Shown here piece after piece: positions 1-64,000 of a stretch of DNA of 64,000 nucleotides. Origin of the DNA: Zootoca vivipara. Taxonomy: Eukaryota. The translations under genes and the position numbers were made by a program. The notes beneath the pieces were generated by a model. That model did not search any database. It saw only the letters and a program-made list of their open reading frames with translations, and was not told the DNA's origin. The DNA is taken from contig NC_083282.1 of NCBI RefSeq assembly GCF_963506605.1, forward strand, positions 47,430,001 to 47,494,000, in the 5' to 3' direction. Position 1 is the first letter of the stretch; each line of letters opens with the position of its first letter.

Positions 1-2781
1 GCCTTCTTCTGTCCACATGTACATACATCACAACACACAAATGTAAACACACCATGTGACAATCAATGTGTTTGTCACACATTATTTCCAGCACAGAAAT
101 CCAGAAATCTTTTCAGAAATAACAACAATGCTATTACCAGAATACTTCTATTACACATTATATACTCCACCCTTAGATTTGAATTGATCAGATTATCTCT
201 CTAATTATACTTGTGTGACCCTGACGGCTTGCAACTCTTTATTAACCTTTCTTAGATATGATGTTCTGTTGTCACTTTTCAGAAAACAGCTAATTATATT
301 CTGATGAAACACAGAAGACGTTGCTCTTCTGCTGTTTCATTTCGATACACATTCTCCATGCTGGCAGATACATCCCTCCTGAAGGTTGAACTATGTGTTA
401 TGAAGGAGCTATGTGAATCTACTGTACTGTATCTGTTTCTTTACATTTTTTCCAAGCAGCAGTTGCAAGGGACGGGATCTGGATTAGGATCACAGTATGG
501 GTTAACCCTTCCCAATGAAAAATCCACCCTACCCACCTCAGAAGCTATTTCCTGTGTTAGTAAGAAACACGTGAGCACACAGGCTTGAGTATAGCTTCAA
601 TGCACAAACTTAGCTAGAGAGCAGGGCTATAAATAATCAATTTGTGGCCTTTTGGGACTGGATGCACACAATAGCTTTTTCCAGGCTATGATGGTATGAG
701 ACAGACATGATGTGTCCACTCATTGCACTCTCTCTTATGAGGAAAAGGGATTCACAGGGCATTGCAGTGGTTTGAAACTCTGCAAGATTTATCTGAACAG
801 AGACAAAAGAAATGTACATGTAAACCCAAGCCAACAATGTCTGTATCACCCTATTTTCCTGTAACAACTGCATTCAGCCATGTGGTGGTTCTTTCTATCA
901 CCCAAGCATGTGTTTGTACCACAAATGGCAGCCAGAATGATCTCAAAACACTCATTGCCCATGGAATACCACTGGCTGGCATTACCAAAACTGCTTTCCT
1001 TCCAGTCTCTATTCACTGTGTTCCATGCCTGGATGGAAAAGGTTGGAGATGGTCAAGGAATTCAGTCTTTGTGAATACAGACTAACCTGATCTACACCTT
1101 CCAAACCAATCTGCAGATCAGAACTTAGTTACCTATCAGCTCTTCACGTTCTCCAAATGCTCTGTCACAGACCTTAACTCAGCAACAGCATTAAAGTATG
1201 TTTAAAGGTTTGAATTTTAAAAGAAAATATGTCTAAGGACCCCTGCAGATGTCCTTTTTATTTCATATTCATTTATTTCATTATTGGTGGTCATGATGCT
1301 GTTGGGGCTGTCTTGGCCTGCAGAAGTTTTGGGGTGGTCACACAGCTTCATTTCCAATCAGTGCATATCCTGCCACTGCCTGTTGAAATCGTGTGACTTT
1401 GTTCTAGTTCATTTTTGTCCTGCTTTTCCTGCGCTATAACCTTTCTGGACAGCAATAATGTGGTAGCACTGGGAAGCATCACTAAGAACAAACTAGGAAA
1501 TAGGGGGGGGGGAATCCACTACTGACACTATTTTTGTGTCCAGAACATGTTGCAGAATACACTCATGATGGAACTAGTATAGGAGGAGCCCTCAAATACG
1601 TACAGTATCTAGATGTGGAACTCCATCTAGTTTTTTAAAACTAAAACAACAACAACACACACATATATGAGAGATTAATGTGAAAATGGGATAGAAAGGA
1701 CTTATGAGTGAACTCATGCAAAAAAATGACACAGATCAGAAACTAACTGATTTGTCCATGGCTCACCATATGGCTAAGATTTTCCACTCTTAGCTGGGAG
1801 AGACAAAGAGAATGTTGCAGAAACAGCACATGGGGCTGCACATAACAGCATCTCTGAAAACGTTTAAATCCCAGACCCACCATTCTGGTGGCACCAGGGG
1901 TTCCTCACCCAGAGCCCAATTAAACAGGGCTGGCTACTGCTGAGGGTGGTCAACCTGATTAAAATACTGGTCCTGTTGGTAGCCAATGCAGCATCTGCAC
2001 ATGAAGGAATGCAGCACAACGAAGGTGGGTGTTCAGAGAGCTCTGAACAAGATTTCCCCCTTCGTATGCCATTCAAGGATTCTCCCAGTACCACCTGTAC
2101 CGTAATTGTTGGGTATTTTCATAGTGGTTCCCCAATTTGCTGAGTAGACAACAGGCTGACGCATCAGACTACCTACCCTTAATTGGCTATACGGTAATGA
2201 ATACCAGTATAATTCTAGAGAGGAGTGTAGCTTGTGGCTTCCTGTCCAGAAATTACCAGATGGGATGGCCATCCCTTTTTATTTAATTTCATAATTTTTA
2301 TGAAAACAAAAACAAAAAACCTAGAAGTGGTTTACAAAAAGAATAAAACAATAAAATTATCAATAAAACGGTTTTTAAAAAGATAATAAAACATTTAAAA
2401 AGTAATTAAAAACAATGATAACCTAAAAGCAGATTAAAATACATCAACCTTCTACCTTTCTGGACAGGCTTGTCTAAACAACGTATTTAACAGACACCAA
2501 AAAAAAGAGTACAGCGAAGGCACATGCCTGATATCGATAGGCAGGGAGTTCCAAAGATTGGGTGCTGCCACACTAAAAGACTGATTTCTTACAAATGCGG
2601 AACAAGTATTACTGGGTATGTTGCATCATTCTACTGACACTCCAATAGCAGTAAGTTGTACCTTCACATAGATCTGTAACTGCTAGCTCTGCAACCTTCT
2701 TCAAGTTCCATTCTTTCTGCCACCAAAACCAATAGCAAACCCACCTCCCACCAACCTGTTAAGGGGGAAAAGGGACTTTAC

Positions 2782-2830
2782 CTGCCAGATGCAAGAAGAG
2801 AGTTAAAACACAAAGCCTGCCCAGTCTCAT
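2782..2830 (-). CDS. TIE1: Probable first coding exon (signal peptide) of TIE1 receptor tyrosine kinase; rest of gene lies left of the window
   Basis: Seen: minus strand aagaaaATG then MRLGRLCVLTLFLHLA+G and donor CAG|GTAAAG; 49 nt, phase 1. Knowledge: TIE1 lies head-to-head with C1orf210 in human and starts with a short signal-peptide exon. Identity rests mainly on synteny. Confidence 0.6.
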
Positions 2831-3179
2831 TTTCTTGAGTATGCACAGTGTCAGGAGAGCTCAGACATCACGGATCCAGAAAAGGTAAAGCTGATGGGGG
2901 CATTTGCGTTGTTTTTCATTTGCAGAGTGCATCCTCTATGCCTGATGCTCCTGTGTCTTCCATTGCTTTGCATGGGTCAGAGTAGCTCGAAGGAAGTTCA
3001 CACACATCCCATGAGGAAGACAGATTCTGGTTCTCTGGTTTAGAAAATCCTGCTTTCTGAAGTGTGTATTACGAGCCTCAGGAAAAGAAACTCTGGCTGA
3101 GTTTCAGTCCACCTGCTTGGGAGTTCAGATTGTCAGCTCCAAGGCCCTTCCACCCATTCCAGCGCTTTGTTCACTGCCA

Positions 3180-3540
3180 CGTGTTGTTGCAGAAGAGATC
3201 AGGACCTGCCTGTTTCTTCCATGCTTGCTTGGAAAGCCTTCCTGGGGTGCTTCAGCCCTGGGGTACACAAACACGCACACACAAACCACCTCTGGGCAGT
3301 TCAGGAACTGATTAAGAGTGAGCATGGAATGGGCACAGCAAGAGCTGCGAGTCAGTGGGAAGAGCTTTCTTGGCTGGGATTCAGCCAGAGCAGGAATGGA
3401 GTTTGTTGGGGGAGGGATGCTTAGAGGCCCTCACAGACAGCACAGCAATGACATGAAATCCTGTTTCCCATGCACCATTTCCTGCTCTCCACCCATTGTT
3501 CCTTGCCTGTCTCTTGCTCCTGCAGGAGGAAGCAATGCAC
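3180..3540 (-). promoter_or_regulatory. Candidate TIE1 promoter region with clustered ETS cores (GGAA/TTCC)
   Basis: Several TTCCTG/CAGGAA/GGAAG motifs (e.g. atttcctg ~3477, ggaggaag ~3524) and a CA-rich tract 350-700 bp upstream of the putative TIE1 ATG. Mammalian TIE1 promoters are ETS-driven. Inference. Confidence 0.3.
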
Positions 3541-3879
3541 TGGGAGGTTGTTGCGCTGAGCTGCCAACGGAAAGAGGCTTGAAATGAAGAGACACTCCAC
3601 TGGTGTCCAGGGTTCAAGAAACTCCCTTTAGCCATGTTTTCTAAATCCAAGGCTAAGGAACAAGCCGGTCCCTGTCTGGGAGAGATGTGGTTTTCTTTCT
3701 GCCTCTTTTGATGCTAATCAGGAACAACAGTTTACTGTTGCTGAGGAAAGACGGTATAATGGAGTCCTGAAGTTGATTAATCCAGGGGAACTGTCCGCCT
3801 CTGGAAGTCTGTGCATGGCTGTGATTACAGCAGTGCTATGCAACTTTTTTACACACTACAGGAAATCAGAGACATGCAG

Positions 3880-4039
3880 ATAATAATAATAATAATAATT
3901 TTTATTATTATTTATTATTATTTATACCCCGCCCATCTGGCTGGGTTTCCCCAGCCACTCTGGGCGGCTTCCAACAGAAAAATAAAATAAAATAATCTAT
4001 TAAACATTAAAAAGCCTCCCTAAACAGGGCTGCCTTCAG
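3880..4039 (-). mobile_element. L2-clade LINE 3' end with (TAA)n tail
   Basis: Close to the reverse complement of 6705-6881 (tttatacccc gcccatctgg ctgggtttcc ccagccactc tgggcggctt ccaac). Confidence 0.75.
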
Positions 4040-6393
4040 GTCACAATGGATGGGCGGTACTGCCTTATGTTCTAGCCCATCTTGTTTTACACAACCATCA
4101 TTTGTGGATCAGCCAGGTTCACTCATGTACCACAGAGTTATCAACGGGGAGAGGGGGGTGCATGCACCCTCTTCTGTGCCAAGTCAAACGAACCTGTTAA
4201 AGATGTAGTTCCCCAACACTCTGAGGGTCAATTCACATGACCAAATACCTATGATGTCAATGTGATCTAAACAGAGGTCAGTACTTGCTGAAGGTTTTAT
4301 AGGATGATGATAATGGCGACGATGATTTTGTGGAATTCCCTCCTCAGAGAGATGTGTCTGGTAACTTCACTACACAGCTTTCTGCAAATGCTGAAGACAC
4401 ACCTTTGAAACCTGTGATGTTTCTGTGACTAATTTTTTTAACTTTTAAAAATACTGAATTTTAAGTTATTGTAACCCATTCTGGTACTTGCTGGTGAAGG
4501 GCAGGTAATAAATCATCACATCATCATCATCATCAACATCATCATCCCATCCTTCCTCCTGAAGGAGATCCAAAGTAGCAACAGCAAATTATAAAATTAA
4601 AAAAAACCTTTAAAAGTATTTAAAACATATATTACCACAGTCTGGAAACACTGCTCCAGATGACCTTGGGTTCAAGTAAAGCAGTAACTGAAATTAATAT
4701 AACCACCTATGTTCCATACTGTGAGTCCAGCAACACATTGGTGGGAAAAGGCAGGCTGCATCCTTTTCTTTGGGCTGATGGAAACAAAATGGAAGGGTGG
4801 GGCAATGAATGGCACCCAGTGAAACATCATCACACATGTAAAAAAACAACAACATATGGTAACATATGATTCTATGTTGAATTTCATTCCCTTATTGGAT
4901 TAGTCACAGATCAGTAAAATCTGGATTTCACAAGAGGGGGGGTGAGGGTTACTACTTGGGTAAGGATGGTATTGTGTGGATGCAACACACATACAAAATA
5001 TAAAGACACAAGCAGCTTTGAATCCAGAATAAACTCCAGTGTGGATGAGCCCATTATTTGGTAAATATCCCCATTTATGGTTGAAGCCTTGTGGGCAAAC
5101 TTACTATACTTGTAATCTTGTGAAATAATATTGAGCTTAACTTTCCTCTTTTGTGACCTGTATTTCTGCTTCTGTTTAACCCTTACATGTGTGACATGAC
5201 TGCTTCGGACTGTTCTCAAAGCTGCACATATACACAGATCACAACATGTGAAATGGTGCGTGAATGCAGCTGGATTTATGTATGTGTTCATGCAAAATAG
5301 GATGAAAATTTGCATGTGTGTCCTGGGGCTGGTAAAATGCTACATGGAGCCTAAACATGGTTGCTTGCATTTACAGGGTTGAGGAAGGGTTACTTCCTTA
5401 TGTTTACCCTCCTAGTGCATAATGTTGCTCTGTGGGACCCTTTTTTGTTTGTTAGCCTACACAGGATTAAGCTTGGGCCAGGAGGGTGGGAGGAGCTAGA
5501 CAGAGAACAATAGCAGTCGCCTGTTTGGGTAAATAAATATGCTTGGGAGGAAGTCTATAATGTAGCTGCCAAACCACCTTTCCTTTTCTACCCACCTTCC
5601 ACCTCCACACTTAAAATGCCCCTGTATCAGCAACACAGTCAGGGGCACAGCTTATTTCAAGTGTTGCCCAGAAGATGTGTCCCACTCTGGGTTACACAAT
5701 GTTAACGTACATGGACGCAGAATTGTAAATATGCAAGTATAACCCACTGACTTCAGTTTTCAAAAGTTCTGGAAGCAAGCACCAATTCACGTGTTCGTAC
5801 AGTGAAATCAGAAATCACATGAATCCCATCACGTACATTGTCGTGTGTGGTGAACTCGCATGGAAGGGTTTATGTGCTGAGGAACTGTGAAACAGGTGAA
5901 GTGGTCCTACGTTGCATTGCATCATGTGGACAGTGCCTCAGGGCTGACGTCCCAGATACTTTCTTAGAGTTGGCTGTGAAACCTAGCTCTTGACTCTAGG
6001 CTGAGAAGTGTGACCATAGTTCAGAACAATTCCCCAGCAAAATTTAAGGCCACTTGGAAGAAAGGGAGAAGGGGCTAGGAGGCCTGACAGAAAGTCTGAG
6101 AGCACTCTTTATCCTGCTGATAATCTAAAGCAAGCCAGGCCAGGAAGAGGAAAGCCATTCACTGTTTCCGACTATTGACGTGGAGCTCAGGAAAGCGGGT
6201 GCCCCTGCAGAGCACTGGGTGGGTGAATCACAGCAGGTCTGGGCTCCCTCTCACCAGAGCCAGTGTTGCCAGCTGCCTGGGGAGGAGTGCCAAAACAACT
6301 CAGCTGTGCTCCCTGCGTGGGGCATAGCACCACACTCTTTAAAGAATGGGCCACATGACCAAGAGAAATAAGCAACTGAAACAAACAGCGAGA

Positions 6394-6830
6394 GAGACAG
6401 TACACCGGTCCTGAAAGAACTACATTGGCTCCCAGTACGTTTCCGAGCACAGTTCAAAGTGTTGGTGCTGACCTTTAAAGCCCTAAACGGCCTCGGTCCA
6501 GTATACCTGAAGGAGCGTCTCCACCCCATCGTTCTGCCCGGACACTGAGGTCCAGCACTGAGGGCCTTCTGGCGGTTCCTTCGCTACGAGAAGCCAAGTT
6601 ACAGGGGACCAGGCAGAGGGCCTTCTCGGTAGTGGCACCCACCCTGTGGAATGCCCTCCCACCAGAGATCAAAGAGAATAACAATTACCAGACCTTTAGA
6701 AGGCATCTTAAGGCAGCCCTGTTTAGAGAAGCTTTTAATGTTTGATGGATTTCTGTATTTTAATATTTTGTTGAAAGCTGCCCAGAGTGGCTGGGGGAAC
6801 CCGGCCAGATGGGCGGGGTATAAATAATAA

Positions 6831-6881
<51 letters not shown>
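6394..6881 (+). mobile_element. 5'-truncated L2-clade LINE (ORF2 C-terminus, 3'UTR, (TTA)n tail)
   Basis: Translates TPVLKELHWLPVRFRAQFKVLVLTFKALNGLGPVYLKERL, the typical L2 ORF2 C-terminal HWLP motif; ends in a long (TTA)n microsatellite. Confidence 0.85.
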
Positions 6882-6882
<1 letters not shown>

Positions 6883-6903
6883 CTAACATGAGGCACACTC
6901 CAG

Positions 6904-7307
6904 CAGTGGTGTAAGAAGGGGGTTGCAGTGGGTGTGGGCCGCCCCAGGTGTCATCACTGAGGGGGTGAAAAAATGGCAAAAATATGTGTTCTTAAAATCT
7001 AAAAAAAACCTCCTGCACCCACCACACACCTCTTCCTACGCCACTGGTAGCTAGGTGAGGCGGGGGACACTGGGTGCCACACTGTGGGGCCTGCAGCGTG
7101 TGTGAGCCACGCGTCTCTCCTGAGGTGGAGGCAGCGGGCGGACTGCCTGCAAGCTCTGCACTGCTTTTCGAGTAGCACAGGGCTTGCGGCTGCCCACCAC
7201 GCCCTACAGCTGAGGGGGAGGCTGCAGAGGGAGGCCTGCCTTGGCTTGCCCCTGGCTGCAGGATGCACGCACTGCACCGGGCACCTGAGTGGCTAGCTAC
7301 GCCACTG
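6904..7307. mobile_element. Composite/nested hAT-type MITE(s) with CAGTGGYGTA termini
   Basis: Left end cagtggtgta at 6904; right-type ends tacgccactg finishing at 7046 and 7307; flanking 8-mers cactccag/caccccag (TSD, 1 mismatch). Confidence 0.6.
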
Positions 7308-8245
7308 CACCCCAGTGCATGATTACCTGGGGAATAAATACCATAGGGTTGTGGTGGTGGGCATAGTGTGCATAAAAATGTAGCTTAAGTAGCATTTGAA
7401 AGTTAGAAGGTATTTAGTTAAAACAGAACCCCTTAAGTTCAAAGCAGGAGGACCGGGATTGAGGGTATTTCCAGATGGGAAGTTAATATTGTAAACGTGT
7501 CATTGAGATATTGCAAACAGATTTCTGGGAACTGTTTTTTGTTTTGTTTTTGTTTTGACTTATTAGAATTTGTCTAGAAAGGGTAAATGAAATGGGGAAA
7601 GAAATACAGGCTGGCATTTTGGGGCCAACAGTATGTGGATTCTAAGGATTGTTTGGCAAATTGTATATATTAGGCTAAACTTCATCCAAAAATGTGTTTA
7701 TTAGAATAAATTTGTACTAAAATGCTGGCAAGCTTTTATATATTTTTTCCATTGAAAATTGCAGTGGTAATGTGGAGTAGTGAATTTAAGACTGGAAAAT
7801 AGCCACTGAGAGAAACAAATTTGACATTCTTCATCCCAAGATGCAGAAAACTTGCATGCATGAGGAGCACTGATGCCCCAACAAGTCCCTGTCTGGAAGC
7901 ACCTTCAGTCTCTGAACAATTCAAGCTGAGGTTTTTTGGAACAAAGAAGACAGTATAGACAGGAACTACAATAACTAATCTGTCTGAACTTGCTGATGTG
8001 ATCAGAATAAGCACTCCTTCCCCGAAACAAAAATTGTCAACAACACACAGGAAAAAACATCAGGAAATACAAAGAAACTGGATTGCAATGGATATTTTTG
8101 CCCTTCCAAGTCAATGAGATGTTAAAGATAAGTAATTAATCTTAATGAGTAAGCAAGGTTATTATGTCAGCAGAACTGGAGATACAGAAAGCACACCAGA
8201 TGAGGTGCAGGTTCATGTCAAATCTGATAGTATTTGGTGGATGAT

Positions 8246-8448
8246 AAAAGACCCTGATGTTGGGAAAGATTGAGGGCACTAGGAGAAGGGGACGACAGAG
8301 GACAAGATGGTTGGACAGTGTTCTCGAAGCTATGAACATGAGTTTGACCAAACTGCGGGAGGCAGTGCAAGACAGGAGTGCCTGGCGTGCTCTGGTCCAT
8401 GGGGTCACGAAGAGTCGGACACGACTAAACGACTAAACAACAACAACA
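8246..8448 (+). mobile_element. BovB (RTE LINE) 3' fragment
   Basis: aagaccctgatgttgggaaagattgagggc...ccatggggtcacgaagagtcggacacgactaaacgactaaac(aac)n is the characteristic BovB 3' end. Confidence 0.9.
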
Positions 8449-9538
8449 AAAGAGCCATGCTTTAAAAAAAAGAAAAAGAGCAGCAGCTTTAAATACCTCA
8501 AAACTGGAGTGGGAGGCAGATGCACCATGTGCCATGAGTTGGTATTGTTGGGCGCCAGAAAAGGTCTACACCCCAACAGGGAGCTCACTGCTATCCCATG
8601 GAGACCCCTAGCTCTATCCCCTTCCTCCTTCCTATTGCTGCTGCCTGTTCAGTCTGCCTTCACTTACCTTCTTCCTATGTGTGCTTGTGTGGATTGGGTC
8701 CAATGGGAGACAGCAAGTAAATGGGTGGTGCCAACAGCATTAAGGAACAGGTGGTCCTGTTACATTCCAGTCTATGAAGATGTGGAAAAAATCAATTGTT
8801 TACTTTCTTACAGAACTATTCAAAAGTCTTAGAACACCTTCTCTACTACCCCCCCCCGAGTCCCCCCTTCCCCAAAGTTCTACCTGGTTTTCACTTACAG
8901 GGGAAATAACATATTAACAAACATATTAACTAACAAATCTTAGATTAAGGTAACTCTCAATCTCAGATTACCTTTCACAGGCCCACTCAGGGAGGCGGGG
9001 CACTGAAGGCATCTTGCCTAAGGGAACCCCAAAACATGGGGCCAGCGCTGCAAAGAAATTTAAATGAGTTCATTGCATTACTGTACACTGCAGAAATTGG
9101 TGGACAGATTCCATCTGAAGCTTTTTCTGTGAGGGTACCTGGAGATGTTGAATACAAGCAACAGGAGATTTTGTTCAAGTCCAGGGTAACTGACAAATCA
9201 GTTAAAGATTAACAAGTTCAAACAATATACATCCAAATTCTTAAAAAAAACTCAAATGCAAAATTCATCTTCCAACAAAAAGATGGGGCAATTGGGGCAT
9301 GCCACTAAAATAGACATTCCTATAAGAGAAGAGGAAGGTGGTCAAACTAACACCAATGTTTTAAAAAGGGCAGAGGGGAAAGGACAGAAAATATTAAGCC
9401 TCTTAGCCTAATATTTGTTTTAGGTAAACTGGAATAAAGCACTGTTAGATCATTAAATATATAGAAGAACAAATCATAGTGGATAAATTAAGAAATTCAT
9501 AAATATGAGAAAAATTAAGACAATTGAAAAATCCTTCT

Positions 9539-11422
9539 TTTTTTAATAATAATTTTTATTAGTTTTGTATAAACAAAGACAAAGACACACATAGAAAACA
9601 AACAAATAAATTTTTCAAATCTTATTTCTTAACATTGTATTTGTGACTTCCTTGAATCTCTTCTTCCTGATGTTCTTAGTATCTTAAACTAAATTATGGC
9701 GGATTTTCTAATCTTAACTCAAAATCTTTTCCTTAAAGTATCACTTTAACCTCCTCCTCCTTCTTGCCCAATCACCCGGGTCCCCTCCTGCCACGAGAGG
9801 AGCCCGTGAGATGCGGCCTTCCAAAAGAGATCCATTTTTGTGTCTGGGTTTCCCTCCCCCCCTCCTCCACCCTCAGAGCACCCCCTGCCACCAGGTGCTT
9901 CCGAGTAAAGAGAGGGAGAGAGGTAGCTCTCTGCCCAGACACCTATCTAAACATAACAATAATTATTACAAATCTAAATTTTCCTTCCCCAACCATTCTT
10001 CTTTCTCCCTCCAGAAAATTCAATAATTATATACAGTCATTTTTCTAGTCAGAATCTTAACATTTACTTTTAAACACTCTCCTTCCCCTCCCCCAATGTC
10101 ATTCCCCCAATTGAACCAACATTTCCTTTAACATGCCAAAATTTCAGAGACCGTTGTTCAGCCAACCTGAGTACCTTTTAACTAAAAATTTTATCCCACC
10201 CCCCGTCTTTCCCATTTCCCCTTCTAGGCCTCTGCCCCCCCCTCCTTCTGCATTTCCCACTCCTCCATCTTCCCACTCCAAGTTTCAGTCCCTCCAGGGT
10301 TTCTCTTTTCTTGCTTCTTCATTTCATTTTGTTGTTCATTGGCCTCATCTTCTTTCTTTTCAAATCCTTGTTGTGCCTCATCCAGCTCCTGTTTTTTATA
10401 ATCCAACTCAGTTTTGTCATTGCCTCTGTTTCTGACTCATTAATCTTGATCTGACAGTCAAAATTGTCCTTTGAGTCCTGCTCTTGTAGCATAATTTCTG
10501 TACATGATGAGCTGAAATGTTGCAATGTCTTCTGGGTGTCTTTCAGTATTTGCAGATAGTCTAACACTGCCTCCTGGAAGGCCAGGGCATAAGTTGTTTT
10601 CATTCTTGCTCTTAACCGCAAGCAGGCAGGAGATTAGGAGACAAAAGGCACTAGAAATTTCCTTCCTACTACACGATCGCCTCCATCTTGGCTGTCCTTT
10701 CCCATTGTTTTTAACTTGTCCATATATCAAATCCCATCAAATCCCAGTTCAGGTTAACTTAACTTTAAATTCTTCTTGTGATAAATTGTAGTGTTGCACA
10801 GCAGTTCAATATAATTGTCTGGTCTTTTAACAGTTTTGACAGCTTTTGACAGCTGTCAAAGCGCTTTCCCCCCAGCAATCTTGCTGGTCCTCAAGGGGTG
10901 CCGACTCCGGGAGACTGAGAAGGGCTGCCAAAATCTTCCTTTCTCTCGGGTTTCCCAATCATTCAGATTCCCTTTCGGCTTAGGGATAAGTGTTGCGCCT
11001 CTTCATTGATCATTAGGAAGAGATCGACTTCCATTTTTTAAATCTCCTCCTTCCCCCCCCCAAATTACGCCAAATTTATCTCAAAGTCCAATTGAAGATT
11101 CCACTTACTTTTTCCTTTAATTTTCTTTGGAAGAATCCACAGCTAACAGGCAGAAGACTCGAGGCTTCGCTTCTCGGAGGTAAGCTGACGTCCAAAATGG
11201 CTCCCGCGACTCTCCACTCCGCTGGCTCACAGGGGCTCTATTGATTCCCTGGGCAGCGGAGGAATCGCGGTCCGGAGCTCTGCTGGACCTGCGCCCCCAG
11301 GACGCTCTTCCCGGGGTTCTTTTGGGGAATCCGCTCGCCCTGCGGATTCCCCCCCCCCGCGATGCCAGGGACCTCGGAGCTCGATGTCACTGCGTCCTCT
11401 CGCCGGCGCTGCAGACCGGAAG
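9539..11422 (-). mobile_element. ~1.9 kb non-autonomous L1-like retroelement (CpG-rich 5' end, broken coiled-coil ORF, A-rich tail, no RT recognised)
   Basis: T-rich tail on + at ~9539; CpG-rich head 11160-11420 beginning CTTCCGG on the minus strand; overlapping Glu/Lys/Gln-rich minus ORFs 10224-10730; tccttct at 9532-9538 and 11423-11429 is a possible TSD. Confidence 0.6.
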
Positions 11423-13611
11423 TCCTTCTAAGAGCTCCTGCAGGCAATCTATTTATTGAGCATTTACCCTGAATTGATTGTGGGGTGTTTACACAACTTT
11501 TCAATGCATCTCTACATCACTTTCCTAGCCATAAAAATACTGTAATTTCTTTTCAAAAGTTGATTTGTTGTGCTAGGGCAACAGAGCACATTATACTTAA
11601 ATTTTCATGTATCCATTTGATTTCATCCTGCAGACTACTGCCCGTCTGGAGATGTTCTGAATGGCCACTTCCCTAGCAGACAGGCAAAGCTATTCTTCCC
11701 CCCTCTCTCCTTGACACCTTATCTCTGATACTGAAATTAATTGTTTCTCTAGGTAAGGTGCCTGCAAATTAACCACCCATTTAGCTTACATAATGACAGT
11801 TTTAGTTTGCCTCATTTATTTGCTGCCTTCAGGGTTGTTGGGTTGGGGTTTTTTTTTGTAAATGGGACTTAATACGAATGTTCACTAACTGAGAAGTTAT
11901 CTTATTTTCTGAGCAATATCTTATCTACAATATGTGAATAATCTGATTGGAGCTTCCCTCCTGGGTTAATATGGGCTTCAGGGTGGGAATTATTTTTGTC
12001 AGGATGGGGAAAGCGCAAAAACACCCTTCCCTACTCTTCTAATACTGTTCAGGGGTACAGGACCTCAGCAGGTATTTAAGCATGAAAAACTGTGCATATT
12101 AATTGCTTTGACACAATTAACTTCATGTGGAGTTCAGCCCTAAGTTTCACTGAAATAGACACGGGTACCAGAAGTGATGCTTAGACCAGCCTCAGCCTTG
12201 GGGCCTGTCTTGCCCTCTGGACTCTCTCCAGACCACACCTCTCACCCGCTCTGCTTCATGCCCTCCTTGAGTTTCTTGCTTTCCTGCAATGTGTCCTTGA
12301 ACTCTAATGTGTGTTTTGCATTTGCACTTATGTGTAACCAACAGTACAGGAAAGGCTCAGGCTCATTTTTTTAATGTCATGTGCAAAAATGCTCAACAGT
12401 CAGCAGAACAGGCATCTGCTGGGTTAATCCCTTAATAAGCACCACTCCTTTCTTTCCCTTTGGAGAACACTTCTGTGTAAACATAGGGGCAGCTGCCCTG
12501 AAAACATAGTTTTGCAAAACCTGCTTGCAGTCTGACAACAATAGCGGCAAAGGCAGGAACTGACCTCTCCTTGACCTAAGTCCAGATTAAGACACAGAAG
12601 GAATCTCAGGGTCTCTCTGGCAGAGTACACACATTTGCCTACGTATCTGAAGGCTAAACTCCAAGGAATAAATGAACAGGAATTGCTTCTCATCATCAAG
12701 AAGGCTGCTGCTATAACAACAAAGCAGAAACTGAAATATCTTGCTTGACTGGTTATTATGAGCTGTGTATAGTCACAAAAGCCACATAATGGAGAGGAAC
12801 TACAAATGGTGCAGTGGGAAGGGAGGAGGGAGGCTTGCTGAAGCAGGCAGTTTTTGCATCTCTCCAGGTTGTATAATTTTTAGCCATTCCTCACAAAGCC
12901 AAATTGCTGGGTGCTTCCAGACAGGAATTTATTGTGAGATATGTGCTGAAACTGGTGCTGCTCATGTTTTCACACACACCCCAGAGCCACACACCATCCT
13001 CAAAATGCTAGCTTGTACTTTTAAAACCTTTGATCCAGATTTCCATTTGCCATGGAAAATCCAATAAATAAAAACAACCCAATAAAATCTGCGCTCACTG
13101 CCGCCGCAGCTAAATACCATCAGCACACGTTTTTGGGGTGTGGCTTGTCACATGTGCAGTGACATTTTGGTGGGTAGTCTCTATCCTCACACGCAGCGCC
13201 AGCTAGATCAGGGTGGCAGTGTGGAGTTGACCTCCCTGCAGCGATGCCACTACCACACACTAGACAGGGACGGGAGAAGGTGGTGGTGAGGGTGTGAGAG
13301 TGTTCCTATAGTGTGTCCATGCTGCCCTGAACTCGGCTCCACCCTACAGCATCTTTCCAGCCCTGGTAAGTGGCAGTGATGCTGCTGCCAGTAGGCCACT
13401 GCTGCAGTGCCAGGGTGCCCCACCAGCACCCCCAACCACATTCCTACTTCAGTTTGCTCCTAAGCACACACTAGCCACTTTGTTTCTGGTGGCCCAGACA
13501 AAATGAGCATTTCCAGCAACTGCTGCATGCTGAAAGTACTTCTGAAATTTAAACAACCTAGTTTGTAGGAGCTATCCCCATGCAGCCCATGTGAGTGATT
13601 ATATCATACAT

Positions 13612-13961
13612 CAGGGGTCCACAGACTACGGCCCGCGGACCAGATGCGGCCCAATTGGCCTCCCAATTCGGTCCGCGACGATGCCCGCTGCTGCCGCCCG
13701 CTCTTACGGCACGCAGTGCGGCGGCGCTCTTCCAGGTCGGAAAAAAGCGCCAAAAATCGTTTGTGCGCATGCGTATGGGCCTCTCCCGACCCAGAAGAGG
13801 TCATTTCCGGTGCACTTCCGGGTCGGGGAGGCCCATACGCATGCGCACAAACGATTTCCGGCGCCTTTTTCGACCTGGAAGCGTGCCACTGTGCCAGTAA
13901 GTGTGTGTGCACATGCGCACGGGCGCGCACTCCGAAAGCCGGGTAAGTCTGGGGACCCCTG
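13612..13961. mobile_element. hAT (Charlie-like) MITE, 350 bp
   Basis: TIRs caggggtccacagact / agtctggggacccctg; 8-bp TSD tcatacat/tcatagat; CpG-rich with an internal inverted repeat. Confidence 0.85.
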
Positions 13962-14516
13962 TCATAGATTATAATTGCAATATATACATTATAAGTACAG
14001 TATATACAGTACATAGATTATAAGTGCAGTCCTTTCTTTTTAAACAAATTAATACAGCAATATTGCACAAAACATCTTTCTTACTCATGTGCAAGCTTAA
14101 GCCAGGCAAATACCACGATGGTACAGGTATTAATTAAAAAACCCAAAACAAATAGAAATAGGCATTACTCCAGTCTCCCCCCTAAAGCACAAGCCTCCAT
14201 TCTACCCATTGTGAAACATGGTAACAAAGTTTGGTATAACTTTCTCTTGCACTCTTCATACTTCCCGGGAATCATTTAAGGGTGTGTGTCTAAAGGTACA
14301 GAAACACCTTTACGTGTGCCTAAAGCAGAAGAAGGCAATGGAGGGCAGGGGAAACCCCTGGACACATTCCATCAGCCTTCACCCACTCATGTGGATGGCA
14401 AGTGGTAGAATAGCAACCCACATCCATGACTGAAAGATGGAAATGGATGGAAGCCAACATGTCAAATGTTCACATAAAAGAAATGGATCTGAATGATACA
14501 TTTACAATACAATATA

Positions 14517-14810
14517 CAGTGGTGCCTCAACTTACGAATTTAATCCATTCCGAAGGCACCTTCGTAGGTTGAAAAATTCGTAAGTCGAAAAGTGCCATTG
14601 GAAACGCAATTTCTCAAAGGAATGCATTGGAAATAGAAAAATTCTAAGTCGAAGCAATGCCATCTAAAAATTCATAAGTCGAAAAAACCCTATTTAAACT
14701 GCCACGGTTTCCGTTCGGATGTCGAGAAATTCGTAAGCGTGCGGCCATTTGCCCCATTCGTAATTCGAAAAATTCGGTTGTCGAGTCGTTCGTAAGTCAA
14801 GGCACCACTG
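14517..14810. mobile_element. Tc1/mariner (Tigger-like) MITE
   Basis: TA|cagtggtgcctcaacttacgaa ... ttcgtaagtcaaggcaccactg|TA. Confidence 0.85.
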
Positions 14811-14817
14811 TAATATT

Positions 14818-14877
14818 CAGGGAGTTGGACTAGATGACCCTTGGGGTTTCTTCCAACTATGCAATTCTATGATTCTA
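14818..14877 (+). mobile_element. CR1 LINE 3' tail
   Basis: gttggactagatgacc...ttccaac...attctatgattct, the CR1 terminal octamer repeat. Confidence 0.7.
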
Positions 14878-15559
14878 GAAGAACCCTAATAGGCCCAAAC
14901 TATATCACAGCTGCACTCTTTTATAGAGTGTTGGATACCGTCCAAGGCAGATCAAGCAGTCCAGTGTGGTTATAGATCCCTCCAGTGGTAGAAACTAGAA
15001 ATGTTGAGTGTACTATAGTGTTTACATTTCTGGTCTTGTGTGTGCATATTAACATTTATGCTACAGATTTCGCCATAGTTACTTCTCTCCAGGGAACCCT
15101 GGAAACTGATTCTATGAGACAACAAGGTTAGAGAAATCAGCTTTCTATGCACCACCCCTCACTAGTTTATAACACTAGTAAACAGGTATTATATTATATG
15201 TGTATTGGCATTTATTTATTTATTTTAAAAAACTTTTCCCCCACTTGAATGTTGGGGTGTGGGTGCTTCCAGACAACCTGTTTATTGAGCATAAGGGCTG
15301 ATTTGTTTCCAGGCAGATTAAACAACACTGGTTATTTAATGAGCATGCATGCTGCTTTGCTTGAGGGGAGGTTAGAAGACATGCTGTAAAAGCAAGAGTT
15401 ATCCAGTGGGCTTCCTTTTGTCACTTTATCACAAAAAGTCTGATTTTTTGGATAAGCAGATTTGTTGTACAAGATCAACTTTAGTTGTGCAACCTGATAA
15501 GTGATTGAATTCCACCTGAATAAAGCAATAAGTGAGCATGTTCCTATTCAACCAAATGT

Positions 15560-15770
15560 TTGGAAGATGAGGGGAATTTCCTGAATGCCCCAAACCCGGA
15601 AGTGAGTGTTCCAGCTTGTGAACTATTTTTGGAAGCCGAACATCCGAAAGGGCTTCCACAGCTTCCAATTGGCTGCAGGAGCTTCCCTCAGCCAATCAGA
15701 AGCAGCACTTTGGTTTCTGAACGTTTTGGAAGTCTGGAACAGATTCCGTTTGACTTCCAAGGTACGACTG
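15560..15770. mobile_element. Partial Tigger-like MITE
   Basis: Right end ttccaaggtacgactg|TA with internal ttggaag(c/t)c repeats; left TIR not found. Confidence 0.5.
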
Positions 15771-16609
15771 TACTTAGAAACAACCCTCCATTTTGTACTG
15801 GAGGTTCTTTTCTGGGAACTATAGAACAGGCTGCTTCTGTCACTGGCCTGGCAAAATACTAAAGAAAACAACAACATGGAAAGCAGTTATACAATAAGGG
15901 ACATCAGGGTAGTTTTAGCAGCACCAGAGAGCAGTCACAGTAAATTATACTATTGTTAATTAAGGGAAACTGTTTCCTCTCATACAGCTGGAGAAGCCAC
16001 CACATCCCTAGACCAGGGGATCCAGCCACAAAGTAATTCCCCACCCATTCCTAATGACACTCTGGTGTCAGCTATTTTGTGAGTGCTCTGTGAACCCTTA
16101 CAGAGAACACTTCACCCTTGGGGACCCCAGAGGGCAGAGCAAAAGGTGTGAGAGAAATTAAGGGAATGTGCTTCTTGCAACCAGCCTTTTTTTCAAATCC
16201 CCACAGCATATAAGACAGGGTGGAGTGTGTTTTATGCTTCCCTTCTTCCACAAAAGTTGGCTCTCCTTTGCATACTGTTTCCTGTTCTCTGCCAGACGGC
16301 AGCAGCTTTCTCTACACTAAAGCAGAAAGCAGAAGCGGGCTATGGGGTGGGGAGAGGAGAGGTTCAACAAAAAAGCAAAATGCTTGTTGGATGTACACAA
16401 AGAAAAAGCACAACACCCTCAGGGTGGAATTCTGCTTGCAGATCATCGTGAAATAGCACCATTTGTTTGTAGTGTTAACCCTGCCTGAAAACCCCCATGG
16501 TGTTCAATGGACAGGGCACTTATTTGATATTATTTTATTGTAAGCAAGAACACCCTAACAGACCCTCACAAGATGTGCAATCTGAATCACACAAGTACAA
16601 CACAAAAGA

Positions 16610-16765
16610 CATAGGAAGCTTCCAAATACAGAGTCCAGAATATTGATCCATCTGTCTCAGTATTGCCTATACTGATTGGCAGCAGCTTTCCAGGGTTTCA
16701 GGCAATGCGTCTTTGCTGAGGCATTCTGCATGCAAAACATACAATCCACCACTGAGCTATAGCCC
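16610..16765 (-). mobile_element. Degenerate tRNA-derived squamate SINE (Squam3-like); related copy near 28180-28360 (+)
   Basis: Minus strand starts ggctatagctcagtgg (A-box-like), continues ctgaaaccctggaaagctgctgccaatcagt and ends gcttcctatgt. Confidence 0.5.
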
Positions 16766-19267
16766 TTCCAGGAATACTGGCCTCTTCCACGCAGAAATAC
16801 CTTTTGTATATCCTTCAGGATTAATGTGTCATTCAGAATTAATGCAGACATCCATGTAAACAGTTGCACAAGTTTGCACATGACCTTTATGACTTGGTTT
16901 CTTGATCTGTGGGCAAACAGTGCCTACTGGGCACCTCCCTTCCTCCAGAGCCTTATTTTGGATCCTACCATGTCCCAAAGACAAGAGATGCCGATTCCAG
17001 TTAATATGTAACTGGCTTCCTTTACCTTTCACCTTTTCCACATTCACCCTCCATTTTCTTCGGCACCTGCCACTCCCACAGTACAGAGACTCAGGAAGAG
17101 AGAGCGCACACACGCAAACTGGCACGGTTCCTGAGGTAAATTATTTTTCTGCCTGCAGGGAAAATTTGGGGAAGAGTGAGAACCAGGCAAAGGTAATAAA
17201 CATTTTAAATTGCAGCAACCCTCCCTCATGGCATGACTCCCTGTGGTGTTTTTTTTTAGGGGGGGGGGGTTTCGCCTGACTCCGGCAGTGCCAAGTTGTC
17301 TGTGTGGAGGTAGGGGTGAAGTTGCCTTGGGCGTGGTTCAGAATTCAGAAGCCAGTCTTCCTCCTTTTTTAGCACAAGTTAAGCAATAATATGCTTCTGA
17401 GATTTTGTATGCCTTGGATACAACAGTGTGAACAAATGCTGTTTTCACTGTGTGTAAATGCAGCCTGCAGAATGAGTGCAGAATCTATCGTGTAGTAGTC
17501 CTGAAAGTTTGGCTGTCTTACAAAGGGCACCTATTAGAACCACCACATCTGCTGTATCTGTCTAGGCTCTTCTCTTCATTCATGATGTTCGCTTTGCTAG
17601 TCTTTGAACTCAGATGCTTGCCATCTGTCCTGTTTCTGTACGCTACTTGACACGCTCTGGCACTTAGCCATTCCCCTTTCCAATCTCAACGTGATCTTTC
17701 AATGTTCTACTATTCTTTTTAAGGGCCAAGGGTGCCTCCAGGCTGTTACTATTTTGCAGGAGGTATTGAAGTGCATACTCAGACTTTAGGGGCTTCTTCA
17801 CATTTGAGCATTATTTAACTGTTTGCTTCCAGCCCTGCCCAATTGGAATTAGATTGGAGTAGTTCACACCTGCACATATTTGAATTTGTGTATCAGGAGT
17901 AATTTCAGCCTTTCCCTTTCATACCCTTTTTTTGTGTGTCCCTGCCTTCTAATTTGTCGATTCCATTATATGCTGATTAAGTATTGACAGGGCATGCACA
18001 CAGATAACTTTCTGTGCAATTTGTGGTTTTGAAAAATTTACCTGCCCAAATCAGTCAGGCAACTGAGGTGTTCCTGAGCTGTGGGTATGCTCCTGAGGCG
18101 CTCTTATACTAGCTTGCTGGAAAAGAAATGAAAGCAATTGTAAATTCTCAGCACACTTTTCAGATTGCTGCCAAATACTTATGGTGTATAATTTTTAAAT
18201 GTAGTCTGTTTGTGCAGTTTTGTGGTTTGTGCAAATCTGGGGGACCAAAAGGGGGGGGGAATAATCCGTTCAGGAGTGCACTGGAAACAGTTATGAGGAC
18301 AGCTGGAAAAGAAATGTACATACTGAGGAAGTGGTAGGCATGGACAGGCGAGCAACAGAAAGTGACAACTGACTCACTCACCCCCAAACACGGAAAAATA
18401 CTTTATGCGACCCCAAGTGAATTCTCCCTATATTGAGTAAACCTGGATTTACTGGCGGGGGTGGTGGGGAATGCATCAAGTTGTGTGTTGTAAGGTCATA
18501 CCCTGTATGTAGTACACAAATTAAATGGGAATGCAAACGGCTGCAAACACACAGTAAGCTCCAGCATGCACAAGCTGTTTGTGCAATTAAAGTGGATTAA
18601 AGTGCTCTGTTGCCCTTGTGCAACAAATCCACTTTAAAAAACAACAGACCTCTTGAAATCTGAAAAGTGATAAGGACATGATTGGAAAAGAGTGGGATAA
18701 ACAAATGATCAACAAAAGATGTGTGAACATCTCACAAACAAATCAAGACGAATGCTCATTGTCATATAACCACTCAATAACAAGTCAGTATGAATGCTCA
18801 ACAAAGACCAGACTACCGTGTAAGCTTTGAATGTTGAATAAACACTTTATCTGGAGGAACTCAAAGCTCATGGTTTTTAGATCTTTTATTCATTTTGTAC
18901 TTCTTCCTTCAGTTTTCCTCTCCAACCTGATGTCTTGGCTTTAACTATGATTCTAATCCGCTAGAATGGAATCCTGATACCAAATTAGTTTCTGAAGGCC
19001 AGATACTGTACTGCAAAGTCCACCCATACAGTTCATGTGTGTGTGTTTGCCCACGTTAACTGTAATACAAAGGAATCTGCATTCACAGCCACGGAGTTGA
19101 AAGGCACCAGCATTTCTTAAGGATAGGGAAGCACCCTGAAAATTATTGTGCCATACCCATCCTACCCACATCACCCGCTTCTTACCATGGAGCAGGTCTC
19201 CAGGATTCTTGTGTCACCAACTGTGCCATGGCATTCCTCCCTTTCTTTTACAGTATCCTGAAGCAAA

Positions 19268-19354
19268 ATGAAAGATGCCTGGTACTTCTGGGTCTCCAGC
19301 ATGCTCTGGGTATGGTCTGTGGCATCAGGACATCCCTGCAATATTGACAAGCAG
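19268..19354 (+). CDS. C1orf210: C1orf210 coding exon 1 (signal peptide MKDAWYFWVSSMLWVWSVASG, start of LRRNT)
   Basis: Acceptor ttcttttacag ending 19253, aaaATGa at 19268, donor CAG|GTAAGC; 29 codons. Confidence 0.75.
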
Positions 19355-22300
19355 GTAAGCAAGATATACAGTACATCTGTATATAGTGAAGAATACTGTA
19401 ATCTGAAAATTCTGCATCCTGGAAGATCTTGACCAGTTTATCTGATTAAAGGTTGGCTGTATGGGATAATCTCCAGATTTTTTCAGTTCCACTTCCTACT
19501 TTTTTTTTAAAAAAAGTTATGCATTCTAATTATGTTCACAATAAAAAAACAATTAAAACATAACTATTGTACAGAGGCTAACTCTTCTAATGGTTGTTAT
19601 TTATATATGATAATGAACACTGTCATTAACTGTGTCTGATCCTGATCCAAGGCTCAAAAGTCAGTGAAAGGGAACTTACTTCCAAGTATGTTTGCACAGG
19701 ATTGCAATTGTAGTGAAATAACTACTCCAGACATAGCCTGGATTTAACTAAACTGGATCAATATGTGATTTAGCTATTCATCTTTTTCAACACTAATCCC
19801 CATACTGATCCCTGCTACTCTAAAGGGTAGATTGGGGAGATTAACAGGGTCAACATGAGTGCAGCCCAAGTGAAGGGTTGGTATGCATAATCTCTGCGTA
19901 ATTGATTTTGCCAGTACTCATTTATGCATTTCCAGTATGTCACTAACCTATGTGCAGGAAATGTCAGCTTGCTTCAGCTTTAGAGCACTCTAGTTCAAAT
20001 TTAACACTTTTTTAAAACTTACATGAGATGTTGCAACTTGAAAAACATGGTTATTTGCTAACAGTAGCATGCAAAAGCAGCCTTAAATTTGAGCATCTAT
20101 ATACTTGGCAGTAAGTCCCAACCACTTTTCAGGTGAAGGCAAGCTGCAGAAGCTTTTCTGTCACCCAGTAGCTTAATGATTCTGTTAGGGAAAGATCTCA
20201 ATCCAAACTAATTTGAATTATGATGCTTTAATGTTTTGAGGTTTCATGCCAGTAGTATGATTTTTCACAGGGATGGGCAGCCTGCAGTGGAAAGAGCCTT
20301 CTCCATGCTCCAAAATCTCTTCCCAGACATATCACCAACCTGGACCTGTCTTTTAACTCATTGATAATGCCCAGACATGGAACATTTCTGAGAAGCTTCC
20401 CTTCTCTGCATTCCCTAAACCTCTCCAGCAATACCATTCCTACTCTCTATCCTGGCCTCTTTTGTAACCTGGGTGCTCTCCACCTCTTGGATTTAAGCAG
20501 TTGCAGCATTTCCAACATGCACTCAAACAGCTTCCTGGGCTTGAAAAACCTCCACATACTGCTCCTGAAAAACAATAAGCTTCAGTATCTGGAACCCTCT
20601 GTGTTTCCTGTCCCTGGAAACCTTGTCCATCTGGACCTACAGGACAATGAGCTGTTATATTCAGATGAACTTGCTCGGTTACTTGTGGAAAGAATCCACC
20701 ACGTTGAGCTTCAGGGGAATCCCTGGGTGTACAGTGCCTCCATCACTCCTTCCCGACAGGGACTACAACAAACAGAAGGTGAATCAAGCAATGGGAAGTG
20801 GGTTGTTGAGTGGACAGTACTCAGATCATGGAGCTCCCATTACTCAATGTTCAAAACAAAACAGCAGTAGGTTGCATCCAACTAAGTTCTACTCAAGAGT
20901 AAAATGGGTCTACTTTTAATAGGACTAATGTTGTAAACAACCCAGTGTGTGTGTGTGTGTATGTGGTTCTCTGGGTATGATAGCAGTTTATAAAAGGGCT
21001 AGTTAAAAAAAAGCAAAAACGGAAACCGGCAGAGCAGTGGCCTGTCCTCTTCAACCAGGCTGTGCGTTTGCCCATATGGAATTCTATACTGTATGCCCCT
21101 GCTAGAGGCATACAATGGGAAAACATGCACACAGTCTCTGATAATTGGTTTCTAAATAATAAGATTTAAAACTGCTGTAAAAAAGAGGATACAAAATAGA
21201 ACCGATGGAGGGCAGGTTTTCAGTGTGTCACTGATTACACCCAATAAGATGTGTTCATGACAAGCTCTCTACACAACTGCAGTATTTCTGCTTATATTGG
21301 GGAAATAGAGGCTTGATTTCCGAGGAAATGTGACTGTTTTCAACAGACTGAGGAATAATCCCAGGAAACCAAGTCGATTTAGGCAGTTTTGCCTCTCATA
21401 AAACCTTCTAATATGTGTATTATCCCAATAGAATGGACCTAGGATGGAAAATAAACTGTAATCTCTCAGTGTGAATGGACACTAACAGCTTTTGTGTCCT
21501 CTAGCTGAGCTGATCCATGATTCACACCTAGAGCTCCAGACTAAAGAGATTACCGGTAGTACTCTGGACTATCAGGACCACGGACACAGAAGAAAAGTGA
21601 GGGTCCCTCGGGATGAAAATTCAGCTAACCTGACATCTAAAAATTACAGTAAGTGAAGCAAAACCACTTCCAGTGTGTCACCATTTTCAGGTGGGATTGA
21701 ATAACATACCAGCAGATTCAGGTTTTAATTGATGTAACCCACCCTGGGATCTTAGGGTGAAGGGTAAAGGTAAAGGGACCCCTGACCATTAGGTCCAGTC
21801 GTGACCGACTCTGGGGTTGCATGCTCATCTTGCATTATTGGCCGAGGGAGCCGGCGTATAGCTTCCAGGTCATGTGGCCAGCATGACAAAGCCACTTCTG
21901 GCAAACCAGAGCAGCACATGGAAACGCCGTTTACCTTCCCGCTGTAGCGGTTCCTATTTATTTACTTGCATTTTGACATGCTTTCGAACTGCTAGGTTGG
22001 CAGGAGCTGGGACCAAGCAATGGGAGCTCACCCCGTCACAGGGAATCGAACCGACGACCTACTGATCAGCAAGCCCTAGGCTCAGTGGTTTAACCCACAG
22101 CACCACCTGGGTCCCTTAGGGTAAAGGTTAGGCAATAACTAAACAAATAAATGTAGATTGGGAGGTCTTGAACAACAAAGTGCTTCCCCCCCAATACTGG
22201 ACTTTTTGTGGTTAGGAAAGTGATGAGAAAATGCAAAGGAAAGCATGGCATAACACTTGCTTGACCTAATGGCATATAACCTCCTTGCAAACAAAACTGT

Positions 22301-24568
22301 ATGAGTGTTCAAGAAATAGCCAATGTCATCTAACCTCTCAGAAACCTTGGGGCAAACAAATCACGACAAACACTCAATAAACCGGGGGTCCTTCTGATGA
22401 GCTATAACACCCATTTTATAATTTTTGCATTTGACATTTTTTCTCCACCGAATCCAAGAACCATCACTCACTGGTGTCCCCCTATGAGAGCTTTCTGTGA
22501 GAATGAATTAGAGTTGCAGTCACCAGTGGAAACAGCATGTGTTAGGGATGCCAATTCCTGCTCGTTTTTTGCTGATCCAAGCATACTGAGATGATTTGGC
22601 AGGGTCGACAGAGGTATCCCATTCTGATTAAAATCATGAAGGGTAACTCTAAACCATGGTGATGAGAAATGTTTTTAATGACATGCTTCTTTCTGTGTTT
22701 CCTGCAAGGGCGTACCCACCGCGGGGCAGGGAGGGGCCGCTGCCCTACTCTAGAGGCAGGGCCGGTCGGGCAGCTGCGGGCAAGAGTGGCGCTGCCGGCG
22801 GGGCTGGTGGGCAGAGGCGGAGGACAGCCCAGCGGAGCGCGAGTTCGGCGCCCGCAGCAGTCTCTTGCGCCCGAGCCGTGCGGAGTCCACACAGCCGCGC
22901 TGTGTGGGAGGGGGCAAGGGCTGACGCTCCCGACGTTCGGGAGACCTTTGCGCATGCGCAAAGCGGGGCGCATGCGCACAGCGCGGCTGTGGACTCCGGC
23001 GGCCGCCGTGCAGGGCGCATGCGCACAGCGCGGCTGTGCTCAAAGGTCTCCCGAACGTTGGGAGTCGTTCAGCGCCTGCCAGACCGCTGCAGCAACGGAG
23101 CCTCGGATAGCTTCGCGGAGGCCGGGGCTTTGCTCCAGACCTCCGCGGAGGCCCCGATCCAAGCCTGGTTCCCTTCTCTCCCCCCCCCGCCCACCCCCAG
23201 ACTTCCCTCTTCTCCTCTAGGCGGCCGCTGGTTTTCTCCCCTTCGCCGCCGTCGCTTCAGGTTTATTTTGATTTCACCTGGGCTCTGTAGCCCCGCCCAC
23301 ATTCCCACTTTGTGTCCCCTCCCCTCCCGTGCCTTGGCCCCGCCCCTTGCCCCCCCTAGTTTTGATCCTGGGTACGCCCCTGGTTTCCTGTTTACCAGCA
23401 TTGTTGCTCACAACAGTGCTATATGAAAGTGAGGAAATCCTTCCTGATGGTGGTGGTGCTTGCAACAGTCATTTACAAATGAGATAATTAGCTGATTCTA
23501 GCTACCAGCTTCCACACAGTTATTAGCTTCTTACAATGATGATCCCAAGGCAGGCAAAAAACCTCAAATCACCCCAACCCTAAAAGAGCCAAATCTCTAT
23601 GAATGCCTTGATCCACAAATGAACAAGGTAGAATTTTAGGCTTTGTTTTCCTCTAGATTAGTTAGCTGGGGCTGGATCTGCAGATTGCCTTCAGCAAACT
23701 TTCTTCGAGTCACATTGTGCTGCGTTTTATGCCACTGTTGTATTAAGCCAATATTAGATAACCTTGTAGAAGGGAAGGATCAGGCACGGCAGGGCAGTGA
23801 CAGGCTCCACTGTAGTCCCTGACTCAGTGAATGAAATGCTTGCTATACTACTATGTCGACATCATTAACTTCCAATTTCAGATTGATATGCTTAGCCCAG
23901 GAATGGGTGCCATTTGCCAGGGAGAGTAGCTCCTATCTCCAATGACCTGCCGCTGTACTATTTTCCTCAAAGAAAGGACATAGGACTATGGTTTTCCCCT
24001 GTTCACACCTATTAAGAAAAAATACAGGTGTACCATGCAATTCAATGCATGTTTACTCACTTCAGTGGGATTTATTCCCAAGTAAGTTTTTACATAGGTT
24101 TTTAGTCAAATATATTTCCTGAATGAGAACATTGGTAGTGAGTATTTGAATTATGCACTAGCTTTCCTTTCCTTTGCAGCCTCTACTACCACACTTCCCC
24201 CTGGAAAAGTTGCTCATAGCTGGCCATACTTTGCTGCATTTGTGCTTTCGGCTATCGCCATCTCCATTGTGATTGCGTTGGTTGCTAAATGCAAATTGTT
24301 CCAGAGGAACCGTGCCAGCTACAACCATCAACGGCTGCCTGATTCCCGCTCCATTGGAAGCAGCCATGCTGAGGAAGCTGACATGGATGTGGCCTATGAG
24401 AGGAACCAAGGCATCCCTAGAGTAGCTGGGTGTCCTGCAGAAGATGATGATGGTTTCATTGAAGATAACTACATTGAACCCAATCAAGGCTTGCAGGAAG
24501 AGGAGGAGGAGGAGGAGGTGGTGGCAGAGGAGAAAGAAAATGAATTGGAACCCCATTTCAAACTTTGA
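19268..24568 (+). CDS. C1orf210: C1orf210/TEMP orthologue with LRR ectodomain (LRRC19-like type I membrane protein), 375 aa; join(19268..19354,20271..20778,21505..21648,24180..24568)
   Basis: All junctions GT-AG and phase-compatible (0,1,1); 1128 nt open frame. Last exon has SWPYF-TM-AKC...ASYxH...EDDDGFIEDNYI...HFKL, which matches TEMP/LRRC19 tail motifs. Position between TIE1 and TMEM125 matches human C1orf210. Confidence 0.85.
20271..20778 (+). CDS. C1orf210: C1orf210 coding exon 2 (five LRRs plus GNPW cap start)
   Basis: ITNLDLSFNSL, LHSLNLSSNTI, LHLLDLSSCSI, LHILLLKNNKL, LVHLDLQDNEL, IHHVELQGNPW; acceptor tttttcacag, donor AAG|GTGAAT. Confidence 0.85.
21505..21648 (+). CDS. C1orf210: C1orf210 coding exon 3 (stalk with RRKVRVPR)
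   Basis: 144-nt open phase 1-1 exon; acceptor gtcctctag, donor ACA|GTAAGT. Confidence 0.7.
21764..22114 (-). mobile_element. Sauria SINE, near full length
   Basis: (GGTAAA)n tail followed by gggacccctgaccattaggtccagtc...ttaacccacagcaccacctgggtcc; TSD cttagggtgaagg (21751-21763) / cttagggtaaagg (22115-22127). Confidence 0.9.
22705..23382. mobile_element. Young GC-rich hAT-type non-autonomous DNA transposon, 678 bp
   Basis: TIRs caagggcgtaccca / tgggtacgcccctg; perfect 8-bp TSD gtttcctg at 22697-22704 and 23383-23390. Confidence 0.88.
24180..24568 (+). CDS. C1orf210: C1orf210 coding exon 4 (TM helix and acidic cytoplasmic tail)
   Basis: Acceptor ttcctttgcag; WPYFAAFVLSAIAISIVIALVAKC; EDDDGFIEDNYI; stop TGA. 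Confidence 0.92.
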
Positions 24569-26739
24569 GGGGATATTAGGAACCAAGCCCCAATTTTTCA
24601 TATTCTCCAATACCATATCACCCCGTTCTCTAGGAGCTTCCAGTTATCTCATACTTGTTACAGATTCTCCTACCTGCTCTTTGGCTTCAGACCAATATCT
24701 GATCTACAACCCTTAGCTTCTTGCCAACAACTACATTTCCCCGTTTTCTGTACACTGAACTGCAGTAGCTTCTCAATACATTTCATTTGTGTAACTGTGA
24801 GGTTATCCATGGATTAGCTCCCACATTATTGTGTACTAGACTGCTGGCTTAGGCTATTGAAAGACAGAATTTTAATGAACCCAGCCCACTGTGGAAGCAG
24901 TTTTTAAGTGTAAAAAAACCCAAATTATGTGTTGTTGCCCCAGCAAACACTTGATCAGATAAATATTCAAGGTACATGAGGAAAAGCTGCATGTAGTAGA
25001 GGTGGGGAGAATGGTGAAGAACAGCTTTTCTTAAACTGATGCCCTCTAGATGTTGTTGGACAACTCCTATTGCACCCAAGCTAGTGAAGAGGAAGAGCTG
25101 CACTGATGCACTGATCCACAGAAAGAAGCCAGACTAAAAAGTAAGAAGTCCAGACTAGCAGCCATCATTACAATGTTTATGCATAGCCTCTCTCTAAAAC
25201 CAGTGTCAAGTTTCTTAATTTTGTAGTGGTTCCAACATATTTCAAGATGGAGTGGAAACTGTGAGAAGAGCCTTGCTGTAAGATTTTTGGAAGATATGTT
25301 GCCAACATGTGGAAGAGAGATGTGCCTAAACAAAGAAGTTATTCTAAGGATAATACAGGAATGTGCTAGGAGGGACACTTTGTTCATTCATATCTTGTTT
25401 ATGGCCAAAACTTTTTTTTAGTGTTGCCTGTGATAAGTGAGAAGCCCATATACAGTGCTGCAGGCAAGTGGTTCTAGGATGCATCTCTTGCAAACTTTGT
25501 AAGAATGAGTTCAAAACAGAAGCAGAATTACAAGGAGCATTGCAGCATCTCACTTTCTGCCGCCACTGGCATCAGTCACACCAGCAACACTGCTTGGACT
25601 GGGGCAGAGGTGTGCTTTGCTATCTAGGTTTTGTTCCATACCCTGGGCTGCACATTTGTACAACCAATGTATATAATTCCCTTATACAATCTCTTTTATC
25701 TGTGTATCAAATGATATTTATGCTTCCTGGTAAGCCATCCACTCTGTGCTTGGTATAACTGAATTGAGAACTGCCCATTACAGTGGCTTAAGAAATGTAG
25801 CAGCAATCCTTCCTCTTACTAATTTCTCAATACTGTATTCTTCCTTCTGATTGTAGTTTTCTTCAACTACCAGTTGACCACTTCCATGATTTCATCAAGT
25901 GTTCAGCTTTAGAACCTCTCCTGTTTGATGCAAGATGTTCAGATGGCAGTGCATCATAGGCCCTTCAGATTGTGTGGGCATGTATAGCTTTTTGCCAGTA
26001 CTGAAACCACAATGATTTCACTACTGGAGTCTCCTGTTTCTCATGTCTGCTATCCTTTTCTGCGGATGACGGCAAGGTTGCTTCCATTGCAGCCAGGAGT
26101 TTCTCCATCCTCCTATGTGAGGGCTTTGTAGCAGGATCAAGCAAAGGAAACAATGGCACATATTGTAGAATCCGGTACTGTATAGCCTCATAAACTCCAA
26201 ATCCTACCTTAGTGCAAAACAAAAAATCTTGCCCCATTTGCTGTTTCAATTCCTTCCTGATATGGCAATGTTAACCCAGTGTTGTTTGGGGTGAACTGAA
26301 TAAGGCTTTGGGATCAGAGAAGGCAATGTTTCCCAGTATGTGAACATCACCTTTATTACAGTGACTGTATCAATAAGAAATTGCTCATTTAAGTGATATG
26401 AAAGTATTTTGAGGATGAAATACAGGGGAGATTTGAATGGAAATTATCTCCACCAGAATCTGTGCAGTGGTGTGGCTGTTTCATAATTAAATACACTCCA
26501 GTGTTTTTAAATGAATGAGAATATTGTGAATTTAACCCTGAAAATAGGATCATTTGGGTGTTTATTCTCTAGGTTTGTAAGATTGTACACAGTGTTTCCC
26601 CTTTGGCCAAAAAAAACATTGGGCTGCACCTTCTCTTTACCACTTCTCTACAGCAAGGGAATTCTGTGAAAATACCAAGACTCCACATTATGGCTTAATC
26701 AGATACCATATTTCAGCTTGTCATGCAGTATTGCTAGAA

Positions 26740-26831
26740 ACAGAATAAAAAATTCCTTCCAGTAGCACCTTAGAGACCAACTAAGTTTGTCATTGGTATG
26801 AGCTTTCGTGTGCATACACACTTCTTCAGAT
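26740..26831. mobile_element. Short Penelope-like fragment with 13-bp TSD
   Basis: gtagcaccttagagaccaactaagtttg...agctttcgtgtgca...cacttcttcagat, flanked by agtattgctagaa at 26727-26739 and 26832-26844. Family call from recall. Confidence 0.65.
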
Positions 26832-28409
26832 AGTATTGCTAGAATTATTCATAGCAATAAATGACAGCCCTCATTTTTAGCTGTTTTCTCCCTGTTTGCT
26901 CAGACTTCTGTCCCTCACTGTAGACTTATAGTTCAGATGAAGAGGTGCTGGAAGCAACCAGCTTGTGTTCGATACAAAAACTGGGATATAACAAAACAAG
27001 GCCTGCAGAAGACATCTATAGCAAAATAAACAGGCTTCACCCAAAGGAGCCATGAGCTGCAGCTACTTTCATTCCCTGTAAATGTCTACTTCCATCAAGG
27101 AAGCAGAAATCTGAAGTGACAGACATCATGATTCTCCTGCAAGAAATTGTCCATGTGCAGACGAGCGCAGTGGAACTATAGAAAGCTTAATTTAAACATC
27201 TAAATAAAGTGGGCTGGGTTAGAGGCTTCCTTTTGCTGCAGGATATCTATAAAAATACATGTGAAGCTTTTAAAAAAATTGAGTCAAAGTAACCCAATTC
27301 CATCTAGTTTGACTGGAGCAAATGCACTACCAAAAGAAAGTCAAAAGAGGCAGGACCAATCAAGACATTTTGTTGCCTGAAGCAAAAGACAAGGCAGTGG
27401 TTCCCCTGTTGTTATTTTCAGGCGGGATTAAATCACCTAACGGGAATTCAGGTTGCACAATTATAGTTGATTAGAAGCTCTTGCACAACAATCGTACTTC
27501 CCCCAAAGAGGGGACTTTTTGTGATAAGGAAAGTGATGGGAAAATGCAATGGAAGGTGTGGAGTAACGCTTTGAAATAACATCATCTTACCTCCTTGCAA
27601 ACAAACCAGGATGAACGTTCAATAAATAGACATCCTTACTCCATCATTGGTGATGGGACAGCATCCTCCACCACACCTGAGGGCAGCAGGCTAGCTTAGG
27701 GGGCACAGGTCATCAGATGGCCACATAGCACACACAGCTATTCTCTAACAGCTTGGTGCCACTGCTGACTGGGGTAGCACCCTCACTCAACTTAATGGTA
27801 GTAGGCTCTGATAAAAGGGACAGATTTGTATATACTGTACTAATGTTTACTAAGAGGAGCACATGAAGAAATGGCTACTATAAATGAAAATAAAATCTCA
27901 CCACTCTGGCATAAAGTCTGATCACATGACCAAGCTTGCCAAGCTTGTGTTTACTACTTATGGGCAACTTCTAAGTCCCCTGTTCTCCCTTCTTATAAAG
28001 TATTCTTTATATTTAAAAGGCTTGGGTTGAATAGTCCTTCAAAGACAGGCCTCTTTCAAAAGACTGTAAAGCCAGATGTATGGTCAGCATAAGCCCAGCC
28101 CATTTTTCTGATAATGACACTTCATTTTTGTAACTTCTTGCCATAAGGGGTCGGAGGTGGGGGAGAGGAGTAACAGTTCACTGACAGAGTACAGGTTTTG
28201 TGGAAGAGTACAGGTTTTGCATTCAAAAGGTATCAGCTGAATCCCGAGTAGGGCTGGGGGAAACTGCTCCTAAAACTTTGAAGAACCACAAGCCGCCAAT
28301 GAAAAAAACCCCAATTAGGTGGACCAAAGGTCTGGTTTTGTACACGGCAGAGTCCTATGTTTCTACTTGTTACCGAACTTTGCCGTAATAAATTTGCTAG
28401 TCTTTAAAA

Positions 28410-28870
28410 TGCCGGGCACTAACAGAGCTAACTCCCCCTCCACGCGCCCGGGAGCCGTGACTGCTCGCGGCCAGTCGCGCTGATTCAACAGTGCAAAATG
28501 GAGCCTCTTAACTCAATCATGAAACCGAAGAGGAGGCGGCTCTGCTACCAAGATGAGCGAGGTAGAGCGCCTTCCGGAAATGACGCCACGAGGCGGAAGT
28601 CGCGTGCACCTGATCGAAGGACTACCTGCCTAAAGGAAGGTGCCTGCTATTGTGCTGGGCGTGTGCGCGTGAAGCGCTTGCAAGTGAGTGACTGCATTGT
28701 ATGAGGTTTGAGGCTGGGGAATGCAAGAGAGGCACCCGCAAAAGAACCCGAAAGGGATAGAAGGAGAAGGATCGGGCCACAAGCTGCCCGGTGCTCTCGA
28801 GCTTGGCGAAGCGTCTCCTTGTCCTCGCGCTGGTGCTTTGCAATTTCCCCGATCGCGACCGACTCGCTTG
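28410..28870 (+). promoter_or_regulatory. CpG-rich promoter and non-coding first exon of the TRIM56-like gene
   Basis: Local CpG enrichment without TIRs; CCGGAAATGACG (28574-28585, ETS-CRE-like), GCGGAAGT (28593-28600), donor CAA|GTGAGT at 28684; coding-exon acceptor tttgtag ends at 30379. Confidence 0.65.
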
Positions 28871-29289
28871 CTGAGCCAATTCACTGGCACATTTCTGTAG
28901 GGCAAGTTAAATATAGGTTTTTCATTATTCTCTACTAAAACAACTCCACACACACTTCTGCCAGCACTTGGAAAATAGACCGAAAACACACACTGGAAAT
29001 TAAATCTGTAATCCTAAGTATGATTGCTTGAAATTTAGCTCCCATCAAAATCCATATCACATATTTCAGAGAATGTGTCTTAGGTTGGGAGCATTAATGT
29101 CAGACCATTGTTCCATCTATCACAATATCTTCTGCACTGGCTGGTAGTAACACTCTCCCTACTCCAGCCCTACCTGGATAGGACAGGGTTTGAACTTGGG
29201 ACATTCTGTATACAGAGCTCCTCTTATTGTTCGGTGATCACTCATAGCCAAGTAGATGTATTCCATGAACACAGCCTTTTTCATAACTC

Positions 29290-29605
29290 TTATTATTACA
29301 TTTTTATTCCATTTTCTTTTTCAGTTATTACAAATATCACATATCCATAACATTCATATTACATTCCCTCTTCCCACCCCTCTTGGGCTTCCCCCAACTT
29401 CCACTTCTGATTTATTTTCCCCCTATTACACACTGCTACTGTATCTCTAAAAATACATCATACCTGTATTATTTCCTTGTTTTCTATCTGTTTCTATTAC
29501 TAAAGGTGTGAGTGTTTATTTAAATCCTGTCATCAAGTCAATACTCTTTCTTTGTTTCTGCAAATATACAATAAATGGTTCCCATTCTCTTTCAAAGTCA
29601 CTGTT
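29290..29605 (-). mobile_element. L1/Tx1-clade LINE 3' fragment
   Basis: Minus strand SDFEREWEPFIVYLQKQRKSIDLMTGFK* resembles non-mammalian L1 ORF2 C-termini, followed by a G/T-rich 3'UTR and A-rich tail. Confidence 0.6.
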
Positions 29606-30405
29606 GCCATGAACACAGTCTTAACAGTGAGTCCGTAAGTGACAGTGGAGGCCAATCCTGGATTCACACATCCTTCCACAGTGGGGACATAGGTTTCTGG
29701 GTTGGAATTGTTCACGGTGAGGGTTTGCAAAACATGTCTTCCTCTTAGCTCGTTTCTCCCTTTCATCCTGAGTTCGAGCGACTTTGAAGTCCATGACAGC
29801 AGCTGCCCAGCCACTGAACTAGGGCTCTTTACCATTATTCCCCTTTCAGAGGTCTAACATGGGGCAAAGTTCTCTCCCTGCACCCCCCCCCCAATATTTT
29901 TTCTGGTTCCATTGTTGTAATCTACGCATGGCTTTTGTGCTTTTTCCTAGACTGAAGTTCTACACTGGTGCACGAAACGTGTAATATGCCAAAAGCCCAT
30001 CTCTGCTTGCTTATGTTTGACCAAGTGTTATTCTCTCCAATCCCTTCTCCAGTTCCCTTGTGCTACAGCACTGACGGCGGTAATTTTATTTCCAGTTCCT
30101 TTGGCTCCCTAATCACAAATCCTTATTTATATTACTGACTGCAGTCCTATCTACATCTGTTCAGAAGTAAGCTCCATCCAGCAGGACTTACCTTCTAGGT
30201 GAGTGCATAGGGTTGTAGTCTTGAGTTACATTTCCACCTCCCTTTCAACAGCTCTTGGAATTAGTAGGCAAAGAACTAGCTAGGTTTATTGACACAACTT
30301 CTAAACCCACCCACCTCCGCTTCATAGCTGTTGCAAGACCCAGTTTGGCCATGCTGATTGTCTCTTGTTCTGTTTGTAGACCGACCAGGTCGACCAGACA
30401 AGATC

Positions 30406-32442
30406 ATGGCAACTCAGAGTTCCACGTCCCTGCAGGATTTGATTCGGGAAGATTTTTTGAGTTGCAAAATCTGCTACGACCTGTATGTGGTGCCCAAAAT
30501 CTTGCCATGCCTGCATACCTACTGCCAAAAATGCCTAGAGCCCTTGGTAGAAAATGGGACCATACAGTGTCCTGAGTGCCGTCTGCAGTCGGAATGTCCT
30601 GGAGGTTCTGTGGGGCTGAAGACCAATTTCTTCATCAATGGCCTCTTGGAACTGTTCCAGATGAAGCGCAACAAGGACCTAGAGTGCACAATCTGCTCTA
30701 GTGCTCAGAAAGTTGTGGCTGCCACTGCCCGTTGCCTGGATTGCAAGGATTTATTGTGCCAAATATGTTCCCAGGGCCATTGCTGCTCCCGCCTCACACT
30801 ACACCATAAGGTGGTGAGCCTGGAAGAGTTCCTTGCTGGGCATTATGACACTGAGGTAAGAGTCTTGCAGGAAATGTGGTGCCAAGATCACCCACAGGAG
30901 GCGCTCCGTTTCTTCTGTGATACCTGCAGCATGTCCATCTGCAGGGATTGTCGCTTGCTGGACCATTTCCAGCACAAAGTGGTTTCCATGTCCAGTGCAG
31001 TCCAGCGGGAACGACCTACTGTAGAGCAGTTGATCAACAGCTTGCAGGGAACAATTACCTGCATCTCTGAACAAGAAAAAGCTGTGGAGGAGGCAATGGA
31101 CAAACTAAAAGTAGAGAGTGAACGTGTCAAGGAGAAGATCTGCAAGTATGTGGAAGATATCACTACTTACATCTTTGCCCAGAAGGAATGTGCTTTGACA
31201 AAACTGAATGTCTTCTTAACAGAACAGCTGGAGCGTTTTTGTTTAGCACAGAAGGAGCTGCAGAGTCAGAAGGACAAAGCAATGAATACTCAAGAGTTTT
31301 CTCAGCGTATTCTCTGTGTTGGGAAGGACTATGAGATCCTTCACCTGGAAGGAATGATCAGGAATAGAGTTGAGGAGCTTCGGGCGCACAGACTGCCACA
31401 ACTCCAAAGTCAGATTCCAGAATTAGCCATCGCCTGGGATGAGCCACAGCAACTCTCTGAAGCATCAATTTTCAGTCTTGTCTTTCCTGGGGAGCAACCC
31501 ACCAGAGATGTGCAGCAGTTGGAGCTGGGCAGTGAGTCATTGACGTCTCTGGGCGAGGAGAGTGGGGAGGTTACAGGCACTCCTTCTGATTCAGATGAAG
31601 ACTCCTTCACAAGTGAATCTGACTCCCACTCTCAAAGCTCTTCTTCCTCCACTGGCTGCAGCAGAAGAGCAGAGTATGCCTACAGCTTTGACCAAGATCC
31701 ACCCCACACCAAACAAAAGCCTAATATCACTGGGATTTCTTTCATGCATCACAGTGGTCAAGTCGTCCTTTTGGATCAGGCAAATGCTGAGATAAAGCAA
31801 TATAGCTACGGTGGCGACTCTGAGGGGGTGATTCCTTTGCCTACATCTGATTCTGTCTTCTATGGCATCGCTGTGTGTGGAAAGATCCTGGCCTGTTCCT
31901 CAGAGACTCATCTTTTTTTCCTGAATCTTGATGGATTGGTCCTGCGTAAAGTGCAGATGAGGGGCTCTGCATTGTCCTATCCCCTTGCCTCATATGGAGA
32001 CTCTTATGTGGCTGTTAGTGAAGGAACTCTCTGTTCCATCTCATTGTACAGCCCATCTGGGGCATGTGTTGGCAGAGTCCGGCCAGACAACTATTATGGG
32101 GGGAAATTCCTGTTCATTGCTGTAAATAGCTGGGAGGAGTTTGTTGTCTCAGACTTCATTAAGAAACAAATTGTGGTCATGAAGAAGTCTGGGATTGTTC
32201 TGAATGTGCTTAAGCCCTCAACCTCACTGCTGACCAAGCCATTTAGTGTCTGTGTTGATGAAGACAGGAACATTTTTGTGATTGATCAGTTCAAAGTGAT
32301 ACAGTTCTCGCCAGATGATGAGACTGGGAAGGTCGTGTTCAGTGGCCAGTGTCCAATGGGAAGACCCAGAGTCTTGGCCATTGATAGTAATAACCTCTTT
32401 ATAGCGAGGGAAGATGGAAACACTAATGTCTTTTGGCTATAG
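30406..32442 (+). CDS. TRIM56-like E3 ubiquitin ligase (RING, two B-boxes, coiled coil, Ser/acidic linker, NHL-like beta-propeller), 678 aa, single coding exon
   Basis: ATG in atcATGg context just after a splice acceptor. DFLSCKIC, LPCLHTYCQKCL, CPECR, KTNFFINGLL, ATARCLDC, HPQEALRFFC, EILHLEG, PNITGI and PRVLAI motifs parallel mammalian TRIM56; no filamin domain. Orthologue versus paralogue is unresolved, so no symbol is given. Confidence 0.9.
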   Translation: MATQSSTSLQDLIREDFLSCKICYDLYVVPKILPCLHTYCQKCLEPLVENGTIQCPECRLQSECPGGSVGLKTNFFINGLLELFQMKRNKDLECTICSSAQKVVAATARCLDCKDLLCQICSQGHCCSRLTLHHKVVSLEEFLAGHYDTEVRVLQEMWCQDHPQEALRFFCDTCSMSICRDCRLLDHFQHKVVSMSSAVQRERPTVEQLINSLQGTITCISEQEKAVEEAMDKLKVESERVKEKICKYVEDITTYIFAQKECALTKLNVFLTEQLERFCLAQKELQSQKDKAMNTQEFSQRILCVGKDYEILHLEGMIRNRVEELRAHRLPQLQSQIPELAIAWDEPQQLSEASIFSLVFPGEQPTRDVQQLELGSESLTSLGEESGEVTGTPSDSDEDSFTSESDSHSQSSSSSTGCSRRAEYAYSFDQDPPHTKQKPNITGISFMHHSGQVVLLDQANAEIKQYSYGGDSEGVIPLPTSDSVFYGIAVCGKILACSSETHLFFLNLDGLVLRKVQMRGSALSYPLASYGDSYVAVSEGTLCSISLYSPSGACVGRVRPDNYYGGKFLFIAVNSWEEFVVSDFIKKQIVVMKKSGIVLNVLKPSTSLLTKPFSVCVDEDRNIFVIDQFKVIQFSPDDETGKVVFSGQCPMGRPRVLAIDSNNLFIAREDGNTNVFWL

Positions 32443-33954
32443 CTCATTATTCTGAAGTTCTGAGCATCTTTCTGGAAAGATGCTCAGGGAGACTGTCACT
32501 ATTGTGTTAACTAGATATTGAGATGGGCTTCAGCCTTTACTAGACCTGAGATCAGACCTTGGGTAAGAAATGCTGTTACACTCAGATGAATATACATTGC
32601 TGAAATCTTCCTGCTATTGTCAGAGCCTGACTTGAGAATAACGGCAGTAGATCAAGATCTTACATGTACCTTTAAACTATGGTTTGCATTCACACAATTT
32701 CTATGATCTGGTCTTTGTTCAAACCTCTAGAGTCTGCTGCTTCAATGCAGATCTCAGTTGAAGGGCTCATGAGAAGAAGGGGCCCGACTTTTATTTGGAA
32801 CCAACATTCCTACCTTCTCTGACATTGTGGTCATAGGAAATCTTATAGATGCATCAGCAGGCTTGGTCCTTCGTTCAGTGAGCAATAGACCAGCTATTCC
32901 TTTTTTCATCTGATAATTCAAATTCAGGCATCAGGGTTAGTGCTGAGGTGGTCTCTGTCCTACCATTATACTTACAAAGACTATACAGACTTATAACATT
33001 CCACTTCCTTCACCTGCTGCTGTGTGGACCAGGAACTATTGTGCCTTGCCATCAGATTGAATTTTTTTGAGGGGGCAATATGAACAAGCAACGTAGCTTC
33101 TAGTGTAATTTAAACAGTAACATGCATTCAGTGTGTAGTTTGTGGAAATGTGGATGTGTGTTTTCATGTTCATCTCACAAACATTTAATGCTCTTGCATA
33201 ATCCCTGAGTACCCATGGAATTGTAGAAATTCAAGAATTCTCCTTGCATACATGTTCCTTACTCAATGCCTAGTAAATATGCTGTCTTTGCTAGGGCTTG
33301 ACAACTCACTGGCTCACTAAACAAACGTGGAGGTGCTGAGACCAGGAATATTGTATTCCAAGCTTTTTATAGGCACACAGCTCAAGGCCCATGTCTCAAG
33401 ATCCATGCAGGTGTCACCTATGAATGTCTATATGCACATCTAGTCGGCACCGAGATCCGTAGTTGGTGAGCTACTGTCTAATCTTCCTGCTATTCATTTT
33501 GGTAGTAAAGTAGTCATCCAATTCCCCGACTTCCCACTTGTATGCCCAAGGATGCACAAATGACTAGTCTTGAAGACGCACTTGAAAATGTAGATCCCAA
33601 TTTCTGCAGGCGCATGTATTGGGAGGTGGCCTTTCTGCTGTCTTTTAACACAAGGCCAAAATGGTTCCTACAGATCATTCCCTTTTTGACGCAAGCTATG
33701 CTGTAGATTTCCTTTGATAACTCTGCTTGGGAAAGTTGACTAGACATGTATTGTCTGGGGAAAGAAGACCAAAACTTAAAGAGTAAAGGGACCATATGCT
33801 GCCTGCAAATCTAGTTCCTGTTATATCTAGTTATCCTCTGATTAAGCAGGGAGGAATTTTATCAGCCTCAACATCCTGCACCTATGTTAGGCCCCTGAGC
33901 CTTACGCTCCATCAGTTTTACAGATACTATGGCATTGTTCAAAGAGCAGTGGCC

Positions 33955-34094
33955 CAGAGGTTGGGGAACATGTGGTCCTGCAGAGGTTATTTGGACTCCA
34001 ACTCCCATCAGCCCTGGTTAGCATGGCCAATGGTCATGGATGTTTGGAGTATTCATCCAACAGCATCTGGAGAGCCACAGGTTCCCCATCCGTG
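33955..34094. mobile_element. Degenerate URR1-like hAT MITE in the TRIM56-like 3'UTR
   Basis: ggggaacatgtgg...ggactccaactcccatcagcc...catctggagagccacaggttcccc; related to 49918-50053. Confidence 0.6.
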
Positions 34095-34259
34095 GTCTAT
34101 AAAATAGGTAACTGTTGAAGGTATGAAGAGGAGTGCAGGTGCCTCTGCTGAATGCCATCATGCCTTATGAGGAGCCAGGGTCAAGGGTACCCCATTGTGC
34201 ATTACTTAAGGAGTTCTTAAGGAGCTGTTAACATTTCTTCAGTATATGCTTTTGATATT

Positions 34260-34275
34260 AATAAAATTGAATAAA
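34260..34275 (+). terminator. Tandem AATAAA, probable poly(A) signal of the TRIM56-like gene
   Basis: aataaaattgaataaa followed by T/GT-rich sequence, 1.8 kb after the stop. Confidence 0.5.
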
Positions 34276-34483
34276 TAGCCATTTTGTTGTACTTCTAATC
34301 TCAAGTCATGTGCCTTGGAGCTGGTTTGTAGACAGTGGAAAAGTGCAAGTCTCAAATTGCCTACTAACTTTTCACAAAGAGAGACACTATGTGCATCTTT
34401 TTGCATATTTACTCAGAAGTAAGTCCCAGTGAGATTACTTCTAAGTAAGCATAGAGGTTTTTGCTATGTTGGAAAAATCTTGA

Positions 34484-34573
34484 CATAGCTGCCAAGTTAT
34501 CCCTTTTTTTCAGGGATTTTCCATTATGCTGAATAGGCTTCCTCGCGAGAAAAGGGAAAACTTGGCAGCTATG
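34484..34573. mobile_element. 90-bp hAT MITE
   Basis: TIRs catagctgccaagtt / aacttggcagctatg; perfect 8-bp TSD aatcttga. Confidence 0.85.
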
Positions 34574-35030
34574 AATCTTGAAGGATATACTGTGGCATAT
34601 ATTTTACTGAGTTTTTGCAGTAGATCCACAGTCTTATATGGATGCCTAATCCTTGGAGCATGAAAAAGTGTTATGTCCTTGGCTTTCACCTTACTTTGTG
34701 TGATATAAAGAACAGGAATATGACTTTGGGGTCTTGGACTTGTAAAGTGGGGTTTTTACCTTAAGGTTTAATCACAGATGGTTTCTTTGAGGACTTGTGA
34801 AGCACAACTTTGATGGCACTTGTAGTGTGGGGGCTCCTAGGGCAGGGGACATGGAAACATGGTCTATTTGGGATGCCAACATATTCACTAAGGTATCCTA
34901 AGGAAATCTGCTATGACAGCACCTGGACCTGAATAATAGGTGCACTTTTAAGTTTGGGCTTTGAACCAGTTTGGTGAATAACTGCATGTAGTCCACACTC
35001 CTAGCAACAAACCCACTACAATTTCTATAC

Positions 35031-35036
35031 TTTATT
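35031..35036 (-). terminator. Candidate TMEM125 poly(A) signal
   Basis: AATAAA on minus with a downstream GT-rich tract (gtagtgggtttgttg). Confidence 0.35.
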
Positions 35037-36781
35037 TCACATTGGTTTTCAGTGCACACATGATCAAATGAGATTTAAAAGGGGGAGGGAGACTGACCCA
35101 GGCATCATCATCATTCCCTAGATACAGCACTGGGGGAGCTGACAGAGGCATTAATGGATGAGACAAATGTATCCTGCTGCATCACACTGCAGTAGAATAA
35201 TAATAATCTCTTGCATCTCATTTCTTCTGTAGGTGACCTCACTACCACCATAACATTTCACACATGTCATTTCCTTACATCTCCTGTAAAAGAAACTTGA
35301 GATTTTGTATTTGGAATGAAAAAAACAAACATTAACTTGTGCCTAATTTGCATTATTTACTGTTGAGTGCAGAATCTGGAGTTTCTTTGTACAGAATACC
35401 TAGATTCTCCAATTGGCATACTGATGGCATACCCTGTATGGTTTGTGTTTGGTATAAGGGCAAATTGTGAAGGTGTAGCCTTCTGCCTTGCTGTAGTATA
35501 TCATGGGAGACATTGCCATGCTTCTGCTTCTATTATAAGCCTTTCAGTGATCCCGGCCCTTTAAAAGAATTATATCAGCTGTTGCAAATACTGCCCCTTG
35601 CTCTGCCTGTTGAGCATCAACTCATTCAGGGCAGAGTCTGTGGATTCTGGGCTCCTTTATAAATCAGGGCTTGGGGGTCACCTCAAGTTAAGAATTGGGT
35701 CAAGCTAAAGAGATATTGTTACATTAGTGTGGGGAAACTCAGTTGGGCACAGTTGTGGTCATAAAATAAATTGTACCCACTGATTTTTTTGTATCCACAT
35801 GTGAGTCTTACTTGAAGACCTTTTGGGAAGGTGCTCTAGATGGAAACTGACAGACAGAGCAAGCCTACATGGCCATAATATATGCTGTTAACTTTGGTGA
35901 TTTCCCTTACAGAGAGGTCTCTTGAGTAAGCAAAGTAGTTATTAATTCCTCATACTCTATGAACTAAGTCCCCCAATGCCAGCTGTATTTGCCATCCATA
36001 CATTGATGCTCATCTTGTATACATGCACACATTCCTGGTATCAGTTTCCAGTCTTGTTTCTAACCCTGAGTATCCAGGGGCATTCAAGCCAGGAAATGTC
36101 ACTCCCATCCAGGTATCCTGCTATCAGGCTAGTAAAGGTGTGTGGGTGCATGCCTGCCACTGTCTTCACTGTTCCGGTGAGGACAATAAAACTGTTTGGA
36201 GATATGCTCCATGCAGCTTAGTTCTCCCTCATCCTACATGTAACTATCCATTCAAAACAGAACTGTATGCATTCCACGATAATGACAATCACACCACACA
36301 AAAACAAGATTTGGGCACCAAAGTCCATTTCCCTATAATTGCATCATTCATTTTTGTAAAAGTAAGTAGACCTTGGGGCTGCAAAGATAAACATTAAGAG
36401 ATTGGGGTAATGCCTGGTGCCACTTCAGAAATGTTGGGGGAACTAATTAGTGAAATGAATGTTTGTGTATGAGAGAGACACTCTTAACTATCCAAATTGA
36501 ACAGCCTCTAGTACCATTTTCACTATTGTGCTAGAAAAGCCTTTCTTTGGAACGATGACTGTTTCCACACCTTTTATCTCCCAGCATTCAGTAGCGAAAA
36601 CATCTTTATGTGTTGTGGTCTCTGGCCAACAAGCCCAGGCTGCTATCTTGGCAGCACAGCTCAGCAGCAGAAATTCCGGCACATTGCTGAAGACAGGAAG
36701 ACGCATCTGGGCCAGGCTGGTTGTCGTAAAGTGCAAATGCCAGTCCAATACGAGAGTTCAACCCTGCCGTTTACTTGAGGG

Positions 36782-37453
36782 TTAAATGAGATTTGCTGTG
36801 CTAGAGGTAGGAGCGAGCTGCCGGTCGGCTGAGATGTGTCCCGAGATGGTGAAAAGGTTGCTGTTGTCCCCAGCGCCCCGGTTCGGAGGTACAGCTGAGC
36901 AACAAGAAGTCCACATCAAATAGAGCAGCAGGCTGAGCAGGATGATAGCTCCAGAGGCTGTGAGCACAATGCCACTGACGAACATGCTGGCAAAGGGGCG
37001 TTGGGCAGTTGGGTTGCTGCCAACGCTGGTGGTGGAAAGCACAGTGAGGACTGTGCCACACACCAGCAGCACCAGGGCTGTCAGCAGCAGCACGGCACAG
37101 TCCGAGGCACCACCGCTCTTCAGCAGTGCAACTTGCTCTCGGCTGCGAATGCAATTCATGTCCTGGATGGCTGAGCTCAGCAGCTGCTTCAGCAAGACCA
37201 AGAGCGCCAGTAGGCAGAGTGTTGTGCCCACTGCCAGCCTCCATTCCCCAGAGCGGCTGCTGGTACTATAGAGCAGTGCAATGCCACCTACCCCACAGGC
37301 AAGGATCAGAGCCACAGCTACCCCATAGCAGACAAATGACTTTCTGGGCTCCTGGAACCACCATAGCTCCACATGTTCCTCCAGGATGTTCCTCTGGATC
37401 CGGCTGGCATTGGCTGGGGGTCTGGGCACACCCAGCGGCTCTAATTCAGGCAT
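36782..37453 (-). CDS. TMEM125: Transmembrane protein 125, 223 aa, single coding exon
   Basis: CCACCATG Kozak; [55 protein letters not shown] and SSTANLI motifs; four hydrophobic segments; synteny with CFAP57 and C1orf210. Exon acceptor probably at 37755-37756. Confidence 0.95.
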
Positions 37454-40186
37454 GGTGGATACTGGATTGGCTCCTACATAAAGGTGGGTCGGGCAGATGG
37501 AGCTGCCGCTTCAGCTGGCAAGCCTGGATGGGTGTGACATTTCCCAGCAGGAGAGGGCAGCACCCGTCACTTTTTCTTCCTATGTGAGGGAGCAGTGCCA
37601 GAGCCAAAAGCCTGCAGCCCGTGTATTACTGTATGCTGTCACAAGTGCAGCACAGGAGAAATGTAGGACTCCTCTCTCTTGAAGCCAAAAGTGAAAAGCT
37701 GCTTCAGCCTTGTAGCTCATTTGCTTCCAAGCTCACGGGGATCCTGGCACATATCTGAAAAAGAAATGACAAAAGGTTACGAAATGAAGATTGCCTCTAG
37801 AGAGGAGAGGGATCCACCTCCTTTCCCTTGAAACTCCACTCCCGGAGTTCCAAAGAAAAAAAGAGTCACGAGGAAAATGCCACTCCCTCTGGGGTCAGCT
37901 AATGTCCATGCAAGTAAAACCTGCTTTTTATGGGCAGGGCTGTTCTGTCCATGCCTTAGGAAAATAAATCAAAATTCTGCACTTTGCCAACCCTAGCTCC
38001 GCATGCCAAGAAAAGCAGAATTCTGCTTTCATAAGTAAATTGTAATTTGCACTTGAATTATCCATATGAAAACAAACAAACCATTTGGACAGATTTTTCT
38101 CATTTTGCAGAATTCAAATCATTCTGTCATAGTGAAGCTCCAAAACTATACAGGAAATGCGGTTCTCATCTCTGCCTTTATTGATTTTACCATGTGCTGC
38201 ACACCCATCTTGAGGACAATGTTATCTTCAAAGTGCTTAGAATCATTTTGAAAAAGATGAATGCTGTTATTCCTCAGGATTCTGAGTTCTATTCTCTGTG
38301 TTAACATCTGTGCTAGAGTGAGGCAATTGCACCCAGCTTTGCTTACAGCACAAAGAAGAGAGATGGAAAAATAAATAGAATTGGGCAGTTCTTTCAGTAG
38401 GTTAAAGGTAAAGGGTGGGTAGCCAAAGCAGAAATCCAAGTTTTGTGATTTCTTCCTTTAGTTTATTTTTTCATATTTAAAATATACAGGATATCATATG
38501 CTTTTATCATTGGAGACATCCTCCAGTCATATTACTGTCACAGAAGCAATGAAAAAACAAAACACCTTATCCAAGACTGTTCAGAACTTTCCAGTCAATG
38601 TTAAATAACTGTCAGAAGACTGCTTCCATGCCCCTCCATATTTGAACAAAGATTCTCTAGACAAATATGCAGCTCTCTCACTTAATCTGTTTTAGGGGTA
38701 TTCTTGCTGTTTTGCATGTACAGAAACCTGCACAGGGTCTTATTGTGTGTGGAGAGAAATAGCAAATGGAGAAATCCACTTTACATGTATATTTTTCAGC
38801 ACTGGATGCTGCTGAACATAGGTACATATCTGCTTTCTTGGTCCAGTGCATTTGGTTATTACGTCATTTTTGTAGTAGTTGCATGCAACACTTTGTTATG
38901 AATAACTCTCTGGATCGGGGCCAAAGATGGCCTTGCATTAAATCCAGAACTGCTGAAATCACAATAATAATCATCTTATTTGTATGCTGCCTTTCCACAA
39001 AAGAACCATTTTACAAGAAATAAAAATGAACCACATCTGAAAACCAACTGTTGTAAGAATAGTTCCATAATAGCATAATAAACAACAGCACAACTGCAAC
39101 TCTAAGAACATACAAAACACATTTCAGTACTATAAATATAGCAAGGGATCTTGCTATAAAAAATAACAAGGGATCTTGGCAGTTTTGCCTTGCTCCTCCA
39201 TTCACCTCTCCCAATATGTTGCTTACAGTCCCTCTTCTGCAGCAGGTTTCCAAAGGCAGGAGGTAGCTGGAAACAGGATAAACTAGTTACTAGGCTTTCT
39301 TTCAGCCAGGTCAAAGTTTGGCCAAAAAAACCCCAAACCATGCAAGTCTGCATACATATGCGCATGCACACACATACAACCTCCACATTTGATTTTAAAG
39401 GGCATAAGATGTTCCCATACAGGGTCTTTCTCATTTGGTCCATTATAGTGGAGCAGCACAAAATTGTACTGAAATCTTTAAAAAGTTGTATATTGTTGAT
39501 TCACTTTGTCTAGAAATAGATTAAAGGGTTTAGAGGTGTTTGCTTTCCAAACAGTAACATCCTTATAGCCTTATAGCTTTTCACAGCAGTGCAGTAAGGT
39601 TTGTTGGTACAATAGCACGCCTAATGTAACCCAAAGAAGTCACGACCACCAGGGGTTCAAGAAAGTAAAGCCTGTATGCTGGAGAAGTAGCACTGATGGC
39701 TAAATAGATTTGGGCTTGAAGAGGCAAAGAGAGAGCTGGATTTCCATATGATTTTTAAATCATCATATCCTACTTTGCGGATTTTTAGTTCATTAGTACT
39801 CTGGAGAGAATGTGAGGCAAAGTAACAACATTTATAGATGATGCAAATGGTTCAAGATGATTGTTAATAAACTGATTTTCAAAACACTTTTCAGCCATTG
39901 TGGTTTTCAAAGCTGTTCATAATATCCATGGGAAGCAAGTAATTTAAAACTTCAGGCAAAATCACAACATAAAAAAGCAGATAAAACAACAGCACAAAGT
40001 CAAAGCTTCAAAAGAGCCAGCTAAAACCAGGGGCAACCCACAATGAGAAGTTAGATTTTTGTAGTGTGCCAACACAACTGCAAGTGATTGTAAGAAGAAA
40101 GGAAAGATGTCAGTAGCAGCTAAAGTTTGCAGTATGAAAATCTGTCTATGCATATTTAGTTCATCTGTGCTTACTCCCAGGTAAGT

Positions 40187-40541
40187 TAATAATAATAATA
40201 ATTTATTATTTATACCACGCCCATCTGGCCGGGTTTCCCCAGCCACTCTGGGCGGCTTCCAACAGAAACATTAGAATACACTAATTTGTTAAACATTAAA
40301 AGCCTCCCTAAACAGGGCTGCCTTCAGATGTCTTCTAAAAATCTGGTAGCTATTTTCCTTTTTGACATCTGATGGGAGGGTGTTCCACAGGGCAGGCGCC
40401 ACCACCGAGAAGGCCCTCTGCCTGGTTCCCTGCAACTTGGCTTCTCGCAATGAGGGAACCGCCAGAAGGCCCTCGGAGCTGGACCTCAGTGTCCGGGCAG
40501 AACGATGGGGGGTGGAGACGCTCCTTCAGGTATACGGGACC
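40187..40541 (-). mobile_element. L2-clade LINE 3' fragment (same family as 6394-6881)
   Basis: Close to the reverse complement of 6495-6840, with (TAA)n tail. Confidence 0.85.
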
Positions 40542-41345
40542 AAGTTGTTACAAGACTGCAACCACAAGGTTGTTTAGGAGCAAAGTTGTGGGAATGGCAT
40601 GAAGAAGAATACCTTTGTCATGTATCCTACCCTGCTACCATGCAATAAAGATAAATATTGCTTCTGTACGCTTAACACCTAGAAAAGCAAATCAGTTGCT
40701 AGAGATTATTAGGCAAGACAAATCAAAGTACCAAATACCAGGATTGCTCCTGTACAAATTCTGCCTACCTCATGAATCTTAGTGGAAGATAACAGGCCTG
40801 GTTTTTGTGCAGAAAAAAGCAACCAAAGTAAGCAGAAATATGCAATACCTTTCACATGACAGCTTATGAATGTAGGTCTACAGTATGCAGAGTAGGCAGC
40901 TGGAAAGTTGTAAGTAGTTAGGTTATAACGTCTTATCAATAAAAATCAAGAATGGTTTGGAAAACAAAAAAGGGAAATTTGGTATTTTGTATAATACTAG
41001 AGTTGGTGATCATTCCGTGAAATTAAGGCACAATTTTTAATACATGCAATATGTGCAAAAATAGCTGGTTCCTTAGATGCTCAGGGTATTCAGCATAATG
41101 AATAAATAGTAGAAGCTAGTAATCTTCAGAAAAAGTATTAGTAGCCCCAGTTGCTACACTTTCTCAACACCTGACCACAAGGGCTAAATTGATGGACCTC
41201 ATTAAAGCTACCCCTGCAGTAAAGCTTCTTCCCAGTGGATACTTAAAATGAGACTCCATCTTCCACAGGGCTGATAAAAGATCCTTCTTTGAAGTGATCT
41301 TCCACATGGGGGCCTTCGCAATGACACCCCATTTCCAATGAGGAT

Positions 41346-41515
41346 TAGGGTTGCCATATTTCAAAAAGTAAAAACCAGGACACGCTGAAGACCCCAAAAT
41401 TGACTTGCTTAAGATCCAGGAGAAAGTGCCACCTTTTGGAAATTCCCCCCAGATCTCCAATCTGCCTTTGAAATCCCAATAATGCCCAGGAAAATCTGGA
41501 CATATGGCAGCCCCA
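41346..41515. mobile_element. hAT MITE
   Basis: TIRs tagggttgccatat / atatggcagcccca; TSD atgaggat/atggggat. Confidence 0.75.
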
Positions 41516-44500
41516 ATGGGGATGCGTCAATGGGCCCCTCATAAGCAGGACCCCCTCTTCCAGCAATTCTAATAGATTCCACTCACTGGTGCTGCAGTCT
41601 TGGATCTCCCCATAGCAAGCTTGCCCCTGGTGCTATGATGCACCTGTCTTCTATGAGTACCAGCCTTGTCCGTCAAAGCTTAGCTGCATTAGGGCTCCTG
41701 GATCAGATTGGCACAACATCCCTCAGCTGAGCTGTGCTCGCCTCTGGTGCTGGCAGCAAGGATAGTGGCAGAGGGCAGGGATCCCACACAGTAATAAAGC
41801 CCCATTCACAGCACCAGCCTCACATGGTCCCTCATCAGCATCTGCCTCTTGTCACCAACTGGCTCTCCAGCTTGTTGAACAATAGATCCTTGCGTCAAGG
41901 CTGTCTTAACCCTTGAGACACAAGTCTTTGTCTAGGAAGAACGGAGACCTGGATGGGGTTCTAGGAATTTCTCTGTACCGGTAGTTAGTGACTTCCTCCC
42001 CATCACTGCTCAGATGCAAACCATTTATCAGTTGTCACTGCCTGTAACCACACATTAACACCTTGCTCTCCTGACTTCTCCCTTCAGGGAATCTCCGGGA
42101 AATGGCTGTTAAGTATTCCCATCATTAACAGACAGAAATGCTACTGTCCCAAGCAAGTGCATCCCTGCCAAGGCGACCTTGGAATATCTTTGCAGCCTCT
42201 ACAGCTACAAACTTTATTTAGAAGGATATTGAAAATGGCAGGAACAGAACTGAAAACAGAATAATTTTCATGAGTAAATGCAGTGCTTGCTAAATCTGCA
42301 TGCTGCCCCTTAATTTTCTCAAGCCACTCAGCCTCTTGCTGTTTACCTTTTGCATAGGATTGACCTGTATTTTACGTACTGTATAGTATAGTACCATTTG
42401 TGACATTAGAGCAGGAGTGGGGAGCCGGTGGCTCACAGGATGTTGCGCTACAACTCACGGCATCCCACGAGACTGATGGAAATGGCGAGATCCACAGGCT
42501 CCCAATTCCTCTTACAGGGCAGCATAAGGAACCTTATACTGTACAGCCCAAGGGCCACAAGCCAGAGGTGGCCAAGACCAGAAGCAAAAGTAGGTGGGGG
42601 GCAGAGGCGTATGACCTTTTTAGGATATGTATCTTCTTATGTATTTTGTTATGTCGTGTTGTCATTCAATATGGTTTAACAGTACTTCTTGTGTATGTAA
42701 ACTTCTCCGAGGTGTTTTGGATAGTAAAGCAGTCTATAAGAGTGGATGGAACAACAAATAGGTAGGCCTCATTCCACAAGTACACACATCTCTCCATCTC
42801 CCATCCAGACAAAATAAATCAAGACAGGCCTAGGGCACAGTCCAGCCAAGCAAAAGCACAGAAGGAAGGTATGGGGTAGTACCCACACGGGGTGTAGCTT
42901 AGGGAGAGTCCCAAGGCTGCGTTTGGTGCCTGGGCCTGAGGTTCCCCGCTCCTGCTATAGAGTACACAGCAATGTGAATGACTGAAGACAGCCCTTGTGG
43001 AGAGGGAGCTTTGCATCCCGCTGTCTAAGCTGGCAGAGTTTAGGCCTAAAGCTTCTTGCACGATAAAGCATCAGCTCACTCTCTTACCATTACACATCTT
43101 TGGTGGGGAAATACCAAACACTGGTAGGAGGATATACTAAAAGCAGAGCAACACAATGCTATGATGCATTTTCGTTACGATTTTTCACTGTAAAAGCTGC
43201 CACTTGAAAGTTTCCGCAATAAATAAAATTCCTTACCTTCATCCTCTTTTATCCTTTTTAAAAGTGCCTTTTCACAAACATGGTTTCCCTGTACTGCCAC
43301 TGGGGTAAGGGGGAGAAACTCTCACCTTGAGATGCGCATCCCATTGGAAGTAATGCAGTCTAGAGAAATGACACCTGCATATCTTGTCTCTGCATTGCAT
43401 TCCTTTCAATGGGAGGCACTTCCATCGTGCATCCCAGCCTGAGGGAACGTTTGCCCTGTTGCTTTGGCAACAGAGGCATGCACACTCTTCCTCCGGCATC
43501 CACCTTCTTACAAACAGTTTATTCATCCCCTTTTGCTGAGGAATGTAAAAAATGGATGAAAAGGCAAGGCATCGTATCAGAGGGGCCAGAGATCTGCACA
43601 AAATGCACCAGTCAGTCAGCTATCAGGACTGAGTATAAGCAGGAAATGTGGCTCATGGGGTCAAAGGGAAGTGAGGCCTAATCATACAAGCATCTTACTG
43701 TTAAAATCCACCACTATCTAAGGCTGCACACTTATTTAGGAAGTCAGTGGGAGTTGCCTCTGAGTAAACTTTTAAACATGCATGGGTCCAGGCTATCTTT
43801 AAAATCCAGTTTAAACTCTTGTTACTGCATCAGTTAAGAGATCTGGAAGATGTTCAGTACAAGTACCACTACTTTACAGGGAATTAAGGGGATGGCTAAA
43901 AGTCCCTGCTCCTCTTGTAACAGATTCCCCTTTATTCTGGCCAATTGCTTAACATCTAGATCAGTGGCTACTTGAGCCTTGCCTTGGCAGAACCAGGTGG
44001 TCAGAGAGGGGAGAGGCCTGATCCAGACACAGCCTGACCGTGTCAGGCCAAGCCCCGCTCTCTATCAGGGACAGAGCATGAGATCACTGTTAAAACCATA
44101 AGGAGAACAGGCTTCTTCGGGGCACGTTGCCAGCCGAGGCTGCATTGATGCAGAAATCAAAGCTCAGTGACTTGTAGGAGGGCCAGGAAGAGTTGAATAA
44201 ATTCCCCCACCCTCTCCGTGCACCACACAAGCCTTTCCATTCTACCTGTGTGTGAAGTTTGAACTCCTGGAGGAACAACCGCTTGTACCCTGTGGATTCA
44301 TGAGCACAGGCATCCAAGTCCATGGTTCCATCCACGTCACTTATATGCCAAGCAGGGCAAAAGAGCAGCTGTGTGCTCTAAGCGGTACTTGCCTGGGATT
44401 TGTGCTGCCGTTGGCACACGATGGCTTCTAACACACTGCTTGCTGTGTTTTGCTGGATTGCCTGCAGCCAGGAAGGGATTACAGCCAGCTTGGATTGTCA

Positions 44501-44564
44501 GCTATTCAGCATTAACCCATATGGGAGAGGACCTCTCACACTCCTTCTCATCCCTCCCTGCTTT

Positions 44565-44780
44565 TAGAACCGTAGAATTGTTGAGTTGGAAGGGACCCCC
44601 AACGGTCATCTAGTCCAGCCCTCTGCTATGCAAGAATCACAGCTAAGTCTCTGGGGCTACTGAACAAGGGCAGACGTAGAGGAATGTTTCCAGGCACTTT
44701 GAGAGCATAGAATCAGAATGGTAGAGTTTGAAGGGACCCGGAGGATCATCTAGTCCAACCCTCTGCTATGCAGGAATCTC
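44565..44780 (-). mobile_element. Two adjacent CR1 3' tails
   Basis: tagaa...gagtt(g/t)gaagggacc...tcatctagtcca occurs twice (~44565-44640, ~44706-44778). Confidence 0.65.
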
Positions 44781-47700
44781 AACACACAGCCCCTCATCCA
44801 ATATGAAACCATACTAGACTCTGCTTAGCTTTGCAAATCTGCTAGCAGTTTCGCAGTTGCAATGGATGTTTCCTAGGAAGCCATTATTAAATGAAATTAA
44901 AATAATGGTGGTGGTGGTGATCAGAGGAAGAGCAGCTTTGAGGAAAGACCCCATCTCCTTTCCACACATCCCCATATCCTGAAAGTATCTGAGCAAAAGG
45001 CAATCCCTCAGGAATGCCACTAAACATAGTTGTAGGGTAACAAGGGACGAGCCGTGTGTATGTGTGGAATTTGAAGAGCTTTCAATCCCACTCCAAGCCT
45101 TGACCGAAAGGGAAGATGACAGTATGTAGTGGAGACAACCAGGTACAGGTAATTGCTAGAAGGGACATCAGCTTCACTCACCTAAAGCTGATTCTTCACA
45201 GAAGATGCTGTAGCAAGTCTTGTTTCTTTTGCCTAAGCTCTCGGACTTGCCAGGATGCTGGTATCGTCTTCTGCTCTTAGACTTGACAGATGGGACAATT
45301 TTCAGATTGTGGCCCGAGGATAAAATTAAAATCTATCTTCTTCCCTCCCTGCCTGCGTCTACCTGTCAAGCAACAGGTGCAAGTCCCACCTCCTTCCTCT
45401 GCCTGTCCTAGCTCAGGTGCTGCGTCTGATAGGCTCATAGCATACACTGACCTTTGCCCAGACAGGTACATTCTCCAGAAGGGCGGGGATGGAAAGACAA
45501 CCTGCTGTTGTCCTTGGAAGCATTCCAGCCTGGTGACTGTGTGCTTGAGGCAAGCGGAAATAAGAAGGCTGATGGAGCAAGGGAAACAGGAGGATATACA
45601 ATACAGGCAGAGGTAAGCAAATACAGGTTGAAAGAGTTCGGTGTTAACCCTCACCAGACAAGCTCCTTGCCAGACGGGTTCACATTTCCACCCCCTAAGC
45701 AGCGCAGTCACATTCTGACTATTGCTAAGGGGCAGCAGAGAGACATGGGGCCATTTAGGATGCAGGGTGGTGCCAGGAAAGAAACACAGCCATTCTGCAT
45801 TTCTGTGCACCTGTCAGGAAGATAAGAATCTTCCTCAGACTTCTTGAAAAGAGAGCTTTTCTTTTAGCAAAGCATTTTCTTTGTGCCTAAAGCAAAGCAT
45901 TTTATTGGCCTTTGAGAGAAGAAGTTCTGACTGGGCAGGATCTTCTCGAGGCCTTGGTGTCTAAGTAGTAATGGTATGGCTAGGATAGTATAATATAATC
46001 ATTTCTAAAAGAGTAGGGACTTGTGGAATACTGGCTAATGAATGGATCAGACTTTGATGGACAGTGAACCCCTTACACCTTCAAAGCCTTTCCCCCCACG
46101 ATGGTGCCATCAAAATAAAGTAAGTGAATAAACAAGATACCGGTACTTGGTTTTTGGATTAACAAAATAGAGAGACTAGGAACCATCTCCACCCCCTACC
46201 CATTAACTTAATGTTCCCAAATCCTTTCAGCATACAGAGGTATATTTAAATAATACTGAGTGGATAGGCAAGTACCATTGCTATGGGACACTCAATATAG
46301 ATGGTGCAACACAACATTCAGTTTTTTGGGGGGAGAAGATCGCATACATTTTCTAAGACTTGTAAATGCCCTGCATTTCATGGGGTTGAAGGCTTGACTG
46401 AATACATATTTTTATCTCAATACGCCAATACTGCCTGTACTTCATTATTGTGGGGGTGGGGAAAGCTTATGATATGTGGTATTGTTATTTCCATTTTATA
46501 GAGAAATGTGATAGAGAACCATGCATATGGTCATCCAGCAAGCTCACGTCAGAGTTCAGACTTGAAAATGAACTCTACAATAGCCAACAGCAACCATCTT
46601 CTCACCAGGTCACACTATTTGTCCATTTTGTTAGCATACCCAACACACGGTCAAATCAAGTGCCACCAGGGTTTTGAGTGCTAAAAGATTTGTGGCTGAT
46701 GGTGACAGCAGCAGTCTAGGATTGCTTTTCTTCCTCTTTCTCCCTACCTTGCCTAGCATTGCCATCACATACTGCAAGGCCTGTCTTCCATTGGCTTCAC
46801 ATTTCCTACCTACCTCGTTCCTGACAAAAAGTCACAATTCCAGGTTATGTGATTTCTAAATCATGCCGAGTTATTGGATTCTGTTACTCTTCCCTCTCTT
46901 CATTTATTGTGTCTTCCCTTACCCGAGTGTAATACAATAGCACATATTCCTTTCCTATAAGTGACAATGGTCATATCTTCAGTTGGATTTTTTGAACTTC
47001 TGGTAGGCTTCTTGCAACATAAATTGTCTGGTGTAATGCCTGATTATGTGCATGACAATTCACATTTCCTTCTGTAAATCTGTGGTACTACTTCCCACCC
47101 TGTCTTCAATACCTTTCTTCTGGTTGACTACCGATTTGCACAACTGTATACAGTATAATACTTACCCTCTCCCCTCCTCTAGAGATACTGTCTGATTTAA
47201 ACAGGTATGTTTTAGCAGGAGACAAAGTGTGTGAATTGATTCCTGTTAAAAACATGTAAGTTTTATTTGGAAAACACTGGGTGAAATATGAAGACTAAGT
47301 GTGCACTAGAATGAAAAGCATGGTTTTCATAGCTATGTTGACACAAAGAAAAATGCTAACATACCTTCTTGTAAAAAAAGAAAAGAAAAACCCTACTTTG
47401 TGATGCAGGCATGGTATGAGCACAAAGGATTGTTATGCTGCCTCAGAATCCAAGACATGACAGTAAACATAGCTAAAACATCCAATAAAACCTACATTGC
47501 CATTCTGCCTCTGTTCCATGAACTTCCTCTGGTCTAGGAGTAATTTTCCAGCGAGTTCTAGACTCCCAAAGTCCCTTGGTGAGATGGTTTGTCAGCAGTG
47601 GGTTGTTCAGCAATCTTCTCTGATCAGGGTAGAGTCCACTCCTTTTGACATGCTCTCCAATTACATCTTCTGAAGCGCCTGTGTGTGCGTGCACCATGGG

Positions 47701-49557
47701 AAAAACTTCTCACCTGAGGGCAGCATTGCACCATTGTGGAGCAAAGGCTAAATTATTAGGGAGTGTTTTAAGCACCTGTCAGAGGAAGATCACTCCTAGC
47801 TACCTAATAATTATCAAGAAAAAGATTGATTCACATCCGCTGTCATTGCCGGAAGAATTAGTGCGGGACGTATGGAAGAACATGGGATATGAATGATTTA
47901 GGAATTGTAGACATGCATATTATTAATTAGTTCATAGAAAGCATTACATGTAGCTTACTCTGAAGAGCATCTGCCTTGTTAAGGAATCCTCTCTGCTGAT
48001 CTTCTAAAAGTTTCTAAAGCAGTTACAGCAACTACCCATATAACATAGATTATTGGTCAATTTCAGAAGGCTTTTAATTCGTAAATGCAAATAATTAAGA
48101 GAATAGTGAACCTACTTGACCCAGGGTGCTGCAGAGTCTTGTTCTGGTAAGTCAGGGAAGAATAACTTGAAGGGTATAGCTTATCACCAGCACACCATAA
48201 ATTGCTGAAGTGCTTTTGCTTTGTTGCCTCATGGAGGACAGAAAACAAATAGTTGTGTTGTGAAAAGGATATGTTACTAAGCAGATTAGATTACAGAACA
48301 GTCAGTGTCGGTATCAGAAAAGCAGAGGGCATATTATTGTTGCAAACAAAAGTCAGCCAGTTTTATTGCATTTTCACTGGCTGCCAATATGCTTCCAACT
48401 TCCATTCAGCGCCCTGATGCTTACCCATCAAGTCATTTGCAGCCTGGACCCCACATATCCTAGGGAATGCCATTTTTTATATTGTCCCCTATGTCAATAG
48501 CAACCTGCTTCTCAGGCCCTGCTTTGAGTACCAACTCAAGCATATCATGGCAAGCATCAGTTGCCCCAAGGTGGAATCCCCCAAGGGCCATTATTCTCCC
48601 TCTCTATTGGCATTTGGTGCATTCACATGTGCCTACAAATATATTTCTGCTTAGCCCTCAGTTCAGCCAACTGGTTTATTTGTTTGTTTAATTAGATATG
48701 TTTATTTTGTGCTTTGCAAGTTTTGTGTAACTGGTGTATCTATTTTTTTAAACACACACCACTCTTTGTACAAATGATTTGAATAAATAAATTTATCATT
48801 ACTATCTAACACTCATGGGGATAGCGAGTCCTTCTTTTCCTTAGTATCTCCCATTTAGCATTATTCACACACAGTCTAAAGGTTTGTCACATTCATGCTA
48901 ATAGTTAGCAATATATCTTTGAGAAGAGATATATAGGGGTGAGGGGGAAGGACTGAGGACACTTAGGTTGGGTGTGTGAGTGAGAGAGATATTGCTCATG
49001 TAAGTAGGCTCATACCTGCAATCATCCATGCACAGACTTATTGTTCTGCAAATAGCTGGAAAAACAACTCAGAACAGAGCAATGGTTCTGCCACAGAGTG
49101 TACCAACAGGGTCTCAGGATTCATCAATCAAAGTTTTGCTGCCAATGGGAAAAGATGCAACCAATTCTTTATTTCCCAGACTAGCTCAGGGGACAGAGAA
49201 TGTGTAGAGTTGAGACTTTCTTGCATCAATGCTAGGCACAAGGTTCCTGTCTCCAACAGGATTTTTGCTTTGAGTTGAAACAGCTATGTTATGTGGTAGA
49301 GATAATGGCCTCACCTATGAGCAGCCAGCTTCTTCCCTGGTGCTCTGCATGTTTTTTCACTTGATTCTCCTGTTTGGAGACTTGCAACATTAGCAAGAGG
49401 CAGACAAATCTGGTCTGACTTGTTTATTGTTTCCCTCCCTATCCAGAATCAGAGATGCTAAAACAAAAACAAAGAACCCAAAGGGCCAGGGTAGGAGTGG
49501 GTCCTTGGTCTAGAGATGTAGAGAAGATTAGCTACGTTTGGATGCCTTCTGCACATG

Positions 49558-49766
49558 TCAATGTGATTGTTCAGTGCTGCTTCTGTCCATTTCTAGCATG
49601 GGAAGTTTTGAAGCTGATGTAGGCCGAACCGCAAGAGCTTTATCCTGCCCTTGCATTTGGTCTCGGAGGTACTTGATTTCCAGCCGCTGCATTTCAATGA
49701 TCCTCTCTGTTTCCTCCTCTGGATTCAACCGTAGGATGGTTGGAGTGTGCCGATCAGGGGAGGGAG
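49558..49766 (-). CDS. CFAP57: CFAP57 last coding exon (...[15 protein letters not shown]...EQSH*)
   Basis: Acceptor tttcctccag, phase 1, TGA; AATAAA on minus at 49423-49428. Confidence 0.88.
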
Positions 49767-52700
49767 CTGGAGGAAATGGAAAAATCACATTGCTTTGTTT
49801 TAACTATAGAAAATACCCCAAAGAGATGAGCCAGGATGAGGGATAGCCAGGAACACAACAGAAAGGACAAAAAGAAAACAGGGGTTGGAATTATTGGGCA
49901 ATTTCCAAGGTCTACAGCAGGCATCCCCAAACTTCGGCCCTCCAGATGTTTTGGACTACAATTCCCATCATCCCTGACCACTAGTCCTGTTAGCTACGGA
50001 TCATGGGAGTTGTAGGCCAAAATATCTGGAGGGCCGCAGTTTGGAGATGCCTAGTCTACAGCAAAGAACAAGGCCCACTGACAGTTCTTGGACACTTTGT
50101 GACACTCCTGGACACTGCCTGTTCACCTGCCCCCTCTCTAAGCAGTAAGGAAGCAGTGAGAGGAGCTAAAGAACCTCTGCATGTTTTTATCCTCTCTACC
50201 TCTCTCTAGGAGGTGGTAGGCTAACTTGGGGAGTGGGGGCTCACTAACAGCATCTTGTTCAATCCTCCTTGCAGAAAAGTAGAACTGAAACTGAATGGGA
50301 GTTGGAACACTTAGGCTTTTGCTTTGCTCACAACCAGTTGTTGTGCAAAGACGACTGTTACTGTGTTAATCCCAGAGCAATATGACTATAAAGTACGTAA
50401 GGTGCCTTTTTAAATTGGATCAGCATCTACAATAGCAGAACAGAATCTCTTAGATAATATAAAATACCAAGTGAGTCTAGAACATGAGGGACTTATACAT
50501 CCCAGTCAACTTTTGATCAGCCCCTCCCACTGGCAATACAGCACCACCAATGGCTGCATGTGGCCCTTGGGAACAAAACGGTTGCCCACCCCTGCTCTAG
50601 GAAAAAGGGGCCAAAAGGAAACATTTTCTGGGGAAGAGCAGAAGGGGAAAGTGAGCTGAATAACAACATGTTTACGTAAGGATTGTGTTGGTTGCTTCTT
50701 GCGTTTCATAAGGATCCCCAAGGTTGACTGGAGGTCAAGAACTTGAGTACGGGTGACCTTCAGTTCTCTCCGCAGCTCATTTATTTCCTTGATGAGGCTC
50801 ACATTTTCCTACAGAAACAAAGCAGATTGTCAGAAGGTCGTTGTGGCTACTCTAGAGTAACTCCGCTTGAGTCCAGTTTGTCTTCAAAGACGTTTATTGT
50901 GCTAATTATTTACAGTGTAGAGACAGCTTAAAACATGACCTCTCATTCCAAATCAGAATCCGGCAATGGCGTATGTCTGTTCCTATGCCAGCAAAGTAGT
51001 CGGGGCACCCCCAAAACGCCTCCCCCTTGACCTGCGTTGCGGCGCTCTCCTTAATTCCTGCGCCAGAAGGAGCGGTGCCCTTTCAGTTTCCTCCCTGAGC
51101 GGTCGGTGACAGGGCTCTCCAACATCCCTGAGCTCCTGTCTGCATCTCTCTGCCCCTGAGCTTTCCCATTGTTCCTCACTATGATTTTCTCTTCCCCTCC
51201 AAGTCTCTTCCTCCCCCTCTGGCTGCTTCAGACCCACTGTTGCTCTCTGTGCTTGATGAGGTGGACGTCAGGATGATGGGGGCTGGCTCCCTGCAGGGAG
51301 TCACCCTTACACAGATGCTTTGGGATATAAAGGAATGGAGGATGCCTCTTGTGTTCTCCACATCTACCAGGCATGCATTGCCTATCTATTAAAACAAAAC
51401 AGGGGTTCTCCTGACCTCCGCAGAGCCAATTTAGGGGGGCACATGGGAAAGCCTGGTTGTGCCAGTAGAAGTCCTTGTGTAGGGCTTCTGCTGATGGGAC
51501 TCGTTAGGTGAATCCTACCCACAGTACTTTTCAAATCCACATTTGAAATTCTTTATTTAAACTGAAATTTCTGGACCTTCTGGACCTGGGAATGGAGCAA
51601 ATAGAACTTTTTTCTTATAGCGGTTTAGAAGAGTGGACCTACCCACTTCCCCTCACAGTGCTAGTACCTGCATGATGCGCACATAGTCTGCACGATGTGC
51701 CTCGCCTTCTTTTATCACCTTCTTTTTCAGTGTTGCCAGGTTGCGCTCAAGATGCTCTCGCTGCCGTGTGTACTCTTGATGCAAGTCTGTGTCAACGCCA
51801 ACAATTTCCACCTGATGAAGCAAATGAAGTGAGCTCCAAAGAAGTATGGTGGGTATGTGCTGCTGAGAGAGAAGAACTTTCACTTACCATATCTGCCTTC
51901 TGCACATACTTTTCATAGATATCCCGGATGCTCTCCTTCAGTTTCTTGGGTTCCTGGATGAGGCCTACACAGTTGTGAAGATCTGTTTTAAATCGCTTGA
52001 CAAGTGCTTCCATGTCTCGTTCCTGCAGTCAGAAGAACACCAAAGCTTGATGCAGCCGAATACATTGTCTGTTGGTGAGGCTTCCTTGCTCTAGATCAAA
52101 TTACTTCTCACAAATTGTCTGTAGGACAAATACTGGCCAGAGGGTACCCAACCTATCAGGACAGTGGTAGGATGGACCCTGTTAAACATTTTAAATCCCA
52201 CAATACTTCTTCATCACTTGAATTTCCAGCTCTACATAGCTTGATAACCGACAGCTGAATGTATAAGTTGTCTTCAGGAAAAAGCAGAGCATTCAGTTTT
52301 AGGAGATACAAAATAATGTGAAAGCCTGAAATGAAATTGTTGTTTTACATATGCAAGTCATCAAGTCATGGACAGGCATGTGCGAAGTCACCTATTAAAT
52401 TATTAGATTAGAGCAGCCCCAACATTACCTTGCTCTAATGTGAAATTTAAACACTAGATTCAGTGGAAGAAAATTTCAATTACCATTACAGAATCATAAA
52501 GATGGAAGGAAACTTTAGAGGTCATCTTAGTCTGTATATGACACCCTAAAGAAGGACCAGTTATAATTTGGTGTACCACTTTTTTCAGCTGCCATTTGAC
52601 ACACCTTTTGCATCTCTTTGTGCATCTCCCGGTCTGTAGCTTTCAGTTTTAGCCGTAGCTCTGATATGTTCAGTTCAAGTTGTGTGTTCTGCTTGTGGAA

Positions 52701-55700
52701 ACGTTCCAGCTCTCCTTCCATCTGCACAGATGCATGAGAAGAGGAGAAATTTTAAAGGGGGCCTGCGGCCTGCTATGGTCTTCAAGCTGGCCCAGTTTCA
52801 GGGCTGGGAGTGGGCTGCCTAATCTGCTTCTCACCTCCTGGATCTGCTCCTTCATAGCTTTGATATCATTCTCACGTGGCTCTATTTGCTTCTTTAACTC
52901 CTTTATTTTATAATCTAGTACAAATTTGAACTTCTCCAGTTCCTGATTTTTTTTCTTTAGATCGTAAATTCGCTTCTCCTGGGAAAAATAAAATAGAGAC
53001 ATGAGGTGAGCAGTGTCTAAAGAGACACAGGGATCTCTTACAACTTCAACCCTACATCAGTGGAGTCAAGAGACAATGTGTGGGATGGTGGCATATGAGG
53101 AGAAAAAGGGGAAAGTGTCAGAAATATCAGAGAAGGGATAATGAATTCTAAGCTCCATCCTTCAGACTGGGAGGCAGACACAGAGAGGCATTGCTTAGTG
53201 GGTCAGAGTCTTTGTAGATTTGGACAGCAAAATCCAGCTGGGGGTAGAGGGGTGGGAAAGGAGCATAGATCCAAGCACCTCACCTTGTCTTGAATGGTCT
53301 CATCTCTTTCTTGAATCTCTCTCTTCAGCCCCTGGATGTCCTTCTCTAAGGCTTTAATGATTCCTTGCAACTTTTGCTGCTCCAACTTCATTGCCTCAAT
53401 GTCACTGCAGCGCTCTTCAATCTCTTTCTGCAGACTGTTGAACTACAGAAAAAAGCATAAGGTATCTCTCAGTCTGAAGCCAGTGTCTCACCCAGCAACA
53501 GTTCCATGAGAATTGCTGACAAGAATCAGTGAAAGCTACATGGTGGGGGCATCTCCATATCCCTGTACAGCTGATGCCTTCAGGAAGCAGAGTTGATGAT
53601 GGCCCATCAACTGATGGACAGCGAATTCAAACCTGCAGGATTGGCTGTGCAACCAAATCTCCCATGGGAAAGTCGGTCAAACAGCTGATTCTTGCATAAA
53701 GGAGCTTTGCCAACCCTATACTGGGTGCTTGGAAAATGCTGAGCATGCCAAGCACTTTGCATAGAACTTCCCAAACACCTAATAGGCAGCTGGATATTGG
53801 GAAGTGCTGCATAAGGGAGTTGGACAGGTGGGTTGGATGATCCACCTGTCAATCATCTGACAATTAAAGAAAAACAAGCATGCAAGGGCCATTTGTACAA
53901 TTCACATTTAATTTGGCCCTTTGCTAGCATTCCAGCCTTTAGATAAAACCTTGCATTTTAGGAAATAATTTTACATTAGATATAAAACAGATTTTTGTTG
54001 ACATTTCTGTGACACTGTTTTGATAGACAGTTGGGTATTAAAATTTGTTTTGCTTTTTATAAATTTAATCTACTCTTATTATCTATTTTTATTGTCATTT
54101 TGTTGGCAGAGAAAGTGGTATATACATCTTGAAATAAATGACCACAAACCAGAAGTCTGATAGCCTGAAACAGACGAGCATACCTTCTTCCTCATGATTC
54201 CTGTCTCCCCTTTTAGCCGCAAATTTGATTCTCTTTCCTCACGAAGTCGCCTCTCATACTTAATTTTTATGTCCTGGATTTCTCGATCCTCGTCTTCTTC
54301 AATTTGTTTCTTAGTTTCCTCAAATTCTCGGAGCTGAGTTCTTGATTCATCTTGAGCCTGAAAGTTAGGAAGCAGAAAAGTAAAAAGGTGTTAAAGGAGC
54401 CACATTGTTAAGGGATCAGGCTGAAATGATTGCCTGGGAGAGGCAAGACCCTGGGCTAGTTTGGAGATGAGGCAGATTGACACAAGCTCTCTGGGGATGA
54501 CAATGCAGCAACATGATGTTACAGTCCAGGAGGCTTAATTACATGTTACAAAAGCACTGAATGGCCCAGTTCATAAATTAGCGGTGGGTAAGTGGATCTG
54601 ACCGATGCACCATATTTTTACCTCCACCGACCTTGCAGGTGAACTCTGACAGGTGGGCGAGTCTGGATATAAAAAAAAGTATATGTATGGAAAGGTGAAT
54701 GGTAGAAAGATCCAGCTACTTATGTCACTCTGAGTATAGTAAGGATGGGAAAAATGAGAGTTTGGAGCTTTCATTGACTTCAGCCAGAAAGGACAGGTAA
54801 ATAGGGTTGAGCACAATCTACTTGAAGAGTACTTTAAACTAGCATCTCTGTAGTTGTGAAACTTGCTTAGTAGGATTCCTCTCCAGTAGAGCGGCTCTTT
54901 TGGGAGGGGAGGGGTGTTATTGGAATGTTGTTTTTATTTTGATTATATATTTTGTTGTTTTTATGTTGATCTTTTCTGTGAACTGGCCTGAGATCTCCGG
55001 GTATAGGGTGGTCTATTAATCCAATAAATAACCTGACACATACAAGCTTCAACATACAGGCTTCTAGACAATGATTAAAGAATTGTGTTCTTTTTGTTTT
55101 AAGTATGAATGTTGTCATACAGAGACTTTTTGTTGGCGTGGTTTACTTTTACTTTTTGAAATATGGCAACCCTATCTATGCCAGAAACAGGTCAGCCTGC
55201 CTAGGGGTTTTATCTGAGAGAACTGTAAGTTAAACGCACTAATATGTGGCACTCAGGGAAGAAGAAGACTGGAAAGATCTGTGTTTGGGATGGGAGATGG
55301 CTGCCTAATCAGGAGGGGCAAGGACAAGAGTGTACACAGATCAGAGCTCAACTTCAGAGCTAGTGGAAGTCAGAAGAGCGATGAAGGGCTGAATCAGTAG
55401 TAACTTCAAGTATAGTAGAACTGTGCCCATCCTTAAAAATAAATAAAAATGAAACCATCACAGCTCATACCTCTTCCAGCTGAGTGGTTTTCTCAAGCAG
55501 CTTTGCCTCATAATATTCTGTCAGCTCCTCCAGCGCCTGGTTTTTGTGCTCTTCCATTTCATGAAGCTGCTTCTCATAGTCCTCCTGCATGCGTTGGGAT
55601 TTCATCTGAAGCTCCTGGTACTTCTCAAACTCCAGCAGAAGCTTCTGGTTATTGCCAGATTCTGACCCAAAGAGCGAGTAAAAAACAAATTAATGTGTGT

Positions 55701-58700
55701 GGGAGGAGGGAAGATGTATTACAGAGTAAGGTATGTCTTGTCCTCTCCCAATTGTCCTTAGTCTTAGGGAGGCATTTTAGACCCCACATCTTGGTGCCTG
55801 CTCACATTTCTCTCTTCTAACTCATACTATTCCTCAATCACTAGCTTTGAAGCCCCATTTGCACACTCTTTACAGGTGCGTCTACATCAGAACTTCATAC
55901 TCAGTAGTTCTGGCTCTTTAGGCACAAATGAAAATACTGGGGGATTAACTTTTAACAAAAGTGGGAATGATGTGACGTGCATAATGCTGTGCAGATGCTA
56001 AGATGATACAGACTGCTCCACTTGTGGTGGTTTTGCAATGACATTAATATACCGATGGCCATGGAAGAAGTGCGCAGTAAAACCTTGTTTCTGGGTGGCT
56101 TGCAGAGATAAGATGCTTTAAAAAGGTATCTCCAGTTTTCAGAAAGTTACCTACCTTACTATGCCCTGATTATCTATTGCCCCTTTATGTTCTTCTTTAT
56201 AAGGTTTGTTCATTTCTTCCTGCCTTTATTCGCAGGAGATATAATTATAATTTAAAAGATGAGTTAATTCCAGTTACATTCAAGCAAATTATTGTCAATA
56301 GTCCTCTAAGTTGCCCCTTTGCCATGACCGACAAACACTCAGCACAGGGAAAGGTTTTCATCTTTCACCATGGGGACTGAAGCCCTTTCTCACAGTCTGC
56401 AGGAAAGTGTGACTTAAAGTCCTCCTAACCTAGGTCTTGCACCTCTCTTGCCTGCTTCTCCGTTAGTTCTGCAACTTGTTCCTGGTGCTGCGCTTCCTGC
56501 TTTTCTTTAGCTGCTTTCAAGACCTGAAATACATAGAGGATGAGAATTACACCTGAAACTAGGCATACCAACCTTCAAATCCCTCAGGTGACTGCATGAT
56601 GGGGAAAAGACACAATAATGCTGAGAGTCGTAGTTATTGCTTGACCCTCACCTGGTTTTTGGTTTTCAGTGATTCCATTTCCTGGATGAATTTCTCAGTT
56701 AGTTCTTTAATCTTTTCATTATAATTCATGTCCTTGAGGCGCAGCTGGTACTCATTTTCCATCTTCAGTTCCTCTACACGTGTTTTTAGTTCTAACATGA
56801 TCTGAGTCTGCAGGGTAAGGAATCATAAGAAAAGACGTTGATGGCAAAACATTCAGATATGCAAATTAAATAAAAATCTATTGTACACAGTATCTTGCCA
56901 GATCTGTATTTTAGGGCTGTTTCATATGTTAAATTTGCCTTGGATACACACAAGGCATTTCAGGGGGAATTCAAAACAGTGGCTAATCATTCCATTAGTG
57001 CAAGCATTCTAGCATGCCAGGCAGAACAATGCCCTCTCTCTTCGCCCTGAATGCTATTCTGGGGGTTCTCCCAACCCCCACCGAGCCCATTTCAAGCAGG
57101 TGGGGAAAGAAGCCCTACTGAGCAAGCGGAAGTCCTTGTACTGATGGGTGCCAGTTAGGTGAATCCTGCCCTTCACATTTATCTGAAAAACTATTATATA
57201 TAAAGACAGCATATATTGTATCTGGCCATATATAGGCATTTCCTATAATATGTGAAGTTGGTTTCAGGACAGGAAGCAATGTAGCTCACGAGCTACATTT
57301 TAAGTGTACAATGTTTGATTCTTGTATTATAAGGCTAATTCAAACCTGCTGTCATCTCTCTACTAGGGCCATGATACGTACTGGGTAAGTGCTGACCCCA
57401 TGGAGATAAAGCACATTTGAGTTAGTTGATACAAAGTCTTCTGATGTGTTCTCTTCCCACTTCAAATTCTCATGTACTGACCTTCTCTTCCATGTCTGTT
57501 CTAGTGATCAATACTTCATCAGAGTATGGCACATCTCTCTCCCTTTTCAACCCCCGCCCTTCTTTGTCATAAACTTTCCAGATAAATATACAGCCATCCT
57601 CTGCAGATGTTAGTAGGAACTGATCATCAGCTGTTATGGACATCTGTGGAGAAAAAAAGGCATACTGAACTCTAATAAAACACAATTGGAGAGTCAGAGA
57701 AAAGAAAGGGCAGTTGGCAGAATCAGAAGAAGATGCTCCGGTTGGATTAATAAGGATCAATTAGCCATCTATATATATAAAAATGTAAAAGGGACATGTT
57801 TGTTAGTCTCCACCTTTCACCGAAACCGTTTGACCGATTGTGTTCAAATTTGGACACAATGTCACATGCGGATATGCGAGGGTTTGCATACCGTTTGCGT
57901 AGATAGATGTCACACCTATGGCAGGTAAAGCAGGTAAAACCCACTGTTCCTGAACACAAAACTCAGACAGCCGGGGATGCTGGGAGCACAGGAGAGGTTG
58001 CAAAACAGCGCCCTCTAGCAACGGCTACACTGGTACTGCAGCTAGGAAAGCTTCCCTCTCCACAGCATCTCGGCTCGACTTTGCAGACTAGGCCGAGGGG
58101 ACAGGATAGGACATGGATCGGGACAGGGTGGGGCCAATCACAGGGATGCACCGGGGGGGGGGGAGGGAACAAAATAGGTCATGGGTCGGGACAGGGTGGG
58201 GGGAGTCACAGGGATGAGCAGGGGGTGGGGGGGAGAATAGGTCATGGGTCGGAACAGGGTGGGGGCAGTCACAGGGATGAGCCACAGCAACGTGTGGCCG
58301 GGCCAGCTAGTTATTTATAAAATATATTCATCTCTCTTCTCCACTTTCTCCATTATGCTCCAAGCATTCCTCATGCCATTTGTCAAGCTGCTGTCCATTC
58401 CTCAGAATCCATTTCATTAACAACTTGTCCTTGTTTTCAGTGTTTTTTCTATTTGCTCTCATCAGTCTCAGTCTTATCTTTTTAATGAGGTACAGTAGTA
58501 GACTGATTTTAAACATGACACCAAGAAGCACAGTCACCCTCACCCCCTTGCTCTCAACATTACTGGAACCTATGGTGAAAGTATCAGTGATAAACAAGCC
58601 TTCTGGGTGAAATAACATTATAAAAATAGGACTGTACAGCAACAGTGTTGTAAATGTTGCACTCCAGGGTCTGAGAAGCTAGCAACCCAGAGAGATTTCC

Positions 58701-61700
58701 CCTACACTCTCCCAGCTTAATACATTCAGCTTGGAAGACTCCGAGAATGAGGCTGATGGGTGTAGTGTTTAGGTAGAACTCATTCTCATTACTTTCCTCA
58801 TTACTGTGATTAGATACTCTGTTGTCTATTGTCATTCTTATTAAGCTACTTTGATGCACGATAAATATATTTAGATATGCCCATTTGTGGCTCATTGCGT
58901 GATATAAGCTGTGCCTCCTTTCATTATTTGTTGCTGCAGACTCAGAAAAAGAAGGGATAAATAAAGGCTATGGCAATTAAGTTGAACTGGAGACTGACTT
59001 GGCCTTTACCTTGGTGACTGGACCAGCATGGGCTTGGTATTCATTGAATTCCTTGTGCACAGGTAGTGGGTATTTCATGGTCCGAATGGTCCCTGCAGAG
59101 GTTCCAGCGAACACCATGCGTCCAGAATGAGATACCACTATGAAAGTGTAGGCAACTTCAAAAGTGGGCACTTCTCGCAGTATCTGAAAGAAAGGACACC
59201 CATCATGCTTTTAGCAAGTCACTCAGCAAGGATTAAATTTGCACTGGAAAGTGGCAGAGGGTACACATATCCACCATTCATTCTCTCCATTGTGAATGTC
59301 CTGCTATCCTCTCAACACCTCAAGTCATGAATTTCCCTCTCAACTTTATAACTGGGAAGAAACCCACAATTTTTGGCAACCAAGGCAAGGTATAGATTCC
59401 CTAGATGGCTACACTCTTATAAAGAAGAAGAACGAAACTATGAACACAATTGTCACTACGTGGGATAGGCAACCACTGGTGTTAAAAGCTGGAGGGGGGG
59501 CGAGACTGCAAGCCACAGCACTGGGTTCATTGAGCTTCACTTTCTTCTGCATTGTTTGCTGCACTTTGATCAGCTCCATAAGTGTCTGCACATGAGCTCA
59601 CCGCAGAATCACAGATCTCCTTGATGCTATGATCAGATCCGACAGCAAATATGACTTTTGCATCGGGTGATATTGCCACTCCATTGTAGCTGCAGGACTT
59701 CAGCACACACTCAGATTCTCTCTTGCCATTCTGGAGGTTCCATTCATATACTGCCCCATCTGTGCCACAGGAGACAAGTTTATAGTCATCCATGCTCCAA
59801 ACAACTGCACGTACCTGGAGGGGGGGATGAGAATATATATAGAATGCTCAGGCAATCCTTACTTAGGCACAAGAGGCAGGTTGCTGCTTGGTACTCTGCC
59901 TGTTTACCTGGTGTCATTGCATCAAACCTTTTACATAAGAGACTCACAGAACACAGCCCCTTTTCACCCTGTGTACTTTGTGCTCACAGTTTACCTGTAA
60001 GCAGTTAAGATAAAGATTCCCATTATAATCCAGCAGGTCAGGCTAAGAGGGTCAGGAATTATGTTCATGAACTGAATCCAGAGTTATAACAGCTCACACA
60101 TTTGGTCTCCAAACACATCATAGCTAATAGCCAATGGCAAGGAAAGGCCTGCAGATTATCATGTCCTTGTTGCTCCTCAGGTTTTGTCTTCCCCTGCTCA
60201 AAGTTCTATGCCTTTTTTGACAAATCAATAAAAAGTGAATAACAAAAAAACATGCTCTGTAGTTTTCGAACCCATACATATTTCTAATAACCCAGTTAAA
60301 ATGTATTCGCTTCATTTTCACATTCACCTTGCTCTCATGTATATCGTAATAACTTAAAACTCTTTATAAATACTGGAGTCAATTATAAAATTATTTATGA
60401 AACTCTTCCAACTTATAAGAAATTATCTGTCTACTTGCCTGGAGGCAATTCTCATCACAGAAGAGTGGCTATTTACAAACTTGCTTTATTCTGTTTAACC
60501 TTTTCCCTTATCGGTAATAAGTCTTATCTCATTCCATCCCAGATAGTCCCCTTACTTTCCTTAGCAAAGCTTCAGCTTCTTTCACTATAAATTGGACTCA
60601 GAGCACAAAATGGTGAGATAAGAGGGGACTGAACCCCTGTAGGTAATCATGGGTGGAACTTAGGGAGATATCTCAAAACATTTCATAAGCTTGGAATTTA
60701 CCTATTTGTGATCACTAGGGCATCAAAGCAGGACTAATGACAGTTCAAGAGGAATCCACTTGCTCCTTATAATTCATTGGGTCAAAGTTCTTAAATTCAG
60801 GATATTTCAAGTCTCTTTTGCACTGATATTTGGGAGGCCAATTACGGCAAGGGATGTTGGAGGGAATGTCGTCTCTACAGTCATCTAACAGGTTGTTGGC
60901 AATTCAGTAAACAAACATTACATAATATACAGTATATGTTTTCTGGATAAGCCAAGCCCAGACAAACAAAAGCACTTTTAAGCCCTACTATTTCAGCAAG
61001 AGGAATTTAAGCACATTCCTATTAAAATCAGTAGTAAGTCCCACTGAGTTCAATTGGACTTACTCCCAGCTATGTGTGTATAGGATTACAAAGTACTGTA
61101 AAAATGCTGGCTTTTTTTAAAAACCTAAGCTATTGCACATAGCAGAGGAGAAAATTGATTGTTCGTGAAAAGTGATCCAAATTATATCTGCACTGCCAGA
61201 GAATTATACTCAGGAGCACCTTGGAATATTTTTAATCCTTCACTCCTACTCTTTAGTTTCTAGTTCCTTTGTAATAAAAAAGGGAATTCAGCCATAGGCA
61301 GAGCCTCCAAACCAGCTTCTTGAGAGATCTTGTTCTTTTGGCATTTCAAATATATTCAGTTTAATGTACTATTTTACCTGTATTGTAGGCATCACTTACT
61401 GACCTTCCCATTGTGTCCTTTCAAGTTAATGATGTTTTCAAAACTTGTGGCAGAATAAATGTGAATCACATTTCCATTTACTGCTGCAAACAGATGACCT
61501 CCTGTACTGAAGGCACACTGTAGAGAGAAGCAGGAGACAGCATGAAGCAATGAGACTTCACATAGGTTACCTCTTTGTGAAGGTACCAGATATCCATAAT
61601 TTGGAGGTGATGCAGAAAACAGCCTCTAATCATCCTTCATCACAACCAGATGCATCTGTTGTCAGAGAGTGGTATCCTGCTATTTTGTGCCCCTCCTTTG

Positions 61701-63431
61701 GCTCCAAATTTTGCCTGGGAAAGTGAGCTATTAAGGACGTAGCAAACTAGGACAAAGTTACTTGAGGGTCCCACTGAACTCTATTGAAATGGAAAATGGA
61801 GTGTCCGCACACTATACAGTGAACCCTCGGGTTATGTTACCTTCAGGTAACGTAACTTGGGTTGCGAACGTGGCAAACCCCACGTGCATGCACAGAAGCA
61901 CACTGCATGCCGTGTGCATGCGCAGAAGTGCTCAATCATGCTGTGTGTGTGCAGAAGAGCGCCTTCAGTTACGAAGATTTCAGTATATGGCCAGGCCATA
62001 ACTGGAGGTACCACTGTATACTGGCATGAGACCTTGTGAAATGCTTAAATGTTGAAACTTCCTTCAAATTCTAGCCTAATTGATTAGCAACAGAGAACCC
62101 TGAGACTTCAGGTGTCTGTACAAGAAGTACCTTAACTCTACTTAAATCAAAGACTCTCCTTATTCCATAGGAAGAAGGCAATAGTCTTTTTGTGTGTCCC
62201 TGGAAATCACCCTTCTGGGATCACACCCTACTCTCTATTCCAGCAGAATGTGGGGAAATTCCTCTAGCAAATTTGAGCAAAATCTCCCCCAGAAATTGTG
62301 TTCTGGTATGGTCTATTTTCTGAACACAGAAAAATAGTCTGTAGGGGTGTAGGGAGAGACCTGTTCCAAGCAAACGTGGTAACACAACTTACTGGTCATA
62401 AAATGCCTGTGCCACCTCCTAATCTGGTGTTCCCCATTCAGGCTCCTCCACCAGTTCCTTCCCCTACACTGCTCACCTCTCTGCACCCTCGTACAGTGAA
62501 GTCCTTGAAAGTCCGGATGTCATCAATAAGCAGATTCATAAGTCGGAGTTTGTCAGCAAAACCAACCAACACATACAGTCCACTAGGGTGAAGGGAAAGT
62601 GCATATGCCTCTTCTTGGTATTCCTTGTACAGGTCCAGTGTGCTGCAGCAGGAGCAACCATGGCAATCAAAGCACAGACCACGCTTCTCTGCAACTAAGT
62701 TGTACCTAGTGCTATTTTTGGTCACAGTTCCCCCAAGAAGGTCAAATGCTGGGGAACAGTGAACAAAGGGGAACAAAGACAACTTGACTGCGTCATAGAT
62801 ATACCAGTCCCTTTCAATGCATACAACAGGGCAGCAAAAATAATTTTTCACATGACACGGAGTTCATACTGTCAGTCAACCAAATTAATTCAGCATCACA
62901 GTAGAATCAATTTGTATAACCAGAACTAACAATAAAACTGCCATTTTTTAAACCTAAAGTTGATAAAAGAAATAGGCTTTCTAATTTTGATAGCTCCAGA
63001 CTTTTAATGGATTTTTCTGGATTTAGAACTAGGTTACGTTTCTGTTACATACACAGGAGTCCCATGAAGAAGTACAATTATGTCAACTGATTTCTAGAGC
63101 AACCACCATCTCTTAATATTATGTTGTACTCTGAGTAAATATAAGCAGTTTCTATTTATCAGAATAGGACTGACACTTGCCCTGATCATTGCCTGGGGCT
63201 CTGTAGTGAATTGCCACTCACTCATAGTATGAGTACAATTCATAGTCTGAGTACAAATCAAAAGGCCGTGCAACAGATCATGTCCCCTTACTTGTTTTCA
63301 TAATTCCAGATGCGGACAGATTTGTCCAGTGAACAGGTAGCAACCAGGGGCTTGCGAATGCAGGTATCCAAGCCAGTAATAGAAGCAGAATGTATTGGGT
63401 GGTTCAGGTATTCAAAGTGAGCTGTCTCCCC
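49558..63431 (-). CDS. CFAP57: Cilia- and flagella-associated protein 57 (WDR65), 3' 17 coding exons (874 aa in window); 5' exons lie right of the window
   Basis: 17 GT-AG exons, phase-consistent, 2625 nt to stop; WD40 repeats followed by long coiled coil; peptides such as [63 protein letters not shown] and [10 protein letters not shown] match CFAP57. Confidence 0.95.
49918..50053. mobile_element. URR1-like hAT MITE
   Basis: TIRs caggcatccccaaact / agtttggagatgccta; perfect TSD gtctacag; palindromic body. Confidence 0.85.
50676..50808 (-). CDS. CFAP57: CFAP57 penultimate exon ([17 protein letters not shown]...)
   Basis: 133 nt, ctgtag|...|gtaaac. Confidence 0.85.
50828..51311 (-). mobile_element. 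Solo LTR (484 bp, probably Gypsy-type) in CFAP57 intron, same orientation as the gene
   Basis: Minus strand TGTAAG...CTGACA termini; 5-bp TSD cagat at 50823-50827 and 51312-51316; AATAAA (minus) at 50893-50898 near its 3' end. Confidence 0.8.
51668..51811 (-). CDS. CFAP57: CFAP57 exon (VEIVGVD...YVRIMQ)
   Basis: 144 nt after a 76-nt intron, catcag|...|gtacta. Confidence 0.9.
51888..52022 (-). CDS. CFAP57: CFAP57 exon (ERDMEAL...VQKADM)
   Basis: 135 nt, ctgcag|...|gtaagt. Confidence 0.9.
52605..52721 (-). CDS. CFAP57: CFAP57 exon (MEGELERF...KEMQK)
   Basis: 117 nt, gtgcag|...|gtgtgt. Confidence 0.88.
52835..52978 (-). CDS. CFAP57: CFAP57 exon (EKRIYDL...KEQIQE)
   Basis: 144 nt, tcccag|...|gtgaga. 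Confidence 0.9.
53284..53442 (-). CDS. CFAP57: CFAP57 exon (FNSLQKE...ETIQDK)
   Basis: 159 nt, ctgtag|...|gtgagg. Confidence 0.9.
54184..54357 (-). CDS. CFAP57: CFAP57 exon (AQDESR...GIMRKK)
   Basis: 174 nt, tttcag|...|gtatgc. Confidence 0.9.
55471..55661 (-). CDS. CFAP57: CFAP57 exon ([10 protein letters not shown]...TQLEE)
   Basis: 191 nt, ggtcag|...|gtatga. Confidence 0.88.
56430..56523 (-). CDS. CFAP57: CFAP57 exon (VLKAAKEK...EVQDL)
   Basis: 94 nt, tttcag|...|gttagg. Confidence 0.85.
56652..56807 (-). CDS. CFAP57: CFAP57 exon (TQIMLELK...LKTKNQ)
   Basis: 156 nt, ctgcag|...|gtgagg. Confidence 0.9.
57482..57643 (-). CDS. CFAP57: CFAP57 exon (MSITADDQF...DMEEK)
   Basis: 162 nt, ccacag|...|gtcagt. 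Confidence 0.9.
57768..58310 (+). mobile_element. Non-autonomous Helitron with internal G-rich minisatellite
   Basis: A|TCTATATATATAAAA start; hairpin gccaca-gcaacg-tgtggc at 58281-58298, then CTAG|T; no TSD; three ~60-bp repeat units at ~58108-58282. Confidence 0.8.
59010..59183 (-). CDS. CFAP57: CFAP57 exon (ILREVPTF...AGPVTK)
   Basis: 174 nt, tttcag|...|gtaaag. Confidence 0.9.
59602..59814 (-). CDS. CFAP57: CFAP57 exon (VRAVVWS...EICDSA)
   Basis: 213 nt, ctccag|...|gtgagc. Confidence 0.9.
61404..61517 (-). CDS. CFAP57: CFAP57 exon ([10 protein letters not shown]...GHNGK)
   Basis: 114 nt, ctacag|...|gtcagt. Confidence 0.9.
61817..62016. mobile_element. Tigger-like MITE
   Basis: TA|cagtgaaccctcgggttatg ... 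cataactggaggtaccactg|TA. Confidence 0.75.
62477..62642 (-). CDS. CFAP57: CFAP57 exon ([11 protein letters not shown]...VRGCRE)
   Basis: 166 nt, ctgcag|...|gtgagc. Confidence 0.9.
63292..63431 (-). CDS. CFAP57: CFAP57 exon (GETAHFEYL...IWNYEN)
   Basis: 140 nt, cactag|...|gtaagg. Confidence 0.9.
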
Positions 63432-63864
63432 CTAGTGAAATATCACAAACATGTTAGCTACAGCTGCTCATGTGATGGTGTAACACTAGGCAACACTGAA
63501 CTTCTCTCCATAGCAAAAAGGAGGCATTTGATATGTACTAAATTTATCAAAGCCCTGGAAAGTCTAGTGACAAATAGGGCATTTGTAGAGAAGTACACCA
63601 GTGACTATAGAAAAGTACTCTGAAGAGGTCCAAACAGAAACAGCCACTGCTGGAAATCTGACTGGAGAATATACCTTACAAATCTTGGGGAGATTTTCTG
63701 CAAGAGGTATTTAAGATTGCTGAAATGTGTCCTTGCTGTCTCACAGGAGAACATGACATTTTGAATTGTTTTTGATGAGGATTACACCAACACGTCTATG
63801 CACCAGGGCAAAGGAGGTTGCAGAAGGAAAGGCTGCCATTCTCTCTATATCCATAAATTGATAC

Positions 63865-63906
63865 TGGTCCGGATGGAAACACCGGCTATGGTCCGGATGG
63901 AAACAC
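63865..63906. repeat. 18-bp perfect direct repeat (tggtccggatggaaacac x2, 6-bp spacer)
   Basis: Seen at 63865-63882 and 63889-63906. Confidence 0.8.
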
Positions 63907-64000
63907 AAATGAAAGGCCTAAGTGCCATGTGGTCATGATATTGCTGCATGGTTATTGGTGCTTTCAATGTGAAGTTGCTATAGGAGCTATTCAGTGGTGA

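Follow-up and report, generated by a model that had tools for sequence, protein, structure and literature searches.

The TEMP/C1orf210 gene of Zootoca vivipara lies in the window (the whole 64,000-nt stretch of DNA that was analyzed) as four coding exons, all of which have GT..AG ends, with intron phases of 0/1/1, and which encode 375 amino acids plus a stop codon (Table 1). TIE1 stands head-to-head with TEMP on the minus strand, its exons being 1 to 23 kb left of the window; it was located with all of the TEK-region open reading frames, the Ig_Tie2 family, a kinase-family scan, and a single-exon tblastn having missed it. On the other side of TEMP lies TMEM125 (36785 to 37510), and from the text of an open reading frame we take a further neighbor to be CFAP57, for which Pfam gave no match. 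Human C1orf210 is placed between TIE1 and TMEM125/CFAP57, and TIE1 and TMEM125 would be neighbors common to the lizard and mammalian genes.

Table 1. Coding exons and other features of lizard TEMP, in window positions
Feature	Position	Strand	Description
Coding exon 1	19268..19354	+	87 nt; encodes a predicted signal peptide (~residues 1-21) and C24, the first of the LRRNT cysteines; phase 0 at its end
Coding exon 2	20271..20778	+	508 nt; LRRNT (C34), five LRRs, and start of an LRRCT that is degenerate, lacking a CxC behind NPW; phase 0 to 1
Coding exon 3	21505..21648	+	144 nt; rest of cap remnant and stalk; phase 1 to 1; acceptor for exon-2-skipping reads
Coding exon 4	24180..24568	+	389 nt; TM helix (~261-283), juxtamembrane KCK, SYxH motif, tail, and stop; PF15176
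LRR C-terminal cap remnant	20712..21584	+	residues 177-225, spanning the exon 2/3 junction; all four cysteines missing; pLDDT <50 from residue 180
Tail motif DDDGFIEDNYI (335-345)	24443..24475	+	near-invariant; holds DDG-phi-x-E, a predicted phosphorylation-independent beta-TrCP site, and a conserved tyrosine
Transcribed 3' UTR	24569..26500 (at least)	+	poly(A)-type hexamers first occur at 26486 and 26744

Pfam matched LRR_8 in exon 2 (E 3.6e-17) and LRR19-TM (PF15176) in exon 4 (E 7e-8), and the PF15176 transmembrane segment together with the DDDGFIEDNYI tail places the protein in the TEMP orthogroup. The N terminus (residues 2 to 20) is a predicted helix that is Trp-rich and weakly hydrophobic on the Kyte-Doolittle scale (0.68), and this predicted signal peptide aligns with the clearly hydrophobic N termini of birds, turtle, sharks, and fish. 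It is followed by the LRRNT cysteine pair C24/C34 and a solenoid of five repeats. The AlphaFold2 model, a check proposed in the original prediction, contains five LRR strands with a pLDDT of ~86 to 96 across residues 21 to 140, and Foldseek matched the LRR region to TLR4-VLR hybrids, Slit2, and VLRs. The stalk in exon 3 carries the N-glycosylation sequons N240 and N245. With spliced N-terminal exons that encode a predicted signal peptide and LRRs, lizard TEMP departs from the mammalian type III definition. As had been suspected of the automated annotation, an NCBI model named TEMP is letter-for-letter the same protein, with its domain content already computed; taken alone, the gene model amounts to routine annotation, and the "type III" in the NCBI name is inherited and, given the predicted signal peptide, wrong. 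Because this identical model exists and annotations of long LRR forms extend from sharks to birds, the long TEMP model is neither new nor lizard-specific.

Splicing was compared in 8 of the 22 listed runs, the Logan runs being presumed RNA, with contigs that miss the introns exactly, and splice junctions were found in seven of the eight, from four organisms. The prediction that the exons join in frame into one spliced gene was borne out by a single 804-nt contig of run X2, which contains all three joints (19354-20271, 20778-21505, and 21648-24180). The second and third joints were also present in raw stranded RNA-seq (run X20, 3 and 5 reads, respectively), the third in run X1, and the second in 5 raw RNA-seq reads of run X21, where 3 loose ends match the start of exon 4. 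Runs X4, X7, and X9, from three other organisms, each have one contig that fuses exon 2 to exon 3 with the end of exon 1 ahead of it, and in X7 and X9 the start of exon 4 additionally follows; run X3 yielded exon pieces with no exon joint found. In X21, the end of exon 1 directly precedes exon 3 in 8 reads (consensus agreement 0.85), compared to the 5 reads that join exons 2 and 3. This skip is out of frame and reaches a stop after 31 codons, with no usable in-frame ATG in the skipped transcript; therefore, part of the mRNA encodes no receptor.

The proposed paralogy of C1orf210 and LRRC19 on TIE1- and TEK-linked segments is well supported by shared intron phases, the best in-genome LRR match, and paired head-to-head synteny. 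LRRC19 of the lizard has four coding exons with phases 0/1/1, as in TEMP, and an LRR exon of 511 nt compared to 508 nt. When the lizard genome was searched with exon 2, LRRC19 was the best non-self match (E 2e-16) among 82 matches, and no paralogue closer than LRRC19 was found; a genome scan with PF15176 found LRRC19 and missed TEMP's own exon, so a third paralogue could likewise have escaped that scan. LRRC19 and a TEK Ig exon lie ~55 to 62 kb apart and head-to-head on one contig (C16), so that LRRC19, like TEMP, adjoins a TIE-family kinase, the paralogous synteny consisting of one flanking pair (TIE1/TEK). The two proteins further share a predicted signal peptide, LRRNT, five LRRs, a TM helix, the absence of a TIR domain, SYxH, and a DG-F-I-E-D-x-Y-I motif, with ~27% identity overall and ~27 to 32% in the ectodomain. 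Unlike lizard TEMP, LRRC19 keeps a four-cysteine cap and a TRAF6-type motif, has EDG and KY where TEMP has DDG and NY, and ends two residues past the motif. In the phylogeny that had been proposed as a check, the 26 long TEMPs, which range from shark to squamate, group in a single clade that excludes LRRC19 with moderate support (84/82), in a tree with long branches, one LRRC19 row, and neither a shark LRRC19 nor a cyclostome. Shark TEMP scores nearly equally against lizard TEMP and LRRC19 (150 versus 145 bits). Tie1 and Tek are a two-gene vertebrate subfamily in the available text of a genome duplication paper (PMC4898815), and the TEMP/LRRC19 pair would have arisen together with TIE1/TEK in a vertebrate genome duplication, perhaps before sharks and bony fishes split. 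The human "dark" protein C1orf210 may then be readable as a shortened twin of LRRC19, an immune receptor of the gut.

Long LRR forms of TEMP are annotated in sharks, fish, turtle, birds, and squamates, and all groups of jawed vertebrates outside mammals that came up have the long form, in a comparison set with no mammalian or named amphibian rows and no long crocodilian or tuatara ones. The prediction that the long form is ancestral is supported, whereas its presentation as a lizard peculiarity is not. Protein searches listed no mammal, but one of them covered the best 120 of 864 matches, nearly all of them birds, and so carries no weight for mammals; of the 150 rows listed by a representative search, giant LRR proteins filled most and about a dozen belonged to the family. 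Many bird database entries for long TEMP are misnamed LRC19. Mouse TEMP (2610528J11Rik), in contrast to the lizard protein, is described in the available portion of Aturaliya et al. 2012 (PMC3901140) as a 111-aa type III protein with no signal peptide and no LRR, a conserved N-terminal sequon, and a TM at 30 to 50, which is expressed in gut and kidney and located at early/recycling endosomes as well as at the cell's plasma membrane. The loss of the LRR ectodomain attributed to mammals is taken from this mouse protein; the TM helix, the EDDDGFIEDNYI motif, and a membrane-proximal N-glycosylation site are common to mammalian and lizard TEMP, and a sequon lies within 30 aa of the TM in 46/46 complete long forms. 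The same portion of PMC3901140 reports orthologues in mammals only, which the predicted long TEMPs of sharks, fish, turtle, birds, and squamates contradict. The sole dedicated TEMP paper is thereby corrected, in that TEMP is not mammal-specific and appears not to have been type III ancestrally.

The mammal-only orthologues, and the short models (91 to 124 aa) of Ensembl type that UniRef holds for crocodile, turtle, tuatara, birds, and Podarcis, would fit an ancestral short form to which non-mammals added LRR exons, or a long model that is a chimera of two genes. We give this explanation virtually no credence. It is refuted by single contigs that link the LRR exon to its neighbors in four organisms, by intron phases that match LRRC19 at 3/3 positions, by long forms that track the species tree, and by missing starts, given the absence of a start Met from the short UniRef models shown and given that the short Logan ones are open reading frame calls on the last exon. 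For a short, mammal-like lizard isoform, there is no in-frame ATG in exon 3 or in 450 nt of the preceding intron.

The original prediction went further and called lizard TEMP a full LRR receptor of ancestral architecture, and that wording was not supported, as the cysteines of the LRR C-terminal cap are absent in squamates. Lizard TEMP has no cysteine between residues 108 and 283 and, thus, no four-cysteine LRRCT cap. The cap motif NxWxCxC is present in 98/99 birds, 1/1 turtle, 1/1 LRRC19, and 4/8 basal or other rows and is kept in sharks, compared to 0/22 squamates and 0/8 teleosts. The LRRCT Pfam family matches weakly in swan and shark and not in the lizard, and over residues 181 to 210 the pLDDT is 64 to 77 in the swan model and 30 to 39 in the lizard. 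Because cap cysteines kept by birds, turtle, sharks, and LRRC19 are lost, squamate TEMP is itself, as judged from these alignments, a derived and partly eroded form and not the intact ancestor.

Such erosion raises the question of whether the whole squamate ectodomain is a decaying relic heading to the mammalian state. The cap cysteines are gone in 22/22 squamates, the cap and stalk are only ~40% identical among squamates, exon 3 carries in-frame indels between close species, and out-of-frame skipping of the LRR exon is abundant in one library. However, exon 2 has 17 synonymous versus 10 non-synonymous distinct changes, giving a dN/dS of 0.19 to 0.24 (p 2e-5 to 3e-4), and both of its within-species variants are synonymous. 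The LRR exon of lizard TEMP is therefore under purifying selection and not neutrally evolving, as had been predicted. The LRRNT and LRR region is 71% identical among squamates and 60% identical to birds, and the TEMP frame is open in gekkos, skinks, iguanians, snakes, and lacertids. For the LRR exon, decay is largely refuted, and we consider it very improbable for the ectodomain. The ancestor would have had a signal peptide, LRRNT, five LRRs, LRRCT, stalk, TM, and tail, and the ectodomain would have been eroded three times: teleosts shedding the cap region, squamates its cysteines, and mammals most of it, the last keeping the final stalk stretch with its glycosylation site and turning type III. 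Repeated loss of the LRR cap may provide a clean natural series of how a receptor ectodomain is dismantled.

The tail holds a near-invariant motif: DDDGFIEDNYI is present in 174/180 tails, the other 6 differing at one to three residues, and its identity is 86 to 98% compared to 12 to 68% in the flanking tail. Within it, DDGFIE (residues 336 to 341) lies in predicted disorder (pLDDT <50 over residues 295 to 348) and fits, in a match made after the fact, DDG-phi-x-D/E, with E at the last place where the published consensus has D. In the available portions of PMC10487276 and PMC9606124, DDG-phi-x-D is defined as a motif that beta-TrCP recognizes without phosphorylation; CDC25B has it as DDGFVD, and DEGYSE works too. 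The listed partners of human C1orf210 include BTRC, FBXW11, SKP1, and CUL1 in high-throughput data that were compiled at an unstated depth and cover only the human protein (PMC10298883 supplement Table S3). We suggest that DDGFIE is a likely docking site, constitutive in its DDG-phi-x-D/E form, for the ubiquitin ligase beta-TrCP and that TEMP is likely a putative membrane-bound SCF adaptor. Between SYxH and the motif there are 19 lysines in 7943 residues, and 160/179 tails have no lysine in the 20 aa before the motif, in counts from rows that are mostly birds and not independent. Because the tail around DDGFIE is nearly lysine-free, TEMP would be less a substrate than an adaptor or decoy in the manner of HIV Vpu, and the LRR domain, where retained, would select a membrane partner or ligand.

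CDC25A/B share with TEMP the DDG-phi-x-acidic core and an acidic flank (PMC10487276, PMC9606124, in the portions available), but CDC25 is a soluble substrate. HIV-1 Vpu, like TEMP, crosses the membrane once and has a short acidic tail but needs phosphoserines, whereas the TEMP site is putatively constitutive; TEMP differs from both in being a host membrane protein with an LRR ectodomain in non-mammals. We regard as probable, by a modest degree, the account as a whole, in which TEMP is an ohnologue of LRRC19 with a thrice-eroded LRR ectodomain and a tail that serves as a constitutive beta-TrCP adaptor or decoy site. More tentatively, and against our own leaning, TEMP and LRRC19 could both be host "Vpu-like" membrane adaptors, in which the LRRs pick a ligand or client and the DDG motif recruits SCF-beta-TrCP, supplying the missing signaling step of the TIR-less LRRC19; teleosts, squamates, and mammals would each have lost the sensing domain of TEMP independently and in steps, so that what mammals retain is a beta-TrCP adaptor or decoy that works without ligand on the endosomes of gut and kidney. 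Should the motif bind beta-TrCP, TEMP and LRRC19 would be tied to the ligase controlling IkB and beta-catenin in the epithelium of these two organs, and the proposal offers a one-mutation test for the function of this shared, uncharacterized tail motif. A PDB sequence search with the tail gave no match, and among the literature matches listed we found nothing that treats the long form of TEMP, describes TEMP and LRRC19 as ohnologues, or reads the motif as a site for beta-TrCP; a beta-TrCP link may already be contained in subscription journals or in the interactome supplements (BioPlex, degron screens), most of which lie outside that search, as do the journals.

Following the original prediction of a second LRRC19-like receptor, we considered that TEMP could instead be a second epithelial microbe sensor of the LRRC19 type, its LRRs binding bacterial ligands and its tail signaling via TRAF2/TRAF6 to NF-kB. 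The gene structure and fold are the same as in LRRC19, mouse TEMP is expressed in gut and kidney (PMC3901140), and partial texts report that LRRC19 lacks a TIR, requires its ectodomain for NF-kB activation, acts via TRAF2/6 (PMC4742566), and binds flagellin (PMC10763354). Such signaling is compatible with beta-TrCP recruitment because beta-TrCP degrades IkB. Even so, a TRAF6-type motif, PxExx[aromatic/acidic], is present in lizard LRRC19 yet in only 12/179 TEMP tails and 5/27 squamates, and an ectodomain so distant from LRRC19 has been eroded repeatedly, where a dedicated sensor should resist erosion. A sensor role is, in our judgment, unlikely.

The trafficking of mouse TEMP suggests yet another role, in which the tail links early/recycling endosomes to microtubule motors (via JIP4/SPAG9 or kinesin light chain) and the ubiquitin ligase is bound as a matter of secondary turnover. 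Overexpressed mouse TEMP shifts these endosomes to the cell periphery and nocodazole reverses the shift, although the phenotype comes from HeLa overexpression (PMC3901140, portion available). SPAG9 is among the listed human partners (PMC10298883 supplement Table S3), and DNYIE/Q is similar to JIP1's Y-acidic kinesin-light-chain motif, but that motif, in the available text of PMC6214655, requires a free C-terminal carboxylate 2 to 3 residues after the tyrosine. In TEMP the motif sits inside the chain, 30 aa short of the end, and its +2 residue is E only in most squamates and Q elsewhere, which makes this role quite unlikely. Returning to the beta-TrCP site, the conserved stretch outruns a degron, with DNYI and its tyrosine following, so another partner must matter too. 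We take the conserved tyrosine of DNYI to be Tyr-94 of human C1orf210. Phosphorylation of Tyr-94 has been reported in the human protein (PMC4865363).

The four TEMP (C1orf210) coding exons of the original prediction are correct in their coordinates, have GT..AG ends and phases 0, 1 and 1, and give a 375-aa product; as was suspected, an identical NCBI protein is already present in automated annotation. In a Pfam search, exon 2 matched LRR_8 and exon 4 matched LRR19-TM. Splice evidence came from 8 of the 22 listed sequencing runs. All three joints were confirmed in a single 804-nt contig of run X2, and raw stranded RNA-seq (X20) gave 3 reads across the second joint (20778-21505) and 5 across the third (21648-24180), which was also found in X1; no TEMP joint was found in run X3. 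Contigs from three other organisms (X4, X7 and X9) joined exons 2 and 3 and ran on into the end of exon 1, and those of X7 and X9 also reached into the start of exon 4. The simple splicing picture is complicated by the raw RNA-seq run X21, in which 5 reads crossed the second joint compared to 8 reads that carried the exon-1 end as a loose end before exon 3 (agreement 0.85). These 8 reads represent skipping of the LRR exon, from 19354 to 21505, a pattern present in this one of the eight runs examined. The skipping transcript is out of frame, with a stop after 31 codons and no usable in-frame ATG. It is possibly a case of regulated unproductive splicing, and is the kind of transcript that could yield a mammal-like short protein if exon 3 gained an ATG. 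In chicken, NCBI isoform P0167 omits most LRRs in frame. A single-copy stretch of intron 2 (21084-21412) was covered by stranded X20 reads almost as deeply as the exons, and X4 had a contig there; it may be a retained intron or an alternative start, and has no in-frame ATG.

The original prediction would have been undermined by neutral evolution of the LRR exon (dN/dS of about 1). Based on the 39 listed of 42 exon 2 differences, there were 27 distinct changes (17 synonymous and 10 nonsynonymous), and dN/dS was 0.19-0.24 (p 2e-5 to 3e-4). The LRR exon is under constraint.

Proteins with both LRRs and PF15176 (the LRR19-TM family) were found in lizards, snakes, birds and teleosts (45 matches), with further long forms in one turtle and many additional birds. 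Sharks, reedfish, bichir, paddlefish, gar and one Logan protein add to these, and a protein atlas has a cluster of 248 members for the long form. Many bird proteins labelled "LRC19" (including P0026, P0029 and P0032) prove from their sequence to be TEMP (54-64% to the swan protein), so database names confuse the two paralogues. Short UniRef models of 91-124 aa exist for crocodile, turtle, tuatara, birds and Podarcis; those shown have no start Met and were probably projected from the human model. We take the human protein to be 113 aa long, as did the original prediction. No mammalian sequence was among the matches listed in the protein searches, and the mammalian state is taken from PMC3901140, which describes mouse TEMP as a 111-aa type III protein with no signal peptide, a TM at 30-50 and a conserved N-terminal sequon. 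The same paper found TEMP orthologues in mammals only, and notes a motif common to TEMP and Lrrc19, calling it uncharacterized.

Lizard LRRC19 has the same four-exon order and phases (0, 1, 1) as TEMP: a candidate signal exon of 69 nt and an LRR exon of 511 nt are followed by exons for the stalk and the TM. Exon 1 and the point where exon 3 ends are predicted. LRRC19 was the best non-self match of TEMP exon 2 among 82 matches. LRRC19, on the minus strand of contig C16, and the TEK Ig exon, which is plus-strand, are ~55-62 kb apart; TIE1 lies head to head with TEMP, with minus-strand exons 1-23 kb left of the window and its exon 1 probably within window positions 1-19000. TMEM125 lies to the right of TEMP. 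In a tree of 29 rows (proteins P0222, P0223 and P0045 were omitted as overlong or redundant), 26 long TEMPs formed one clade (support 84/82) in roughly species order with LRRC19 outside, a result whose weight is limited by its long branches and by the presence of just one LRRC19 row. A shark long form matched the two lizard paralogues at 150 versus 145 bits. The proposed ohnology of C1orf210 and LRRC19 is likely but falls short of proof, with one flanking pair only and no cyclostome.

The claim that lizard TEMP is a full LRR receptor of ancestral architecture did not hold as worded: its five LRRs are spliced into the transcript, but the cysteines of the C-terminal cap (LRRCT) are lost, and the lizard form is not an intact ancestor. 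An NxWxCxC motif follows the last LRR in birds, turtle, sharks, paddlefish and LRRC19, with further cap cysteines wherever the stalk exon is modelled; 98 of the 99 long bird proteins carry this motif, compared to none of the 22 squamates and none of the 8 teleosts. Lizard TEMP has no cysteines between residues 108 and 283. AlphaFold2 folded LRRNT and the five LRRs well in lizard and swan alike, whereas the cap region scored 30-39 in lizard versus 64-77 in swan. Foldseek matches were ordinary capped LRR domains. In all 46 complete long forms, a sequon is retained no more than 30 aa from the membrane, and this sequon-bearing stretch is about what the mouse stub keeps. The tail reads DDDGFIEDNYI in 174 of 180 sequences, with 86-98% identity across the motif versus 12-68% in the adjacent tail. 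Given cap loss in squamates and teleosts, the mouse stub and this near-invariant motif, the sequences suggest that the motif was spared as the ectodomain eroded on at least three occasions.

DDGFIE in the tail matches DDG-phi-x-D, the nonphosphorylated beta-TrCP motif of CDC25A/B, and is a putative beta-TrCP site. The tyrosine of the motif is presumably human Tyr-94, and its phosphorylation might act as a switch or create a second site for docking. The strict pattern DDG[FY]x[DE] occurred once in 426,752 residues of other proteins collected for comparison. The tail ahead of the motif has almost no lysines, which would be more in keeping with an adaptor or decoy than with a substrate. Lysines are still present next to the membrane, and their ubiquitination could serve in sorting. 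According to PMC10487276 and PMC9606124, CDC25B carries DDGFVD, an AAGFVA mutant no longer binds beta-TrCP, and a DEGYSE motif is likewise degraded, so E is tolerated at the last place. Human C1orf210 partners compiled from interactome databases include BTRC, FBXW11, SKP1, CUL1, SPAG9 and PTPN1 (PMC10298883, supplement Table S3), and Tyr-94 is phosphorylated according to PMC4865363.

Mouse TEMP is described as moving endosomes peripherally along microtubules (PMC3901140), and SPAG9/JIP4 might account for this. The kinesin motif of Y-acidic type has to be at the C-terminus (PMC6214655), which makes it a poor fit to TEMP. A TRAF6-type motif is present in lizard LRRC19 but in only 12 of 179 TEMP tails. 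LRRC19 signals via TRAF2/6 and has no TIR domain (PMC4742566), and is reported to bind flagellin (PMC10763354).

The gene model (databases), the common TM family (Pfam) and the common motif (noted in 2012) are already known. A literature search, scant on subscription journals and interactome supplements, found no account of long TEMP, the ohnologue pair, cap loss or the degron reading. We consider the TEMP finding real, its history well supported and its mechanism moderately supported.

Features in and around the window and at the LRRC19 locus (window positions unless a contig of the lizard genome, G000, is named)
Feature	Position	Strand	Remark
TIE1 exons, Ig domain to kinase end	G000:C7:47407200-47429100	-	left of window
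TEMP coding exons 1-4	19268-19354, 20271-20778, 21505-21648, 24180-24568	+	exon 2 is the LRR exon
Very high-copy transcribed interspersed repeat, SINE-like	21763-22110		TEMP intron 3
Second repeat, GC-rich	~22700-23400		
TRIM-type ORF, 694 uninterrupted codons: RING, B-box, probable coiled-coil, C-terminal repeat region	30358-32439	+	Pfam search
TMEM125	36785-37510	-	Pfam
Exons resembling CFAP57	52673-62863	-	no Pfam match
LRRC19 surroundings (loci L004/L005)	G000:C16:5966000-5982300		

The TRIM-type ORF is placed between TEMP and TMEM125, and we know of no TRIM-type gene at the corresponding place in human. We take the SINE-like repeat to be, by name, Sauria SINE. LRRC19 intron 3 contains a GC-rich tandem repeat, a LINE ORF fragment lies in the surroundings of that gene, and an LTR-retroelement with an open frame of 1009 codons lies upstream of its first coding exon.
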